A stretch of DNA of 64,000 nt, taken from contig CAZOAR010000006.1 in assembly GCA_964577985.1 (NCBI GenBank), positions 10,459 to 74,458 of the forward strand, written 5' to 3'. The notes beneath the pieces were generated by a model that ran no database searches, was not told the DNA's origin, and was given only the letters and a program-made list of their open reading frames with translations. Position numbers and translations under genes: made by a program. The DNA comes from an uncultured Gemmatimonadota bacterium. GTDB taxonomy: Bacteria; Gemmatimonadota; CAZMKB01; CAZNLH01. This document shows, piece after piece, positions 1-64,000 of this stretch; position 1 is the first letter of the stretch; each line of letters opens with the position of its first letter.

Positions 1-50
1 TGCCCACATCCGCCTGCTACGAAACCCGCCCTGTACGACCGGGTACCGCG

Positions 51-863
51 TTGCTCGGGTACAGGGGGTACCTTGGCTTCCTGATTATTGTAACATCTGA
101 AATCATGATGCTGTCCGGTGTCGAAACGGTCTCAGAGTGGTTCACTCCAATTGTCTGGACCGGATACATCCTCCTTATGGATCAAGTCAATTACTCCGTT
201 TCCGGGTGGTCGATGATCATGAACCGGAGGCACGAGTTTCTTCTCATGATGTTTACATCTATAGCCTGCTGGACCATCTTTGAGATATACAACCTCTACC
301 TGCAGAACTGGGAATATCTCAACCTTCCGAAGAACCTCTGGGTGCGGCAGATAGGTTATTGCGTGTCGTTCGCGACCGTTTTTCCGGGGGTGTTCGAGAC
401 CTTCTATTTTCTCGAAAATATCCAACTTTTCAAGGGAATGAAGAAGAGGAGCCCCTGGAGGCCCGGAATCTCGAACAGGGCGATGGAATGGACCGGCCTG
501 ACGCTTCTCACTGTCCCCATTTTTCTGCCGGACTCGATTTCAAGGTACTTCTTCGGACTCGTATGGGTCGGATTCTTTCTGCTTCTCGAGCCAATAAACT
601 TCCGCAACGGATTCAGATCGGTCCTTAAGGATTTCGAGGACGGAAACTACGCTACAATGTTGAATCTTCTTGTTGCCGGTGGGATATGCGGTTTTCTGTG
701 GGAGTTCTGGAATTTCTGGGCGACCACGAAGTGGGTTTACACCCTCCCCTTTCCGACGGGATTCAAAATATTCGAGATGCCGGCACTTGGCTTTCTCGGC
801 TTTTTTCCCTTTGCAATAGAGTGTTATTCAATGCACAATTTCTGCGCCATGCGGGAAGATTGA
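51..863 (+). CDS. Hypothetical polytopic membrane protein; the reading frame is open to the window start, so it is possibly 5'-partial
   Basis: 270-aa ORF with multiple hydrophobic segments, rich in Trp/Phe/Tyr. TTG start at 51 with no in-frame stop upstream. Convergent with gspD. No recognisable family motif. Confidence 0.35.
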   Translation: MLGYRGYLGFLIIVTSEIMMLSGVETVSEWFTPIVWTGYILLMDQVNYSVSGWSMIMNRRHEFLLMMFTSIACWTIFEIYNLYLQNWEYLNLPKNLWVRQIGYCVSFATVFPGVFETFYFLENIQLFKGMKKRSPWRPGISNRAMEWTGLTLLTVPIFLPDSISRYFFGLVWVGFFLLLEPINFRNGFRSVLKDFEDGNYATMLNLLVAGGICGFLWEFWNFWATTKWVYTLPFPTGFKIFEMPALGFLGFFPFAIECYSMHNFCAMRED

Positions 864-900
864 CCGGTCACCGCGCTATCCCTGCCAAACGCTTTGAGAA

Positions 901-2727
901 TCAAGGGTCAGGGGTCGCATCAGGCGGCTCCTCCTCCATCGCCTTTTTCTGGGCCTGAAACATCTCCATCTTCTCTGTCTGTTCCTCCGTGACGCGCAGT
1001 ACCTCCTCTGGTGTCGCCACAACGTGTGGTGTGAGTATCAGCAGCAACTCACGCTTGAGGATCCTTCTCTTGTGGCTCTTGAAGAGATAACCTACGATCG
1101 GTATGTCTTTGAGAAGTGGCACCCCGAACTCTGACACGGTCGTGTCGTGGGTCATCAGGCCCCCTACGATGACACTGTTGTTGTCCTTCACAACAACGGA
1201 GGTCTCGAGTTCTCTTTTCGTGATGACATTCGCGTTGAAAAGGACTGTCTGCGTGAGGTCGTTGACCGACTGTTTCATCCAGAGGGAGACAAAACGTTCG
1301 TTGTTGATATGTGGCTTGATATCGAGTTCGATCCCCACATCCCGAAATTCTATGGTGACGTCTATGACTCCGCCCTCAAGTGTTCTCTTGGACGATTCGA
1401 AGGGGACCTCCTGCCCCACTATTATCTTGGCCTCCTTATTGTTGGACGTCAGCACGGTGGGTGTGGAAAGAATATTCACATCGGCGACCGACGAAAGGGC
1501 TTTGAGAGCCATCGAAGCCTGGTCCGGCCTCAGGATTCCATAGATCACACCCAGCGGCTCTTTCACCTCCCTGAGTACCCCCAGCGAATCGGCGGTGAAG
1601 TTCCCGGTAACGCTTCCTCGCGCCCCGGTTATCCCCAGGTGATCCTTGTTTTGTCGAAAGAAGTATTCCAGACCATAGTCCGTCTGCTTGTCGAGGGAGA
1701 CCTCCGCGATCATTACCTCTATCAGCACCTGGAGCGGTACTGAATCGAGTTTTTCTATGGTAGGTTTCAGCAGTTCGAAGACCTGCCTCGAGGTTCGAAT
1801 TACAAGTGAATTCGTAGACCTGTCCGCGACGATAGTAAGGCCGCTGGCGCTCGTGCCGCCAAGACCCAGAGTGTCGGCGGGTGTACTCTGCTGCCGCCTG
1901 CTGCGCCCCTGTCTCCTCTTGTTCCCGGTATCCTGAAATAGCTTCGTGAGGACCCGGACCAGGGAATCCGCGCTGGAATTCTCCAGATTATACACGAAGA
2001 TCTGAGGCGTAGTCGCCCCCACCATAGGGATATCAATCTCTGATATTATCCGGAGCATCCTCTCGACATTCGTGGAATAGTCTGTGATAACGATTGTGTT
2101 GACCCTCTCAAACTCAATTATGCTTCCGCCCTGAGACAGGATATTCCGGAGTTGACCAGCCACCTCGTTCGAAGTGATGTACCTCAGAGGAATGACCTGC
2201 GTCACTACCTTATCTTCACCTTCTTTGAGCCCCTCGATAGAAAACCCGACGTTCGTCCGAACCCCGCGTCTGGATGCTTCGGCAAGCGGCAGCACCTTCA
2301 TCACGTTGCCTGACGGCACGACTGCCATGTTGTAAACATTCAGTATGGACTCCACGAAGCCAGGGAGTTCATCTATGGGGATTTCATGAGATGTCTTGAC
2401 CGTGATTGTGCCACGGACATCTCTCCCCATCACATAATTCAACCCGACCAACTCGCTGATATTGCTCAACAACGTCGCCACGTCGACGTCCTCGAAGTTC
2501 AGAAACACATATTTCCCGTCCCTGACCCTGACTTCCTTCTCCCCGTCGGCATTCTCCTCATCCTGCTCCTCGGAAGGCGAACTGAAGGACCCCTCCAGGC
2601 CGAAATCTTCTAACATCTTTTCACGTTCGGGGGCGCTTCGTTCTTTTCTTTCCTGACCCCATATAGTCTGAGGCACGATGATCATCACGCAGACCAGGAA
2701 GCTTGCGACGCGTATAAATGTTTTCAT
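901..2727 (-). CDS. gspD: Type II secretion system secretin GspD (PilQ-like)
   Basis: N-terminal signal peptide. C-terminal secretin-domain signature (NNKEAKIIVGQEVPF ... LLKDIPIVGYLFKSHKRR ... LILTPHVV). Last gene of the gsp operon; start overlaps the gspC-like stop. Confidence 0.85.
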   Translation of the reverse strand: MKTFIRVASFLVCVMIIVPQTIWGQERKERSAPEREKMLEDFGLEGSFSSPSEEQDEENADGEKEVRVRDGKYVFLNFEDVDVATLLSNISELVGLNYVMGRDVRGTITVKTSHEIPIDELPGFVESILNVYNMAVVPSGNVMKVLPLAEASRRGVRTNVGFSIEGLKEGEDKVVTQVIPLRYITSNEVAGQLRNILSQGGSIIEFERVNTIVITDYSTNVERMLRIISEIDIPMVGATTPQIFVYNLENSSADSLVRVLTKLFQDTGNKRRQGRSRRQQSTPADTLGLGGTSASGLTIVADRSTNSLVIRTSRQVFELLKPTIEKLDSVPLQVLIEVMIAEVSLDKQTDYGLEYFFRQNKDHLGITGARGSVTGNFTADSLGVLREVKEPLGVIYGILRPDQASMALKALSSVADVNILSTPTVLTSNNKEAKIIVGQEVPFESSKRTLEGGVIDVTIEFRDVGIELDIKPHINNERFVSLWMKQSVNDLTQTVLFNANVITKRELETSVVVKDNNSVIVGGLMTHDTTVSEFGVPLLKDIPIVGYLFKSHKRRILKRELLLILTPHVVATPEEVLRVTEEQTEKMEMFQAQKKAMEEEPPDATPDP

Positions 2728-3344
2728 TGGCCCTTCCGTTTCTTTGAAGTCCAGGATTGTTGGCCACTGCTTTGTACTCCAGGCTTTGGCGTTCTTCTTT
2801 CAATCTTCTTCGAATTCACTGGTGTGTTTGCCTTCTTCTCAGCCTCACGTGGTTGAAGGAGAAGGATTATATCCCTGCCGTTCTTCGACAGGATGATCCT
2901 GTCATACAGTATCTCCCGCAATTCCATTCCACCGACATCATCACCCAGGCGATACGACTTGGTCTCGCCTCGCATGCCGCCCTTTCTGACGAGAGCAAAG
3001 CTCCTGTCTTCGTCGGAGAGCACGGTGCCTGTCAACTCAAACCCTTCGAACGATACAGTTCCCCCTTCGTCATCCCGGGACACCGTCTTTGTCCTTCCCT
3101 CGGGGGGCGTTCTGTCGGACGAAAAAAGGTTCTTCTCCACAATGCTGTCATAACTAAGACCGTCCAGTTCTCCGGAATCACTCGAAACCAGTGTCGGGAA
3201 CTCGATCAATTCTTCAGGGGGCCCGGCGTTTCCTTCCTCCGGCGGGTCAATTGTCCTGAAGACCTGGTAGAGCAATGACAGGGCGAGCATAGCAGAGAAA
3301 AGAACGAGCGCAGCGTTTATGTCACGCAAGCGGTGGACGTTCAT
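2724..3344 (-). CDS. gspC: GspC/PilP-like secretin-interacting protein (HR domain only, no PDZ)
   Basis: N-terminal TM helix followed by a beta-rich segment (LTGTVLSDEDRSFALVRKGGMRGETKSYRLGDDVGG ... IILLL) resembling the PilP/GspC HR domain. Sits between gspM-like and gspD, coupled to both. Confidence 0.45.
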   Translation of the reverse strand: MNVHRLRDINAALVLFSAMLALSLLYQVFRTIDPPEEGNAGPPEELIEFPTLVSSDSGELDGLSYDSIVEKNLFSSDRTPPEGRTKTVSRDDEGGTVSFEGFELTGTVLSDEDRSFALVRKGGMRGETKSYRLGDDVGGMELREILYDRIILSKNGRDIILLLQPREAEKKANTPVNSKKIERRTPKPGVQSSGQQSWTSKKRKGQ

Positions 3345-3964
3345 TGACCACCTCCATCCGAGAGCTCGTTTCCTTCAATAAACCCGGATATCGTCGCGGT
3401 GATCCGCAAGTCGTTGGATTCAGGCCTGTTCCTCTCCGAGAATCGGCCTTTACGGTAAGACCTTCTCATGCTACTGGGGGCGTTTACTTCAAGGTTTTGC
3501 ACAAAAAGCAGGTTGGAGTCTTCCTCCATCTTCATCAGAAAGTCGTGCAGTCCGGCAATATCGCAACTCATATTCAACTGAATCGATATCCGCTGGTGGT
3601 CGTCTATCACCACGGGCTGGTTCACATTTTCCCTCGTAATCGAAACCCCGGCTACATCGGCATACCCTCGGATCTTGTTGGACAATTCGGCCGCGGCGAG
3701 CGAAGATGTGTTTCCTGAAAGCAGAAGTCTGGAAACCGCCAGCATATCTCCCCGTCTCTCCTGGAGTCCCTTCTGGTACGCGGTCTCGTCCGACAGGATG
3801 GACTTATATTCCTGCAGAAGGCGATATGAGGAATCAAGCTTCTCGTCGAGCTCGGCCTTTGAACTGAAAAACGGCCCTACCAGCACGAGATAGACGGCAA
3901 CAAGCACCAGAAAACAACCGGCGCCAATCACCATCTTTCTCTCCCTGCTATTCAATGTCATCAT
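3341..3964 (-). CDS. gspM: GspM/PilO-like inner-membrane assembly protein
   Basis: Single TM (VIGAGCFLVLVAVYLVLVGPFF) then a coiled-coil periplasmic region. Operon position after gspL. The ORF track extends to 4027, but the start at MMTLNS avoids an 80-nt overlap with gspL. Confidence 0.5.
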   Translation of the reverse strand: MMTLNSRERKMVIGAGCFLVLVAVYLVLVGPFFSSKAELDEKLDSSYRLLQEYKSILSDETAYQKGLQERRGDMLAVSRLLLSGNTSSLAAAELSNKIRGYADVAGVSITRENVNQPVVIDDHQRISIQLNMSCDIAGLHDFLMKMEEDSNLLFVQNLEVNAPSSMRRSYRKGRFSERNRPESNDLRITATISGFIEGNELSDGGGQ

Positions 3965-5405
3965 CGTCGTTACCTGACCAGTCAACATCCGCAGTGATCC
4001 GAAAGGTTTCCACTTCTTCTCCGCCAAGATCGCGCGTGGTAGTCGGAGCCTCGAACTTCACATTCTTAAGGTATAGAGAGTTCTCGAGGAGCGGGATCAG
4101 AGTTGCGGCGCTCGACGCCTGTCCACTTATCCGCAACGGTTCACCCTGCTTCATCTCGAGCAACGTGAGCCAGGCATCTTCCGGAATTGCCTCGCTCAGG
4201 TTTTTCAGGATAACAAGCCAGTGTGGCTTGTCGGCCTGCAGATCATTCAGTGTATCTACTCGCCTTGCGAGGTCCTCGTACTCCCTCTTCAATTCCCTCG
4301 CCGCAGTCACCCGGCCTTCGATTGAGGCGAGCCCGAGCTGAACATCCTCGAGACGAGCTTCATCGCGCCAGACGGACGCTACGGAAAACGCAAAAGAGAG
4401 AAAGATGATCGCGAGTGCCAGTACTCCCGTGCGCACAAGTTCGTCTTTCTTGCGCTTCTTTTTGACTCTTCCCGGTTGCATATCCATCTTATGTATTGAA
4501 GCCTGATAACCGGAAAGGGCCAGCCCAAGCGCGTGAGATAGTTTTTCTTCTTCAAAACCCTCCGGGATTTCAACACCAGCGTCCTTCGCCTCGACTCTTT
4601 CGGACTTGATGTTGAAAGATCGTTCAAGATCAGGCACGAGTTTGCTCAGCCAGGCGCTGGAACCGGAATAGAAAATGGTATCAACCTTCCCGGCCCCTCT
4701 TGTCACTTCACTGTGGAATCCAATGACCCTCTCGATTTCGATCAGAATCTTTTCGGACTTCATCCCCTCCTTCTTGAAAGAGACCGTCCTGCAGGCCAGT
4801 GGATATCCGCCTGACACCAGCTCCATGGACGCACCCCACTCATCGATATTCAACAGGATGAACGTTCCACCGAGCTGTTTTTCTCTCCTGACGAGAAGAT
4901 TGCACAGTGCCATCTCTCTCATGTCGATCCTCAGCAACTCGAGTCCCGTGCCTTTGGCGATCGACATGATCTCTTCGATGTGGGTAGTGTGGGCTCCTGC
5001 CATTATAACATCCCGGCCCCCATTTCCGCCCCTGCCTATCTCCTGGTAGTCAAAAACGAGATGGTCGCCGCGGATCGGGAACATGCGTTCAGCCTGATTC
5101 TCCACCATAGGCTTCAGTTTATCCGAAGCCACCGGAGGAAGCGACACGCGTCGAAAAAAGTACCTGTCTCTCGAAAGCCCGAAGACGACTTTCTTTGACT
5201 TGATCTTGCCGGAATCGATCAATTCCCTTATCTTTAGCACAAGCATCTCACGCTCAGAGGCAGAGAGATTCTTATCCTCCGTGGAAAGTCCCAGCACACC
5301 ACACCCGCTTACTATTAGTCCTCGCACTCCTCGAGACAGTTCGACGAAGCGCAACTCTCCACCGGTGATATCGATTCCGACGACCGATCTGTAAGATATT
5401 ATCAA
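3948..5405 (-). CDS. gspL: GspL-like protein (PilM-like actin-fold cytoplasmic domain + TM + PilN-like periplasmic domain)
   Basis: N-terminus VVGIDITGGELRFVEL typical of PilM/GspL actin-like domain. Central TM (VLALAIIFLSFAFSVASVW). Coiled-coil C-terminus. ATGA overlap with gspK. Confidence 0.7.
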   Translation of the reverse strand: MIISYRSVVGIDITGGELRFVELSRGVRGLIVSGCGVLGLSTEDKNLSASEREMLVLKIRELIDSGKIKSKKVVFGLSRDRYFFRRVSLPPVASDKLKPMVENQAERMFPIRGDHLVFDYQEIGRGGNGGRDVIMAGAHTTHIEEIMSIAKGTGLELLRIDMREMALCNLLVRREKQLGGTFILLNIDEWGASMELVSGGYPLACRTVSFKKEGMKSEKILIEIERVIGFHSEVTRGAGKVDTIFYSGSSAWLSKLVPDLERSFNIKSERVEAKDAGVEIPEGFEEEKLSHALGLALSGYQASIHKMDMQPGRVKKKRKKDELVRTGVLALAIIFLSFAFSVASVWRDEARLEDVQLGLASIEGRVTAARELKREYEDLARRVDTLNDLQADKPHWLVILKNLSEAIPEDAWLTLLEMKQGEPLRISGQASSAATLIPLLENSLYLKNVKFEAPTTTRDLGGEEVETFRITADVDWSGNDDDDIE

Positions 5406-6448
5406 CTTATCACCCCATCCTCCGGGCCCAGTTCCCGCCAGGATAGAATTCTGAGACTGACCCTGGAGCCAAGAATCGTTCTGTATACAACAGCCTCGAT
5501 GCGTTTCTCCACGTTGCTTCCGTCGATCCGCCCGATCGACACGATCCTGAAGTGATACGACTTCGTGTCAATCGTCCTGTTCAGGACCGGGTAATCCTGA
5601 GACGTCTTATCCGTCGGATTCGACTGGCGAATGTATTGCATGAACTCCCCCTTACTCATGGGGGTGTAGTCGATATCTTCCCGACCTTTCGTGATGAACA
5701 TCGCGGACTGTTCATCGATGCCGGGCAGGGCCTCCAGGACATATTCATCGGCGGTATTGATATTTACCTTCCCTCTCCCAAAAACCGTTACACGGGAAGC
5801 CAGATCAGTATTATCTCCATCTCTCTTCTCTCCGTACATCAATTCCTCGTCTATTCCCCTCACAAGCAGCAGTTCCTCGATAGCAAGGAAATTCGAGTTC
5901 TTGCTCCTGTATGGTGGCTCGAGGGACATATAGTAATCGTCCTCGGCGCCATTCAGCATGATAACATCGTCGCCGTCCCGCCAGTCTATAATCGCATCCG
6001 AGATGGAATCCGAGGCTGCAGGACTCGACCCTGTACCCTTCAGCAATCCGCGTATCACATCCCGCGACGCCAGGTTGATGTTAATCCTGCTCTCCTCATC
6101 CGTGACGGAAACGTGGTAGCTCCCATCACCAAGTGCAACATTGGCGATATCAGAAAAGTAGTCAGAAAGAAAGCGTTGATCGACGTTTATTCCATCTTTC
6201 GCAGGATGACTCAGGAGCGCCAGAGCGTGATTAACACCCGCCATTGCCAGGAGTTGAGCCTTTTCGTTATCCTTGAAATTTCTAACAATGTATGCTTCTT
6301 CCCGGATTCCCCTTGAAAAATAGGTCGCCGTGACGCCGAGGACAATAATAATCCACAAGGTTATGATCAAGGCTATTCCTCTCTCGTTCGCCACGGATGT
6401 GCTCCTGGTCGGGAATCCCTCTTCTCCTCCGGTAACGAAGCTTATCAT
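5402..6448 (-). CDS. gspK: Minor pseudopilin GspK
   Basis: ERGIALIITLWIIIVLGV hydrophobic N-terminus without Glu5 (the GspK hallmark). Large periplasmic domain. Probable true start at MISFV (the ORF track starts earlier, at 6586). Confidence 0.7.
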   Translation of the reverse strand: MISFVTGGEEGFPTRSTSVANERGIALIITLWIIIVLGVTATYFSRGIREEAYIVRNFKDNEKAQLLAMAGVNHALALLSHPAKDGINVDQRFLSDYFSDIANVALGDGSYHVSVTDEESRININLASRDVIRGLLKGTGSSPAASDSISDAIIDWRDGDDVIMLNGAEDDYYMSLEPPYRSKNSNFLAIEELLLVRGIDEELMYGEKRDGDNTDLASRVTVFGRGKVNINTADEYVLEALPGIDEQSAMFITKGREDIDYTPMSKGEFMQYIRQSNPTDKTSQDYPVLNRTIDTKSYHFRIVSIGRIDGSNVEKRIEAVVYRTILGSRVSLRILSWRELGPEDGVIS

Positions 6449-7158
6449 TTCACCGGCCTCTCCGGAAGGTACAGGAGCAGTGGCAGTCGCGAAACCTGGA
6501 GGGCTGATCCATCCTCCTCTATCCAGCTCATCGTGATCTCTATGGCTTCGGGCAGTTCGCTTTCTGAGTCCCATTCGTCTTGCCACATCGATTCGTCGTT
6601 TTCATCGGTATGCAGATAGCTGATATCCATCCCCTCCAGCCCCACCGCCAGTTGCGTAGTATCCGCCTTCCAGGGTCCATAAAGCGGTCTTCGGGTCATC
6701 AGGAGATCAAGGTTGTCGCCCGCATCATCCTGAGAAAGGCCTATCCAGACAAGAGACAGGATCCTTGAGCCGTCCGGATAGCGCGTGAAATTGTTAAACG
6801 TCAGGCTGTCAAACGGTTTTCCCTGCCTTATCGCGTCTTCTCCTCTGAAGGCGATTCTCTTTTCCTCCTCCACACCGGGCGTCCTGCCCCCTGGTCTGCC
6901 GAAAAACTCGTCACCCAGGAACACGGTCCAATCGCTACTGCTGGGTTTAAGATAGGAGGAGGTCAATTCCCTTGAGATCAACTCACGTGAGATCCTTATC
7001 CTCTGAAAGGTGTCTCCTTTCCTGCGACTGCTGTCCACGCTCCGCAGTCCAACGCTCAGACTCCCGTATAGTACACTGACAATAAGCCCCAGTATGGTCA
7101 TCGAGACAATCAGCTCAATAAGCGTGAAACCGGTTCGCGGGAAATCCTCTCTCAGCAT
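6445..7158 (-). CDS. gspJ: Minor pseudopilin GspJ
   Basis: Prepilin motif RTG|FTLIELIVSMTILGL. Probable start at MLREDFPRTG (the ORF track starts at 7254 with an implausibly long leader). Confidence 0.7.
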   Translation of the reverse strand: MLREDFPRTGFTLIELIVSMTILGLIVSVLYGSLSVGLRSVDSSRRKGDTFQRIRISRELISRELTSSYLKPSSSDWTVFLGDEFFGRPGGRTPGVEEEKRIAFRGEDAIRQGKPFDSLTFNNFTRYPDGSRILSLVWIGLSQDDAGDNLDLLMTRRPLYGPWKADTTQLAVGLEGMDISYLHTDENDESMWQDEWDSESELPEAIEITMSWIEEDGSALQVSRLPLLLYLPERPVK

Positions 7159-7183
7159 CTCCTCGACATGAAGGAGAGCAGGG

Positions 7184-7612
7184 TCAGAAGAAAAGCCCTT
7201 TTCGCCTTTCTCCGTAGTTATAGAGACGCGTCGCCAATTCAATCTCTTTTTCAAGTAATCCCTCTCTCCACTTTACCGAGACCCGGAGCTCCCTCAGGTT
7301 GTCATCGTCGGTGGGTGTCACATCTGAGACCCAGGCATAGCCTTCGTGCGGGTCCTCAAACGTGCCTTCCCTCTGACCGAGCGCGGGAAACCCCTCTATT
7401 TCTATCTGATTGATCTTCCACTCCGCGAGAAGAACGGCCTCCGTATTCTTGTGGACGTCATGTCCCAGGGCGGTTCCGGCTGAGATGACCTCGAGAACAA
7501 CAGTGAGGCCAAGCCCGAGAATAGTGATGGCCACCATCAACTCGATGAGCGTAAAGCCAACGGGATATGCGTAATTCTGCCCTCTGCGATCAGGAACCCC
7601 CTTACTCAACAT
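7184..7612 (-). CDS. gspI: Minor pseudopilin GspI
   Basis: Prepilin motif PVG|FTLIELMVAITILGLGL; small 142-aa protein. Confidence 0.7.
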   Translation of the reverse strand: MLSKGVPDRRGQNYAYPVGFTLIELMVAITILGLGLTVVLEVISAGTALGHDVHKNTEAVLLAEWKINQIEIEGFPALGQREGTFEDPHEGYAWVSDVTPTDDDNLRELRVSVKWREGLLEKEIELATRLYNYGERRKGLFF

Positions 7613-8078
7613 ACACCCCTCCAGTCACGCCCCGGATCTCGACAGTCATGATTGCCCCCCCATCATCTTCAAGAATGATCCTTCCCTCCGTGGCGTTTCC
7701 GAGCGGATAAAACACGATGGCATCCTCTGTGGGACCGGTATCAATCTCGAGTGTCAAGCTGATCGTTTCCGGAACCACCACTGAAGACATGAACGCTTCA
7801 CTCTGCTGACCCTCCACGCAGGCAACCCACCCTTCTTCTTCATCGACGTCCACAGCGACCGGAACATTCCTGAGGACTGATAGTTCGCGGGCGTTTCTCA
7901 AGTACGTAGCTACTCTCTTTGAGAATTTCGACAATTCCCCTCCACCAAGCACTCCCCCGAATCGCGGTACTGTTACTCCCAGCATTATTCCCATTATCAC
8001 CAGGACCACGACCAGCTCCAGCAGCGTAAAACCTCTCCGCGCATCATCACCGGAGCATGCAGACTCGCATTTTCTCAA
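7602..8078 (-). CDS. gspH: Minor pseudopilin GspH
   Basis: Prepilin motif RRG|FTLLELVVVLVIMGI. The ORF track extends to 8201 with a 48-aa leader overlapping gspG. An in-frame TTG at 8078 preceded by GGAG is the more plausible start. Confidence 0.6.
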   Translation of the reverse strand: MRKCESACSGDDARRGFTLLELVVVLVIMGIMLGVTVPRFGGVLGGGELSKFSKRVATYLRNARELSVLRNVPVAVDVDEEEGWVACVEGQQSEAFMSSVVVPETISLTLEIDTGPTEDAIVFYPLGNATEGRIILEDDGGAIMTVEIRGVTGGVYVE

Positions 8079-8124
8079 CTCGTTGCTCCCGCTGTTGTTC
8101 CTGCGAACGGGCGACAGTAGCAGA

Positions 8125-8610
8125 TCACTCCCAGCTGAAGAGGTCCTGATCCTCATCCTCTCCGCCCCGTTCACCATCTCTCCCCAGCGTATACAGATCA
8201 TACCCGGAAGGATTCACTTCTCCGGGGCTGACATAGTAATAGGGGCGGTCCCACGGATCACTCGGGACCTCTATCTTCTTCAGATAAGGACCATCCCAGT
8301 TCTTTGGAAACGGTGAAAAATCGGGTTCACTGACCAGCGCCTCCAGCCCCTGTTCGGAGGTCGGGTAATAGTCATTGTCAAGGCGATAGTTATCCAGTGC
8401 GAGCCCGAGAAGTTCGATCTGGGCCTTCGCCGCGTTCGTTTTGGCCTTTCCGACGTTTCTGAAGAGCCTTGGGCCCACCAGGCCTGCGAGGACAGCAATG
8501 ATGACAACCACAACGATCATCTCGATGAGGGTAAACGCGGCAGTGGACCTGCCTGGAGCGTCTCTTTCCAACCGTCCGATCAATTTCTTCATAAGGCTCT
8601 TCCTCTCCAC
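8125..8610 (-). CDS. gspG: Major pseudopilin GspG
   Basis: Strong GspG signature (FTLIEMIVVVVIIAVLAGLVGPRLF ... YRLDNDYYPTSEQGLEALV ... DPWDRPYYY). Unusually has Ala rather than Gly at position -1 of the prepilin cleavage site (STAA|FTLIE). Confidence 0.85.
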   Translation of the reverse strand: MERKSLMKKLIGRLERDAPGRSTAAFTLIEMIVVVVIIAVLAGLVGPRLFRNVGKAKTNAAKAQIELLGLALDNYRLDNDYYPTSEQGLEALVSEPDFSPFPKNWDGPYLKKIEVPSDPWDRPYYYVSPGEVNPSGYDLYTLGRDGERGGEDEDQDLFSWE

Positions 8611-8654
8611 AACATGGTTAGACCTCTATCTCTGCGATTACGTGAGCAGAGTTA

Positions 8655-9881
8655 TCAGAATGGAAGCTCATTCAAACTGGTTATAGCCATAAGCAACGAC
8701 AGCACTACAAAACCGACAATACCACCAAAGAGAAGTATCATAGCGGGTTCTATCAAGGTGATCATGCTCTTGATTGCCACACTCGCCTCATTTTCATAAG
8801 CGTCAGCGACCTTGAGCAGCATCGGGCTCAGGTTGCCTGTTTCCTCACCGACGGAGATCATGTGTATCGCCATGGAAGGGAACACGTTTCGCTCTTCCAG
8901 CGGCGGCGCTATGCTCTCGCCCTCCTTGAGGCTGTTGTGAACCTCCTGGATGGCATTAGCGAAGATCTGGTTTTGAAATGTCTCCTTCGCCACGAGGAGG
9001 GCCTGAAGGATTGGCACTCCGCTGTCGATCAGTGTCCCGAGGGTCCTGCTGAATCTCGACACCGCGATTTTTTTGTTCAGGTCTCCGACCAGTGGAGCGG
9101 TGATCTTAAAACTGTCCCACTTGAATCGTCCCCGCTCTGTTCCGACATAGCCTCTTACGCTCAACGCCACAAGAGAAACAAATATGAGGAGCAGCCACCA
9201 GTAAGAAGTTATGAAACCGCTGATTGAGAGGAGAATTGAGGTGCTGAGAGGCAACGACTGACCCAGGTCCTCAAAGATGCCGGTGAATCGAGGCAAAACG
9301 AAGGTCAGGAGCACAAGGACCGCCGTCCCCCCTACGACGGTAAGCAATATGGGGTATATCATAGCGGACTTGACCTGTGTCCGTAGACGCTGTTCCTCTT
9401 CTATGTAGTCGGCCAGACGCCTGAACGCAACCTCGAGGAACCCACCAAACTCCCCTGCGGAGACTACACTGACATAGAGCTGTGAAAAATAGTGAGGATA
9501 GTCCGCCATACTATCCGCCAGTGATTTGCCCGCCTGAACATTGCTTCGTATCTTTCTGAGAACCTCCTTGAAACTGGCGTCCTGGACTATGTTGAGGACT
9601 ATTGCAAGTGCCCTGTCGAGAGGCACTCCTGAGTCGAGCATAGTTGCGAGCTGAACCGTGAATGGCACGACAAACCTGGTCTTTCCCCTCAGTCTCGCCA
9701 CAATTTCGCTGATATCTATATCAGCGAGCGACTTTTGTGTCTCCGCCTCTTCTGTAACGCTTATCGGATAGAGATCTATCTGACGGAGATGGTCAACTAC
9801 CGCAACGGAGGTCCGGGCCTCCATGTCACCCGTGAGGAGATTTCCCTCCCTGTCTGACGCTTCATACCTGAAACTCGGCAT
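8655..9881 (-). CDS. gspF: T2SS inner-membrane platform protein GspF
   Basis: 408 aa with two GspF-type repeats and three TM segments; conserved position after gspE. Confidence 0.85.
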   Translation of the reverse strand: MPSFRYEASDREGNLLTGDMEARTSVAVVDHLRQIDLYPISVTEEAETQKSLADIDISEIVARLRGKTRFVVPFTVQLATMLDSGVPLDRALAIVLNIVQDASFKEVLRKIRSNVQAGKSLADSMADYPHYFSQLYVSVVSAGEFGGFLEVAFRRLADYIEEEQRLRTQVKSAMIYPILLTVVGGTAVLVLLTFVLPRFTGIFEDLGQSLPLSTSILLSISGFITSYWWLLLIFVSLVALSVRGYVGTERGRFKWDSFKITAPLVGDLNKKIAVSRFSRTLGTLIDSGVPILQALLVAKETFQNQIFANAIQEVHNSLKEGESIAPPLEERNVFPSMAIHMISVGEETGNLSPMLLKVADAYENEASVAIKSMITLIEPAMILLFGGIVGFVVLSLLMAITSLNELPF

Positions 9882-9891
9882 CTATCGCCTG

Positions 9892-11466
9892 TCACTCCTC
9901 TTCCTGTGTGACTCGCAGCACCTCTTCAACGGTGGTTTCGCCAGCGAGCGCCTTTCGCCAGCCATCGCTCCTCAACGTGGTCATACCTGACCTTACCGCC
10001 TCCTCTTTCAGTTCCGTCAGAGATCTGCTCTCGAGAATCAGACGCCTCAACTTGTCATTCATAATAAGCAGTTCGAAAATACCCACTCTCCCGCGGTAAC
10101 CCGTAAAATCACACTCATCGCAACCCTTTCCATGATATAGTGACGCCTCGCCTCCAGATTCCGGCTCGAGCCTCAATTCCTCCAGAATGCCTTTCCCGGG
10201 CTTTTCCTCCTCTTTGCACGAGGGGCAGATACGTCTTACGAGACGCTGTGCCATAATTCCCTCTACGGCGGAGGAAACGAGATACCCCTCGACGCCCATA
10301 TCGACCATTCTGGTGACGCCTCCGGGCGCATCATTAGTGTGGATAGTGCTCAAGACAAGGTGGCCGGTCAGCGCGGAGTGAATCGCGATCTCTGCCGTTT
10401 CGAGATCACGCATCTCCCCTATCATTATCACATCAGGATCCTGCCTGACTATCGACCGCAGCCCGGTGGCGAAGGTAAACCCTATCTTCGGTTTGATAGG
10501 AATCTGATTGATTCCCGTCAGCTGATACTCCACCGGATCTTCAAGGGTTATGATCTTCTTCTCCTGAGAATTAATCTTGTCAAGGACCGCGTACAGTGTG
10601 GTCGTCTTTCCACTTCCGGTTGGTCCTGTTACGAGGATAATGCCGTGCGGTCGTACGATCAGTCCCTTGAAACCTGCGTACATCGACTCTGAAAACCCGA
10701 GGTCTTCAAGGCTCATCATTATGCTGCTCTTGTCGAGTATGCGGAGAACAACACTCTCGCCGTGCAGCGTCGGAACCGTGGAGACCCGGAAATCGATGTC
10801 CTTGTTCTTGATCCTCATGCGCATCCTTCCATCCTGCGCAAGCCTCCTCTCGGCTATGTTGAGCTCAGCCATAATCTTGAGCCTCGAGATAATGGCGGCC
10901 TGAAATCGTTTTGCCGGTGAGGATATGTCGTGCAGAATTCCATCGATTCTGTATCTGACGCGCAGTTGATCTTCCATCGCTTCGAGGTGGATGTCGCTCG
11001 CTCTTCTTTTCAGCGCCTCCATAATGATAAGATTAACCAGCTTGATCACGGGAGCCTGGCTGGCAAGGTCTCTAAGGTCCTGTATACCGTTTCCGCGCTC
11101 CTCGACCAGAGCAAGGTCCTCTTCACTCATGTCCTTGACCATCTTCTCGATGGTCTCCACACCCTCACCGTGGTACTTCTTTATTGCCTCCAGAATCTCG
11201 TCAGCGGTGCTTGCTACCGGTTCGATCTCAAGATTGAGGAGAGTCTTCAGGTCGTCGATTGTATATAGATCATTGGGATCGGCAAACGCCACCAGGAGCG
11301 ATCCATTCTTCATCCGCAACGGGACAAAACGGTGTTCCTCCATGTAACCTGGAGATATCCTCAAGTTCAGCGATTCGTCTATTTCCTTCTCGACCTTCAC
11401 AGTCTCCGGAAGCCCGTTGGCCAGATTGTAGGCAAAACTTTCCTCTGTCTTTTCGTCACGTTCCAA
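9892..11466 (-). CDS. gspE: T2SS ATPase GspE
   Basis: N1E domain, Walker A GPTGSGKTTTLYAVL, Asp/His boxes, tetracysteine motif CPSC ... CDEC. TTG start with GGAGAGA Shine-Dalgarno. Confidence 0.9.
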   Translation of the reverse strand: MERDEKTEESFAYNLANGLPETVKVEKEIDESLNLRISPGYMEEHRFVPLRMKNGSLLVAFADPNDLYTIDDLKTLLNLEIEPVASTADEILEAIKKYHGEGVETIEKMVKDMSEEDLALVEERGNGIQDLRDLASQAPVIKLVNLIIMEALKRRASDIHLEAMEDQLRVRYRIDGILHDISSPAKRFQAAIISRLKIMAELNIAERRLAQDGRMRMRIKNKDIDFRVSTVPTLHGESVVLRILDKSSIMMSLEDLGFSESMYAGFKGLIVRPHGIILVTGPTGSGKTTTLYAVLDKINSQEKKIITLEDPVEYQLTGINQIPIKPKIGFTFATGLRSIVRQDPDVIMIGEMRDLETAEIAIHSALTGHLVLSTIHTNDAPGGVTRMVDMGVEGYLVSSAVEGIMAQRLVRRICPSCKEEEKPGKGILEELRLEPESGGEASLYHGKGCDECDFTGYRGRVGIFELLIMNDKLRRLILESRSLTELKEEAVRSGMTTLRSDGWRKALAGETTVEEVLRVTQEEE

Positions 11467-11743
11467 GATGTCTCTCCCGGGTCAGCGACCTCAAGGGGCA
11501 GTGAAGGATTTCTCTTCTATCCTGTTCGCAGGCACGCCCGCAGATCCAGAGATACAACGAGTTAACGCACAAGTAGTTGTCAGGTTATACCATCCTTCGG
11601 GAAATAGTGTTCCAGGAAAGGATCTATGAGCAAGAACGGGGCCTTCAGGAGATGGTATTCTGTTTTCCCGTCCTTGTGGCCTGTTTCTGAGGGAGACAGT
11701 CATGGGAAAACAGATCTGGAAGGAAGAACGGGAAAAATAGTCC

Positions 11744-11829
11744 TGGTGCCGAAGGCCGGACTCGAACCGGCACGGGGATACCCCACTGCCCCCTCAAGAC
11801 AGCGTGTCTACCTGTTCCACCACTTCGGC
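11744..11829 (-). tRNA. tRNA-Leu (anticodon GAG), class II with long variable arm
   Basis: Hand-folded. Acceptor stem GCCGAAG/CTTCGGC, D-arm, anticodon stem CTGTC/GGCAG with loop TTGAGGG (anticodon GAG). Long variable arm. T-arm GCCGGTTCGAGTCCGGC. Encoded ACCA 3' end. Immediately downstream of secG. Confidence 0.8.
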
Positions 11830-11873
11830 ACCCTGGAACATTACACATGGATCCATGGACTCCCGGTCAGCCA

Positions 11874-12272
11874 CTATTCCTGTTGACTGCCTTCTCCGGC
11901 GGTCTCCGTACTCTCCGTAGCGGCAGATTGCTCGGCAGCGTTTATCAACATCTCCGTTTCCGGATTGAAAGGCTGCGGTTCTCTGATCGCACGGCCCTCA
12001 GACTGAGGACTTGCACTCGAGGTAGCACCCGTTGAGGTGACTGCGAGGAAAAGAGATGTGACGAAAAATATCGTCCCGAGTACGGTTGTAAACTTGCTGA
12101 GAAAGGTCGCCGTTCCTCTTCCCCCCAGAACGGCATCCGTTCCTCCAGCTCCCCCGAATGCGCTGGCGAGCCCTCCGCCGGTCCCAGACTGAAGGAGTAC
12201 CACAACAACGAGTACAATACTTGTCAGGAGATGAATTGCTATAAGGATCTGAAACATGATATCTGGTATCAC
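11874..12272 (-). CDS. secG: Preprotein translocase subunit SecG
   Basis: Two TM helices flanking a Gly-rich loop (LLQSGTGGGLASAFGGAGG), matching the SecG pattern. Followed by tRNA-Leu. Confidence 0.8.
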   Translation of the reverse strand: MIPDIMFQILIAIHLLTSIVLVVVVLLQSGTGGGLASAFGGAGGTDAVLGGRGTATFLSKFTTVLGTIFFVTSLFLAVTSTGATSSASPQSEGRAIREPQPFNPETEMLINAAEQSAATESTETAGEGSQQE

Positions 12273-12797
12273 CTCTGCATTATTGAGTTAACGAAGCAAT
12301 GATTGAGCACGACTGTCTACGCCGCGCGTGACACTAAATAATAAGACCGACCGGGAAACGTGTCAATGCTGTTGTACAATAAGAGCTGGACTTCTGGATC
12401 TCAATGGCATGGATATTGCGATTTTTCGGCCTTCGACAGGTCCCGGGCTCCACGAGGGATGACTTGGGAGGCGGCAGCCCGGGATTGTCTGGACTTTTTC
12501 ACAGAGATTGGATTATCGGACATGAACCAGGAGGAAGAAAACATTCGCGAGCAGATCCATACTCGTAGACGGATCATGCCTGATTCCCTCCCACCCGATC
12601 GGCACGCCGGGCGTGTGGATCATTATTCATCGTTCAAGGCTCACAACGGTGGCGGCGAGCAGGGAGGGGCCCATTCAGGTTCGAGACAGAGACCAGGGGC
12701 GCTCCACGGTCTTAGAAGAAGCGTGTTCGTGGCAAGCATGACAGGTTACAGGGTGCTGCGGGCACCAACAATGAAAGCGGAAAGGGGGTGAGAAGAG

Positions 12798-13208
12798 ATG
12801 CGCAACGCGAAATCGCGAGAGGGTTTCACCTTGATCGAACTGGTGATCGTCCTGGTAGTCCTCGGCCTGCTGGCGTCAGTTGCAATTCCGAGGTACTTCG
12901 ACCTGCAGAGGGACGCGGAGGTTGCGGCCAATATGGCGTGGATGGGTGGCCTTCGCAGCGCCATCGGCATCCAGATGGCCGGTGTGGCAATGAACAAGGT
13001 CACGAGTCCCGATCCTCTGAGCAGTACTCCAAGCTGGAAGAGGACGACGGTCGAAAATCTGCTCACAGGAGGTTCGACCGCAAGGCCAACCTCGCTGAGT
13101 TCGGTAGGCACCAACAAGTGGAAGGGGTACTACAACGCGACCAGCACTACGAACTGGACGCTCAGCTGGAACTCCACGAATGGCCTCTGGGAGATACAAG
13201 GACCATGA
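12798..13208 (+). CDS. Type IV pilin-like protein (prepilin, class III signal peptide), paralog 1
   Basis: Leader MRNAKSREG | FTLIELVIVLVVLGLLASVAIPRYF (Glu5, hydrophobic alpha1-N). 127-aa mature protein. No Cys. C-terminal half Ser/Thr/Asn-rich with N-x-S/T sequons (NAT, NWT, NST). GGGGGTGA Shine-Dalgarno. Confidence 0.8.
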   Translation: MRNAKSREGFTLIELVIVLVVLGLLASVAIPRYFDLQRDAEVAANMAWMGGLRSAIGIQMAGVAMNKVTSPDPLSSTPSWKRTTVENLLTGGSTARPTSLSSVGTNKWKGYYNATSTTNWTLSWNSTNGLWEIQGP

Positions 13209-13380
13209 CGAGAACCGACGGCGGCATGACGATCAATGCCGTGGCTTTCGTTTCTGAACCACGCCGGGGCCGCGTGAGACGGCCCCGCCCACTTATCGTA
13301 TCTGGATGGAAGCATGTGTCGTGTTCAACCTGGCGCGAAGCATGGGCGCCAGACAACCCATGGACGAAACGGAGGTAACG

Positions 13381-13791
13381 ATGAAGCGGTCTGAGAGAGA
13401 AAGCGGTTTTACTCTCATCGAGCTGGTCATTGTCCTGGTAATAATAGGACTCCTCTCCGCGGTGGCTATCCCCCGTTACTATGACCTTCAGCGTGACGCT
13501 GAGGTCGCGGCGAATTCGGGATGGTTCGGCGGCCTGAGGACGGCCATAGGCATTCAATTGACCGGTGTTGTGCTGGGTAAGACAACCGGCCCCGATCCAA
13601 GAGAAAGCACTCCTGCGTGGAATCTGACTTCGGTCGAAGGTCTCGTGATGGGCGGCACACAGGCCAGGCCGACCTCTCTCAGCGCACTTGGCACCAACAA
13701 GTGGACGGGCTATTACAACGGAACCAGTACTACGACCTGGAAGCTGAGTTACAACGCTTCCATGAACACATGGGAGATAACAGGCCCCTGA
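13381..13791 (+). CDS. Type IV pilin-like protein, paralog 2
   Basis: Leader MKRSERESG | FTLIELVIVLVIIGLLSAVAIPRYY. About 65 % aa identity to paralog 1, with diverged nucleotide sequence. Sequons NLT, NGT, NAS. The ORF track start at 13306 is upstream of the GGAGGT Shine-Dalgarno-supported ATG at 13381. Confidence 0.8.
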   Translation: MKRSERESGFTLIELVIVLVIIGLLSAVAIPRYYDLQRDAEVAANSGWFGGLRTAIGIQLTGVVLGKTTGPDPRESTPAWNLTSVEGLVMGGTQARPTSLSALGTNKWTGYYNGTSTTTWKLSYNASMNTWEITGP

Positions 13792-13805
13792 GGCGTGTTG
13801 GTGCG

Positions 13806-14066
13806 AATCTACCCCAGCACCAGTTCAGCTTGCCGGAGTGGTGCCGGGAAAAACGACAACCCCGGATCCCGGGTCGAGCGCTTCCACCCGGGACAGGACC
13901 TCGGCGGAGATCCTGATCACTGGCGGCACAGCCGCCAGGCCGACTTCCCTGAATGCAGCGGGGACGGATCAATCAGTGGGGCGAGTACTATAACCTGACC
14001 AGCACAACGACCTGGTCGCTCTACAGAAACAGCCCGGCCGGGATGCGGAATGTTTCCGGGCCCTGA
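13806..14066 (+). pseudogene. 5'-truncated, frameshifted third pilin paralog (lacks leader and alpha1-N helix)
   Basis: Translates (two frames) to ..QLAGVVPGKTTTPDPGSS..ILITGGTAARPTSLNAAGTD / QWGEYYNLTSTTTWSLYRNSPAGMRNVSGP*. Colinear with the C-terminal about two-thirds of paralogs 1 and 2. A 4-nt insertion/duplication (atca/gatc) near 13966-13975 breaks the frame. No start codon or signal peptide. Confidence 0.55.
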
Positions 14067-14232
14067 CAGGCCGATAGCGCAAGATCTGTTCAATTGAGTC
14101 TCCTCTCTCCGATCAGGCGCCGACCGTGATCCCGGGGCCATCAGCCTTTGTCACCACGATCAGCGCCCGGCTCGCTCCTTTAAGCGCTCGGATGGATCTG
14201 CCGGGGCTACTATCTCCGGCACACTTACGCCT

Positions 14233-16656
14233 ATGCTCAATACGACTCGAGAATACGAGAAGAAAGTGAAGGATCTGCTCCCCTATCTGCTGATAGTCGT
14301 TGCGGTCACTCTTTCCTACTACGGCGTGCTTGCCGGAAAATATGTCCTCCTCGACAGGGATCTCTACTGGTTCTTCTACCAGAACAGCCATTACCTGGCC
14401 CGGAGCCTCGCCGCCGGCAGGATTCCGTTGTGGAATCCGTATGCATACGGCGGAGAGCCGTTTTTTGCCCAGGCGCAACCTGGCGTTCTCTATCCACTGC
14501 ACTGGCTCTATTCATTCATACCCGTCGACGAGTTGTTCAGCAGACTGCTGGTCCTTCACGTGGCCATGCTCGGCGTGTTCTCCGCTCTGCTGGTCAGGGA
14601 ACTCGGCGGAGGCCGAACGGCAGCGGCGCTTGGAGGCATTGCGATCGCCTTCAGTGGAATAACTGCCTCGTTGATCTATCTTCAGTCCTCTCTCTTCGCT
14701 ATTGCCTGGCTGCCGCTAGCAATGTGGTCCCTGGTTCGCTCCCTCAGGAATGACTCCCCTTCTCATGCCATTCTATCTGGAATGATTTTCGGGATTATGA
14801 TATATGTAGGCGGTATCGAGGTCCTGGCGATGGGGTTGTTTCTCGGTGCTGTCGTCCACCTTTTTCCCGGCCTTTTTCCAATAGCGGGGCCGACGCCCCG
14901 GGCGTCCCGCAGGTTTGCACTCTTCGGGTTGACGGTCCTGACCATGTCACTCGTCAGTGCCGTTCAGCTCCTTCCCTTCTATGAACTGACGCGCTATTCC
15001 TACCGCACGGGCGGTGTCGACGTCAAGGAGGCACTTACCTGGTCGCTACGCCCGCAGGAATGGTTATACCTGGTTCTTCCGGATGTCTTCCGACGCGGAA
15101 AGGAGTTCTACTGGGTCGACCAGAACTGGCTAAGGACCATTTATGTCGGGATAGTACCCGTTCTCCTCAGCCTTGCTTTCGTCCTGAAACTCCGAAAAAG
15201 GGCACTCGGCTTCCTGTGCCTGGGTGGTCTCTGTCTTCTTCTGGCTACAGGAGGGAATCTTCCCCTGTATGGCGACGTCATTCATTGGATACCCGGTCTG
15301 CGGTCGATTCGCTATCCTTCCAAGTTCCTGATGCTCATGGGATTTGCAGTGGCTCTTTCTGCTCCGTTGGGATGGGAGCAGCTCAGGAATAGAGGGACCG
15401 ATACATCCGCGAGCAGACGCTTTTCGCTTGTTTTCCTTGTGCTATCCATTATTTCCGCGTTGTCCCTTTTCCTGACGGAGTTTCTGGATGCATCCGTACA
15501 ACATGCCCTGGCCGGCCTGGTCCAGAGAGATGAGCTGGAGCTCCTGCCAGGGGGAATCATCCACAACATCGACAGGCTCCTCGCCCTTTCAGCGGTCACC
15601 TCTCTGGCCATTTACGTCGCATCGAAAGAAGGCAGGATGCGTCGACTGGGAAGGGCCGCTCTCCCGCTTCTGCTGGTCGTGGACCTGATGGGGGCGATGC
15701 CATATGCTACAGTATTTCATGAGAAGGACTGCCTCGATTCAAAACCCGAACGCGCAGCCGAGCTGGAGAAGGAAGATAGAGAATTCCGCGTATTCTCGCA
15801 CAACAGCCTGTGGAACAAGCAATTCCCCGACGTGAACGACCTCTTGAAGGCCGGCACCGGGCTCTTCATGCCGAACGCCACAATGCGGTATGGCATAGAC
15901 CACAGCCAGGGATACAGGGTCCTCACTCTATCGAGGATCGATCAGATCACCACCTCAATAGCGAGGACGAAAAAACCCGACCAATCCCGGCTTGTCGACC
16001 TCATGAACATTCGATATCTACTGTGGCCTTCCAGGATAGTATCTCCGGACTATCGACTGATCGAATCGTCCGACAGCCTCTATTTTTACGAGAACAGGAG
16101 AGCTATGCCAAGGGCGTTCCTCGCCGAGGATTACAGGGTCTGCAGCACCGGTGTCGAGTTCCAGACGATAATGGAAGATCCGGAGTTCGATCCCCGCGGA
16201 CTTGTTCTCCTCGACAAACGTCCTTCTCTTCCCGACGGGTGGAATGGCAAACCGGAGGAGAATGGAGGGGAGGAAGATGAGGTAACGATCACCAGTTATG
16301 CCCCGGAACGCGTGAGATTGACGGTACGATGCAGTGATCCGAAGTTCCTGGTCCTGGGCGACGCGTACTTCCCCGGATGGAAGGCCAGGGTCAACAACAA
16401 ATCTACCGAGATATACAGGGCGGACTATGCGTTTCGCGCAATCGCCATGGAGCCCGGCGAGAGTGTGGTGGAATTCACCTACGAGCCTGAAAGCCTCGCG
16501 ATGGGGTCATGGATAAGCGCAGTAACGCTCTTTCTGCTCATGGGACTGGGGTTTATCACAGGGCCTCTCCTCAGGCCGTCAGCGGCCCTGTTGCGTGCAG
16601 CAGGCAATCATCTGCCCGAATTTCCCAGGGTCAAGACTCGCTCCTCCCACCAGTAG
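14233..16656 (+). CDS. YfhO-family polytopic membrane protein (GT-C fold glycosyltransferase-like)
   Basis: 807 aa with at least 12 predicted TM segments N-terminally, a periplasmic C-domain, and the YfhO-type C-terminus (..AYFPGWKARVNNKSTEIYRADYAFRAIAMEPGESVVEFTYEP.. plus a final TM). Immediately downstream of the pilin genes on the same strand. Confidence 0.55.
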   Translation: MLNTTREYEKKVKDLLPYLLIVVAVTLSYYGVLAGKYVLLDRDLYWFFYQNSHYLARSLAAGRIPLWNPYAYGGEPFFAQAQPGVLYPLHWLYSFIPVDELFSRLLVLHVAMLGVFSALLVRELGGGRTAAALGGIAIAFSGITASLIYLQSSLFAIAWLPLAMWSLVRSLRNDSPSHAILSGMIFGIMIYVGGIEVLAMGLFLGAVVHLFPGLFPIAGPTPRASRRFALFGLTVLTMSLVSAVQLLPFYELTRYSYRTGGVDVKEALTWSLRPQEWLYLVLPDVFRRGKEFYWVDQNWLRTIYVGIVPVLLSLAFVLKLRKRALGFLCLGGLCLLLATGGNLPLYGDVIHWIPGLRSIRYPSKFLMLMGFAVALSAPLGWEQLRNRGTDTSASRRFSLVFLVLSIISALSLFLTEFLDASVQHALAGLVQRDELELLPGGIIHNIDRLLALSAVTSLAIYVASKEGRMRRLGRAALPLLLVVDLMGAMPYATVFHEKDCLDSKPERAAELEKEDREFRVFSHNSLWNKQFPDVNDLLKAGTGLFMPNATMRYGIDHSQGYRVLTLSRIDQITTSIARTKKPDQSRLVDLMNIRYLLWPSRIVSPDYRLIESSDSLYFYENRRAMPRAFLAEDYRVCSTGVEFQTIMEDPEFDPRGLVLLDKRPSLPDGWNGKPEENGGEEDEVTITSYAPERVRLTVRCSDPKFLVLGDAYFPGWKARVNNKSTEIYRADYAFRAIAMEPGESVVEFTYEPESLAMGSWISAVTLFLLMGLGFITGPLLRPSAALLRAAGNHLPEFPRVKTRSSHQ

Positions 16657-17349
16657 TCCATCTATGTCGGGCTCCGACATCAACGCTGCGGTGTTGGAGG
16701 GATTGGCGCTGCCGCCATACAGGATTGGAATTGACTCCGCAAGCTCAGCATTTACCCTTGAAGCAATCGCCTCTCTCAGCATCGCGTGTACTTCCTCGGC
16801 CTGAACGGGCGTGGCGGTAACCCCGGTCCCGATCGCCCAGACCGGTTCGTAAGCGATATAGATCCCCGATAGTGCGACAGGGTCGATTCCATCGACGCCC
16901 TCGATAAGCGATTTTCTGGTTACGTCCTCTGTCTCACCGGCTTCACGCTCCTGCCTCGTCTCTCCGAGGCACAGGATGGGCTTCAACGATGCGGCAAGCG
17001 CAGCTTTGAGCTTCCGGTTGACTGTTTCGTTTGTCTCTCCGAAGTACTTCCTTCGCTCCGAATGTCCGATAAGGACAAACTCCGCGCCTGTGTCGGATAT
17101 CATATCTGCGGAGACCTCCCCCGTGAACGCCCCTGAGCTCTCCCAGTACAGGTCCTGGGCGCCCACACCGGCACACCTCACCTGGCCCGTCAAATCCGCG
17201 GCCAGGGGAAGATACGGGTATGGCACAAAGAAGAGGGCCTCCATGTCATCCTCTATCACGAAGTCTTCCAGGAGAAGCCTGAAATAATCCCTGATCTCAC
17301 CTGCTGAGAGATTCATCTTCCAATTGGCTGCAAGGACTCTCTTCCTCAT
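16579..17349 (-). CDS. tpiA: Triosephosphate isomerase
   Basis: ANWKMN, IGHSERR, AYEPVWAIGTG, YGGS motifs. Stop overlaps the yfhO-like 3' end (convergent). Confidence 0.9.
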   Translation of the reverse strand: MRKRVLAANWKMNLSAGEIRDYFRLLLEDFVIEDDMEALFFVPYPYLPLAADLTGQVRCAGVGAQDLYWESSGAFTGEVSADMISDTGAEFVLIGHSERRKYFGETNETVNRKLKAALAASLKPILCLGETRQEREAGETEDVTRKSLIEGVDGIDPVALSGIYIAYEPVWAIGTGVTATPVQAEEVHAMLREAIASRVNAELAESIPILYGGSANPSNTAALMSEPDIDGLLVGGASLDPGKFGQMIACCTQQGR

Positions 17350-18581
17350 CTGCTACCCCCCTGAGACGGATTTTCTCGTTCGGTCAGTACTTCCACCCCC
17401 GGAAGCGTCCTGCCCGCCAGGAATTCAAGCGACGCTCCGCCTCCGGTCGATATGTGACTTATCTCCTTTTCCAGGCCGGCGTTTCGCACGGCCGCAACCG
17501 AATCTCCGCCTCCAAGGAGGGTAAAGGCGCCGTGTCGGGTAGCCTCCGCGATAGACTTCGCTACATCGACGGTGCCGTGGGAGAAAGGCTCTATCTCGAA
17601 GATACCCATGGGGCCGTTCCAGACAACCGTTTTCGAGGCGATGATCCGATCCCTGAATATCTCCCGTGTCAGCGGTCCTATATCGACGACCATCCAGCCA
17701 TCAGGAATCTGACCGGCATCCGCAATCTCCCGCTGAGCTCCGGCATCCAGCGCTTTTGCAACCACGGAATCCTGCGGGAGGATAATCTCGCACCTTACGT
17801 CTTCCGATTCACTCAGTAGCGTACCGGCGACATCGATCCCGTCCTCGTCGACCAACGAGCTGCCAACCTGATGGCCCATCGCGGCGAAAAACGTGTTCGC
17901 CATGGCGCCGCCGATCAGTATGGCATCCACCTTTCCGAAAAGATTCCGGATAACCCCTATCTTCCCTTTCACCTTGGCACCACCGATTATTGCCACAAAG
18001 GGTCTGGCGGGAAATGAGAGCGCCTTTGAGAGGGACTCAATCTCGCTCCGCATCAACAGGCCTGACACGGCGGGAGCAAGATAGTCCGCCACGCCAACCG
18101 TCGATGAGTGAGCACGGTGTGCCGTGCCGAAGGCGTCATCGACAAAATAATCGCCAGCGAGCGAAAGGGCTCTGGAAAACTCAGGGTCATTATCTTCTTC
18201 GCCCGGATAAAAACGCACATTCTCCAGGAGAAAGACATCACTCTCGGGCAATCCTCTTATCTTCTCAACTGCTCCATCTCCTATCGGTTCTTCCACAAAC
18301 ACTACTTCTCTACCCAGGAGTTCCGCAAGCTTCCGCGATACAGGGGCCAGCGACAGGGATTTATTCCACTCTCCCCCGGGCCTGCCAAGATGGGAGACAA
18401 GCACTGTTCTCGCTTCTTTCTTGAGGAGATACCTTATCGTAGGAAGCGCGGCGACGATCCTGAGATCATCCGCGACATTTCCTGATTCATCGAGGGGGAC
18501 ATTGAAATCGACCCTGACGAGGGCCAGGCTCCCGCGCAGATCGCTGTCCGGGAGGTCCCTTACGCTCAACTTAGGCATCAA
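17346..18581 (-). CDS. pgk: Phosphoglycerate kinase
   Basis: VDFNVPLD, GGGASLEFL motifs; ATGA overlap with tpiA. Confidence 0.9.
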   Translation of the reverse strand: MMPKLSVRDLPDSDLRGSLALVRVDFNVPLDESGNVADDLRIVAALPTIRYLLKKEARTVLVSHLGRPGGEWNKSLSLAPVSRKLAELLGREVVFVEEPIGDGAVEKIRGLPESDVFLLENVRFYPGEEDNDPEFSRALSLAGDYFVDDAFGTAHRAHSSTVGVADYLAPAVSGLLMRSEIESLSKALSFPARPFVAIIGGAKVKGKIGVIRNLFGKVDAILIGGAMANTFFAAMGHQVGSSLVDEDGIDVAGTLLSESEDVRCEIILPQDSVVAKALDAGAQREIADAGQIPDGWMVVDIGPLTREIFRDRIIASKTVVWNGPMGIFEIEPFSHGTVDVAKSIAEATRHGAFTLLGGGDSVAAVRNAGLEKEISHISTGGGASLEFLAGRTLPGVEVLTERENPSQGGSR

Positions 18582-19584
18582 CCCCTCCCAGCAATTTTGC
18601 CAGTTCTAAACAGCGGAGCGAATATGCCCACTCATTGTCGTACCATGCCAGCACCTTGGCGAGCCTCCCGCCCATGATCCTGGTACACGGAGCATCGACG
18701 ATGGATGAATGCGGATTCATGTTGAAATCGATGGAAACGAGTGGAGCCTCGCTGTACTCAAGTATCCCCTTGAGTTCGCCTTCTGACGCCTGTTTTAGTG
18801 CGTCATTGATCTCATTCTCTGTCGTGTCCCTGCTCAGTTGCACGGAGAGATCGACGAGTGAGACATTGGGCGTGGGCACTCTCACCGCCAGTCCATCGAG
18901 CTTGCCCTCGAGTTCAGGCAGGACAAGTGCTACCGCCCTCGCTGCACCAGTCGTCGTGGGAATCATCGACACCGCCGCCGCTCGGGCTCGCCTCAGGTCC
19001 TTGTGGGGAAAATCGAGAATCCTCTGGTCGTTCGTGTAGGAATGAATAGTAGTCATTACTCCATAATCGATACCGAACGTTTTGCTGAGGACGCTGGCGA
19101 CCGGCGCCAGGCAGTTGGTCGTGCACGAGGCGTTGGACACGACATGGTGATCATCCGGCCTGTATGTATCCTCGTTCACACCCAGAACGATCGTCGCGTC
19201 CACTCCCGCAGCGGGCGCGGAGATAATGACCTTCCTGGCCCCCGCTTCTATATGCCTGCCCGCCTTTTCTCTGTCCCTGAATAGACCTGTCGCCTCAAAG
19301 ACCACATCGACTTCCATATCCTTCCACGGGAGGGCACCCGGATCCCGCTCCTGGAGCACTCCGATATCCTTTCCATCCACGAGCAGCCCGTCACCCCTGA
19401 CGTCCACTTCTCCCTCGAAAACACCCTGTACCGAATCGTACTTAAGGAGATGGGCGAGTGTTTCCGGGCTCGTCAGGTCATTGATAGCAATGAAGTCTAT
19501 TCCTTCGACGTGGTGCCTTCTCGACGCCCGCAGGATGTTCCTTCCTATACGACCAAATCCGTTGATCGCAGCTCTGATTGCCAT
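18571..19584 (-). CDS. gap: Glyceraldehyde-3-phosphate dehydrogenase
   Basis: INGFGRIGRN, SNASCTTNCLAP active-site region. Start set at the ATG (MAIRAAINGFGRIG) preceded by GGAGGGAGG; the ORF track start at 19695 adds a non-homologous 37-aa extension. Confidence 0.9.
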   Translation of the reverse strand: MAIRAAINGFGRIGRNILRASRRHHVEGIDFIAINDLTSPETLAHLLKYDSVQGVFEGEVDVRGDGLLVDGKDIGVLQERDPGALPWKDMEVDVVFEATGLFRDREKAGRHIEAGARKVIISAPAAGVDATIVLGVNEDTYRPDDHHVVSNASCTTNCLAPVASVLSKTFGIDYGVMTTIHSYTNDQRILDFPHKDLRRARAAAVSMIPTTTGAARAVALVLPELEGKLDGLAVRVPTPNVSLVDLSVQLSRDTTENEINDALKQASEGELKGILEYSEAPLVSIDFNMNPHSSIVDAPCTRIMGGRLAKVLAWYDNEWAYSLRCLELAKLLGGVDA

Positions 19585-19773
19585 TTGGTTTCCTCCCTCC
19601 AGACAGAGTCCTGATTGATGATTGTAAAAGTTATCGACAAACGACAGACAGTCAACCGCTATTATTACCGGGGTTTCCCGCTCCTCCTGATCCATGAAGA
19701 CGTAGAGCGCCGTCCCACTCCAGGGACGCTCTCTTGACTCGTTCTATCACTCGGCTCCCCACCACGTGTTTCC

Positions 19774-20568
19774 CTACCATGCGCCTGGATCATCAGAGGC
19801 ACTATCTGCACGCCCGAATGAAGCCGATGAGACGCTGCGGGCTCCCGCGGCGAGGAGTGCCTCGCAGCACGCGCTGGTTGTAGCGCCGGTAGTTATTACG
19901 TCGTCGATCAGGATTATCCTCAGCCCGGATATCCCGCCCGCTCCCCGTCTCCTCACCTCGAAAGCACCCTTCACGTTGGAAACGCGCTTCCTGTAAGACA
20001 ATCCAACCTGGGGACGACTCCACGCACGGCGCTGAAGCACCTCCCTGCCGACTGGTATTCCGACAAGGCCCGACAGTTCCTCCGCCAGGAGAGAGCTCTG
20101 GTTATATCCTCTCTCCCTTCTTCTTGCCCGAGCTATCGGCACCGGGACCAGGAGATCCGCGTCCCAGAACACCCTGTCAAACCAGCGTGAGGAAGCCATC
20201 TTCAAGACAAGAGGCACAGCCAGCGCCTTCCATCCCTCATACTTGAAGAGGCGGATCAGTTGCCCTCCCACACCTCTCATCCACGAAGATGATCGCATCC
20301 TGCTCAGCCTCTCCGGCAACCGTCCGCACATCACGCATCGGTATCCTCTGTTTGGCGTTGTGGGAGTCCCGCACCTGGGACAGCTCGGTTCCTCAAGATA
20401 CTCCACGTTGTCCAGGCATCCGCGACACACAAGATTACCCTGATACCTCGGCGCGGAGACTGCGCTGTCGCCGGTTGGTTCGCGACAGACCAGGCAGACG
20501 GGCCTGAGGAGGAAATCGATGACATCCGTCACGGTGCCCGGTACTTCAACCTCAATATCTGCCCTCAA
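19774..20568 (-). CDS. comF: ComF-family phosphoribosyltransferase (competence protein F-like)
   Basis: N-terminal 4-Cys zinc ribbon (CLVCR ... CRGCL ... CPRCG ... CVMC) and a C-terminal PRTase motif (ILIDDVITTGATTSAC). Confidence 0.7.
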   Translation of the reverse strand: MRADIEVEVPGTVTDVIDFLLRPVCLVCREPTGDSAVSAPRYQGNLVCRGCLDNVEYLEEPSCPRCGTPTTPNRGYRCVMCGRLPERLSRMRSSSWMRGVGGQLIRLFKYEGWKALAVPLVLKMASSRWFDRVFWDADLLVPVPIARARRRERGYNQSSLLAEELSGLVGIPVGREVLQRRAWSRPQVGLSYRKRVSNVKGAFEVRRRGAGGISGLRIILIDDVITTGATTSACCEALLAAGARSVSSASFGRADSASDDPGAW

Positions 20569-21431
20569 GACGCACCCCTCATCCTCAAGGCCTCCAGAGC
20601 CGAGTCCCTCATGAGTCCTGTCGGGGGATCGCTGTCAAACCATCTTGAAAAGGAGAGGGCTGCCTGCTGTACAAGCATCTCCAGACCACCGACGACCTCG
20701 ACCCCAAGGGCCTCGCATTTCTTCATCAGAATCGTGGCCCCGCCGTATATAACGTCATAGAACAACTCCAGTCCTTCAACACACCGGGGATCCAGGGCAG
20801 GCGGGTCGTCGTCTATCCAACCGGCACTGGTGGCATTGATGAGAAAAGGGAAGTTCTCTTCCCCGGGGTTTCCGGTCTCACCATACCCCGCCGACCTGAT
20901 CCTGCGTCCCGGAAAAAGGTCGGATAGGCGTGCTGCCAGCTCCTGTCCGCGCACTATATTGCGATTAACAATCAATATCCTGTCTGCCCCTTCGTTGAGC
21001 ATAGCAAAAGCTACGCTCCTGGCGGCCCCCCCTGCACCGAGGATAAGTGCCGACGAACCCGCGATCCTGTCTCTGAAACGCTCCGGCATGCCCATCAGGA
21101 ATCCTCGAATGTCCGTGTTGTCTCCAAGACTCATTCCAGCATCAGCCCAGAAAACATTACACACCCCCGTCAGGATTGATTCCTCGGCCGGAATATCGAC
21201 CAGCGTCTGAGCCATCTCCTTGAACGGCACGGTAACATTACCGGAGAAACCCGAGTCGAGCAGAGACGGAAAAACCCTCTGAAAATTCTCAGGGGGAATG
21301 TCCAGCGTCGCGTAGTGGGCATCAATAGACAATTTCTCGAAGACGGCATTGAACATCTGAGGAGAAACTGACCGGTCGACGGGATGGCCTACGAGGAGGA
21401 AAAGACTCGTCCGTGAAGTGACGCTCGTCAA
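20565..21431 (-). CDS. aroE: Shikimate dehydrogenase
   Basis: N-terminal GHPVDRSVSPQMFN motif; Rossmann GAGGAARS. Confidence 0.8.
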   Translation of the reverse strand: MTSVTSRTSLFLLVGHPVDRSVSPQMFNAVFEKLSIDAHYATLDIPPENFQRVFPSLLDSGFSGNVTVPFKEMAQTLVDIPAEESILTGVCNVFWADAGMSLGDNTDIRGFLMGMPERFRDRIAGSSALILGAGGAARSVAFAMLNEGADRILIVNRNIVRGQELAARLSDLFPGRRIRSAGYGETGNPGEENFPFLINATSAGWIDDDPPALDPRCVEGLELFYDVIYGGATILMKKCEALGVEVVGGLEMLVQQAALSFSRWFDSDPPTGLMRDSALEALRMRGAS

Positions 21432-22240
21432 GTTCCCTCCCCTCCCATGGTGCCCACGGGCTTCTCCCCCGCAGGCCTGATTGAACCCGCTACAAGAAGG
21501 ACCCCTCCAGCAAAAAGGGCAATGCTGAGGATCTGGTTGTAGCTGAATCTGGCGCCGGAAAGTGAGAATGACGACGATGAATCATAGTAACGCACGAAGT
21601 CGATCGTAAACCTCGACACAGAGTATAGTGCCAGGAAGAAACCGAAGAGAAAACCCTCTCCATGCGGTCTCCTGTCCAGCGCCATGAGAATGAGAAAAAT
21701 GACGAGGCCATAGAAGGAGGCATACAATTGTGTCGGATGCAGGGGTGTACCTGGAAATACCATACCGGCCTCGCTCCATGGAGGGAACACTCTCCCGACC
21801 GATGAAAGCGTCTCTCTTCCGAAACAACAGCCATTGAAGTAACACCCCACGCGAGTAACCATTATCCCCACCGCCAGTGAGGGCGCCACAATGTCGGAAA
21901 CTCGGAGGAATGATAATCCTCTGGCCGTCGTGAAGTAGTAGGCGACCGCGACCGCGAGAAGGACTCCCCCGTACATAGCCAGCCCACCCTGCCACACCTT
22001 GAGGATAGAGATAGGATCATGGGCGAAGTCGTCATAATGAATCAGGACATAGTAGGCCCTCGCACCAACGATAGCAGCAAGGATGAGATAGATGGAAAGA
22101 TCGTAAAGAGTGGAAGGCTGAACCCCTCTCTGCTCTCCCCTCTTTCCAGCCAGCCAGATACCCGTCAGAAACGCGATGGAGAGCAGGACTCCGTATGTCC
22201 TTATCTCAAATGGGCCTATCTCCAGCAGGACAGGATACAC
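21428..22240 (-). CDS. lgt: Prolipoprotein diacylglyceryl transferase
   Basis: Lgt N-terminus (IGPFEIRTYGVLLSIAFLTGIWLA) and a multi-TM profile; overlaps the aroE start. Confidence 0.85.
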   Translation of the reverse strand: MYPVLLEIGPFEIRTYGVLLSIAFLTGIWLAGKRGEQRGVQPSTLYDLSIYLILAAIVGARAYYVLIHYDDFAHDPISILKVWQGGLAMYGGVLLAVAVAYYFTTARGLSFLRVSDIVAPSLAVGIMVTRVGCYFNGCCFGRETLSSVGRVFPPWSEAGMVFPGTPLHPTQLYASFYGLVIFLILMALDRRPHGEGFLFGFFLALYSVSRFTIDFVRYYDSSSSFSLSGARFSYNQILSIALFAGGVLLVAGSIRPAGEKPVGTMGGEGT

Positions 22241-22249
22241 TCGTACACC

Positions 22250-22782
22250 TCAAAAGCCTGCGAAGGACACTGTCAGGATAGAAAAGACGAACATGAGAAT
22301 GATGGCCTGGATAATCCATCCAATCAGGCAGACTCCGAGGGCCCTCACGGTGCTCGAATAGTCGAGGGCCTGCCTGACGGCAACAATCATCGCCGCAAGC
22401 ATCCATACCGAGGAAACGAAAAAAACAATCGTACTGATCGGAGGGATAATGGCGAAGATCCTTATTATGCCCGGAGAACTCGAAAAACCGATTGTGCGAA
22501 GGAGTTCTCCCTGGTTAGAGTCTGTCTGTTTCTCGGGAAGAATCTTCGTGCCAACGAGAAAAGTAATATATGCCCATATGTACCAGCCGATCAGGGCGCC
22601 GATCGTTCCAATGACGATCCCGCCGAATCCACCATCTGACCAGTTTCCGATTCCCGCCGCTACGCTGGAAATGACCACTACCGCTGTGGCCTGTTTCATC
22701 GACCCTTCATCTGCCTCTACTTCTTCGTACAGGTTCACATCGAGCTTTGCGGCCCGGATCATTCGATCCCGAAGTATCGACA
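22250..22782 (-). CDS. Yip1-like small polytopic membrane protein
   Basis: Five hydrophobic helices with Gly-rich TM1 (AAGIGNWSDGGFGGIVIGTIGALIGW). GGGAGG Shine-Dalgarno before the ATG at 22782; the ORF track N-terminal extension to 23089 is probably non-coding, as it would overlap lexA. Confidence 0.4.
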
Positions 22783-23030
22783 TGAGCATCCTCCCTTTTA
22801 TGGTAGATCGATCGGCGCGCATAAGATTCATGAGAAGTATACAATGATGCATATTTTTTTTCAAGACTCGATTTTCTTCGTGACTGATGTTGATGGAGAT
22901 CCTGCTCAAAAGGCCACGAAGTCGGGCATCCAGGTTGATCGCCAAGGAGGAATATGGTCCCCCCCCTCGCGTTGCAGCTCTGGATCTCACAGAGAGACCA
23001 GACACGCTTGACACAGACACGCGGCACACT

Positions 23031-23058
23031 TGACTTTCGCTTTTTATTCGCCTATATT
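23031..23058 (+). promoter_or_regulatory. sigma70-type promoter of the lexA operon (-35 TTGACT, 16-nt spacer, -10 TATATT)
   Basis: Near-consensus hexamers about 35 nt upstream of the lexA ATG. Confidence 0.55.
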
Positions 23059-23091
23059 GTAACAAATGCTGAAAAACAGGAGGAAACATCC

Positions 23092-23697
23092 ATGTATCTC
23101 ACAAAGCGACAACAGGAAATCCTGGCATACCTCAAGCGGCATATCACGGCATTCGGGTACGCCCCCAGTTTCGAGGAAATATCCCGCCATTTTCATCTCT
23201 CCTCTCTGGCTACGGTTCACAAGCATCTTTCAAACCTGGAGAAAAAGGGCATGATACGGCGGGAGTGGAACAGGAGTAGATCGGTGGAAATAGTGGAGGA
23301 AGGGGCGGAAGGTTGTGAGGTCCCACTCCTCGGACGTATTGCTGCGGGACGCCCCATCGAAGCTATCGAGGATGTCGGCGCAATATCAATCCCCTCAGAT
23401 ATGCTCGGCCGGAACAGGACATACATACTGCAGGTGAGTGGAGATTCCATGATAGACGACGGTATAAGAGATGGTGACTACGTTATAGTCGAGGAGAGGC
23501 GTGAGGCCAGAAACGGAGAGATGGTGGTCGCCCTCCTCGATGGTGAGGATGTAACGCTCAAAAAGTATTACCGGGAAGGACAAAAAATACGTCTGGAGCC
23601 CGCAAACCCCCTGATGCAACCGATAAGAGTGGATGAGGAGAAGGTCACCATCCAGGGCATTGTGATAGGTCTGCTGCGAAAGTATCGGGGAGCGTGA
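23092..23697 (+). CDS. lexA: LexA repressor
   Basis: Winged-helix N-terminus, Ala-Gly cleavage site region, S24 peptidase Ser/Lys dyad (VSGDSMIDDGI ... VTLKKYY). The ORF track start at 22954 is upstream of the GGAGG-supported ATG at 23092. Confidence 0.85.
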   Translation: MYLTKRQQEILAYLKRHITAFGYAPSFEEISRHFHLSSLATVHKHLSNLEKKGMIRREWNRSRSVEIVEEGAEGCEVPLLGRIAAGRPIEAIEDVGAISIPSDMLGRNRTYILQVSGDSMIDDGIRDGDYVIVEERREARNGEMVVALLDGEDVTLKKYYREGQKIRLEPANPLMQPIRVDEEKVTIQGIVIGLLRKYRGA

Positions 23698-23710
23698 GAG
23701 TCGGGGTGAT

Positions 23711-24895
23711 GTGATGAGCAGGGACATACTTCACATAGACCTGGATGCCTTTTTCGCGTCGGTGGAACAGGCGTGCGACCCTCATCTCAAGGGGAGACCC
23801 GTTATAGTCGGCGGAGATCCGAACGGTAGAGGAGTTGTTGCCGCCGCATCGTACGAGGCACGAAAATATGGTGTTCACTCCGCCATGCCGATGGGTAGGG
23901 CAAAAAGACTCTGTCCGGACGCCACATTTCTGAGAGGCAACTTCCAGAAGTACAGGTCGGCCTCCGCAGAAATCTGCAATATCCTGAGAAACTACTCTCC
24001 GCTCGTGGAAGTCGTATCCATAGATGAGGCCTACCTCGACCTGGGCGGACTCCGGAGGCTCTTCGGTTCTCCGGTAGATATTGCAGACAGGATCCGGGGC
24101 GATATCAAGGATAAACTGCGCCTCAGCGCATCAATGGGGCTTTCCACCAACAAGCTGGTTTCCAAAGTAGCATCCGACTGCGCGAAACCGGGAGGGCTGG
24201 TGCAGGTTATGGCAGGATATGAAAACCGATTCCTTGCCCCCCTCCTCATCGGCAGACTCCCCGGAGTCGGAGAAAAAATGGAAGAACGCCTCAACAATCT
24301 CGGTATTTTCAACATTGGAGACCTGGCAGACTTTGACGCGGAGTTGATTAAAAGAGTCCTCGGTACCGGGGGACTCAATCTCTACAAGCGCGCTCACGGA
24401 GAAGGCAGCGTCACTTTCAGGGAAGGACGAACACCATCGTCCATAAGCAGGGAGACCACCTTTGACAGAGACACGGCCGATCGGGATCGTGTCGAAGGTA
24501 CCCTCATTTCCCTTATCGAACGAGCGGCCATGGCCCTGAGGAGAGAAAAATTATCGGCCAGAACGGTGGCGATAAAAATACGCTACTCTGATTTCAAGAC
24601 TGTTACCGGTTCCAGCACTCTAACTACCCCCACATCGGCCGATCACTATATCATATCCGCGGCCATAAAAACCCTTTCCCGCCTCTGGTCAAGGAGAGCG
24701 AATATACGACTGATCGGTATCTGTCTCACCAATCTCTCTCGATCCCCATCTCAGATGGATCTCTTTACCGGACAGGACGAAGGACGGGAGGTCCACCTTT
24801 ATGACGCAATAGACAGGATACGGGAGCGATTCGGTTCGAAGGCCATCACGAGGGGGCGGGCATTGATGGCAACATTTGAGCGATATGAAGCATGA
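23711..24895 (+). CDS. dinB: Y-family DNA polymerase IV (DinB-like; catalytic Asp/Glu residues intact)
   Basis: LHIDLDAFFASVEQ and SIDEAYLD catalytic motifs, little-finger domain. 14 nt after the lexA stop; stop overlaps the dnaE2 start (ATGA). Confidence 0.85.
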   Translation: MMSRDILHIDLDAFFASVEQACDPHLKGRPVIVGGDPNGRGVVAAASYEARKYGVHSAMPMGRAKRLCPDATFLRGNFQKYRSASAEICNILRNYSPLVEVVSIDEAYLDLGGLRRLFGSPVDIADRIRGDIKDKLRLSASMGLSTNKLVSKVASDCAKPGGLVQVMAGYENRFLAPLLIGRLPGVGEKMEERLNNLGIFNIGDLADFDAELIKRVLGTGGLNLYKRAHGEGSVTFREGRTPSSISRETTFDRDTADRDRVEGTLISLIERAAMALRREKLSARTVAIKIRYSDFKTVTGSSTLTTPTSADHYIISAAIKTLSRLWSRRANIRLIGICLTNLSRSPSQMDLFTGQDEGREVHLYDAIDRIRERFGSKAITRGRALMATFERYEA

Positions 24896-27800
24896 ACTCT
24901 CCCTTCGTTCATCTTCACTGCCACAGTAACTACTCTTTTCTCTACGGAGCCATGTCTATAGATGACATCCTGGACCGTACCCGGGCGACAGGCATGTCCT
25001 CCATAGCACTCACCGATAACAACGGACTCTATGGGGCGATCCCCTTCTACAAGAAGGCGGTCGCACTGGGGATCAAGCCCCTCCTCGGAGCCCGGATAGA
25101 CGATCCCGAAGGCGATGATACCGCCATCATCATCGCCAGGAACAACAAGGGGTTCGCGCGTCTGTGCCGACTCGTCACCGATAGACGGCTGGAAAAAGGT
25201 TTCCGCCTGAAAGAGGCCCTGGCAGGACTCGGGGCGGATCTCTTCGTCCTGACATCCTCCCCGGATCTCCTCCATATCCTGGCCGGGAGAAGACCCCCTG
25301 GAACGACGTATGCGGAGGTCTGCAACATGCTTGATGCCGCCAGCGCCGGAGAACTCTCGCGCCTGCACGGCATCTGCGAACATACTGGCTTGCAGGCGGT
25401 CGCCACAAACAACGTCCATTTCCGTGACCGCTCTGATCATGAACTCCAGAAGATCCTTTCCGCCATCCGGGAGAAAAAGGTGGCCGGCGACCTGCGGGAC
25501 GCGGATGTCGCTCCGGCGGAGGCATGGCTCAAGCCACCTCACGATATGAGACGGCTTTTCAAAAGCTGGCCATCGGCCCTCCGTAACACCTGCCGCATCG
25601 CGGCCGAGTGTGACGTAACATTCGACCTGAACAGGATCAGACTCCCCGTCTTCTCGACCTCCAACGGTGAAGTCCCTTTCTCCCGTCTCTGGAAACTCTG
25701 CTTCAGGGGCCTCACGAAACGCTACAGGCCCCTGAACCGGGAGGCCATAGACCGGCTGAACTCAGAGTTGAATGTCATAGACGCTCTCGGGTTCGCGCCC
25801 TATTTTCTCCTTGTATGGGACATTATAAGGTTCGCCAGGGAAAAGAGGATACCATGGATCGGCCGTGGATCGGCCGCCAACAGCATTGTGTCGTATGTCC
25901 TCGGAATTACCGAGATCGACCCTGTCGAGCAGAATCTCTTCTTTGAACGGTTCCTGAATCCTGAACGGAGTTCCCCTCCCGACATAGACATAGACTTCTG
26001 CTGGAAAAGGAGAGATCGTGTGCTGGAATATGTCTATGACAAATACGGGGCTGACCGCGTAGCCATGATATCCACACACGTCACCTTCAGGGGGCGGTCG
26101 GCCGTGAGAGAGGTCGGAAGGGCCATGGGGCTTCCTCCTGAGGAAATCTCCGCTTTCACCTCAGGAATACCATACTGCCGCAGGCTCGACGTGGAATGGA
26201 TGCGCGAAAATCATCCGAAGTTCAGGGCACTCCCCTTTGAACGCGAGCCATATCCCGCGATACTAAAACTGGCCGAACGTATCACCGGTTATCCACGCCA
26301 CCTGTCGGTCCATCCCGGCGGCATAGTGGTGAGTCCATCTCCCCTCCTCGATCTGGTTCCGCTCGAACGCTCCAGAAAAGGCCTCGTAGTGACACAGTAT
26401 GACATGTTCAGCATCGAGGACCTTGGCCTTGTGAAGATAGACCTGTTGTGCCAGCGTTCTCTTTCGGTACTGGCGGACACGCTGGAAATGCTGGAGCGAA
26501 ACGGCTCACCGGTCCCGCACCTCGAAAAGAGAGAAGAGATCCAGAATGACAAAGCGACCAGGAGGCTCATCCGGGATGGAAGGACCATGGGATGTTTCTA
26601 CATCGAATCTCCAGCCATGAGATCGCTGCTCAAAAAACTCAAAGTCGATGATTTCCAGATGTTGACTGCCGCCAGTTCTGTGATTCGGCCCGGGGTTGCC
26701 GAAAGTGGTATGATGCGGCAGTTCATAGAATGTCACAACGGCTTGCGGGAGCCGTCGTTTCTTCATCCACTGATGCGCTCACTCCTTGACGAGACTTACG
26801 GGGTTATGATCTACCAGGAAGACGTCATCAAGGTAGCACATCAGGTGGCCGGCATGTCCCTGGGCGAAGCCGACCTGCTCCGTCGAGCCATGAGCGGAAA
26901 GATGCGTTCGCACGACGCTATGGAGCGCCTTCAAAAACGGTTTACGCAGGGCGCGCTGAATAACGGGCTCTCCGATAAGGCTGCCGATGAGATCTGGCGC
27001 CAGATGGAGAGTTTCGCCGGCTATGCGTTCTGCAAGGCCCACAGCGCTTCTTATGCCCTTCTCTCTTTCAAGGTAGCATATCTGAAGGCTCACCACCCCG
27101 CGGAATTCCTCGCGGCCGTCATCACCAACAGGGGAGGATTTTACCATCATACCGCCTACATCGAGGAGGCTCGTCGGCTCGGGATCAGGATTCTTCCCCC
27201 GGATATCAACCGGAGCGATATAGATTTCACCGCCCGTGGTGGCGAAATCAGGACCGGTCTCATGCAGATCAAGGGGCTCTCCTCCGGAACATTGAGGAGA
27301 ATCGCAGAGGCACGTAAGGCCGGCGGAGTGTTTTCATCACTCAGAGATTTCTGCGAACGGACCAACGCCGATCTATCCGATACAGAGCAGTTGATCAGGG
27401 CTGGTGCCTTTGCCTCCATCGGTATGACGAGACCGGAGCTCCTGTGGCATCTTTATCTTATCTTCAGAGAGAGACGAGCTGGAGGCTCTTCAGATGATAA
27501 ACCCGTCTTCGAGGAGATACCGGGTATGGAAAAACAAATCATTTCCGTACCAGGCATGGCCGAATATCCACTGGCGAAACGGCTCGCACTGGAGCTGGAT
27601 ACCATCGGATACAATGTAGACCGGCATCCTCTGCAGGCGTTCAAGTATCTTTACAGGACCATAGAGCTTACCAGGGCGGCAGACCTCTGCGCGATGGCAG
27701 GAAAAGAAGTCCAGCTCCTGGGGTGGGTTATAGCCTCGAAAAGGGTCGGCACGCGAAACGGGCGGTTCATGGAGTTCCTGTCTCTGGAGGATCTTACTGA

Positions 27801-28029
27801 CACATTCGAGGTGGTTCTCTTTCCCGGGAGCTATCAGAAATACGGCGCCATCCTGCGGGACAGGGGGCCATATCTCATCTCAGGAACGGTCCTTGAAGAA
27901 AGCGGATGTTGCACCGTTACGGTCGATAAGATCGCAACGGTTCGGTCAGAAACACGTTCTGCTAATTCTCTTCTTCCTTTTCCCTGGGACTTTCCTCGCC
28001 GGGGTGAGCCACCTCGAATGCCTCGCTAA
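24892..28029 (+). CDS. dnaE2: Error-prone DNA polymerase DnaE2 (ImuC)
   Basis: PHP domain HLHCHSNYSFLYGA. Pol III alpha core. 1045 aa, the DnaE2 size class. Located in a lexA-Y-family polymerase cassette. Confidence 0.85.
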   Translation: MNSPFVHLHCHSNYSFLYGAMSIDDILDRTRATGMSSIALTDNNGLYGAIPFYKKAVALGIKPLLGARIDDPEGDDTAIIIARNNKGFARLCRLVTDRRLEKGFRLKEALAGLGADLFVLTSSPDLLHILAGRRPPGTTYAEVCNMLDAASAGELSRLHGICEHTGLQAVATNNVHFRDRSDHELQKILSAIREKKVAGDLRDADVAPAEAWLKPPHDMRRLFKSWPSALRNTCRIAAECDVTFDLNRIRLPVFSTSNGEVPFSRLWKLCFRGLTKRYRPLNREAIDRLNSELNVIDALGFAPYFLLVWDIIRFAREKRIPWIGRGSAANSIVSYVLGITEIDPVEQNLFFERFLNPERSSPPDIDIDFCWKRRDRVLEYVYDKYGADRVAMISTHVTFRGRSAVREVGRAMGLPPEEISAFTSGIPYCRRLDVEWMRENHPKFRALPFEREPYPAILKLAERITGYPRHLSVHPGGIVVSPSPLLDLVPLERSRKGLVVTQYDMFSIEDLGLVKIDLLCQRSLSVLADTLEMLERNGSPVPHLEKREEIQNDKATRRLIRDGRTMGCFYIESPAMRSLLKKLKVDDFQMLTAASSVIRPGVAESGMMRQFIECHNGLREPSFLHPLMRSLLDETYGVMIYQEDVIKVAHQVAGMSLGEADLLRRAMSGKMRSHDAMERLQKRFTQGALNNGLSDKAADEIWRQMESFAGYAFCKAHSASYALLSFKVAYLKAHHPAEFLAAVITNRGGFYHHTAYIEEARRLGIRILPPDINRSDIDFTARGGEIRTGLMQIKGLSSGTLRRIAEARKAGGVFSSLRDFCERTNADLSDTEQLIRAGAFASIGMTRPELLWHLYLIFRERRAGGSSDDKPVFEEIPGMEKQIISVPGMAEYPLAKRLALELDTIGYNVDRHPLQAFKYLYRTIELTRAADLCAMAGKEVQLLGWVIASKRVGTRNGRFMEFLSLEDLTDTFEVVLFPGSYQKYGAILRDRGPYLISGTVLEESGCCTVTVDKIATVRSETRSANSLLPFPWDFPRRGEPPRMPR

Positions 28030-28366
28030 AATCAAACACACCGGCAAAATCCTCCCTCGAATCCTTTTCCGTCTTGGTAAGGATACCGTAGTCGAGGAGA
28101 TTGAAGATCAGTTCCCCGAAATCCGATGTGGAGCGAATTCCCCAGTGTTCGAGAACCGTCAGTGCGAGAGGTCCGAATTCTTCCAGCGCGAGCTTCCGGC
28201 ACTCTTCGCTGAGTTCTTTCCCCGTTACGTGACGTGGCTCGGGCAGGGCGTCTATCGTCCTGTTCAGGGCCGAAAGGACAAAAAGATAGGCCTTTTCCGG
28301 ATAACGCAGATCTTTCGCCGTAATCGCCTCCAGGACCCTGCACAGGGAAGTCTGCTCTTTCATTTC
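27962..28366 (-). CDS. Conserved hypothetical protein
   Basis: 134-aa acidic protein (YLFVLSALNRTID ... ELIFNLLDYGILTKTE) starting at MKEQ just after the lon stop. 3' end overlaps the dnaE2 3' end (convergent). Confidence 0.3.
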   Translation of the reverse strand, partial: EMKEQTSLCRVLEAITAKDLRYPEKAYLFVLSALNRTIDALPEPRHVTGKELSEECRKLALEEFGPLALTVLEHWGIRSTSDFGELIFNLLDYGILTKTEKDSREDFAGVFDFSEAFEVAHPGEESPREKEEEN

Positions 28367-30747
28367 CGCGTCGATCCTCTTTTCTCCGCGCGCATTCGCG
28401 CCCGCGCTTCCTTTCCGGGCCCTTTCAGCGCGCATTCCAATACTTCTGAGACATGGTTCACCATCACAAACTCTATTCTGTCGGTCACACCGGCCGGGAT
28501 ATCAATCAGGTCGTTCCTGTTCTCCTCCGGAATAATAATGACCCTGATACCTGCTTCTCTCGCCGCCAGCACTTTCTCTCTGACGCCTCCCACGGGAAGG
28601 ACCTTCCCCCGCAAAGTAATTTCACCAGTCATCGCCACGTCACGGCGAACCGCCCTTCCACTGAGAAGTGACGCGATTGCGGTAACGATGGCCACGCCGG
28701 CGGAGGGTCCATCTTTCGGTGTAGCCCCGGCCGGGATATGGAGGTGAAGATCATAGTTGCTGAAACCTGCCTCGGGAATCCCGTAGTCTCCGGGACTGGA
28801 CCTCAGGAAACTCAGAGCTGCCTGGGCAGACTCCTTCATCACTTCGCCCAGATGACCGGTCAACTGAAGCGTCTTGCCGGGTCCTTTCATCCGGGTCACC
28901 TCTATGAACATGATCTTGCCGCCAACCGATGTCCACGCGAGTGCCGTGGTCACCCCCACCTCATCCTTCCGTTTGGCAATCTCCGAAGTGAATTTCTCGG
29001 GGCCGAGATAGCCAACGAGATTATCTACCGTTACCTTTTTCTTCTTACTGTTCCCCGAAACAACGGATACCGCGACTTTCCTCAGTATCTTGCCAAGTTC
29101 TCTTTCAAGATTCCTGACGCCTGCTTCCCTGGTATACTGCCGAATAATCTTCCTGATAACACCATCGGTAATCTGGACATCAGACTTCTTAAGACCTGAT
29201 TCGCTCAGCCTTCTGGGGAGCAGATATTTCCGTGCGATGGAGTATTTGTCTTCCAGCGTGTAACCGGGGATCTCGATGATCTCCATCCTGTCCTGAAGAG
29301 GTGCGGGGATTGGGTGAATCAGATTGGCAGTTGTGATGAAGATGACCTTGGATAAATCAAACTGAACCTCGAGATAGTTGTCGGAGAAGGAATGATTCTG
29401 TTCCGGATCAAGGGCCTCGAGCAACGCGGATGAAGGGTCTCCACGAAAGTCCGATCCCAGCTTGTCTATTTCATCCAGCATGAAGACAGGGTCCCTCGCC
29501 TTGACCTTCATCACGCTCTGAATGATGCGCCCCGGCAACGACCCGACGTATGTTCGCCTGTGCCCCCTTATCTCCGCCTCATCCCGGATACCCCCGAGAG
29601 AGATACGGCAGAACCCCCTGCCAAGAGCTTCGGCGATGGAGCGTCCCAGCGACGTCTTGCCGACACCGGGTGGGCCCGCAAAACAGAGCACAGGTCCTTT
29701 CACATCGGATTTCAGTTTTCGAACCGCCAGGTATTCAACGATCCTCTCTTTTACTTCATCAAGATCATGGTGGTCACGCTCAAGTATTTCTCTCGCCCTG
29801 TCAATATCTATCTCGAGACCGGCCTCAACCTGCCACGGCAGAGACACAAGCCAGTCGAGGTAAGTCCTGGAAACGTGGTACTCTGAAGAGGATACGGACA
29901 TCCTTCCCAACCGCACCAGTTCTCGCTCAGCAACCTCTCTTGCCTCGGAAGGCATCCCGGACATCGCAATTGAGGCCTCTATTCCCTCTATCTCTTTCGC
30001 CCGTTCATCACCCTCACCCAGTTCATCCCGGATTACCTTGAGCTGCTCCCGTAGAAAATACTCCTTCTGGTCCCTGGTCAACTCTCCCTTCGCCTTGTTC
30101 CTGATTCGGTCCCCGAGCTCGAGTACCTTCAGTTCTCTCATGAGAATCTTGTTCAGGAAATCGAGTCTTGTGCGTATGTCGAGTGTCTCCAGAATCTGCT
30201 GCCTTTCTTCGACGCTGATCTCTACATTTGAGGCAATAAAGTCGGCCAGCTTGCTGCTGTCGGATATCCTGGTCGTCAACTCTTCGAGGTCTTCCGTCAG
30301 GTCAGGAGAGAGTTGAACGATCTTCTGGAAAAACTCCGAGGCGCTCCTTTTCAGGGCCTCAATCTCTACTTTTCCCCTCTCCCTGGATACAACAGGCTTT
30401 ACCCTGGCCTCCCCTCTATCATCGTCCACCCCCATTATCTCCACCCGGGAAACTCCCTGGATCATAAGGCGGACCGAGCCACTCGTCATCTTGAGCATTC
30501 GAATGACAGATCCGACGGTGCCGACCCCGTAATAACCGGAACCGTCTTCTCTGACCGTGAGCAGTGCCAGCAGTTTATGCGTGGAGAGGGAATCGTTAAT
30601 TCTCTTGATAAGGGTTTCCGAGGTTATGGCCAGTGGAATAACCACGTAGGGGAAGACTACAACGTCATTCATGGGCAGGATGGGCAGAGTGGGAGGGATT
30701 TCGATTTCCTCAATCGCCCGTTTTTCGTCTTGAATATTTTCGAGCAC
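28360..30747 (-). CDS. lon: ATP-dependent Lon protease
   Basis: LON N-domain (EIPPTLPILPMNDVVVFP), Walker A GPPGVGKTSLGRS, protease Ser/Lys region DGPSAGVAIVTAIASLLSG. Probable GTG start at 30747 after GGAGGA; the ORF track extends to 30906 into hsp20. Confidence 0.9.
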   Translation of the reverse strand: MLENIQDEKRAIEEIEIPPTLPILPMNDVVVFPYVVIPLAITSETLIKRINDSLSTHKLLALLTVREDGSGYYGVGTVGSVIRMLKMTSGSVRLMIQGVSRVEIMGVDDDRGEARVKPVVSRERGKVEIEALKRSASEFFQKIVQLSPDLTEDLEELTTRISDSSKLADFIASNVEISVEERQQILETLDIRTRLDFLNKILMRELKVLELGDRIRNKAKGELTRDQKEYFLREQLKVIRDELGEGDERAKEIEGIEASIAMSGMPSEAREVAERELVRLGRMSVSSSEYHVSRTYLDWLVSLPWQVEAGLEIDIDRAREILERDHHDLDEVKERIVEYLAVRKLKSDVKGPVLCFAGPPGVGKTSLGRSIAEALGRGFCRISLGGIRDEAEIRGHRRTYVGSLPGRIIQSVMKVKARDPVFMLDEIDKLGSDFRGDPSSALLEALDPEQNHSFSDNYLEVQFDLSKVIFITTANLIHPIPAPLQDRMEIIEIPGYTLEDKYSIARKYLLPRRLSESGLKKSDVQITDGVIRKIIRQYTREAGVRNLERELGKILRKVAVSVVSGNSKKKKVTVDNLVGYLGPEKFTSEIAKRKDEVGVTTALAWTSVGGKIMFIEVTRMKGPGKTLQLTGHLGEVMKESAQAALSFLRSSPGDYGIPEAGFSNYDLHLHIPAGATPKDGPSAGVAIVTAIASLLSGRAVRRDVAMTGEITLRGKVLPVGGVREKVLAAREAGIRVIIIPEENRNDLIDIPAGVTDRIEFVMVNHVSEVLECALKGPGKEARARMRAEKRGSTRK

Positions 30748-30770
30748 ATGTCCTCCCTGTTCTATGAGAA

Positions 30771-31220
30771 CTATATGCCGTCTATTCGAATTGGGAAGGC
30801 ACCTGGTATCTGATCGTGCACTTTTCTCAACTCCACCTTCAGAATCCCTTCTCCATAGCAGGCCTTGATCGTTCTCGGGTCGACCGGTGTCCGGAATGCT
30901 ACGCACCTCTCGAACGGACCCGCGTCAATCTCCATCCTGTGATAATCCACTTCGTCTCTCGGGGCGAGACTGATTCTCTTCCCATATATGGTGATACGAT
31001 CGTCCTCGAAATCCGCCCGGATGTTCTCCAGCTTGACTCCACCCAGTTCAACCATGAGGTGATACTGATCGGCAGTTTCGTATAGATCAATTTTCGGACG
31101 CCAGTTCTGGTGAGTAACGAACGCTACAGGTGCCTTGCCGCTCAGGAATTCGCTGAAGTAGATTTCAAAATCATCTACAAGTTCATCGATCCCATCGTAA
31201 ACGGTTTTTTCGTTTTCCAT
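30771..31220 (-). CDS. Hsp20/alpha-crystallin family small heat-shock protein
   Basis: Alpha-crystallin domain (PKIDLYETADQYHLMVELGGV ... GEGILKVELRK). Start taken at MENEK. Confidence 0.8.
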   Translation of the reverse strand: MENEKTVYDGIDELVDDFEIYFSEFLSGKAPVAFVTHQNWRPKIDLYETADQYHLMVELGGVKLENIRADFEDDRITIYGKRISLAPRDEVDYHRMEIDAGPFERCVAFRTPVDPRTIKACYGEGILKVELRKVHDQIPGAFPIRIDGI

Positions 31221-31315
31221 AGATTGTACTCCATTTCGACTTTCCCGGGGAGGCCTGTTTGACGCGGTCAACCGACAAGCGGTCGAAACTAGCTTAACAC
31301 CTTAATCATGAAAAG

Positions 31316-31954
31316 TCAAGAAAAGAGATATGCAATACCGCTTGACACGCTTATTTCGCCTCTGTCTCTCATCGCTTCCCCGAGCTCACTCACCGTACCC
31401 TGCAGAATATCCGTCGGCAGAAGCACCTTCAGTTCGACGTCATCACCGTAAGTCTCTTCCTCGATTACACAGCGGCGCCTTCTTACGACTCTGTTGACGA
31501 TACCTGTAAGGTCTATGGCAAATCGAAGCACCACACGCCTGGCCTCCACGACCTCGGCCCGCTGCGAATCGTCCAGCGCCTTCCGCGCCGCGTCCCTGAA
31601 ACTCTGCCTCAGCCTGCCGGTGCCCAGCTTCCTCCCTCCGAAGTAACGAGTAACCACGAGCAGCACATCTATGAGACAGCCGCCCTGCAGTACTTCGAGG
31701 ATAGGGCGTCCCGCGGTGCCCGATGGTTCTCCGTCGTCGGTGCTGTACTCTGTGATTGTGCCGGCATCCTGAATCCTGTAGGCATACGGTTGATGGCTTG
31801 CATCCGGATACTGCCTGCGGATCGAGCTTATCCTCCTCGTCACACCCTCACCACCGCTCACGGACTGCAGCTCTCCAAGAAAAACGGATCTTTCGATCCG
31901 TACTTTCGATGAACCACTTCTCTTGACACCGTAGAACCGAGCCACAATCCTCAT
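31316..31954 (-). CDS. IMPACT/YigZ family protein (UPF0029)
   Basis: Conserved TDDGEPSGTAGRPIL and VVTRYFGGRKLGTG motifs. Confidence 0.6.
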   Translation of the reverse strand: MRIVARFYGVKRSGSSKVRIERSVFLGELQSVSGGEGVTRRISSIRRQYPDASHQPYAYRIQDAGTITEYSTDDGEPSGTAGRPILEVLQGGCLIDVLLVVTRYFGGRKLGTGRLRQSFRDAARKALDDSQRAEVVEARRVVLRFAIDLTGIVNRVVRRRRCVIEEETYGDDVELKVLLPTDILQGTVSELGEAMRDRGEISVSSGIAYLFS

Positions 31955-32151
31955 TCCTCCAGGAGTCGTCGCGCGGGAACTTCTTCACCTCCCTGCAGGT
32001 TATCGCGCAATGGAGCCGAAGGTCCGTACAACACATGTCGATGCTGATAACGGGACGCCTGTCCATGGTATGAACCCGGCGTTCTGCCGGCAGGCGGCAA
32101 CTGCGGGGGCAGGCAATCAGTTTGCATGGCGGAGAAGGGACGCTGAAATGA

Positions 32152-32610
32152 TCAGTCGGCAAAGTTCCTTTCTTCAACCTTCATTATCTTGTCTGTGCGC
32201 CTGGCGTGTCTTCCCCCGCTGAACGGAGTCATCATCCATTCGCTGAGAATCTCATGCGCCAGGTCCCGCGCTACCATCCTCTCACCGAGTACAAGGATGT
32301 TGGCGTCGTTATGCTCTCGAGATAGACGTGCCGCCTCCACGGTATCGCAGAGCGCCGCACGGACGCCACGGAACTTATTGGCGACGATTGACATTCCGAT
32401 GCCACTGCCGCAGATCAATATTCCCCTCTCGAATTCCCCTCTCGATACTCTCTCAGCCACAAGTTCACCATAGTCCGGATAGTCTACTGACTCCGGGGCA
32501 TTTGTGCCCAGATCAAGCACCTCATAACCCATCTCTTTCAGAAAACCCGTTATCGAGGCCTTCAGTTTGACACCCGCGTGGTCGGACGCCACGGGAATAA
32601 CTTCTTTCAT
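32152..32610 (-). CDS. rpiB: Ribose-5-phosphate isomerase B
   Basis: RpiB/LacAB fold motifs (IPVASDHAG, LICGSGIGMSIVANK). Confidence 0.8.
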   Translation of the reverse strand: MKEVIPVASDHAGVKLKASITGFLKEMGYEVLDLGTNAPESVDYPDYGELVAERVSRGEFERGILICGSGIGMSIVANKFRGVRAALCDTVEAARLSREHNDANILVLGERMVARDLAHEILSEWMMTPFSGGRHARRTDKIMKVEERNFAD

Positions 32611-32611
32611 G

Positions 32612-33712
32612 TCACCTTCCCTGATATCCGCTTGCCGGCTCGGACGAGGGTATATACCCCCGCTTCACCGATCTGATCCTCTCGATGCGCCTCTGCGCCA
32701 GTCGATCCGCCGCCATGAACGTTGGAATGCGTTCGTCTCGAGACATCGCGAATATCTCTCGAAGCGTGTGATATATAGCCTCCGTTCGCGCCATGGCCCT
32801 CTCCCTCACATACCCTTCCAGTTCGCCATATACGTTTATAAGCCCTCCCGCGTTGACGACGTAGTCGGGAGCATACAGTATGTCGCTCTTCTCCAGTTCG
32901 AATCCGTGTCTGTCCTCTGCAAGCTGGTTATTGGCGCAGCCCGCCACAATCTTCACACGCAGGGAGGGGATCGTCCGATCATTCAATACAGCGCCGAGCG
33001 CACAGGGAGCAAACACCTCCGCTTCCACACCATAGATCTCCTCCGGTTCGACGGAGATCGCACCGAATTCCTCAATCAGACGTCTCTGCCTTTCCTTGTT
33101 GATATCCGTGACTATGAGTTTCGCGCCTTCGTCGTGGAGATTGCCGGCCAGATAATAGCCCACTTGTCCAGTTCCCTGTATAGCTACACGCATCCCATCC
33201 AGAGAGTCAACGCCAAACTTCTCCATCACACACGCCTTTATCCCCTGGAATACACCATGGGCGGTAACCGGAGAAGGATCGCCGCTGCCGCCACGGGTCG
33301 CGTCGATTCCAGCCACATATTGCGTCTCTGTACTGACAAACTCCAGATCATCCATCCCGATACCCACGTCCTCGGCGGTTATGTATCGTCCTCCCAGGGA
33401 TTCAATGAATCTCCCGTGCGCGCGGAGAAGTGCCTCTGTCTTGTCCTTTCGGGGATCGCCCATTATGACGGACTTGCCGCCGCCCAGGTTGAGCCCCGCG
33501 ACCGCGGCCTTGTAAGTCATTGCTCTCGACAAGCGCAGGACATCCGTAACAGCTTCCTCCTGTGACCTGTAATTCCACATTCTCGTTCCGCCAAGCGCGG
33601 GTCCCAGCGTTGTGTCGTGAATCGCAATTATCGCCTTCAGGGCCGCGTCTTCGTCGTGACAGAATACGACCTGTTCATGCCCGTAGGTCGATATATCTGC
33701 AAATAAATCCAT
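32612..33712 (-). CDS. Leucine (branched-chain amino acid) dehydrogenase
   Basis: Glu/Leu/Phe/Val dehydrogenase signature (AIHDTTLGPALGGTRMW ... GLNLGGGKSVI) and a Rossmann fold. Confidence 0.8.
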   Translation of the reverse strand: MDLFADISTYGHEQVVFCHDEDAALKAIIAIHDTTLGPALGGTRMWNYRSQEEAVTDVLRLSRAMTYKAAVAGLNLGGGKSVIMGDPRKDKTEALLRAHGRFIESLGGRYITAEDVGIGMDDLEFVSTETQYVAGIDATRGGSGDPSPVTAHGVFQGIKACVMEKFGVDSLDGMRVAIQGTGQVGYYLAGNLHDEGAKLIVTDINKERQRRLIEEFGAISVEPEEIYGVEAEVFAPCALGAVLNDRTIPSLRVKIVAGCANNQLAEDRHGFELEKSDILYAPDYVVNAGGLINVYGELEGYVRERAMARTEAIYHTLREIFAMSRDERIPTFMAADRLAQRRIERIRSVKRGYIPSSEPASGYQGR

Positions 33713-33744
33713 TCACCCTCCACATCATCTGAAGCAGATCAAGC

Positions 33745-34890
33745 TCACTCTTCTCTCAAGAGAGCCCTTGAAATAACCAGTTTCTGGATCTCGGAAGTTC
33801 CTTCGTAGATTTCCGTCACCTTGGCGTCCCGAAAAAACCTTTCGACGGGGTATTCTTTCATTATCCCATAACCTCCGTGTATCTGGACGGCGGCGGATGC
33901 GGCCTTGACGGCCACGCGCGACGCGAACAACTTCGCCATCGAGGATTCATGAGAGACACTGCCGCCCCGATCCCTTTTTCTCGCGACACTGTGGTTGAGG
34001 GCCCGGGCAGCCTCGAGTTCGGTCGCGATTTCTGCGATAGAAAACGCCACACTTTCAAACTCGGCTATGGGGCGTCCGAACTGCTTTCGATTCCTGGCAT
34101 ATGATATTGACAATTCAAGGCAGGCCCTCGCGATACCCACAGCCTGTGTCGCTATGCCGAGCCTCCCACCATCGAGGCCCGCCATTGACTGGACAAAGCC
34201 CTCTCCCTCTCCCCCAAGCCTGTTGAAGACAGGTACTTCACAGTTCTCCAGGAGTATCTCGGACGTGCTCGAGGAGCGAAGACCCATCTTGTGCTCCCTT
34301 TTGCCCACCCTCAATCCAGGTGCGTCTCTTCCTACGATGAACGCGCTTATCCCCCTGGCGCCCCTCCCCTTTTCCGTGCGCGCCATGACCAGAAAATAAT
34401 CGGCGATATCCCCGGTAGTGACAAACATCTTCGTGCCGTTCAGAATATAGATGTCTCCATCCCGCTCGGCAGAACTGGACAATGCGGCCGCGTCACTACC
34501 AGCGTGAGGCTCCGTCAGCGCGAAGGCAGCCAGCTTCCGCCCGCTGGCCATCGGCGTAAGCAATTCTCTCTTCTGATCCTCGCTGCCAAATTTGAGAATC
34601 ATGGAAGTAGGCAGTGAATTCTGAACAGACATCGCAACCGCCGTAGAGGGATCGACCGAGCTTATCTCCTCCAGGGCGATGAGATAGGTAAGTGTGTCAG
34701 CCCCGATGCCCCCATAACACTCCGGAACCATCATGCCCAGAAAACCCAGTCTTCCCAGTTTGAGCAGCGATTCTTTCGAGTCGTGTTCCTCATTGTCCCA
34801 CTTCTCGAGGTTTGGCCGCAGCTCCTTCTCCGCGAAGTCGCGGGCAGTTTTCTGGATCAATAGCTGCTCTTCCGAATATTCGTGAATCAT
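33745..34890 (-). CDS. Acyl-CoA dehydrogenase (short/branched-chain type)
   Basis: ACAD N/M/C domains with C-terminal YEGTSEIQKLVI. Confidence 0.8.
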   Translation of the reverse strand: MIHEYSEEQLLIQKTARDFAEKELRPNLEKWDNEEHDSKESLLKLGRLGFLGMMVPECYGGIGADTLTYLIALEEISSVDPSTAVAMSVQNSLPTSMILKFGSEDQKRELLTPMASGRKLAAFALTEPHAGSDAAALSSSAERDGDIYILNGTKMFVTTGDIADYFLVMARTEKGRGARGISAFIVGRDAPGLRVGKREHKMGLRSSSTSEILLENCEVPVFNRLGGEGEGFVQSMAGLDGGRLGIATQAVGIARACLELSISYARNRKQFGRPIAEFESVAFSIAEIATELEAARALNHSVARKRDRGGSVSHESSMAKLFASRVAVKAASAAVQIHGGYGIMKEYPVERFFRDAKVTEIYEGTSEIQKLVISRALLREE

Positions 34891-34948
34891 GCCACGATTA
34901 CCTCAATGGTACAACGGACTCGCTGAGCATATGTTCCTGCGATGCGGC

Positions 34949-35797
34949 TCAGTACGTGAAAAAACCGGCGCCCGTTTTTCTCCCCAGCCGCCCTGCGGCA
35001 ACCATCTTCTTCAGGAGAGGACAGGGCCTGTACTTCGGGTCCCCGATGTCCCTGTGAAGGACCTCGAGGATGTCAAGGCATACGTCGAGACCGATAAGAT
35101 CTGCGAGTGCAAGAGGACCCATCGGGTGTGCCATCCCCAGCTTCATGACGGTATCAATCGCCTCTTCATCCGCCACACCCTCCATGAGACAGAAAACGGC
35201 TTCGTTGATCATGGGCATAAGCACCCTGTTGGAGACAAAACCGGGCGCGTCCCGGACCAGTACCGGTGTCTTACCGAGATGGCTGGCAAGTGCCATCGCC
35301 TCTTCCACCGTTTGAGGCGACGTCTCCAGACCTTCCACAACCTCCACCAGGCGCATTACCGGGACTGGATTCATGAAATGGAGCCCGATAACCCTGTCCT
35401 GTCTCTTCGTGTTCGCCGCTATTTCGGTGATCGATATCGATGACGTGTTCGAGGCGAGCATGCATCCCTCTCCGCACAACCCGTCGAGTTCCTCGAAAAG
35501 CGCACATTTGGCGTCGCGGTTTTCAACGATCGCCTCAACGACGACGGAGCAGTCTGACACATTCTTCAATTCCGTAGCGGTATGGATATTCTTGAGCGTT
35601 TTCTCCGCATCGCTCTCCGTTATCCGTTCTTTCTTGACCTGCCTGCCGAGGTTCTTTTCGATAGTGGCTACAGCGCGATCCAGCATTGTCTCTTCAAGAT
35701 CAACAAGCGATACGTTTATTCCGTTCATCGCCATGACGTGCGCGATCCCGAGACCCATAGTCCCTGCGCCTACAACCCCTCCTCGTTTCCATTCCAT
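34949..35797 (-). CDS. hbd: 3-hydroxybutyryl-CoA dehydrogenase
   Basis: N-terminal NAD-binding [13 protein letters not shown]; 3HCDH C-domain. Confidence 0.8.
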
Positions 35798-35816
35798 CTC
35801 TCCCTTCCTCCTTTTC

Positions 35817-37007
35817 CTATGTCATCTCGATACTGAGAGCAACCGCGTTTCCACCTCCGAGACACAATGTAGCCAGCCCACGCTTTCTGCGTGCATCTTT
35901 CAACGCGTAAATAAGCGTGGTCAGGATCCTGGCCCCGCTGCCACCGATGGGGTGTCCGAGAGCTACGGCGCCGCCATGGATGTTCACTCTATCCCAGTCC
36001 CACCCCAGCTCTCGTCCATCAACCAGTGCCTGGACGGCGAATGCTTCGTTGGCCTCTATGAGATCGTAATGGTCGATCTCCACTTTCTCCTGTTTCATCA
36101 GATTTTGAACGGCAAGGACAGGCGCGTAGAACAGCATTTCCGGCTCGGTTCCACCGGTGGAGTATCCCGTGATGCGGGCCAGCGGATCGATCCTGTTCCT
36201 CTCCGCCGCGGCCTCCGACATTACTACGAGAGCCGACGCCCCGTCATTCAAACCGGGCGCATTGCCCGCCGTCACCGTGCCATCCTTCTTGAAGGCGGGA
36301 CGAAGTCCGGACAGGCTTTCCACCGATGTATCCTCACGCGGCGACTCGTCCGTATCGAAGAAGGTCGGGCTGCTCTTCTTTTTCAGGATCTCCACGGGTA
36401 CTATCTCTTCCTTGAATTTTCCTTCCTTTATTGCCTTAACCGCCTTTGCGTGACTCTCATAGGCGAACTTATCCTGATCCTCTCTGGAAACACCGAATTT
36501 CTCCGCAATCAGTTCAGCATGAATCCCCATGTGTACATCAGAGAAGGAACACCAGAGGCCATCCTTGATCATGCCATCGACTATCTTCTGGTTTCCCAGC
36601 TTGTAGCCTCGACGCGCACCCTCGAGAAGGAACGGCGCATTGCTCATACTCTCCATTCCTCCAGCCACCGCGCAGCTTATGTCTCCCGCTTTGATCGCCT
36701 GGGCAGCCAGCATAACCGCCTTCAGGCCGGACCCACACACCTTGTTGATAGTCACTGCCGGCACCGCCGCGGGTATCTCGCCTTTGAGCGCCGCCTGCCT
36801 GGCCGGGGCCTGCCCCACGCCAGCCTGAACGACGTTGCCCATGATGACTTCATCAACCGCCCCTGGATCGATTCCCGCCCTCCTCACCGCCTCCTTGACG
36901 ACTATGCCGCCCATGTCTGTTGCACTCCTTGATGAAGCCGCTCCCAGGAAACGCCCTATGGCGGTCCTGCACGCACTGACAATAACCGGAACTCTATCTC
37001 TGGACAC
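35817..37007 (-). CDS. Acetyl-CoA C-acetyltransferase (thiolase II)
   Basis: Thiolase active-site regions ([40 protein letters not shown]). Confidence 0.85.
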
Positions 37008-37082
37008 GAGTTGCTCCTTTCTGAGAGGATAATAATCGGGGATTGAGGGGTGGCATGCTACAGAACATGCTCACCTCTCATC

Positions 37083-37976
37083 TCACTTCCTGTATCTTCC
37101 AATTCCCAGGTAGAATCCTACGTTCGCGTCGGCCGTCACTACCGGCCTTATCTGACCCGACGACGAGGTAAAGACAGTGGTCACACCAGGGCCATGACCC
37201 GAAAGAACACAATCGCTGTGTACAACAACCCCCACCGACATCGCGTCCGTCAGATAAATCCTCCCGAATGTGTGATCCGCGCCCTCGATGGCCACAAGGT
37301 CACCAAGGCGGAGGTCATCGAGACCGCAGGCACCCACCGTCTTCTCATCGAACATCTGTATGTCATAATCGCCACTGTATACGTGCGTGGACCCCAACCC
37401 CGAGCCCATTATGGCCGCCGGCACGACGTGAGTCACGGGGACATTCATCTTTCCATCCTCCATCGCCAGAGGAATCGCCTTGAGCAGGTCAGGGTCCAGA
37501 TTGGTGATGCGTATCCCGGGGTGATCGATAAACCTCAGTCCCAGGCCGAACGCCTTGATGTGAATCTTGTCGCCTATCGCCATCGAGTCCAGGACTTCGT
37601 CCGCAAAATCGACCAGGACGTGCTCGATGCCGCCATGCTTTCCCGTCACCCTGCCCGTTTTTCCCCTGGCGTCTCCAGAGATCACGCGGGCCTCGTTGCC
37701 GATGCAAGCGAGTATGTTGAGACCGTTATTGGACAAGTCGTCAGACCCCATCTCCTTGTCTCTGCTCTTTATGCTCACGCCTGGTTCAACATGATCCGCG
37801 ACCCATCCGGCCGCCTTGTCGCCCACCTTGACGTTATACGTGATCCCGCCAACACCAGGCAGGACCATGGGTTCTCCTTCAGACGATATCTTGTAGGGAT
37901 TCCCCGCGCTCACAGGGTTGGATATCCTGCCGAGTACTGACTGCCTGACAAGATCGCTTTCATTAATATTGAGCAA
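37083..37976 (-). CDS. Conserved hypothetical protein (uncharacterised family, possibly DUF4438-like)
   Basis: 297-aa Gly/Val/Asp-rich soluble protein, co-directional and tightly spaced inside the acyl-CoA catabolic cluster. The overlapping plus-strand ORF 37050..37940 is Arg/His-rich antisense noise. Confidence 0.4.
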   Translation of the reverse strand: MLNINESDLVRQSVLGRISNPVSAGNPYKISSEGEPMVLPGVGGITYNVKVGDKAAGWVADHVEPGVSIKSRDKEMGSDDLSNNGLNILACIGNEARVISGDARGKTGRVTGKHGGIEHVLVDFADEVLDSMAIGDKIHIKAFGLGLRFIDHPGIRITNLDPDLLKAIPLAMEDGKMNVPVTHVVPAAIMGSGLGSTHVYSGDYDIQMFDEKTVGACGLDDLRLGDLVAIEGADHTFGRIYLTDAMSVGVVVHSDCVLSGHGPGVTTVFTSSSGQIRPVVTADANVGFYLGIGRYRK

Positions 37977-37996
37977 CGTTACACCCTCCTGTCTAT

Positions 37997-38794
37997 TCAG
38001 CTGTTACCACGCTTGTCCCACACAGGTCTGGTCTTGTTTCTGAATGCCTCGATACCGATCGACGGTTCATCCGTTTCAAAAGACCTGCTGAAGAGTTCTG
38101 ATTCGATTGTCAGCCCGTTATCCAGAGGCTGGCTCATGGAATGTCTGACAGCCCGTTTGGCGAGGCTCAGCGCATGAGGCGCGTTTGAGGCTATTTGATC
38201 CGCGAATTCTATTCTCCTCTGCTCGAATTCCCTCGATGGAAAGATCCTGCTGACAAGCCCGATGTCCAGAGCGCGCTGCGCGTCGATGATCTCCCCCGAC
38301 AGTATGAGGTCTGCGGCCACTCCATGACCTACTATTCTCGGCAAGCGCTGCGTCGCTCCAAAGCCAGGCATGATTCCGAGAGTAATCTCCGGCTGACCGA
38401 TTTTCATACGTTCCGAAGCTATCCTGATATCACAGGCGAGAGCCAGCTCTGCTCCTCCCCCGAAGCAGAATCCATTGATCGCCGCCACGCTTACCGCGTT
38501 CATCCCGGAGAGGACGTCGCAGAGTTCATGCCCGCGGCGCGACAGCTTGTGCGCGCTGTCGACCGACAGTCCCTCTATGTCGTCCAGGGAAACTCCTGCC
38601 GCGAAGGACCTCCCCTTCCCGGTAATAACAACGACAGATACACCGCCGTCACTCGCGGTCAGGTCTATCGCCTCCCGGAGTTCATCCAGGGTCCTCACCC
38701 TGATTCGGTTCATGTCCCTCTCACGATCGAAGGATAGCGTTCGTACCGAACCGCGATCCTCTACCTTTATGTCTTGATAATCTGGCAGGCCCAA
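37997..38794 (-). CDS. Enoyl-CoA hydratase (crotonase)
   Basis: Crotonase fold with conserved FCFGGGAELALACDIRIAS. Confidence 0.8.
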   Translation of the reverse strand: MGLPDYQDIKVEDRGSVRTLSFDRERDMNRIRVRTLDELREAIDLTASDGGVSVVVITGKGRSFAAGVSLDDIEGLSVDSAHKLSRRGHELCDVLSGMNAVSVAAINGFCFGGGAELALACDIRIASERMKIGQPEITLGIMPGFGATQRLPRIVGHGVAADLILSGEIIDAQRALDIGLVSRIFPSREFEQRRIEFADQIASNAPHALSLAKRAVRHSMSQPLDNGLTIESELFSRSFETDEPSIGIEAFRNKTRPVWDKRGNS

Positions 38795-38806
38795 AGGATA
38801 TTCCCT

Positions 38807-39949
38807 TTACTCCTCTCTACCCATAACGAGACGCGCGATGACCATCCGCTGTATCTCGCTTGTACCCTCACCGATCTCACACACCTTGGCGTCCCGCATA
38901 AGCCGCTCCACCGGATACTCCTTCATATAACCATATCCGCCGTGGATCTGTACCGCCTCCGAGGCTGCCCTCGAGGCGAGCTCCGAACAGAACAACTTGG
39001 CGCATGCGGCCTCCTTGCCGTGCGGTTTTCCGGCGTCACGCAGCCTGGCGGCGTTATACGTCAACTGTTTTCCAGCTTCAACCCCCATGACCATATCTGC
39101 AATCTTGAAACGGATAGCCTGAAAATGTCCTATGGTCTTCCCGAACTGTTTTCGCTCTGCCGCGTAAGACAGTGAGGCATCAAGGGCGGCCTCCGCGATC
39201 CCGAGCGAAAGGGCAGCGATACTTATTCTTCCCCCTTCGAGCGCCTTCATGTTCTGCCTGAATCCTTCTCCCGGAACGCCGAGCAGGTTAGAGGCGGGGA
39301 TTTCGGCATCTTCCATCGTGAATTGCCTTGTGTCAGATCCCCTCCAGCCCATCTTATTCTCCTTCTTTCCCATCTTGAGGCCGACAGTGTCCGTCTCTAC
39401 CAGAAACGTCGTGATGCCTTCGATTCCCTTACCGTTTCCAATGCGCGCACTTACGACCATGACATCGGCAACGCCCGCGTTAGTGCAGAATATCTTCGAG
39501 CCATTGAGAACATAGTTATCGCCCTTCAGGACCGCGCTGCTCTCGGAGGCGCTTACATCCGATCCAGCATTCGGTTCTGTCATAGCGAAGGCGCCTATCA
39601 TCTCGCCTTTAGCCAGCGGGATCAGGTATTTCTTTTTCTGTTCGTCCGTCCCGAAAAGATTAATCGGGCCGGCCCCGATAGAAGTATGGGCCGCCAGCGT
39701 GATAGCTGTTGACGCGCACACGCGGGCGATCTCCTCAACGGCCATCACATATGTCAATTCGTCGAATCCACCGCCTCCCCACTCTTCGGGAAAAGGAATG
39801 CCCATCAATCCGAGCTCTCCCATCTTCTTCACGTTTTCCCGGGGGAATTCGCTTCGCTCATCAATTTCCGCGGCTATCGGGGCTACTTCGTTTCTGGCAA
39901 ACTCCCGAACCATATCGCGGACCATTTTCTGTTCTGCTGTCAGTTCCAT
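38807..39949 (-). CDS. Acyl-CoA dehydrogenase
   Basis: ACAD domains; C-terminal CEIGEGTSEIQRMVIA. Confidence 0.8.
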   Translation of the reverse strand: MELTAEQKMVRDMVREFARNEVAPIAAEIDERSEFPRENVKKMGELGLMGIPFPEEWGGGGFDELTYVMAVEEIARVCASTAITLAAHTSIGAGPINLFGTDEQKKKYLIPLAKGEMIGAFAMTEPNAGSDVSASESSAVLKGDNYVLNGSKIFCTNAGVADVMVVSARIGNGKGIEGITTFLVETDTVGLKMGKKENKMGWRGSDTRQFTMEDAEIPASNLLGVPGEGFRQNMKALEGGRISIAALSLGIAEAALDASLSYAAERKQFGKTIGHFQAIRFKIADMVMGVEAGKQLTYNAARLRDAGKPHGKEAACAKLFCSELASRAASEAVQIHGGYGYMKEYPVERLMRDAKVCEIGEGTSEIQRMVIARLVMGREE

Positions 39950-40012
39950 AAGTGTCCTTTGTTCAAATGTTCCATGTCTGCATACAACTTGTTGAGTTGT
40001 GTCGAGCGAAGT

Positions 40013-40432
40013 TCATGACACATCAGCCTTATCCCTGATCCTTCCAACAGCCTCATTGATATACCTTATGATGTCGCCGGTATGAGTCCCGGGACCGAAC
40101 AGTCGGCCAATGCCCATCTCATAAAGTTTTTCGCGGTCCTCTTCCGGTATAATGCCTCCGCCGGTCAAGAGGATGTGTGAGCCGTCCCTCTCGTCCAGCA
40201 TCTTCCTGACGATCGGAAATATTGTCATGTGCGCGCCCGACAGGATGGATATGGCCACCACATCGACATCCTCCTGAATGGCAGCCTCCACTATCATGGC
40301 GGGAGTCTGGTGCAGGCCGCCATAAATGACTTCCATACCACCATCCCTCAGAGCACTGGCAACAACCTTTGCCCCGCGATCGTGTCCGTCAAGCCCAGCC
40401 TTTGTAACCAACACCCTGACCTTGTTTTCCAT
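40013..40432 (-). CDS. Stand-alone B12-binding subunit of an acyl-CoA mutase (IcmB/MCM small-subunit-like)
   Basis: 139-aa cobalamin-binding Rossmann domain with DxHxxG ([12 protein letters not shown]) and SILSGAH motifs. Confidence 0.7.
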
Positions 40433-40654
40433 CTCACATCTCCTGTAATCCTGCCGGGCAACCAGTATTCCAGCGTCCGTCCCGGGAGTTCGTCACCAAT
40501 CCAGGCGGCTCTGAAGGCCCCTGGCGGCGTTGTTTCTCCTTGAAGCGCCTCGTAAGTACTCTTTGCGTCGTCGGAGCCTGTCCAGGAACCTCTGCCGCCC
40601 GGGATTATTGTCAATAGACTCCCGGGCAGAACACCACATCACGCCTTAACGTTA

Positions 40655-41629
40655 TTATCGCGCCAGAGAGGAGAGATCGAGACCTTTGAGAATAAGCCCC
40701 GCGGCCGCGTATGGCGTTTCCTCATCACGGATCACTTTCCGTATCAACTCATCAAGCCCCCGGAATCCCTCCATTGAGACGTCGACCGCGTCAGCGACCC
40801 TCCTGTTGACGATGCTCCGGACATGACCTTCCACTCTCTCACGCCTGCGCGCATCAAGGTCTCCGCTCTCTTCGAGGTGCAGGCGGTGTTCTTCCAGGAC
40901 CGACTTGAGCCGCTCGATGCCCTTTCCCTCGGACGCCACGGTCTGCACTATCCTCTCTCTCCAGTCTCGACGCTCCTCACGCATATTGAGAACATCCTCG
41001 ATGTCCGCCACCAGCTCTTCGGAGCCCGCCCGATCTGACTTGTTTACGACGAGGATATCTGCAACCTCGAGCAGGCCGGCCTTTAAGACCTGTATGCTGT
41101 CTCCGGACTCCGGTACCAGCATGACGATAGTCGTGTCCGCCTGGGAGGCCACGTCCAGTTCAGATTGCCCCACTCCCACAGTTTCGATGATGATTACGTC
41201 GAAACCGAACGCCTCATAGACGTGCAGTATCTCCTCCGTCGTTGTTGTCAGCCCGCCTATGTTGCCCCGCGCGGCAAGGCTTCTAATATAAACGCCATCG
41301 TCAAGATTCAGGCTCGACATCCTCACACGATCTCCGAGAAGCGCTCCCCCGGAGAAGGGGCTCGACGGATCGACGGCGAGAATACCGACCTTCAATCCAC
41401 TCTCGCGGAACAAAAGGGCCAGCTTCTCGGTCGTTGTACTCTTGCCAGCTCCTGGAGGACCTGTTACTCCAATCCTCCAGGCACCATCAGATTCACGATG
41501 AAGATCATGGAGCAGTTTCTCGAAACCATTTCTCCTGTTCTCAACGAGCGTGACAGCCCGCGCAAGGGCCATCCTGTTCCCCGATTTGAACTCCTCCACA
41601 AGCCTGTCATTATTCCATCGAGATTTCAT
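40655..41629 (-). CDS. meaB: MeaB/ArgK-type G3E GTPase (mutase chaperone)
   Basis: P-loop GVTGPPGAGKSTT, G3E family motifs. Start taken at MKSRW. Confidence 0.8.
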   Translation of the reverse strand: MKSRWNNDRLVEEFKSGNRMALARAVTLVENRRNGFEKLLHDLHRESDGAWRIGVTGPPGAGKSTTTEKLALLFRESGLKVGILAVDPSSPFSGGALLGDRVRMSSLNLDDGVYIRSLAARGNIGGLTTTTEEILHVYEAFGFDVIIIETVGVGQSELDVASQADTTIVMLVPESGDSIQVLKAGLLEVADILVVNKSDRAGSEELVADIEDVLNMREERRDWRERIVQTVASEGKGIERLKSVLEEHRLHLEESGDLDARRRERVEGHVRSIVNRRVADAVDVSMEGFRGLDELIRKVIRDEETPYAAAGLILKGLDLSSLAR

Positions 41630-41699
41630 ATTTACTCGCTGATGCCAGCTTCCGCGCCTGAGACCCGTTGGAGAGAATGAGCAGAACACCGAAAAGGGA

Positions 41700-42179
41700 C
41701 TACTTGTCCGTCATGTAGTCGACGATCCTGCTGATTTCCCGCTTCAGCACATCAAATACGGACTCATATGCCTCTCTTCCAAGGCCCACGGGATCCGCGA
41801 TCTCCACACCTGGATCGTCTCTGGCGGGATACTCCGTCACGAGAAACGCCTCAGCTCCACCCGCGAGTTCTCTCACCCTCTCCAGGTGCCTGCGTTCCAT
41901 CGCCAATATGAGAGATGCAGCTTCGATCATTTCTCTCCCCAGAGGGCGGGAGCGATGTCCCGCGATGTCTATACCCCTTTCGAGGCTCAGTGCATGAGCC
42001 ATCTCACTCGGCGGCAACCCCTCGGCGGCGTGTGTTCCGGCCGAGGCCACCCTGATGCGATCCTTCCAATCCTCCGGCAGGAGACGCCTCATAATTCCTT
42101 CGGCCATGGGGCTTCTGCAGGTATTGCCGGTGCAGACAAAAAGAACGCTCCAATGATCATCTTTTTCGAACGGTATCAC
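41700..42179 (-). CDS. Low-molecular-weight protein-tyrosine phosphatase (or ArsC-like)
   Basis: VLFVCTGNTCRSPMAEG active-site CX5R loop. Confidence 0.7.
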   Translation of the reverse strand: MIPFEKDDHWSVLFVCTGNTCRSPMAEGIMRRLLPEDWKDRIRVASAGTHAAEGLPPSEMAHALSLERGIDIAGHRSRPLGREMIEAASLILAMERRHLERVRELAGGAEAFLVTEYPARDDPGVEIADPVGLGREAYESVFDVLKREISRIVDYMTDK

Positions 42180-42251
42180 CCTGATAGCAGCCAGTCCGGT
42201 CGATGAGCCTCATAGCACAAAAGACTAAATTACCACAAAGGGAAAAGGGTG

Positions 42252-42932
42252 TCAAGACAGGATGGCGGTAAGAATCTTCTCCGGGGGTATTACCCCCTCT
42301 CTGACCACCCGGACCTCATCTCCCCTGATCCTCACAATCGTGGAGGGAAGAACACCCCCGACGCCAGCATCTATCGCGAGACCTATCGGAAAAGGTGACG
42401 AGGAAAAATACGCTCTAAGATCCGACAGGCAGGTTGCGGGCGGCATCCCGGTAGTATTTGCGCTGGTGGACGTAATCGGCCTCTGATATACGTCGAGCAG
42501 CTTGCTTACAAAAGGCGCAGAGCTTATCCTGAGGGATATCATCCCGCCTGCTCCCGCGAGATATACGGGGATGTTGTCCGCCGCCGGCAGGAGCAACGTG
42601 ACGGGCCCTGGCCAGAACGCCTCCGCCAGTTTCTCCACGAGGCAGGTGTCATAATCCCCAGAGGCGAGAACATCAATCCATCCGGTATCCGGGATCAGGA
42701 GGATAAAGGGCCTGTCTCCCTCCATCTTTTTCATCCCGAGGATACTCCTGAACCCCTTCTCGCTCGAGTAATCGGATCCCAGACCATAAACCGTTTCGGT
42801 CGGATAAAATATGACTTCGCCGGCCTGCAGTATCTGAACGACCAGCGGTATCACATGATCGAGAGACGATCCGCCTGGTGATTCTATTCTCTCTTCCCTG
42901 AGGATGGTCACTTGACTTGTGTCGCCCTCCAT
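42252..42932 (-). CDS. tsaC: L-threonylcarbamoyladenylate synthase (TsaC/YrdC family)
   Basis: YrdC domain motif GEVIFYPTETVYGLGSD. Confidence 0.75.
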   Translation of the reverse strand: MEGDTSQVTILREERIESPGGSSLDHVIPLVVQILQAGEVIFYPTETVYGLGSDYSSEKGFRSILGMKKMEGDRPFILLIPDTGWIDVLASGDYDTCLVEKLAEAFWPGPVTLLLPAADNIPVYLAGAGGMISLRISSAPFVSKLLDVYQRPITSTSANTTGMPPATCLSDLRAYFSSSPFPIGLAIDAGVGGVLPSTIVRIRGDEVRVVREGVIPPEKILTAILS

Positions 42933-43023
42933 TACCGAGAGGACATGCGGAGAAGCGGATGATAGAGCGATGAGATGTCGCGTCGGAAAAGAGGTCCTCC
43001 GGAGATGCAGAAAACCGGCGTTG

Positions 43024-43425
43024 CTATCCTCTGCCTATTATCCTCAAGGCCAGGAGCGCGGCATTCCTCGCGTTGTCTATTCCAACCGTGCCAACCGGGA
43101 CTCCCGCGGGCATCTGAACAATCGACAACAATGAATCCATACCGTTGAGCGGGCCTCCGGAAAGGGGTACACCTATCACCGGCAGGTTCGTATAAGACGC
43201 TATAAAGCCGGGAAGATGACCAGCGAGCCCTGCTCCACCGATGAAGACCCGACAACCCAGCTCCTCCTCCTTGCGGATTATTTCTCTGGTGCCATCCGGG
43301 TCTCTGTGTGCCGAGGAGACATAGAGTTCACACTCGACCCCCTTTTCAGTCAGCGTCTCATGAGCTTTCATCATGATTTCCAGGTCGTTCCTGCTGCCAA
43401 TGAGAATAGCTATTCTATCTTTCAT
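43024..43425 (-). CDS. purE: N5-carboxyaminoimidazole ribonucleotide mutase
   Basis: PurE motifs (IAILIGSRNDLEIM, SAHRDPD, GGAGLAGHLPG). Start at MKDRIAIL. Confidence 0.8.
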   Translation of the reverse strand: MKDRIAILIGSRNDLEIMMKAHETLTEKGVECELYVSSAHRDPDGTREIIRKEEELGCRVFIGGAGLAGHLPGFIASYTNLPVIGVPLSGGPLNGMDSLLSIVQMPAGVPVGTVGIDNARNAALLALRIIGRG

Positions 43426-43519
43426 GTCAACAAGCCTCTCGCGCAGTAAGAGTGTCCGCTCATCGCTGCCCTCCACAGACGCACGGTGAACCATTTGCAG
43501 TCAGATGGCCGCCCTCGCT

Positions 43520-44680
43520 TCATATCGGTAGTTTGACGCCACCCCGAACCAGATTGGTCCCTATGACAAGCCTCTGGATCTGATTGGTGCCCTCATATAT
43601 CTGGGTTATCTTAGCGTCTCTCATGTACTTTTCTATCGGATAGTCCCGCATGTATCCGTAGCCGCCAAAGATCTGGACCGCGTCTACCGTTACTCCCATC
43701 GCGAGGTCCGACGCAAACAGCTTGCTCATAGCCGATTGCTTGCTCACAGATTTTGCACCTGAATCTATCATTCGAGCCGTCTGGTACAAAAGAGCCCTCG
43801 CGGCCTCTATCCGAGTCGCCATATCGGCAAGCATAAACTGAATGGACTGAAACGCTCCGATAGGCTGGCCGAATTGTTTCCTCTCCTGGGAATAATTGAA
43901 AGCGAGTTCAAATGCCCCCTGGGCTATGCCGAGCGCCTGCGCCGCTATGCCAGGTCTCGTCCTGTCAAGCGTCTTCATAGCAATGATAAACCCCATTCCT
44001 TCTTTCCCGATAAGATTCTCTGCGGGGACTTGACAATCTTCAAATATAAGCTCCCTCTGGATGGACGCCCTTATTCCTATCTTGTCTTCCGTCTTGCCGA
44101 ATGAGAACCCGCTGAATCCCTTCTCGACTATGAAGGCGCTTATGCCGCGAGTCCCTTTGCCCGGATGTGTGTTCGCGAAAATCGTATAGACGTCCGCCAC
44201 CTCGGCGTTTGTGCAGAACACCTTCCTGCCGTTGAGTATGTATTCGTCGCCCGACTTCACGGCGGTAGTCTTCATACCCCCGGCATCACTTCCCGCCTCT
44301 GCTTCGGTGAGACCATACCCGCAGTAACAGCCCCCTTCCGCAACAGGGGGAAGATATTTCTTCTTCTGCTCTTCCGACCCGCCGACCAGTATCGGAGTCA
44401 GCCCGAGTCCAGTGGCCGCGTATGATACCGCTACCCCCGCTTCTATCCGGCTGAGTTCCTCTGTAACCAGGCTCATGTTGAAAACACCACCTCCCCTGCC
44501 TCCGTACTCTTCCGGTATGAACAGGGCGGGAAGTCCCGCGTCATCGATGATTTTCATGATCTCGTGCGGGAAGCCACCTTCCCGGTCCAGTTGCGCTCGC
44601 ACCGGAAGGACATGTTCCTCCGCTATGCTTCGAGCAAGTTTTTTCAGTTTCTTCTGTTCTTCTGTCAGGAAATATTCCAC
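43520..44680 (-). CDS. Acyl-CoA dehydrogenase
   Basis: ACAD domains; C-terminal QIYEGTNQIQRLVIG. Confidence 0.8.
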   Translation of the reverse strand: MEYFLTEEQKKLKKLARSIAEEHVLPVRAQLDREGGFPHEIMKIIDDAGLPALFIPEEYGGRGGGVFNMSLVTEELSRIEAGVAVSYAATGLGLTPILVGGSEEQKKKYLPPVAEGGCYCGYGLTEAEAGSDAGGMKTTAVKSGDEYILNGRKVFCTNAEVADVYTIFANTHPGKGTRGISAFIVEKGFSGFSFGKTEDKIGIRASIQRELIFEDCQVPAENLIGKEGMGFIIAMKTLDRTRPGIAAQALGIAQGAFELAFNYSQERKQFGQPIGAFQSIQFMLADMATRIEAARALLYQTARMIDSGAKSVSKQSAMSKLFASDLAMGVTVDAVQIFGGYGYMRDYPIEKYMRDAKITQIYEGTNQIQRLVIGTNLVRGGVKLPI

Positions 44681-44712
44681 TCTTCCCCCCGTTCGCTGGA
44701 TTGAGAAATTTC

Positions 44713-45522
44713 TTATCGTTCCTCATCTTCCGAAGTAAGTATCTTAAGCGCGTGCAGGGCGGCGACTTTTTCCGCCTCCTTCTTGCTGGTCCCGCTACCA
44801 CGGGCAATCCACTTCCCCGCCACCTTGACCTCACAGGTGAAGACTTTGTCGTGTTCGGGCCCCGTCGTTTTGACTACTTTGTAGGATGGCTGTGTCTGGA
44901 ACCTCTCCTGAGAGAGTTGAAGGAGGTTGCTTTTGGTCGAATGGAGCACTTGATCCTCAGAGATGGAATCTTTCGCCTCCAGAAGAAGTCGAGTCACAAA
45001 TCGTCTGACATCCTCCAGTGAGCCATCTATGTACATCGCGCCGAGAAGCGCCTCAAGGCTGTCCGCTTGAATCGTAGCTTTGCTCTTTCCCTCCATGATG
45101 CTTTTTCCACCCGTGAAGAGAAGATATTTGTGAAGATCTATCAAGGTCGAACATCGAGCGAGTGAGGATCCTGAGACGAGAGATGACTTGAGCCTGGTGA
45201 GCTCCCCCTCCATGAACTCGGGATGAGTCCTGAAAAGCTCATCCGAGACAATCATTCCCAGGACGGCATCCCCGAGGAATTCCAATCTCTCGTAGGACCC
45301 GAGCGTTCCTTTGCCATTATCATGGGCATAGGACCTGTGAGAGAGGGCCTGGTTAAGGATCTGCTTATCCTTGAACACATAATCGATCTGTTCCTCGAGT
45401 CTGGCAAGCACGGCTACACGCTCTTCGCTCAGGTCATTATCGGATCGCGCTGATTCCAGAAAGGCAAACAGCTTCCTCCATGCGTTCCTGAACGTGGAAA
45501 TCTGCTTAGTCTCCATTGGCAT
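44713..45522 (-). CDS. rnc: Ribonuclease III
   Basis: RNase III signature ERLEFLGDAVL and a C-terminal dsRBD. About 25-aa N-terminal extension relative to E. coli. Confidence 0.85.
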   Translation of the reverse strand: MPMETKQISTFRNAWRKLFAFLESARSDNDLSEERVAVLARLEEQIDYVFKDKQILNQALSHRSYAHDNGKGTLGSYERLEFLGDAVLGMIVSDELFRTHPEFMEGELTRLKSSLVSGSSLARCSTLIDLHKYLLFTGGKSIMEGKSKATIQADSLEALLGAMYIDGSLEDVRRFVTRLLLEAKDSISEDQVLHSTKSNLLQLSQERFQTQPSYKVVKTTGPEHDKVFTCEVKVAGKWIARGSGTSKKEAEKVAALHALKILTSEDEER

Positions 45523-46756
45523 GAAACCGCTTCAGCGCGAGACACGCGTTCTGTCCGCCGAACCCGAAGGAGTTAGAGATGGCGCATTCTATATCCGCCT
45601 CTCTGGCTTTGTTCGGGACGTAGTCCAGGTCACAGTCGGGATCTGGATACTCATAGTTGATAGTGGGGGCGACCAGCCCGTCTCGAAGTGCCATCAAGGC
45701 AAAAACAAACTCTATCCCACCCGCCGCACCTAGCAGATGCCCCGTCATCGACTTCGTCGAGCTGACCATTACACTGCGGGCGTGCTCCCCGAACACTCGT
45801 TTTATTGCCACTGTTTCGTATTTGTCATTGAGTTCGGTGGAAGTTCCGTGGGCATTCACGTAGTCCACCTCAGAGGCTTTTGCATCCGCCTCTTTGAGGG
45901 CCATGGCCATCGCCCTCGCCATCCCTTCTCCGTTCGGCGCCGGAGCAGTTATGTGGTAGGCATCGGCGGTCATGCCGTAGCCAACGACCTCACCGATTAT
46001 GTTTGCACCCCGCTCACGCGCATGACCCAGCTCCTCGAGGATGACAATACCAGCCCCCTCTCCAAGGACAAAACCGTTTCTCATCCTGTCAAAGGGCCGG
46101 CTCGCTCGCCCGGGCTCGTCATTTCTGGTCGAAAGCGCTCTCATTGAGCAGAATCCACCGACCGCCATTGGCGTTATGGCCGCCTCCGCTCCACCGGCAA
46201 TAATCACATCGGCGTCACCATATTTTATCCACCTGTAGGCATCGCCGATGGCATGAGCTCCAGACGCACAGGCTGATACCGTCGCGTAACTGGGCCCTCT
46301 TGCCCCAAACCTTATGGCCACCTGACCGCTGGCGATGTTCGATATCATCATCGGGACAAAGAACGGGCTGATCCTGCCCGGGCCTCCATCTGTCAAACGG
46401 GTGTGCTGAGCTTCTATCGTGCTTATCCCACCAATCCCCGAACCGATGATAACGCCAAACCGCTCGCTGTCAACTCCGTTCTGCTCGAGTCCCGAATCAT
46501 GCACGGCCTGAGTCGATGCGGCGATACCATACTGGAGGAAGAGATCCATTCTCCGGATCTCCTTCTTTTCCAGATATTGTTCCGCATGAAAATCCTTTAT
46601 TTCAGCGGCAAACGTCGTGGCAAAATCGGACGCGTCGAACCTTGTAATCGTTCCGATTCCGTCCTGTCCCGCGAGAAGCGCTTTCCAGCTCTCTTCTGTA
46701 CTGTTGCCGACAGGTGAAATCAAACCTGTTCCGGTGACTACTACCCTTCGTTTCAT
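45506..46756 (-). CDS. fabF: 3-oxoacyl-ACP synthase II
   Basis: KAS II catalytic Cys region (ATVSACASGAHAIGDA) and His-His motifs. Confidence 0.9.
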   Translation of the reverse strand: MKRRVVVTGTGLISPVGNSTEESWKALLAGQDGIGTITRFDASDFATTFAAEIKDFHAEQYLEKKEIRRMDLFLQYGIAASTQAVHDSGLEQNGVDSERFGVIIGSGIGGISTIEAQHTRLTDGGPGRISPFFVPMMISNIASGQVAIRFGARGPSYATVSACASGAHAIGDAYRWIKYGDADVIIAGGAEAAITPMAVGGFCSMRALSTRNDEPGRASRPFDRMRNGFVLGEGAGIVILEELGHARERGANIIGEVVGYGMTADAYHITAPAPNGEGMARAMAMALKEADAKASEVDYVNAHGTSTELNDKYETVAIKRVFGEHARSVMVSSTKSMTGHLLGAAGGIEFVFALMALRDGLVAPTINYEYPDPDCDLDYVPNKAREADIECAISNSFGFGGQNACLALKRFHANGD

Positions 46757-46802
46757 CCTCTACCCCAATCCAGGATCCATACGGGATCACGAGAGGGCCA
46801 GT

Positions 46803-47054
46803 CTATCCCGCGAGGCATTTCTCCAGATAATCGACTGCCTTGCCCACCGTATCCATCGTCTCAGCGTCCTCATCGGGTATCTCGACATCGAACTCCTCTT
46901 CGAAAGCCATAACTAGCTCAACCGTGTCGAGAGAATCCGCTCCGAGATCGTCGACAAAAGAAGACTCGTTGCTGATCTTCTCCGGATCGATTCCGAGACT
47001 TTCGATGATCATTTCCTTGACTTTCTTCTCAATTTCTGTTCTGTCCAGAGCCAT
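46803..47054 (-). CDS. acpP: Acyl carrier protein
   Basis: [20 protein letters not shown] phosphopantetheine-attachment site. Confidence 0.9.
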
Positions 47055-47099
47055 CCTTTGATCTCCTTTAGTTGATCGGAGCTTTTCGAGCAGGCGGCA

Positions 47100-47861
47100 T
47101 CAACTCATTACCATCCCGCCGTCCACATTAATCACCTGACCGGTTACATAGCCCGAAAGATCAGACGCAAGGAAAAGAACGACCTTGCTTACGTCCTCCG
47201 GCGCTCCCCCTCTCCGCAGTGGGATGTTCTTCAAAAACATCTCCCTGGCGGCGTCCGACAGTTTGTCTGTCATTGGTGTCTCGATGAAACCGGGCGCGAT
47301 GGCGTTCACTCTTATTCCTCTGGAGGCGACTTCCTTCGCCGTCGACTTGGTCAGTCCTATGACGCCGGACTTCGCTGCGGAGTAATTGGCCTGTCCCGGG
47401 TTCCCGATGATGGCGACAACCGAAGATATGTTGATGATGCGGCCGGAACGCTGCTTGACCATGCCGGGGAGGACCGCCTTCGTGCAGAGGAACATTCCCT
47501 TGAGGTTGACCGCGATAACCGCGTCCCAGTCCTTCTCTTTCATCCTTACGACAAAGTTGTCCCGGGTGATACCGGCGTTGTTTACCAGGAGGTCCACCTC
47601 GGAATACCGTTCGATCACCCGCTGCATCATTCCGTCAACGCTCTCCCCATCAGAGACGTCGAGTTCCACCGGAAAGGCTCGATCCTCATCTCCCAGGTCC
47701 GACGCCACTCTGCCGGCACCCGCTCCATCGATATCGGCTACTACTACTCTGGCACCATACTCGAACAGTTTCCTGCAGACGGCTTCACCTATTCCCTGAG
47801 CCCCCCCGGTGACTATCGCCACCTTTGAATCGAGACTGATCAACAAATCACCCCCCTTCAA
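47100..47861 (-). CDS. fabG: 3-oxoacyl-ACP reductase
   Basis: SDR with TGGAQGIGEA NAD(P)-binding motif and YSAAK catalytic motif. Confidence 0.9.
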   Translation of the reverse strand: MKGGDLLISLDSKVAIVTGGAQGIGEAVCRKLFEYGARVVVADIDGAGAGRVASDLGDEDRAFPVELDVSDGESVDGMMQRVIERYSEVDLLVNNAGITRDNFVVRMKEKDWDAVIAVNLKGMFLCTKAVLPGMVKQRSGRIINISSVVAIIGNPGQANYSAAKSGVIGLTKSTAKEVASRGIRVNAIAPGFIETPMTDKLSDAAREMFLKNIPLRRGGAPEDVSKVVLFLASDLSGYVTGQVINVDGGMVMS

Positions 47862-48796
47862 TCCTTCCGTTGTGAAATAAGAAAGTCCTTCATTTCCTCA
47901 TACCCATCCACATGGGCGCCTGCAAGAGAATCGTCAATTTTTTTCAGCAAACGACACAGGACTTTCCCGGGCCCCACCTCGACAAATCTGTTGACACCCG
48001 CCCTGGCAATATACTGAATGGAATCCTGCCACATAACAGGTTTTATCAACTGGTTTTTCAGGCATCTTCGTATTTCTTCGCGATCCTGAGTTCCACTTGC
48101 TGAGACATTGGTAACAACCGGACACGCGGCATCACTGATCCTTATCTCATCAAGCTGGTTCTCCAACCCTGACAGCGCTTCCGTCATCAGACTCGAATGA
48201 AAGGCACCGCTGACGTCCAGCCGGATGGCCCTCTTCGCCCCGTCGGCCCTTGCAAGCTCCATCGCTTTTTCCACACCCCGCACTTCACCCGAGACCACCG
48301 TCTGTTGAGGCGAGTTGAAGTTGGCAGGTTCGACGATCCCTTCAATAGACGCTTCGCCGCAGACTTTTATGACCCCGGATGGTGTCATGCCGAGGATTGC
48401 CGCCATTGTACCAGGCCTCTTGAGCCCTACGTCGTACATGAGTTCGCCTCTAAGGCGAACTGTGACGAGCGCGTCACGGTACGACAAGCTGCCATTGCAG
48501 ACGAGGGCGGAGTATTCGCCAAGACTGTGACCGGCCACTACATCCGGCACCACACCCTCCCCTTCAAGCAGTCGTGCCAGAGCCACGCTGTAAGCGAGTA
48601 TCGCGGGCTGAGTGTTCTTCGTCTTGACCAGTTCCTCTGCGGGTCCTTCGAAAATAATCTTCGAAAGATGATAGTCAAGAATATCATCCGCCTCTTCGAA
48701 GGTCTTTCTGACCAGAGCGTTCTCTTCATAAAAGGCCTTACCCATCCCGACATACTGGGATCCCTGGCCCGGGAAAAGAAACGCGAGTCTACTCAT
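47858..48796 (-). CDS. fabD: Malonyl-CoA:ACP transacylase
   Basis: GQGSQYVGMG and GHSLGEYSAL active site. Confidence 0.9.
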   Translation of the reverse strand: MSRLAFLFPGQGSQYVGMGKAFYEENALVRKTFEEADDILDYHLSKIIFEGPAEELVKTKNTQPAILAYSVALARLLEGEGVVPDVVAGHSLGEYSALVCNGSLSYRDALVTVRLRGELMYDVGLKRPGTMAAILGMTPSGVIKVCGEASIEGIVEPANFNSPQQTVVSGEVRGVEKAMELARADGAKRAIRLDVSGAFHSSLMTEALSGLENQLDEIRISDAACPVVTNVSASGTQDREEIRRCLKNQLIKPVMWQDSIQYIARAGVNRFVEVGPGKVLCRLLKKIDDSLAGAHVDGYEEMKDFLISQRKD

Positions 48797-48806
48797 GATC
48801 AGCCCT

Positions 48807-49799
48807 TCACCATCTGATCAGCGCCGACGCCCACGTCACCCCACCACCTGCCGCGGCAAGAAGAATGTTGTCTCCCTTCTTTATCGCTCCCGTTTCCAGC
48901 GCCTCTGACATGGCGATAGGGATAGACGCTGCCGACGTATTGCCGTACTGGTCGATGTTGACGTAGATCTTCTCTCTGGGAAGTTTCAATCGCTTGGCCG
49001 TCGCGTCAATTATGCGGATATTTGCCTGATGAGGTATAAAGAGATCTACATCAGACGGCTCCAGTCCGGCCAGCTTCAGGACTTCGAATGCGGCATCTTC
49101 CATCCCCCTTGTAGCGTACTTGAACAACTCATTCCCCATCATCTTTATATAGTGAAGCTGCTGCTCCACAGTATCACGTGTGGCAGGTTTGCGTGACCCC
49201 CCGGCTGGCATCTTGAGTATACGAGTCAACCGCCCGTCACTTTTCAGATACGTTGCCAGGATCCTTCTCCCCTCGGGGGGATTTCCGATGATGGCTGCTC
49301 CCGCGCCGTCACCGAAGAGAACACAGGTGCTCCGGTCGGTAAAATCACATATCTTCGTCAACGTCTCGGCACCGATTAAAAGGACTCTCTCATATTGTCC
49401 CATGTTTACCAGACCCCGGACCAGGGCCATTCCATAAAGAAAACCGGAGCAGGCGGCACTGACGTCAAAAGCCGCCGCGTTCCCGGCATCCAGAAGTTCC
49501 TGCACGGTGCAGGCAGCGGCCGGAAAGGGATAGTCTGGCGTGGCAGTTGCGAGAACGATCATGTCCAGGTCACCGCTGCACATGCCGGCATTCTTGAGTG
49601 CCACCCTGCCCGCCTCGGCGGCAAGATCCGACGTGGCGGTCAATTCATTCGCGACTCGTCTCTCCCTGATTCCGGTTCGGCTCGTGATCCATTCGTCCGA
49701 CGTATCTACGAGCTTTTCCATATCGTGATTCGTCATCACCCGGTCCGGCACAGCCATCCCCAGCGAAATGATACCGGCAGCGTTCTCCACTTCAGCCAT
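48807..49799 (-). CDS. fabH: 3-oxoacyl-ACP synthase III
   Basis: KAS III active Cys (AACSGFLYG) and C-terminal AAGGGVTWAS. Confidence 0.9.
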   Translation of the reverse strand: MAEVENAAGIISLGMAVPDRVMTNHDMEKLVDTSDEWITSRTGIRERRVANELTATSDLAAEAGRVALKNAGMCSGDLDMIVLATATPDYPFPAAACTVQELLDAGNAAAFDVSAACSGFLYGMALVRGLVNMGQYERVLLIGAETLTKICDFTDRSTCVLFGDGAGAAIIGNPPEGRRILATYLKSDGRLTRILKMPAGGSRKPATRDTVEQQLHYIKMMGNELFKYATRGMEDAAFEVLKLAGLEPSDVDLFIPHQANIRIIDATAKRLKLPREKIYVNIDQYGNTSAASIPIAMSEALETGAIKKGDNILLAAAGGGVTWASALIRW

Positions 49800-50808
49800 T
49801 CTCTACATACTCCTTCAGAATATTGCGGATGTTGTCGTTAATATCTCGCTTCACCGACAGTCTTGCCGTGTTGATCGCGTTCCGGATAGCCTTTGGAGAT
49901 GAACTACCATGGCAGATAACAGACACGCCTCCAACGCCCAGAAGCGGAGCACCACCATATTCTTCATAGTTGAGATCTCTCTTCATCATGTCGAAGGTCG
50001 GCTTCATCAGGAGAGCACCGAAACGCCTGAGGGGACTGAGAGCCGTCCCATTCCTGATCATCGACATAACAAGAGAAACGACACTCTCGCTCAGTTTAAG
50101 TATAACATTCCCTACGAAGCCATCACACACTACTACATCAGCCCGTCCTTTGATGATGTCACCGCCCTCCACGTTTCCGACGAAGTTCAGGTGGCTGTCT
50201 CGCAACAACTTGTGGGCCTTCACCGTCAACTCGTCACCTTTCGTGGGTTCCTCACCGATGCTCAGTAATCCAACCTTCGGGTTCTCCCGGTTCAGGAATT
50301 TCCGGGCGTGCACGTCCGCCATTATGGCGAAGTGCAAGAGATGAATCGGCCTGCTGTCCACATTTGCGCCGGCATCAAGAACGATACACGGATCTCTCAT
50401 CGTAGGGAACACGGTCATGATCGCCGGCCGACTGATGCCTCTGATTCTTCCGAGCGTCAGAAGAGACTGGGTCATGACAGCACCGGTATTTCCTGCGCTG
50501 ATGAAGGCGTCGGCGTTTCCATCCTTCTGCAGTTGCAGGCCTACGGATATTGATGAACCTTTCTTTTTCTTAAGGGCTTGAGCCGGCGACTCGCTCATCT
50601 CAATAACCTGGGGGGCGTGTACGACGGAGAGGCGTGAATCAGAAAAATGCCTGCATCTCAGTTCTTCCTCTATCCGTCCCTTATCACCCACCAGAATTAT
50701 CTCAAAATCACCGTCGAACCTGTTGATTGCCTCGATGGCACCTTCAACTGGTGTCTCCGGTATCCTGTCACCACCCATCGCATCCAGGACAATTTTCATC
50801 CCGTTCAC
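49792..50808 (-). CDS. plsX: Phosphate acyltransferase
   Basis: PlsX family (IVLDAMGGD ... GNVILK). Confidence 0.9.
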   Translation of the reverse strand: MNGMKIVLDAMGGDRIPETPVEGAIEAINRFDGDFEIILVGDKGRIEEELRCRHFSDSRLSVVHAPQVIEMSESPAQALKKKKGSSISVGLQLQKDGNADAFISAGNTGAVMTQSLLTLGRIRGISRPAIMTVFPTMRDPCIVLDAGANVDSRPIHLLHFAIMADVHARKFLNRENPKVGLLSIGEEPTKGDELTVKAHKLLRDSHLNFVGNVEGGDIIKGRADVVVCDGFVGNVILKLSESVVSLVMSMIRNGTALSPLRRFGALLMKPTFDMMKRDLNYEEYGGAPLLGVGGVSVICHGSSSPKAIRNAINTARLSVKRDINDNIRNILKEYVENG

Positions 50809-50854
50809 CTCTGGCGGGAAGTCAACTCGCGGTCATGACGCAACAACTGCGAGA

Positions 50855-51040
50855 CTAGGATAACTCCTCCACCTCCACAACCAAACGGCCCTTGTAGTAT
50901 CCGCAATGCTGGCAGACACTGTGAGATTCCTTCGGCTGCCTGCACTGGGAGCATAGCGACGTGGTAGGCGCTGAAAGACTGTGATGAGTCCTTCTCTTTC
51001 TCTTTTTACTCTTTGATGTTCTTCTTCTTGGTACTGCCAT
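50855..51040 (-). CDS. rpmF: 50S ribosomal protein L32
   Basis: MAVPRRRTSKSKKRKRR and a C-terminal CxxC ... CxxC zinc ribbon. Confidence 0.85.
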   Translation of the reverse strand: MAVPRRRTSKSKKRKRRTHHSLSAPTTSLCSQCRQPKESHSVCQHCGYYKGRLVVEVEELS

Positions 51041-51042
51041 TT

Positions 51043-51519
51043 TCAGTCCATACAGTTACAGGTTTCGCTGTTCAGATCCACCCCGCATCCAGGGCACAAC
51101 CCCTTGCACTCTTCTTTGCAGAGGGGATGCGCGGGCAGATTCAGAATGAAATGTTCCCTCAGCACATCTTCCATGTCGAGCCACTCCTGGGTCGGCCTGA
51201 TATGGAGAACGTCGTCATCCACCGATTCGTTATCGTCTTTTCCCTCACGCCTTACCACAACCGTCGTGAAAACGGCCTGGATCTTCTCCGTGAAGATCTC
51301 CAGACAGCGCCGGCATGTCAATATGACCGGCACGCTCATCTGACACGCAAGTATAAAGAGGTTCTCTTCCCTCTTCTCGATCGTGCCCTCTAACGTTCCT
51401 TCACTTTCCAGGGCTATGTCAAGTTCACTAAAAAAGGGAATATCCCCCGAAAAAGCCATTTCCAGTGGGTTGATCCCCTCACTGAGTCTGAGCAAATCGA
51501 TCTTGAACATTTTGCGCAA
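51043..51519 (-). CDS. yceD: YceD/DUF177 family protein (large ribosomal subunit accumulation protein)
   Basis: DUF177 with C-terminal CPGCG ... CNC. Conserved position upstream of rpmF. Start may be the ATG at 51510. Confidence 0.75.
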   Translation of the reverse strand: MRKMFKIDLLRLSEGINPLEMAFSGDIPFFSELDIALESEGTLEGTIEKREENLFILACQMSVPVILTCRRCLEIFTEKIQAVFTTVVVRREGKDDNESVDDDVLHIRPTQEWLDMEDVLREHFILNLPAHPLCKEECKGLCPGCGVDLNSETCNCMD

Positions 51520-51520
51520 T

Positions 51521-51548
51521 ATTATATATTTTCATGGACTTTGTCAAG
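51521..51548 (-). promoter_or_regulatory. Probable sigma70 promoter for the yceD-rpmF-plsX-fab operon (-35 TTGACA, -10 TATAAT/TAATAT)
   Basis: Minus-strand read: TTGACAaagtccatgaaaataTATAATatt immediately upstream of the yceD start. Confidence 0.4.
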
Positions 51549-51572
51549 GATTAGCGCAGCAGCACACAGCGA

Positions 51573-51998
51573 TCAGCCGCCGCGAATCGCCTCCAGGCGG
51601 CAGAAAAAAAACGGGATTTCAACACCTGCGGATTCCAATGAGTCGGAGGCATGAATGGCGTTTCTCTCCTTGCTTTCAGCAAAATCCGCACGGATCGTTC
51701 CAGCCTCGGCCTCCTGAGGGTCAGTGGCTCCAATGGCTCTCCTCAAGTCGGCTATGGCGTTATCCTTCTCGAGCAGGAGAGCCACTATTTCGCCGCTCGA
51801 CATGAAATCAACGAGCGGATCAAAAAACGATTTTCCCCTGTGCACTTCATAGAAGATTTTCGCTTCCTCTCTCGACAATCGTTCTCTTCTCGAACAAACA
51901 ACTCTGAATCCGTTCGATTCGAGCCGATCGATAATCTCCTTGTCATGATTCCTGCCGACAGCGTCCGGCTTGATCACAGCCAACGTACATTCAAGCAT
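51573..51998 (-). CDS. ndk: Nucleoside diphosphate kinase
   Basis: NDK fold with active-site NAIHASD. Confidence 0.9.
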   Translation of the reverse strand: MLECTLAVIKPDAVGRNHDKEIIDRLESNGFRVVCSRRERLSREEAKIFYEVHRGKSFFDPLVDFMSSGEIVALLLEKDNAIADLRRAIGATDPQEAEAGTIRADFAESKERNAIHASDSLESAGVEIPFFFCRLEAIRGG

Positions 51999-52111
51999 CT
52001 AAAGACCCCCTTCAAGTGCACTCCAGCACATTCAATCCCTGGATAGCGGCTCGGGCGACTCATCCGCAGGAAGAAGAGGCTGTAAGTAATTTCCTCTCCT
52101 GCAGCAGAGTG

Positions 52112-52990
52112 TCACACAAACCAGCCACGAAGCACCTTGCTGATGATGTCCTGCAGCGAGATGATCCCCACCAGCTTTCCCTCCGTGACCACCGGGATTC
52201 TCCTGACTTTCTTGTTGACCATCAATGTGGCGACCTCGGTGATCGGTGTGTCTTCAGAAACACACATGACACTCCTCGCCATAAAGTCCTTGACCTTGCA
52301 TCGTTCTCCTATATCACCACGGGTGGACGATTCAATCTCTCTCTGGTCTGATTCACCCATGGTCGCCATCAACTCCGGAATAAAAACGCCAACGAGATCA
52401 GATTCCGTAATTACTCCGAGTACTTTCCCATTCGAATCGGTCACGACAAGGCCACCCATCCCTTCGAAAACCATTAATTCTACAACATCATTCAGCGTCG
52501 CCTCGCTGTCTACCGAGATGGGCTTCCTGCGCATCACGTCCTTCACTTCAATCCTCGGATTCACTATTACCGACGATGACTCCAGGGCGGCGATGAAATC
52601 GTTAGCGTTTCTCGACAGTTTGATACGTTTCAGGAGTTCATGATCTCCCGCCATCGAACGGAGGGCGGCGGCGACCTGCAGGTAGAACTTCGGCGCCATT
52701 CCGGGTGTTGATAGGAGGAACATAAGGACACCAGTTTTCCCCCCCATCAATGTTGCCGCAAGGCGTGAATCGCCAATTTCAGGAATAGTCAGATGAAACA
52801 TCGAGACGTTGCTGCCAAGACTCAATCCTCCTCTCTGAATCTGAGGATTCAGCTTTTCAAGAAGTCTTTCTCTGTCCACTGTATCCCCTGAAATCAGGAG
52901 GTCCAACAACTCCACGGCGGATTTCCCTGTGGGGGAAACCTCCTGAGAAATTGTTATCAGTCCCTCTTCAAGCAATGAAACCAGCTTCAT
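52112..52990 (-). CDS. Two-domain protein: PTS EIIA(Ntr/Fru)-like N-terminal domain fused to a tandem CBS pair
   Basis: N-terminal roughly 150 aa resembles the PTS_EIIA_2 fold (possible active His in SMFHLTIPE). The C-terminus has two CBS motifs (VKDVMRRKPISV ... GVITESDL and VKDFMARSVMCV ... GIISLQDI). Confidence 0.45.
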   Translation of the reverse strand: MKLVSLLEEGLITISQEVSPTGKSAVELLDLLISGDTVDRERLLEKLNPQIQRGGLSLGSNVSMFHLTIPEIGDSRLAATLMGGKTGVLMFLLSTPGMAPKFYLQVAAALRSMAGDHELLKRIKLSRNANDFIAALESSSVIVNPRIEVKDVMRRKPISVDSEATLNDVVELMVFEGMGGLVVTDSNGKVLGVITESDLVGVFIPELMATMGESDQREIESSTRGDIGERCKVKDFMARSVMCVSEDTPITEVATLMVNKKVRRIPVVTEGKLVGIISLQDIISKVLRGWFV

Positions 52991-53094
52991 TATCTATCAC
53001 CCTCGCTCTCATCAGGCAACCGGTTTGTTCGGGTGTGGATCCACCGCGGGTCATCCAATATCCTCCCGGACCCGGATAGCAAATACAGCACTCC

Positions 53095-53961
53095 CTACAA
53101 TTGAGCCGCCAGAAGGCCCGCTATTTCATCGGGTTTTTCAGCAACACGAACACCCGCCTGTTCGAATGCTTCCACTTTCTCCTGTGCCGTTCCGCTGGAA
53201 CCCTGGATAATCGCGCCCGCATGCCCCATCCGCTTGCCCGGAGGGGCGGTCCGTCCCGTTATAAAACCCACGACCGGTTTTTTCATCTTCCTTTCGACAA
53301 ACGACGCCGCTTTTTGTTCGTCATTGCCGCCAATCTCACCGATCAGTACAACCGCGGCTGTCTCGGCATCCTCCTCAAACAGCTCGAGACAATCGATAAA
53401 ATTAGTCCCGATTATCGAATCTCCGCCAATCCCGACACATGTCGATTGGCCGAGGCCCGCGGAGGTAAGCTGAAAAACGATCTCATAAGTGAGGGTCCCA
53501 CTGCGTGAGATAACTCCAACCGCACCCTTCTTGAATATGTGACCGGGCAGTATCCCAACCTTCGATTTGCCCGGACTGATTACACCCGGGCAGTTGGGGC
53601 CTATCAGCGTCGCTCCCTGCTGCTTGACATAATGGTAGACTCTCGTCATCTCCAGCGCCGGGATTCCCTCGGTTATACACACGATATGCTCTATTCCGGC
53701 GGATGCCGCCTCACATACCGCGTCCGCCGCGAACGGAGGTGGTACGTAAACGATCGATGTGTTGGCGGAGGTCTCATCAACCGCCTGCTGCACCGTGTCA
53801 AAAACGGGGACCCCTTCAAACTGCTCCCCTCCCTTGCCGGGTGTGACGCCGGCCACCACCCTGGTACCATAGTCTATCATCTGGCGCGTGTGAAAGGAAC
53901 CATCCCTTCCTGTTATCCCCTGCACGAGAAGCCTTGTATTCTCATCAACAAAAATGCTCAC
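53095..53961 (-). CDS. sucD: Succinyl-CoA synthetase alpha subunit
   Basis: Motifs [21 protein letters not shown], phospho-His region. GTG start at 53961 preceded by GGAGG gives [11 protein letters not shown], matching E. coli MSILIDKNTK; the ORF track extends to 54120. Confidence 0.9.
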
Positions 53962-54049
53962 TGATACCTCCAATTCATAATTCAACATCCCGGATGCGGC
54001 GGTGCGGGGAGGTCTGCGCTGTCCGCGAGATCTCCCGCGCCGCTGCCGC

Positions 54050-55186
54050 TCAGTCCCCTGAAACTGCCTCAACCGCACCTCTAACCGCGTCATCCATTGA
54101 ATTAGTCGCGGACAGGCCAAGGCCTTTCAGGATCTCTATTCCTTCTTTTTCGTTGGTTCCGGTAAGACGTATGACGATCGGAGCCTTGATCTCCTTCGCG
54201 GCCAGAAACTCCTTGACCCCAACGGCCACATCATCGCATCTCGTAATACCTCCGAATATGTTCAACAGTATCGATTTAACTCCTGTATCCGAGCATATTA
54301 TCTTAAGCGCGGTCGTGACTTTCTCCGGGCTCGAACTCCCCCCTATGTCGAGAAAATTGGCAGGCGCACCTCCATGATACTTGATCAGGTCCATGGTCGC
54401 CATGGCAAGGCCGGCCCCGTTGACTACGCACCCCACGTTTCCATCGAGCTTCACATAGCTCAGATCTCTCTCCCTCGCCATCTTCTCTGTCACGGACAGG
54501 TCTTCCTTCTCCCTTAGCGCGCGAAGTTCCTCATGTCTGTACAGAGCGTTATCGTCTATAGTGATCTTGGCGTCGATCGCCCAGACCTCGCCCGATTCGT
54601 TCACTATCAGAGGATTGATCTCTACGAGAGAGGTGTCTTCACCCTGCATGAGACGGTACATGCCTGCAGCGACCCTTGCTATCTGCCTTGAGACGCCGGC
54701 ATCGGTGTTGAGGTGGTACGCTATGGATCGGGCCTGGAACGGGAGAATACCATATCTGGGATCAATCGGCCATTTGGTGATCTTTTCAGGGGAGGTTGCA
54801 GCTACCTCTTCGATGTCCACTCCTCCCTCCCGGCTCACAATGAACATCGGTCCTTTCGACTCTCTCTCGACGAGGAGGCTGATGTAGAATTCCTCGGAGA
54901 TATCAACCGCGTCGGCAACAAACAGCTCGTTGACCCTGTAGCCCTTGATTTCCATCCCCAGGATCTTCCTGGCGGCTTCTTCCGCTTCTTCCGCGTTGGA
55001 GGCCAGCTTCACACCACCCGCTTTTCCTCTTCCTCCTGTGTGGACCTGGGCCTTTACGACCACTCTGCCCTTCATTCTGCGCGCCGCATCCCCGACTTCC
55101 TGTACTGTTGTCGCAACCTCCCCATCCGGCACGGGGACGCCATACTCAGACAGGAGTTTTCTTGCCTGGTACTCATAGAGTTTCAT
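54050..55186 (-). CDS. sucC: Succinyl-CoA synthetase beta subunit
   Basis: [23 protein letters not shown]-grasp N-terminus. Start at MKLYEY. Confidence 0.9.
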
Positions 55187-55243
55187 CGCTCCTCCAACAT
55201 TTTTGCACAAGTAATTGTCCCGACATGCGGAACTCAGTAACGA

Positions 55244-56194
55244 TCAATCCAGTACGATTTGTGTCCCGGCTTTCCCCTCAACGGCCTCAAATGCCTCACC
55301 TATGCCGGCTATAGCCACGCGCTCGCCCCCCATGCTGAGAAATTCCAGGGCGGCCTCGATCTTAGGCCCCATATTGCTCTCCGGGAAATGCCCTTCGGCG
55401 AAGTATTCGGCCATCTGTGATCTCCCCACCCGGTCGAGATTTCTCTGTTTCGCTGTCCCGTAATCGAGCGCGACCTTTTCGACGTCGGTCAGGATAAGGA
55501 GCAACTGCGCCCCGATCTCGAGGGCCAGAACAGCAGAAGTACGATCCTTATCCACTACCGCGTCAACACCCTCGTACATTCCATCTTCCTGCTGGTAGAC
55601 CGGGATTCCCCCTCCTCCGGCTGTAACGACAATAACCTCGTCTTCCACCAGCCGCTTTATGATTCCGGCGGAGATAATCCGTTCGGGTAGAGGTGAGGGA
55701 ACAACTCTGCGCCAGCCATTCTCGCCATCCTCCTCCATTTTCCAGTTGCGCTCATTTCGGAGGTTGATGGCGTCCTCGAGCGAGTAGTGACCACCCACGA
55801 ACTTGCTTGGATTCCTGACGGAGGGATCATCCCTTTCAACGAGTACCTGCGTCACTACCGTGGCGACGTCTCTCTCCAGGCCTTCGCAATGAAGTCTGTT
55901 CTGCAGAGACTGCTCTATCATATATCCCATGCCACCCGCAACATCAGCAACACATACACCCAGCGGCAATTCCGGCGCCTTACCACGCGCCATTTCGACT
56001 CTCAGCATGGCGTTCCCAACCTGTGGGCCATTACCATGAGTAATGACGGGGCGATAACCTGCACGAACGAGTTCCACAACACCGGAGAGGCTCTCTCGAG
56101 TGTGTCGGAACTGGTTCGGGATTGTGTCTATTTCTCCTCCCGGTGAAATCGCGTTGCCGCCGAGTGCGATAACCGCTACATTTTCTCTGGACAT
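55244..56194 (-). CDS. arcC: Carbamate kinase
   Basis: Amino-acid kinase family with the carbamate kinase N-terminus VAVIALGGNAI. Confidence 0.8.
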   Translation of the reverse strand: MSRENVAVIALGGNAISPGGEIDTIPNQFRHTRESLSGVVELVRAGYRPVITHGNGPQVGNAMLRVEMARGKAPELPLGVCVADVAGGMGYMIEQSLQNRLHCEGLERDVATVVTQVLVERDDPSVRNPSKFVGGHYSLEDAINLRNERNWKMEEDGENGWRRVVPSPLPERIISAGIIKRLVEDEVIVVTAGGGGIPVYQQEDGMYEGVDAVVDKDRTSAVLALEIGAQLLLILTDVEKVALDYGTAKQRNLDRVGRSQMAEYFAEGHFPESNMGPKIEAALEFLSMGGERVAIAGIGEAFEAVEGKAGTQIVLD

Positions 56195-56233
56195 GGATCC
56201 GTTCTTCCCAGTGCGATCGACATGCTGGAGAGA

Positions 56234-57565
56234 TCAGAAAGACCCGGAAAGAGCCTCCGTCAGGAAATCTTCCAGGTTCGGACGCCCTATCTCCTGCAGG
56301 TCGTAGCTGATTCGTACGTGAGGATGACGGATATCTATGATCTTGGACAGATCCACCGGCGTTGCGATAATAACGAGGTCGCAATCCGTGTTGTTGATAG
56401 TCTCTGCCAGATCGGCTACCTGGTCTGCACCGTATCCCATGGCGGGAATAAGGGGGCCAATGTCTGGATACTTCTCGAAGGTCTCCTTCAATGTGCCCGC
56501 AAGAAACGGCCTGGGATCCACGAGTTCGGATGCCCCGTATCTCTGGGCCGCTATGACGCCCGCACCGTATCCCATCTCGCCGTGGGTCAGGGTCGGGCCA
56601 TCCTCCACGACAAGGGCTCTCTTGCCATTCACTATCCCGGGGTCGATTATCGTGATCGGAGAGGAAGCTTCTATTATGCGCGCCGTCGGATTGGTCTCCC
56701 TGACATTCTCCGCGACCATGACGACGTCTTCATAATCGGCCGTGTCGACCTTGTTGATAATCACCACATCTGCCATACGGAGGTTGGCCTCGCCCGGATA
56801 ATACATCAACTCATGGCCCGGCCTGTGCGGATCGGCAACCGTAATGTGGACGTCCGGTTTGTAGAAAGGCAGATCATTGTTGCCCCCGTCCCACAGTATA
56901 CAATCGGCCTCCTTCTCGGCGGCGTTCAATATCTGCTGATAATCCACCCCCGCGAAGACAACCGTGCCATTTTCGATATGGGGTTCGTACTCTTCTCTCT
57001 CCTCGATGGTGCATTTCTCTTTGTCCATGTCCTCGACGGAACCGAACCGCTGCACTGCCTGCCGAGCCAGGTCCCCGTATGGCATAGGATGCCTGACAAC
57101 TACGACGCTTTTCCCCATCTTCCTCAGGATATCCGCGACCCTCCTGGTTGTCTGACTCTTGCCGCACCCGGTCCGCACCGCACAGACGCTCACGACAGGC
57201 TTTGAGGAGGAGAGCATCGTTGCCTCTCCGCCGAGGAGCATGAAATTCGCCCCCGCAACTACAATTCTGCTGGCGCAATGCATGATGTACTCGTGCGAGA
57301 CATCGCTGTAGGAGAAGACCACGAGCTCGACATTCCTGCTCTTTATAAGATCCGTCAATTCATGTTCAGCCAGGATCGGGACCCCGTCCGGATAGTGTTC
57401 ACCCGCGAGAGACGCGGGATATTGTCTGCCCTCTATGTTCGGTATCTGTGTCGCCGTAAAGGCCAGGACTTCGTACCTTGGATTCTCACGGAAAAAGGAA
57501 TTGAAGTTGTGAAAATCCCTTCCGGCGGCTCCCATGATGACCGTCTTGATCCTCTCCTGATTCAT
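56234..57565 (-). CDS. Uncharacterised two-domain P-loop protein (Rossmann-like N-domain + GCGKS NTPase domain; tentatively cyclic 2,3-diphosphoglycerate synthetase-like)
   Basis: Start at MNQERIKTVIMGAAGRDFHNF with GGAAGGAAGAGG Shine-Dalgarno. P-loop VRTGCGKSQTT followed by DGGNND. No confident family assignment from sequence alone. Confidence 0.35.
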   Translation of the reverse strand: MNQERIKTVIMGAAGRDFHNFNSFFRENPRYEVLAFTATQIPNIEGRQYPASLAGEHYPDGVPILAEHELTDLIKSRNVELVVFSYSDVSHEYIMHCASRIVVAGANFMLLGGEATMLSSSKPVVSVCAVRTGCGKSQTTRRVADILRKMGKSVVVVRHPMPYGDLARQAVQRFGSVEDMDKEKCTIEEREEYEPHIENGTVVFAGVDYQQILNAAEKEADCILWDGGNNDLPFYKPDVHITVADPHRPGHELMYYPGEANLRMADVVIINKVDTADYEDVVMVAENVRETNPTARIIEASSPITIIDPGIVNGKRALVVEDGPTLTHGEMGYGAGVIAAQRYGASELVDPRPFLAGTLKETFEKYPDIGPLIPAMGYGADQVADLAETINNTDCDLVIIATPVDLSKIIDIRHPHVRISYDLQEIGRPNLEDFLTEALSGSF

Positions 57566-57671
57566 ATCAAACCTCTTCCTTCCAATTAAAAGAACAATCC
57601 CAGACACCGTCCGACTGGTGCCAGCAATTCTTGTCCGGTCTCTACCGATCCCGAGTCCGCCAATGAGGGCA

Positions 57672-59039
57672 CTACATGTTCCCGGCTTCGACCTCGCCAA
57701 TGTCTCTGAGGGCCTGCACTACTTCTCTCTTGATTTCCCTCAATGCAGCTTCATCCGTTGCTTCAAATCTCAATACGAGCACGGGCTGAGTATTCGAAGC
57801 CCTTATCAGTCCCCACCCGTCGCGGAAGATGACCCTGGCGCCATCGACCTCTATCAGTTCGTGGCCTTTGCGAAAATGCTCCTTTATCCGCTCCACGACC
57901 TCAAACTTCCGGTCGTCCGGGCAATCAATACGGATCTCCGGTGTCGAAAAATAACGGGGGACATCGGACAGCAGTTTCGAGAGAGGCACGTCTGTTCTTG
58001 AACATATACCGATCAGGCGAACAGCCGCGTAGACGGCATCATCATATCCGAAGTATTTGTCTGCAAAGAAGATATGGCCGCTCATCTCCCCCGCTATGGC
58101 CGCTCCTTCCTCCTTCATCTTCTTCTTGATGAGAGAGTGCCCCGTACAGCCCATTACAGGTTTGCCACCAAGCCTTTCTATCTCTTCGCTCAAGGCCTGA
58201 GAACATTTCACCTCGAAGACGATGCTGCACGGTTTATCCGCAAGCACTTCCCGGGAAAAAAGGATGAGGAGATGGTCTCCCCAAATGACATTACCCCGCT
58301 CATCCACCGCACCGATTCGATCGGCGTCACCATCGAAAGCTACTCCGAGATCGGCTTCTTCCTCTTTGACCGTGCGTATGAGCGCCTCGAGATTCTCAAT
58401 GATCGTGGGATCCGGATGATGGTTCGGAAAACTGCCGTCAGGCTCGGAATAGAGCTCAACCACATCACAACCGGCGCTTCGGAAAACCTCCGGGGCGACA
58501 AGCCCTCCGGTCCCGTTGCCGGAGTCAACAACAATCTTCATTTTTCTCGCCACATTCATCGCCCCTGCGAGGTAATCCTTGTAAGGGCCAAGGAGGTCGA
58601 GTTCCTCATATCCACCCGATCCGCTCTCGAAGCTGTCCTCTCTGAGAATGGATCCTATCGTCCTTATCTCTTCTCCGTAAAGAGTCGCTTCACCAACCGC
58701 GACTTTGAAGCCGTTATATTCAGGGGGATTGTGGCTACCGGTAATCATCACCCCACCGTCCACGGAGAGCGTGTGAAGCCCGAAATAGAGGCATGGCGTG
58801 GTGATCAGGCCGGCGTCGAGGATAGACACTCCTGCCGCCCTGGCCCCCTTCGAAAAAGCATCGGCAAGCTCGGTAGAACTCAGACGGCAATCACGTCCCA
58901 TCAGCATCACCTCACCGCCGGATCGCTTCAGGTGTGTCCCGCAGGCACGCCCAAGGCCTTCAACCACCGGTATTGTCAAATCCTTACCGACCTCTCCTCG
59001 AATGTCATACTCTCTTATGATGAAAGGGTTATAATCCAC
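57672..59039 (-). CDS. Phosphoglucomutase/phosphomannomutase family protein
   Basis: Active-site Ser loop GSHNPPEYNGFK and metal-binding DGDADRIG. Confidence 0.8.
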   Translation of the reverse strand: MDYNPFIIREYDIRGEVGKDLTIPVVEGLGRACGTHLKRSGGEVMLMGRDCRLSSTELADAFSKGARAAGVSILDAGLITTPCLYFGLHTLSVDGGVMITGSHNPPEYNGFKVAVGEATLYGEEIRTIGSILREDSFESGSGGYEELDLLGPYKDYLAGAMNVARKMKIVVDSGNGTGGLVAPEVFRSAGCDVVELYSEPDGSFPNHHPDPTIIENLEALIRTVKEEEADLGVAFDGDADRIGAVDERGNVIWGDHLLILFSREVLADKPCSIVFEVKCSQALSEEIERLGGKPVMGCTGHSLIKKKMKEEGAAIAGEMSGHIFFADKYFGYDDAVYAAVRLIGICSRTDVPLSKLLSDVPRYFSTPEIRIDCPDDRKFEVVERIKEHFRKGHELIEVDGARVIFRDGWGLIRASNTQPVLVLRFEATDEAALREIKREVVQALRDIGEVEAGNM

Positions 59040-59071
59040 TCACTGCTCCTGAAGACAAGGTGTCACTCTAA

Positions 59072-59108
59072 TGAAGAAAAATCGCCATAGCTGGTCCACT
59101 GTGGCGAT
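59072..59108 (-). terminator. Rho-independent terminator downstream of mdh
   Basis: Minus-strand hairpin ATCGCCAcagtggaccagctaTGGCGAT (7-bp stem) followed by UUUUUCUUC. Confidence 0.5.
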
Positions 59109-59189
59109 CTTCTCCACAAACTTAAGACTCTCATAACTTCAATCGGCCCTCTGCCCTGGCGTCATGTGGCATGGTAGCAGAGAGAAGAC

Positions 59190-60119
<930 letters not shown>

Positions 60120-60206
60120 TCACCTCGCCTGTTAGAATAATTAAATGCTCTCCGACACCGGGAGTGCGATAAATGAAAAAAGAAATGAGATAGGGGATAA
60201 ATCGTC

Positions 60207-60461
60207 TTAACTGGGGTAGACGCTGACTCTCTTTTTTCTCCGTCCAACTCTCTCAAAAGAGACTGTTCCATCGGTCACTGCATAAATAGTATAATCAGAG
60301 CCCATTTTGACATTAAGGCCCGGATGGATTTTCGTGCCGTGCTGCCGAATCAGAATGTTGCCGGCGGTAACCTTCTGGCCTCCGAATTTCTTTACTCCCA
60401 GCCTTTGTCCGGCACTGTCTCTCCCGTTCCTGGAGCTCCCCATTCCCTTCTTATGAGCCAT
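60207..60461 (-). CDS. rpmA: 50S ribosomal protein L27
   Basis: [16 protein letters not shown] ... canonical L27. Confidence 0.9.
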
Positions 60462-60492
60462 ATCTCTATTTCCTCACTCTGACCTTGAGCCG

Positions 60493-60900
60493 TCAATCCT
60501 GCCCATTTGACGCTTCCGCCTGCTTCTCGCCAGCTGCTTCAGGTTGTTTTTCAACAGCGGGAGCGGGTTTTGCCGCACTTGCTCCGGCAGGGACAACTAT
60601 GGATTTAACAATCACCTCGGTATAGCCCTGTCGATGTCCCTTCTTGAGATGGTAGTCCTTCCTTCTATTGTACTTGAATATCACACGTTTGTCTTCTCGC
60701 CCGTGACGCACGACCTCAACCCTTACCTGCGCTCCCCGCACAATCGGGCTGCCAGAATACTTCTTCTCGCCATCCGATAACAGCAGGATTTCAGATAGAG
60801 TCTCCTCTTCCCCGACCTTCAGAGGAAGAGTCGGCACCTTGATTCTCATCCCCTCGGTCACCTTGAACTGTTTTCCACCTGATCTGACGACAGCAAACAT
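60493..60900 (-). CDS. rplU: 50S ribosomal protein L21 (with Ala/Glu-rich C-terminal extension)
   Basis: MFAVVRSGGKQFKV canonical L21 N-terminus. Confidence 0.9.
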   Translation of the reverse strand: MFAVVRSGGKQFKVTEGMRIKVPTLPLKVGEEETLSEILLLSDGEKKYSGSPIVRGAQVRVEVVRHGREDKRVIFKYNRRKDYHLKKGHRQGYTEVIVKSIVVPAGASAAKPAPAVEKQPEAAGEKQAEASNGQD

Positions 60901-60968
60901 GATTCTTCACTACCTATCCATAAACGGTCTGGAAACACCCGGTTGCGTTCAATTCCACGAATCCAGCA

Positions 60969-60997
60969 ATATATACATCTACCCCTGAATTGTCAAG
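60969..60997 (-). promoter_or_regulatory. sigma70-type promoter for rplU-rpmA (-35 TTGACA, 17-nt spacer, -10 TATATT)
   Basis: Minus-strand read TTGACAattcaggggtagatgtaTATATT about 70 nt upstream of rplU; the -35 overlaps the rng stop codon. Confidence 0.5.
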
Positions 60998-62519
60998 CTA
61001 TAAATTTCTCCGAGATGTCTTTCCTGGAGGGAAGACTGAATATCTTGAAATCATCGACCTTCGCGAGCGGGTCATCCCTTATGGTTATGTCCAGCTTGAA
61101 CCTCTTCTCGAGTTGATTGAGGCAGTCCTTCTCCTCCTCAAGGATGAAAAGCGCCATTGAAGGGTGCATCGAGATCAGCAGAGAGTTCTCCTGCCCCATT
61201 GCTCCGATTCGCTGAATCGCTCTTTCCACTCGCCTTGACATCGTTGCCTTTGACAGAATCCTGCCATCTCCCATACAAGTCGGGCATGGCTGAGAGAGAT
61301 AATGGGTAAGCCCTGGTCGGGAGCGCTGCCTGGTCATCTCGATCAACCCGAGCCCGCTCACCTCAAATGCTTTCGTCCTTACCCTGTCTCTGCGCAGGTG
61401 CCGCCTCAACCTCTGGACAACCCGTTTCCGGTTCTCTTCCGACTCCATGTCGATAAAGTCGCAGACTATGATCCCACCCATATTCCTCAGGCGAAGCTGC
61501 CTCGATATTTCCTTTGCGGCATCAAGATTGGTTTTCAGGATGGTCTCTTCGGGATCCTTCTCGCCCGTATACTTGCCGGTATTGACATCGATCGAGATCA
61601 GGGCCTCAGTCTGCTCAATGATTATATAACCACCCGATTCGAGCCAGACCTTTCGATTAAAGGTCCTCACGACCTCATCTTCGATCCCGAAGGCATCGAA
61701 GATCGGGATCACGTCATCATAGACTCTGACCCTGTTGACAAGCTCCGGTGAAACCGTCTTGAGATAATTCTTTATTTCCTTGCTTTCTTCTTTTGAATCA
61801 ATGATCATGGAGTGGAATTCGCGGGAAAAAACATCCCTGATGAGGCCGGAAGTGAGTGTGGCCTCCTGATGTAATATCGCTGGAGCCCGGCAACTGCCGG
61901 CCTTCTTATGGATCTTCTTCCAGGTCGACGTGAGGGAGTTGACCTCTCTCTGGAAACTCTTTTGTGAGACCTCCTCACCTACGGTCCTGACAATGATGCC
62001 GCCCCCCTTCGGCTTGATCCTGGCTATCAGAGCCTTGAGACGTTTCCTCTCCTCGACATCATCTATCTTGCGCGACACACCAATGTGGGATACGAATGGC
62101 ATGTAGACCAGGAATCTTCCGGGGAGAGATATCTGCGTCGTCAGCCTCGGCCCCTTGGTACCTATCGGTTCCTTGGTTATCTGGACAAGGATTTCCTGAC
62201 CTTTTTTCAGCTGACTTTCGATTGTCGGATGTTTCTGGCCGCGCCCCCTGCCCCGTCTGTTCTGATAGCCGACATCAAAGTCATCAGACAGATCGGCAAC
62301 CATGTCAGAAGCGTGCAGAAAACCGCTTTTCTGGGTTCCGATATCTACAAAAGCTGCCTGCATTCCCGGAAGAACCGCCGACACAATCCCTTTGTAGATA
62401 TCTCCCAGGTGCCTTTCTTCTGCTTCCCGCTCAACATAGAGTTCTACTAATTCCTCATCCTCAAGGATGGCTAAGCGCGTCTCCTTCGAGGTTTTGTTGA
62501 TTAAGATTTCCCTCTTCAT
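60993..62519 (-). CDS. rng: Ribonuclease G (RNase E/G family)
   Basis: S1 domain N-terminus (ILINKTSKETRLAILEDEELVELYVE ... GDIYKGIV) and RNase E/G catalytic core. Confidence 0.85.
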   Translation of the reverse strand: MKREILINKTSKETRLAILEDEELVELYVEREAEERHLGDIYKGIVSAVLPGMQAAFVDIGTQKSGFLHASDMVADLSDDFDVGYQNRRGRGRGQKHPTIESQLKKGQEILVQITKEPIGTKGPRLTTQISLPGRFLVYMPFVSHIGVSRKIDDVEERKRLKALIARIKPKGGGIIVRTVGEEVSQKSFQREVNSLTSTWKKIHKKAGSCRAPAILHQEATLTSGLIRDVFSREFHSMIIDSKEESKEIKNYLKTVSPELVNRVRVYDDVIPIFDAFGIEDEVVRTFNRKVWLESGGYIIIEQTEALISIDVNTGKYTGEKDPEETILKTNLDAAKEISRQLRLRNMGGIIVCDFIDMESEENRKRVVQRLRRHLRRDRVRTKAFEVSGLGLIEMTRQRSRPGLTHYLSQPCPTCMGDGRILSKATMSRRVERAIQRIGAMGQENSLLISMHPSMALFILEEEKDCLNQLEKRFKLDITIRDDPLAKVDDFKIFSLPSRKDISEKFIA

Positions 62520-62680
62520 ATATCAAACCTTTTCTTTTAATCATGCACGAAAACTGATAAATATTCTTCACGATAATATGCACTCCGAGCCTATTGCTAT
62601 CGTATCCCGTTTCTGTTAACAATAAGCTGTCTCGATGAAATATCAAGTTCTTCGAGTGGTTCCGGAGGCCTCTCTCCGAC

Positions 62681-64000
62681 TCACTTGGACAGGACCATCT
62701 TCCTTGAAGATGACCAGTCCCCGGCAGTCAGCCGATAGATGTAGACTCCGCTCGGTAACGCTCTCTTTGAATCGTCCCTGCCGTCCCATGAATAGCTGTA
62801 ACGGCCGCCGTCGATCTCGCCTTCAAACAAGGTCCGCACGCGCCTCCCTCTCAAATCATAAACGTTGAGGCTGGCGGAGGACTCCTTCCGGGTGCCTCTC
62901 TCCGCAACTTCCGGAATCTCGAAGGAAATGGTGGTCCGGGGGTTGAACGGATTGGGATAGTTCTGTTTGAGATCAAACGACCTGGGAAGTGAGATGTCCG
63001 CTCCGCCATCACCGACGCCAGCCGGGTTCTCAACGGTCAGTTGAAAGACCTCGTTGCTCAACCCGTAAAAACCCTGGTCGTTATATGAATGCACCTTCCA
63101 GTAATGAGTCCCTGTGGTAAGGGTGTCAGACAGCGTATAACTCGTGGACTGGATATCCTCGACCACTACAGGGTCGGTGAACAGCGTATCAGAGTCAACC
63201 ATCAATTTGTACTTGACCGGACGGCCCTGTGGATCGGTCGATTCCGTCCAGCTGAAACCGACCTCAAATCCGGGCACTGTATCTCCATCCGAAGGTGTAG
63301 TCAGTGAGAAAGCCGCCGGAGTCAGATCGACTCCGGTCTCGTAAATAGCGCTCCAGACATCTATGAGCCCCGATCCGTACGAATTGTCGGGGTTCGAAGG
63401 CCTCGATGCCGTGGCCATCAACGCCTCCCTGATCTGCATAGGCCCCCACTGGGGATGGGCCTCCAGGACCAGCGCCGCGGAGCCGCCCACCAGGGGCGTC
63501 GAAAGCGAGGTTCCACCCATATATCCATAGCCGCCGCCCGAAGAGGCAGCATAGGTATCCACACCCCTCGCGACCACCTCCGGCTTTATCCTCGAGTCGT
63601 ACGTGGGGCCTCTGGAGCTGAAGCCCGCGATATCATCAGAAGGATCGACCGCTCCACACGCGATCATACTGTCAGCATCGGCCGGTGTCCACAGACTTCC
63701 GGATGACGGGCCCCAGTTGCCCATGGCGTTGCAGACCAGTATTCCTCGCCTTGCGGCATTGTCGATCGCTACGGAGATCACGGCCGTATTCCCGTCAAGA
63801 TCGCTGTAGCTGTAATCTGGCCCTCCTGATCCCTGCGGATCGAAGTCGAGATATGCGAGAGAGGCGCTCGCGATGTCCACACCCAGCGTGTCCGCCCACT
63901 CCAGCGCCGCAACATAGTTGTCCTCCTCCACGGGAGTCTCCGAGCTGATATCCTCGGTCTTCGCAAGCAGGAACGACGCGCCGTAGGCCGGACCTATCAG
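62681..64000 (-). CDS. Subtilisin-like (S8) serine peptidase with a T9SS (Por) C-terminal sorting domain; 5'-partial (continues beyond the window)
   Basis: Catalytic Ser motif GTSLSTPLVGG, oxyanion Asn region NAMGNWG. C-terminal 80-aa Por_Secre_tail (LKQNYPNPFNPRTTISFEI ... GVYIYRLTAGDWSSSRKMVLSK). The reading frame is open upstream of the GTG at 63931 to the window edge (..LIGPAYGASFLLAKTEDISSE..). Confidence 0.8.
   Translation of the reverse strand: MIGPAYGASFLLAKTEDISSETPVEEDNYVAALEWADTLGVDIASASLAYLDFDPQGSGGPDYSYSDLDGNTAVISVAIDNAARRGILVCNAMGNWGPSSGSLWTPADADSMIACGAVDPSDDIAGFSSRGPTYDSRIKPEVVARGVDTYAASSGGGYGYMGGTSLSTPLVGGSAALVLEAHPQWGPMQIREALMATASRPSNPDNSYGSGLIDVWSAIYETGVDLTPAAFSLTTPSDGDTVPGFEVGFSWTESTDPQGRPVKYKLMVDSDTLFTDPVVVEDIQSTSYTLSDTLTTGTHYWKVHSYNDQGFYGLSNEVFQLTVENPAGVGDGGADISLPRSFDLKQNYPNPFNPRTTISFEIPEVAERGTRKESSASLNVYDLRGRRVRTLFEGEIDGGRYSYSWDGRDDSKRALPSGVYIYRLTAGDWSSSRKMVLSK

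Follow-up and report, generated by a model that had tools for sequence, protein, structure and literature searches.

Introduction

How pili assemble and adhere, what surface chemistry they have, and how phages and the immune system recognize them are all affected by pilin glycosylation. To our knowledge, the bacterial enzymes that carry it out are the PglL/TfpO-type oligosaccharyltransferases and TfpW. PglL/TfpO (PilO), members of the Wzy_C/O-antigen-ligase family, transfer oligosaccharides en bloc from Und-PP; the tfpO gene lies directly after pilA. TfpW of Pseudomonas aeruginosa group IV, a GT-C arabinosyltransferase of 646 aa, has 11 TM helices and a TPR domain at its C-terminus; with a polyprenol-phosphate sugar as donor, it modifies Ser/Thr residues of pilin in the periplasm (10.1101/2020.04.19.049825).

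The YfhO-type GT-C enzymes were founded on Bacillus subtilis CsbB-YfhO and Listeria GtlA-GtlB, where they work with a GT2 that makes the C55-P-sugar and where the acceptor is lipoteichoic or wall teichoic acid (PMC5836110). In streptococci, the YfhO-type PgtC2 and PgfM1 O-glycosylate Ser/Thr-rich protein regions, and both are reported to rely for catalysis on a DXD motif located in an extramembrane loop (PMC12041528). Here, we analyzed a 64-kb stretch of DNA from an uncultured Gemmatimonadota bacterium (64,000 nucleotides, hereafter the window), in which two pilin genes are followed by a gene of the YfhO family, an arrangement that a preliminary description had put forward as a candidate pilin glycosylation system.

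Results

Tandem pilins beside a T2SS-type cluster

The locus comprises the following features:

901..11466, minus strand: complete T2SS-type cluster gspD-C-M-L(PilM/N)-K-J-I-H-G-F-E, assigned by Pfam matches
12798..13208, plus strand: pilin 1, a 136-aa Cys-free prepilin with the leader MRNAKSREG↓FTLIELV.., an MshA-like N-terminal half and a Thr/Ser-rich beta-sheet domain
13381..13791, plus strand: pilin 2, a 136-aa paralogue of pilin 1
~13823..14066, plus strand: decayed third pilin copy, 5'-truncated and frameshifted, without leader and alpha1 helix, ending in ..NVSGP and a stop codon
14233..16656, plus strand: YfhO-family GT-C glycosyltransferase of 807 aa, with a multi-TM N-domain, a periplasmic beta-rich domain (~495-752), a final TM and a cytoplasmic tail

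The two intact pilins are indeed tandem paralogues with class III signal peptides, as had been suggested: both match PF07963 N_methyl (29.8 bits for pilin 1 and 31.2 bits for pilin 2; cut-off 21.2) and TIGR02532, both carry the signal ..REG↓FTLIELVIVL, and they are 65% identical over 136 aa (BLASTP). We read pilin 2 as 13381-13791 because a GGAGG lies 6 nt 5' of the ATG at 13381 and orthologues align from the Met encoded there; a 161-aa ORF starting at 13306 was rejected as too long. The AF2 model of pilin 1 (pLDDT 91.4) shows the long alpha1 helix (residues 12-64) and antiparallel beta-sheet (four strands within 101-134) of the type IV pilin fold. A fold search of the PDB gave PAK pilin and FimA as best matches, both weak (E 0.09-0.18), and the best PDB sequence match of the N-terminal half was the MshA major pilin (9lab, E 3e-12). 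For the C-terminal domain, a word-indexed search detected no relatives beyond the window's own clade (31 matches, all at least 60% identical).

A C-terminal disulfide-bonded D-region is typical of type IVa pilins, if not universal among them, and with no Cys in either sequence both window pilins lack it; Cys is likewise absent from 35 of 48 distinct pilins listed as YfhO-linked. The absence of Cys emphasized in the preliminary description thus stands, but not as a distinguishing trait, since most of the neighboring T2SS pseudopilins have no Cys either (GspH has one). The Ser/Thr richness reported for the pilins was borne out, with S+T making up ~25% of the globular part in YfhO-linked pilins versus ~11% in the T2SS pseudopilins that these loci encode.

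The T2SS-type cluster matches Secretin, T2SSC, T2SSM, PilM/PilN, T2SSK, T2SSI, GspH, T2SSG, T2SSF, and T2SSE with MshEN; gspJ (6445-7254) gave an N_methyl match only in the window and was assigned from relatives, where the T2SSJ matches are faint to weak. The same T2SS neighborhood occurs in all clade relatives, and the cluster may represent the assembly machinery for the pilins. A prepilin peptidase (PilD/GspO) was not identified within the window. Likeness to MSHA pili is seen in the N-terminal half of the pilin, in the MshEN domain of the window's GspE and at deltaproteobacterial sister loci, which lie beside MshE-TPR-AAA-secretin-PilM/N clusters; the machinery adjacent to the window pilins differs in that it is a canonical T2SS and includes a GspG of its own.

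The 807-aa protein and its presumed active site

Based on domain matches and a predicted structure, we confidently assign the 807-aa protein to the YfhO-type GT-C glycosyltransferases, in agreement with the initial proposal. It matches Pfam PF09586 (YfhO) with 67.9 bits (cut-off 28.5), and this domain is present in every listed homologue aligning at ≥54% identity over ≥98% of the query. The AF2 model (pLDDT 90.4, pTM 0.91) recovered a GT-C fold; in a Foldseek comparison with the PDB it matched AftD, PglB, STT3, AftA, Emb, and Pmt, all significant matches being GT-C enzymes. The Pfam search of the protein returned no STT3 match and none of the Wzy_C/O-antigen-ligase type, and the WWD motif (of WWDxG) is absent from the sequence. 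There was also no match to TPR, the trait of TfpW, the C-terminal domain being beta-rich. Scores for the NCBIfam equivalogs PgfM1 (25.4 bits; cut-off 1500) and PgfM2 (16.5 bits; cut-off 1400) stayed far below threshold and came from the C-terminal region only. According to hydropathy and the positive-inside rule, the multi-TM part is followed by the soluble beta-rich domain (~495-752), a helix (753-791) and a basic tail; the PGWKA..AFRA..EFTYEP stretch and final TM described earlier were both recovered.

Within the N-domain, the following motif stands out:

14353..14361, plus strand: D41-R42-D43 (DxD), in the first periplasmic loop after TM1, presumed catalytic motif

D43 does not vary across 56 diverse YfhO homologues and belongs to a family-wide conserved set together with W67-N-P-Y70, R258, D484, and R519. 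A second set, comprising R42, G194, E196, Q297, K364, R448, and V563, is particular to the pilin-linked YfhOs; R42 is found in 97% of sequences inside the pilin-linked clade versus 8% outside.

Pilin linkage across the YfhO subfamily

All close relatives (YfhO 54-60% identical) keep the pairing of pilin and YfhO genes. As the whole gspE-secG-pilin-YfhO-tpiA-pgk-gap region is syntenic in the window's clade, however, conservation there is uninformative by itself, and would also fit a housekeeping envelope-glycosylation gene that happens to lie beside pilins. The argument for the pairing therefore rests on more distant loci. In a rough, unbootstrapped NJ tree of 87 YfhO homologues, based on metagenomic ORFs and with pilins detected by motif regex, the pilin-linked YfhOs formed one clade, and the survey of their neighborhoods revealed strict synteny: upstream pilins were present in 26/26 checkable core clade members versus 0/44 homologues outside the clade. 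Core members carry one to three short Thr/Ser-rich MshA-like pilins directly upstream of YfhO, although pilin-linked members share <30% identity among themselves and reside in rearranged contexts, of which at least four are different. At two loci with ~30% identity (L009 and L013) the order is E-F-pilin x3-YfhO-YfhO; in Deltaproteobacteria MAGs, two to three pilins and then YfhO lie beside an MSHA-like cluster; L024 has PilC-pilin-YfhO-GT2-PilM/N-PilO on one strand; and a 39%-identical relative (P0011) is located between a SAF-domain protein and a Flp-type pilin (G↓MTEYIIIV..). The pairing thus exceeds chance, and a coincidental adjacency is scarcely credible.

What this synteny shows is linkage, not the identity of the acceptor. 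The YfhO enzyme could be tied to the pilus and nonetheless act on a minor pilin, on another periplasmic pilus component, or on a glycan of the envelope or exopolysaccharide required by the pilus, in line with YfhO homologues elsewhere that modify teichoic acids (PMC5836110) and with non-pilin YfhO relatives residing in polysaccharide-type clusters. Yet the constant partner is the short Thr/Ser-rich pilin, in one to three copies immediately upstream, whereas the remaining pilus genes are variable or missing nearby; we consider such an alternative acceptor rather unlikely.

Candidate glycosylation sites

The preliminary description had singled out conserved N-x-S/T sequons in the pilins. Each pilin does contain three (NAT/NWT/NST and NLT/NGT/NAS), but neither their conservation nor an excess over expectation held up: the sites are occupied in 22/30, 20/30, and 23/30 orthologues, no site being invariant, and composition-preserving shuffles yielded on average 1.84 and 1.31 sequons, with 27% and 12% of the shuffles reaching three. 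YfhO-linked pilins of other clades have 0-1 sequons, several of them none at all. These numbers bear on the idea that YfhO modifies the Asn of the sequons, which would make it an enzyme of periplasmic N-glycosylation that does not belong to the STT3/PglB family. While the presence of each sequon in about two-thirds to three-quarters of orthologues and the appearance of PglB and STT3 among the top structural matches could be read this way, the sequon counts no higher than composition predicts, the lack of an invariant site, the sequon-poor pilins of other clades, the missing STT3 match and WWD motif, and the hydroxyl nature of the YfhO acceptors known so far (PMC12041528, PMC5836110) render it highly improbable. 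O-linkage to Ser/Thr is more likely, and one stretch of pilin 1 is of particular interest in this respect:

13143..13151, plus strand: S116-T117-T118 of pilin 1, candidate O-glycosylation site

Conservation among 30 orthologues is 97% for S116 and 100% for T118, and MAFFT aligns S116-T117-T118 with P-T-T, a motif that recurs among the YfhO-linked pilins of other clades. Like the conserved R-P-x-S99-L, it may be a site of sugar attachment on the pilin.

Donor side

The scanned ORFs of the window included no GT2, and no GtrA-like flippase or sugar-nucleotide genes lie next to the cassette in the 64-kb window; a GT2 partner may be encoded elsewhere in the genome. Sister loci L016, L018, L024, and L030 have an adjacent GT2, as does L095 beside its YfhO, and the GT2s scored in the former four gave AglJ, dolichyl-phosphate hexose transferase, PpgS, ArnC, and PgfS as best matches. 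This polyprenyl-phosphate-sugar type of GT2 also speaks against an accessory or assembly role of the 807-aa protein that would involve no transferase activity, comparable to that of the TfpY/TfpZ-type proteins encoded after pilA. Genes right after pilA do often encode non-enzymatic accessory proteins (PMC11841053), but GT2 genes adjoining YfhO and the invariant residues of the GT-C catalytic loop (D43, WNPY, R258, D484, R519) make such a role very unlikely. The GT2s and pilus operons at sister loci, along with the clade-wide pairing, lend support to the original suggestion of a functional pilin-YfhO cassette that glycosylates pilins.

Discussion

Our preferred reading is that the 807-aa YfhO-family GT-C enzyme is specialized for the pilins encoded just upstream and glycosylates them, to which, judging from sequence comparisons and structural models, we assign a probability of roughly 0.6. 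In the mechanism we infer, a cytoplasmic GT2 encoded elsewhere in the genome would load a monosaccharide onto polyprenol (undecaprenyl) phosphate, and the lipid-linked sugar would be flipped to the periplasmic face. There, the DxD loop of YfhO (D41-R-D43) would move the sugar to Ser/Thr hydroxyls in the C-terminal beta-sheet domain of the pilin, at a stage when the latter is still anchored in the inner membrane via its alpha1 helix. The glycosylated pilin would then be polymerized, possibly by the neighboring T2SS/MSHA-like machinery.

Among the described systems, the arrangement resembles pilA-tfpW, as had been pointed out, in that the gene directly behind the major pilin codes for a polytopic GT-C enzyme whose periplasmic loop 1 contains an acidic motif. 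The enzyme family is a different one, the window protein belonging to YfhO (PF09586) and having a periplasmic domain rich in beta-strands as well as a terminal TM helix, a comparison for which TfpW was taken as described in the literature; D-Araf pathway genes were not seen within the window. PglL/TfpO share with the proposed system the glycosylation of pilins and, for tfpO, the gene position after pilA, but the 807-aa protein falls outside their family by Pfam. CsbB-YfhO and GtlA-GtlB differ in acceptor, the partner of the window gene being a pilin. Neither lipoteichoic nor wall teichoic acid would be expected in a diderm of the Gemmatimonadota or Deltaproteobacteria type.

The naming of lipoteichoic acid as an exemplary YfhO acceptor in the preliminary description was correct for teichoic acids (PMC5836110) but incomplete, as it omitted protein O-glycosylation in streptococci (PMC12041528). 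The latter makes pilin O-glycosylation by a YfhO-type enzyme less novel, but also more plausible. The streptococcal GtrB/PgtC2 and PgfS/PgfM1 pairs share with the window enzyme the Pfam YfhO domain and a DXD in an extramembrane loop, and use a two-step route from a GT2-made polyprenol-phosphate sugar to extracytoplasmic Ser/Thr acceptors (PMC12041528), as we propose here. Differences are the diderm host, the genetic dedication of the window enzyme to pilin genes and the remote similarity to PgfM1/PgfM2. As a counterpoint to O-glycosylation, the pilin Ser/Thr residues reside in a folded beta-sheet domain, unlike the disordered acceptor tails of streptococci.

A literature search retrieved no paper linking YfhO with pilin, pilus, or type IV pili, consistent with the claim that such a system is undescribed, and the cassette is probably a new way of putting sugars on pili. 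We lean towards viewing the whole subfamily as a third class of pilin glycosyltransferases, independent of PglL/TfpO and TfpW. It has hundreds of uncharacterized members in Deltaproteobacteria-labeled, Gemmatimonadota-labeled, and other MAGs; at least 899 database clusters match the clade member of locus L027 at E ≤ 1e-30, a count for which pilin linkage was not checked gene by gene. If our reading is correct, single sugars from polyprenol phosphate would provide a third, mechanistically distinct route of pilin glycosylation, YfhO-dependent protein glycosylation would extend from streptococci to diderm bacteria, and a function would emerge for many ‘hypothetical’ genes located next to MSHA/T2SS-like pilus clusters in metagenomes from sediment and soil. 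The resulting genomic rule is simple and testable: a YfhO gene preceded by a pilin that is short, Cys-free and Thr-rich.

A further observation concerns the spacer between pilin 2 and the YfhO gene. Its 441 bp are a counterpoint to the notion of a cassette, the co-transcription of which is putative, and they hold the decayed third pilin copy, which had been overlooked in the preliminary description. Two reading frames combined recover pilin residues ~57 to 136, and the DNA of this copy is ~70% identical to that of the two intact pilins, with indels that are not multiples of 3; one relative (L004) has three intact pilin copies.

Pairing of pilin and YfhO genes

The cassette under study and its immediate surroundings comprise the following features (window coordinates):

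901-11466, minus strand: complete T2SS-type cluster, gspD through gspE, beyond tRNA-Leu and secG, upstream of the cassette
between the T2SS-type cluster and the pilins, minus strand: tRNA-Leu and secG
12798-13208, plus strand: pilin 1, 136 aa
13381-13791, plus strand: pilin 2, 136 aa
about 13823-14066, plus strand: third pilin copy, apparently decayed, in the 441-bp spacer from pilin 2 to the YfhO gene
14233-16656, plus strand: YfhO-family GT-C protein, 807 aa
downstream of the YfhO gene: tpiA, pgk and gap (synteny-based assignment from relatives)

Close relatives, all from MAGs labelled Gemmatimonadota and encoding YfhO proteins 54-60% identical to that of the window, invariably retain the order gsp-secG, two to three pilins followed by YfhO, and tpiA-pgk-gap, a conservation that could by itself be explained as plain synteny. 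The decisive evidence for the pairing comes from more distant relatives. Loci L009 and L013 (about 30% identity) have another context, namely T2SSE-T2SSF-pilin (two to three copies)-YfhO(-YfhO) on a single strand. The genome scan for relatives was queried with the close relatives (an alignment of 18 sequences held no stretch conserved enough), and a metagenome scan yielded 80 further YfhO loci at 23-36% identity, whose neighbours were labelled by phmmer seeds and a prepilin motif on called ORFs. Pilins were called by a motif regular expression, the GFTTIEL variants of L019, L021 and L036 being assigned by reading translations; all sequences are metagenomic and carry the taxon labels of their MAG records. 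In a neighbor-joining tree of 87 YfhO sequences, calculated without support values, the pilin-linked enzymes form one clade. One to three pilins lie immediately upstream on the same strand in 26/26 core members with upstream DNA to read, versus 0/44 determinable homologues outside the clade (Fisher p ~9e-20, phylogeny not corrected for), substantiating the pairing proposed in the preliminary description. YfhO genes outside the clade are instead found beside GT2 and LPG_synthase_TM genes or within sugar-biosynthesis clusters. Judged by their sequences, the pilins of the clade are of a recognisable type, with a mature length of 107-132 aa, mostly no Cys, G-x-L-G-x-L-R past the N-terminal helix, strands rich in Thr and a recurring P-T-T motif that MAFFT aligned to S116-T117-T118 of the window pilins.

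The two loci at about 30% identity differ in detail. L009 (6420-11587) encodes three pilins and then two YfhO paralogues in tandem that share 85% identity; where the second of these would lie, L013 has a 560-aa ORF that lacks annotation, two methyltransferase genes and a GT2 gene, and the YfhO gene left there is broken up into two ORFs.

The YfhO enzyme

The 807-aa protein passed Pfam YfhO with 67.9 bits (cut-off 28.5), and its AlphaFold model (input of 56 homologues; pLDDT 90.4, pTM 0.91) upholds the GT-C fold expected earlier, as all significant PDB structure matches are GT-C glycosyltransferases (AftD, PglB, STT3, AftA, EmbA/B, Pmt); phmmer against PDB sequences gave no match. Hydropathy and the positive-inside rule assign both the N-terminus and the C-tail, which is basic, to the cytoplasm and predict the loop after TM1 and a domain spanning residues 495-752 to be periplasmic. 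Invariant among 56 diverse homologues are D43 (within D41-R-D43), W67, P69, G74 and R519; for streptococcal YfhO-type enzymes, the catalytic motif is given as DXD in an extramembrane loop (PMC12041528). Residues R42, G194, E196, Q297, K364, R448 and V563 are conserved specifically in the pilin-linked clade.

The YfhO gene (plus strand) and tpiA (minus strand) converge, their 3' ends overlapping by 78 bp (16579-16656), and by about 80-87 bp in relatives. The encoded YfhO tail, HLPEF.R.K.RSSHQ, is conserved yet of low confidence in the model (pLDDT <50), and its conservation may be due solely to tpiA coding on the opposite strand. Many distant homologues (e.g., P0021, P0023, P0032) carry a Wzx/MurJ-type flippase domain; these proteins of 1320-1410 aa, with Pfam matches to Polysacc_synt, MatE and MurJ, represent a natural flippase-GT-C fusion.

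The pilins

The tandem paralogous class-III-signal pilins described initially are confirmed: both pass Pfam N_methyl, both have the leader G/FTLIELVIVL, and they are 65% identical. The start of pilin 2 is best placed at 13381, where the ATG follows a GGAGG and encodes the Met at which the alignment with orthologues begins. Absence of cysteine holds for both pilins but is not a distinctive trait, most neighbouring T2SS pseudopilins being Cys-free as well (GspH has one Cys). Ser plus Thr make up about 25% of the globular part, versus about 11% in these pseudopilins. Among 30 orthologues, T118, S99 and T/S84 are 100% conserved, T83 and S116 97%. The AlphaFold model (input of 30 orthologues; pLDDT 91.4) predicts the canonical pilin shape, with a helix (12-64), a loop and a four-stranded sheet (101-134). 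Among solved sequences, the MshA major pilin is nearest (E 3e-12, with only the N-terminal half aligned), a fold search against the PDB returned pilin matches only, all weak, and when the C-domain was used in a word-indexed search for distant relatives, the same clade alone was recovered.

Sister loci and putative donor synthesis

At the sister loci L016, L018, L024 and L030, a small GT2 gene lies directly 3' of the YfhO gene. The best matches of these GT2s are AglJ, DPhHxTase, PpgS, ArnC and PgfS, all below the equivalog cut-offs, so that their sequences show a class, polyprenyl-/dolichyl-phosphate hexose transferases, rather than an identity; this class comprises the donor-loading enzymes expected of a GT-C pathway. 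No GT2, GtrA-like flippase or sugar-nucleotide genes were found among the scanned ORFs of the 64-kb window. The gene order of L024 is PilC-pilin-YfhO-GT2-PilM/N-PilO. In L096 (Deltaproteobacteria MAG label) and the closely related, unlabelled L095, two to three pilins followed by YfhO face an MSHA-like cluster (MshE, TPR protein, AAA ATPase, secretin, PilM/N); in L095, a methyltransferase and then a GT2 follow YfhO, which is 72% identical to that of L027. The L027 enzyme matched at least 899 clusters at E <= 1e-30, and its sub-clade is abundant but annotated merely as hypothetical.

An exhaustive search, with roughly 3,600 representatives at E <= 1e-30, yielded intermediate relatives, the placeable one being P0011 (39% identical; L098, 3358-6772), the closest outgroup YfhO. 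Its gene has a SAF-domain (CpaB/RcpC-like) protein encoded on one side and a Flp-type pilin (GQG/MTEYIIIVALIA) on the other; this hints, for a single lineage, that the branch may not be confined to one class of type IV filament subunit. A PMT_2-family GT-C gene lies just upstream, and in L095 (4142-7055) a PMT_2 GT-C and a GT2 are encoded a few kb upstream of the pilin-YfhO pair. A second GT-C may be part of these systems.

Linkage and proposed mechanism

The preliminary description had cited conserved N-x-S/T sequons. Three such sites are genuinely present in each window pilin, a number within composition expectation (shuffled sequences gave means of 1.84 and 1.31 and reached three or more in 27% and 12%); with the shuffling test not significant, we rejected sequon enrichment as evidence. 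Nor is any site invariant, occupancy among the 30 orthologues being 22/30, 20/30 and 23/30, and linked pilins of other clades often have zero sequons. Since the sequons are unremarkable, an STT3 signature is absent from the enzyme sequence and hydroxyl groups are the acceptors known for YfhO (PMC12041528, PMC5836110), we favour O-linkage over N-linkage.

We envisage a pathway, to which we assign a probability of roughly 0.6, in which a GT2 would produce a polyprenol-phosphate monosaccharide, the lipid-linked sugar would be flipped to the periplasmic face, the YfhO enzyme would move the sugar onto Ser/Thr in the periplasmic domain of the membrane-anchored pilin, and filaments would assemble from the modified pilin. 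Much firmer than acceptor, linkage or sites are the enzyme's identity and its functional connection with the pilins.

The layout parallels P. aeruginosa pilA-tfpW with a different GT-C family, as initially suggested: TfpW, a 646-aa protein with 11 TM and a TPR domain (10.1101/2020.04.19.049825), is unlike the window enzyme. In enzyme family and two-step chemistry, the parallels are streptococcal GtrB/PgtC2 and PgfS/PgfM1 (PMC12041528) and Bacillus CsbB-YfhO (PMC5836110); similarity to these proteins is remote. The literature searched yielded no paper linking YfhO to pilin, pilus or type IV pili, in agreement with the view that a YfhO-type enzyme dedicated to pilin is undescribed.

Third pilin copy and surroundings

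The third pilin copy lacks the leader and the alpha1 helix, is frameshifted and ends in NVSGP*. A pilS-like silent cassette would be one explanation for such a truncated copy, but we consider this unlikely: there is one copy only, its DNA identity to the intact window pilins is about 70%, and several indels are not multiples of 3. As, moreover, one relative has three intact copies, the sequence is most likely that of a decaying pseudogene. Scanning for sigma-54 promoters 5' of the pilin and YfhO genes gave no convincing match, and an Rfam scan of 11400-16800 revealed tRNA-Leu alone and no riboswitch near the cassette. Between secG and pilin 1, a 143-aa ORF (12360-12791, plus strand) occupies most of the 525-bp gap. 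This ORF has no Pfam match, is annotated as a gene on the identical JGI contig (L097), and might either be a genuine small gene or overlap the pilin promoter region.

Further afield, a ComFC-like protein (19774-20568, minus strand) combines a double zinc ribbon with a phosphoribosyltransferase domain; in competent bacteria, the ComFC family is tied to DNA uptake, and the gene may therefore be relevant to the function of the pili. The stretch 22954-28029 (plus strand) encodes LexA (Pfam confirmed) and then two ORFs, of which the first (394 aa) corresponds by synteny with L001 to a Y-family polymerase (IMS) and the second (1045 aa) to a DnaE-type polymerase; the stretch thus resembles SOS mutagenesis cassettes of the lexA-imuB/dinB-dnaE2 type. 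A subtilase (62681-63931, minus strand) has a T9SS sorting domain (Por_Secre_tail/CHU_C) at its C-terminus, consistent with a host from the FCB group such as Gemmatimonadota. Finally, a DUF4438 protein (37083-37976, minus strand) is encoded amid acyl-CoA dehydrogenase, thiolase and enoyl-CoA hydratase genes of a beta-oxidation cluster.
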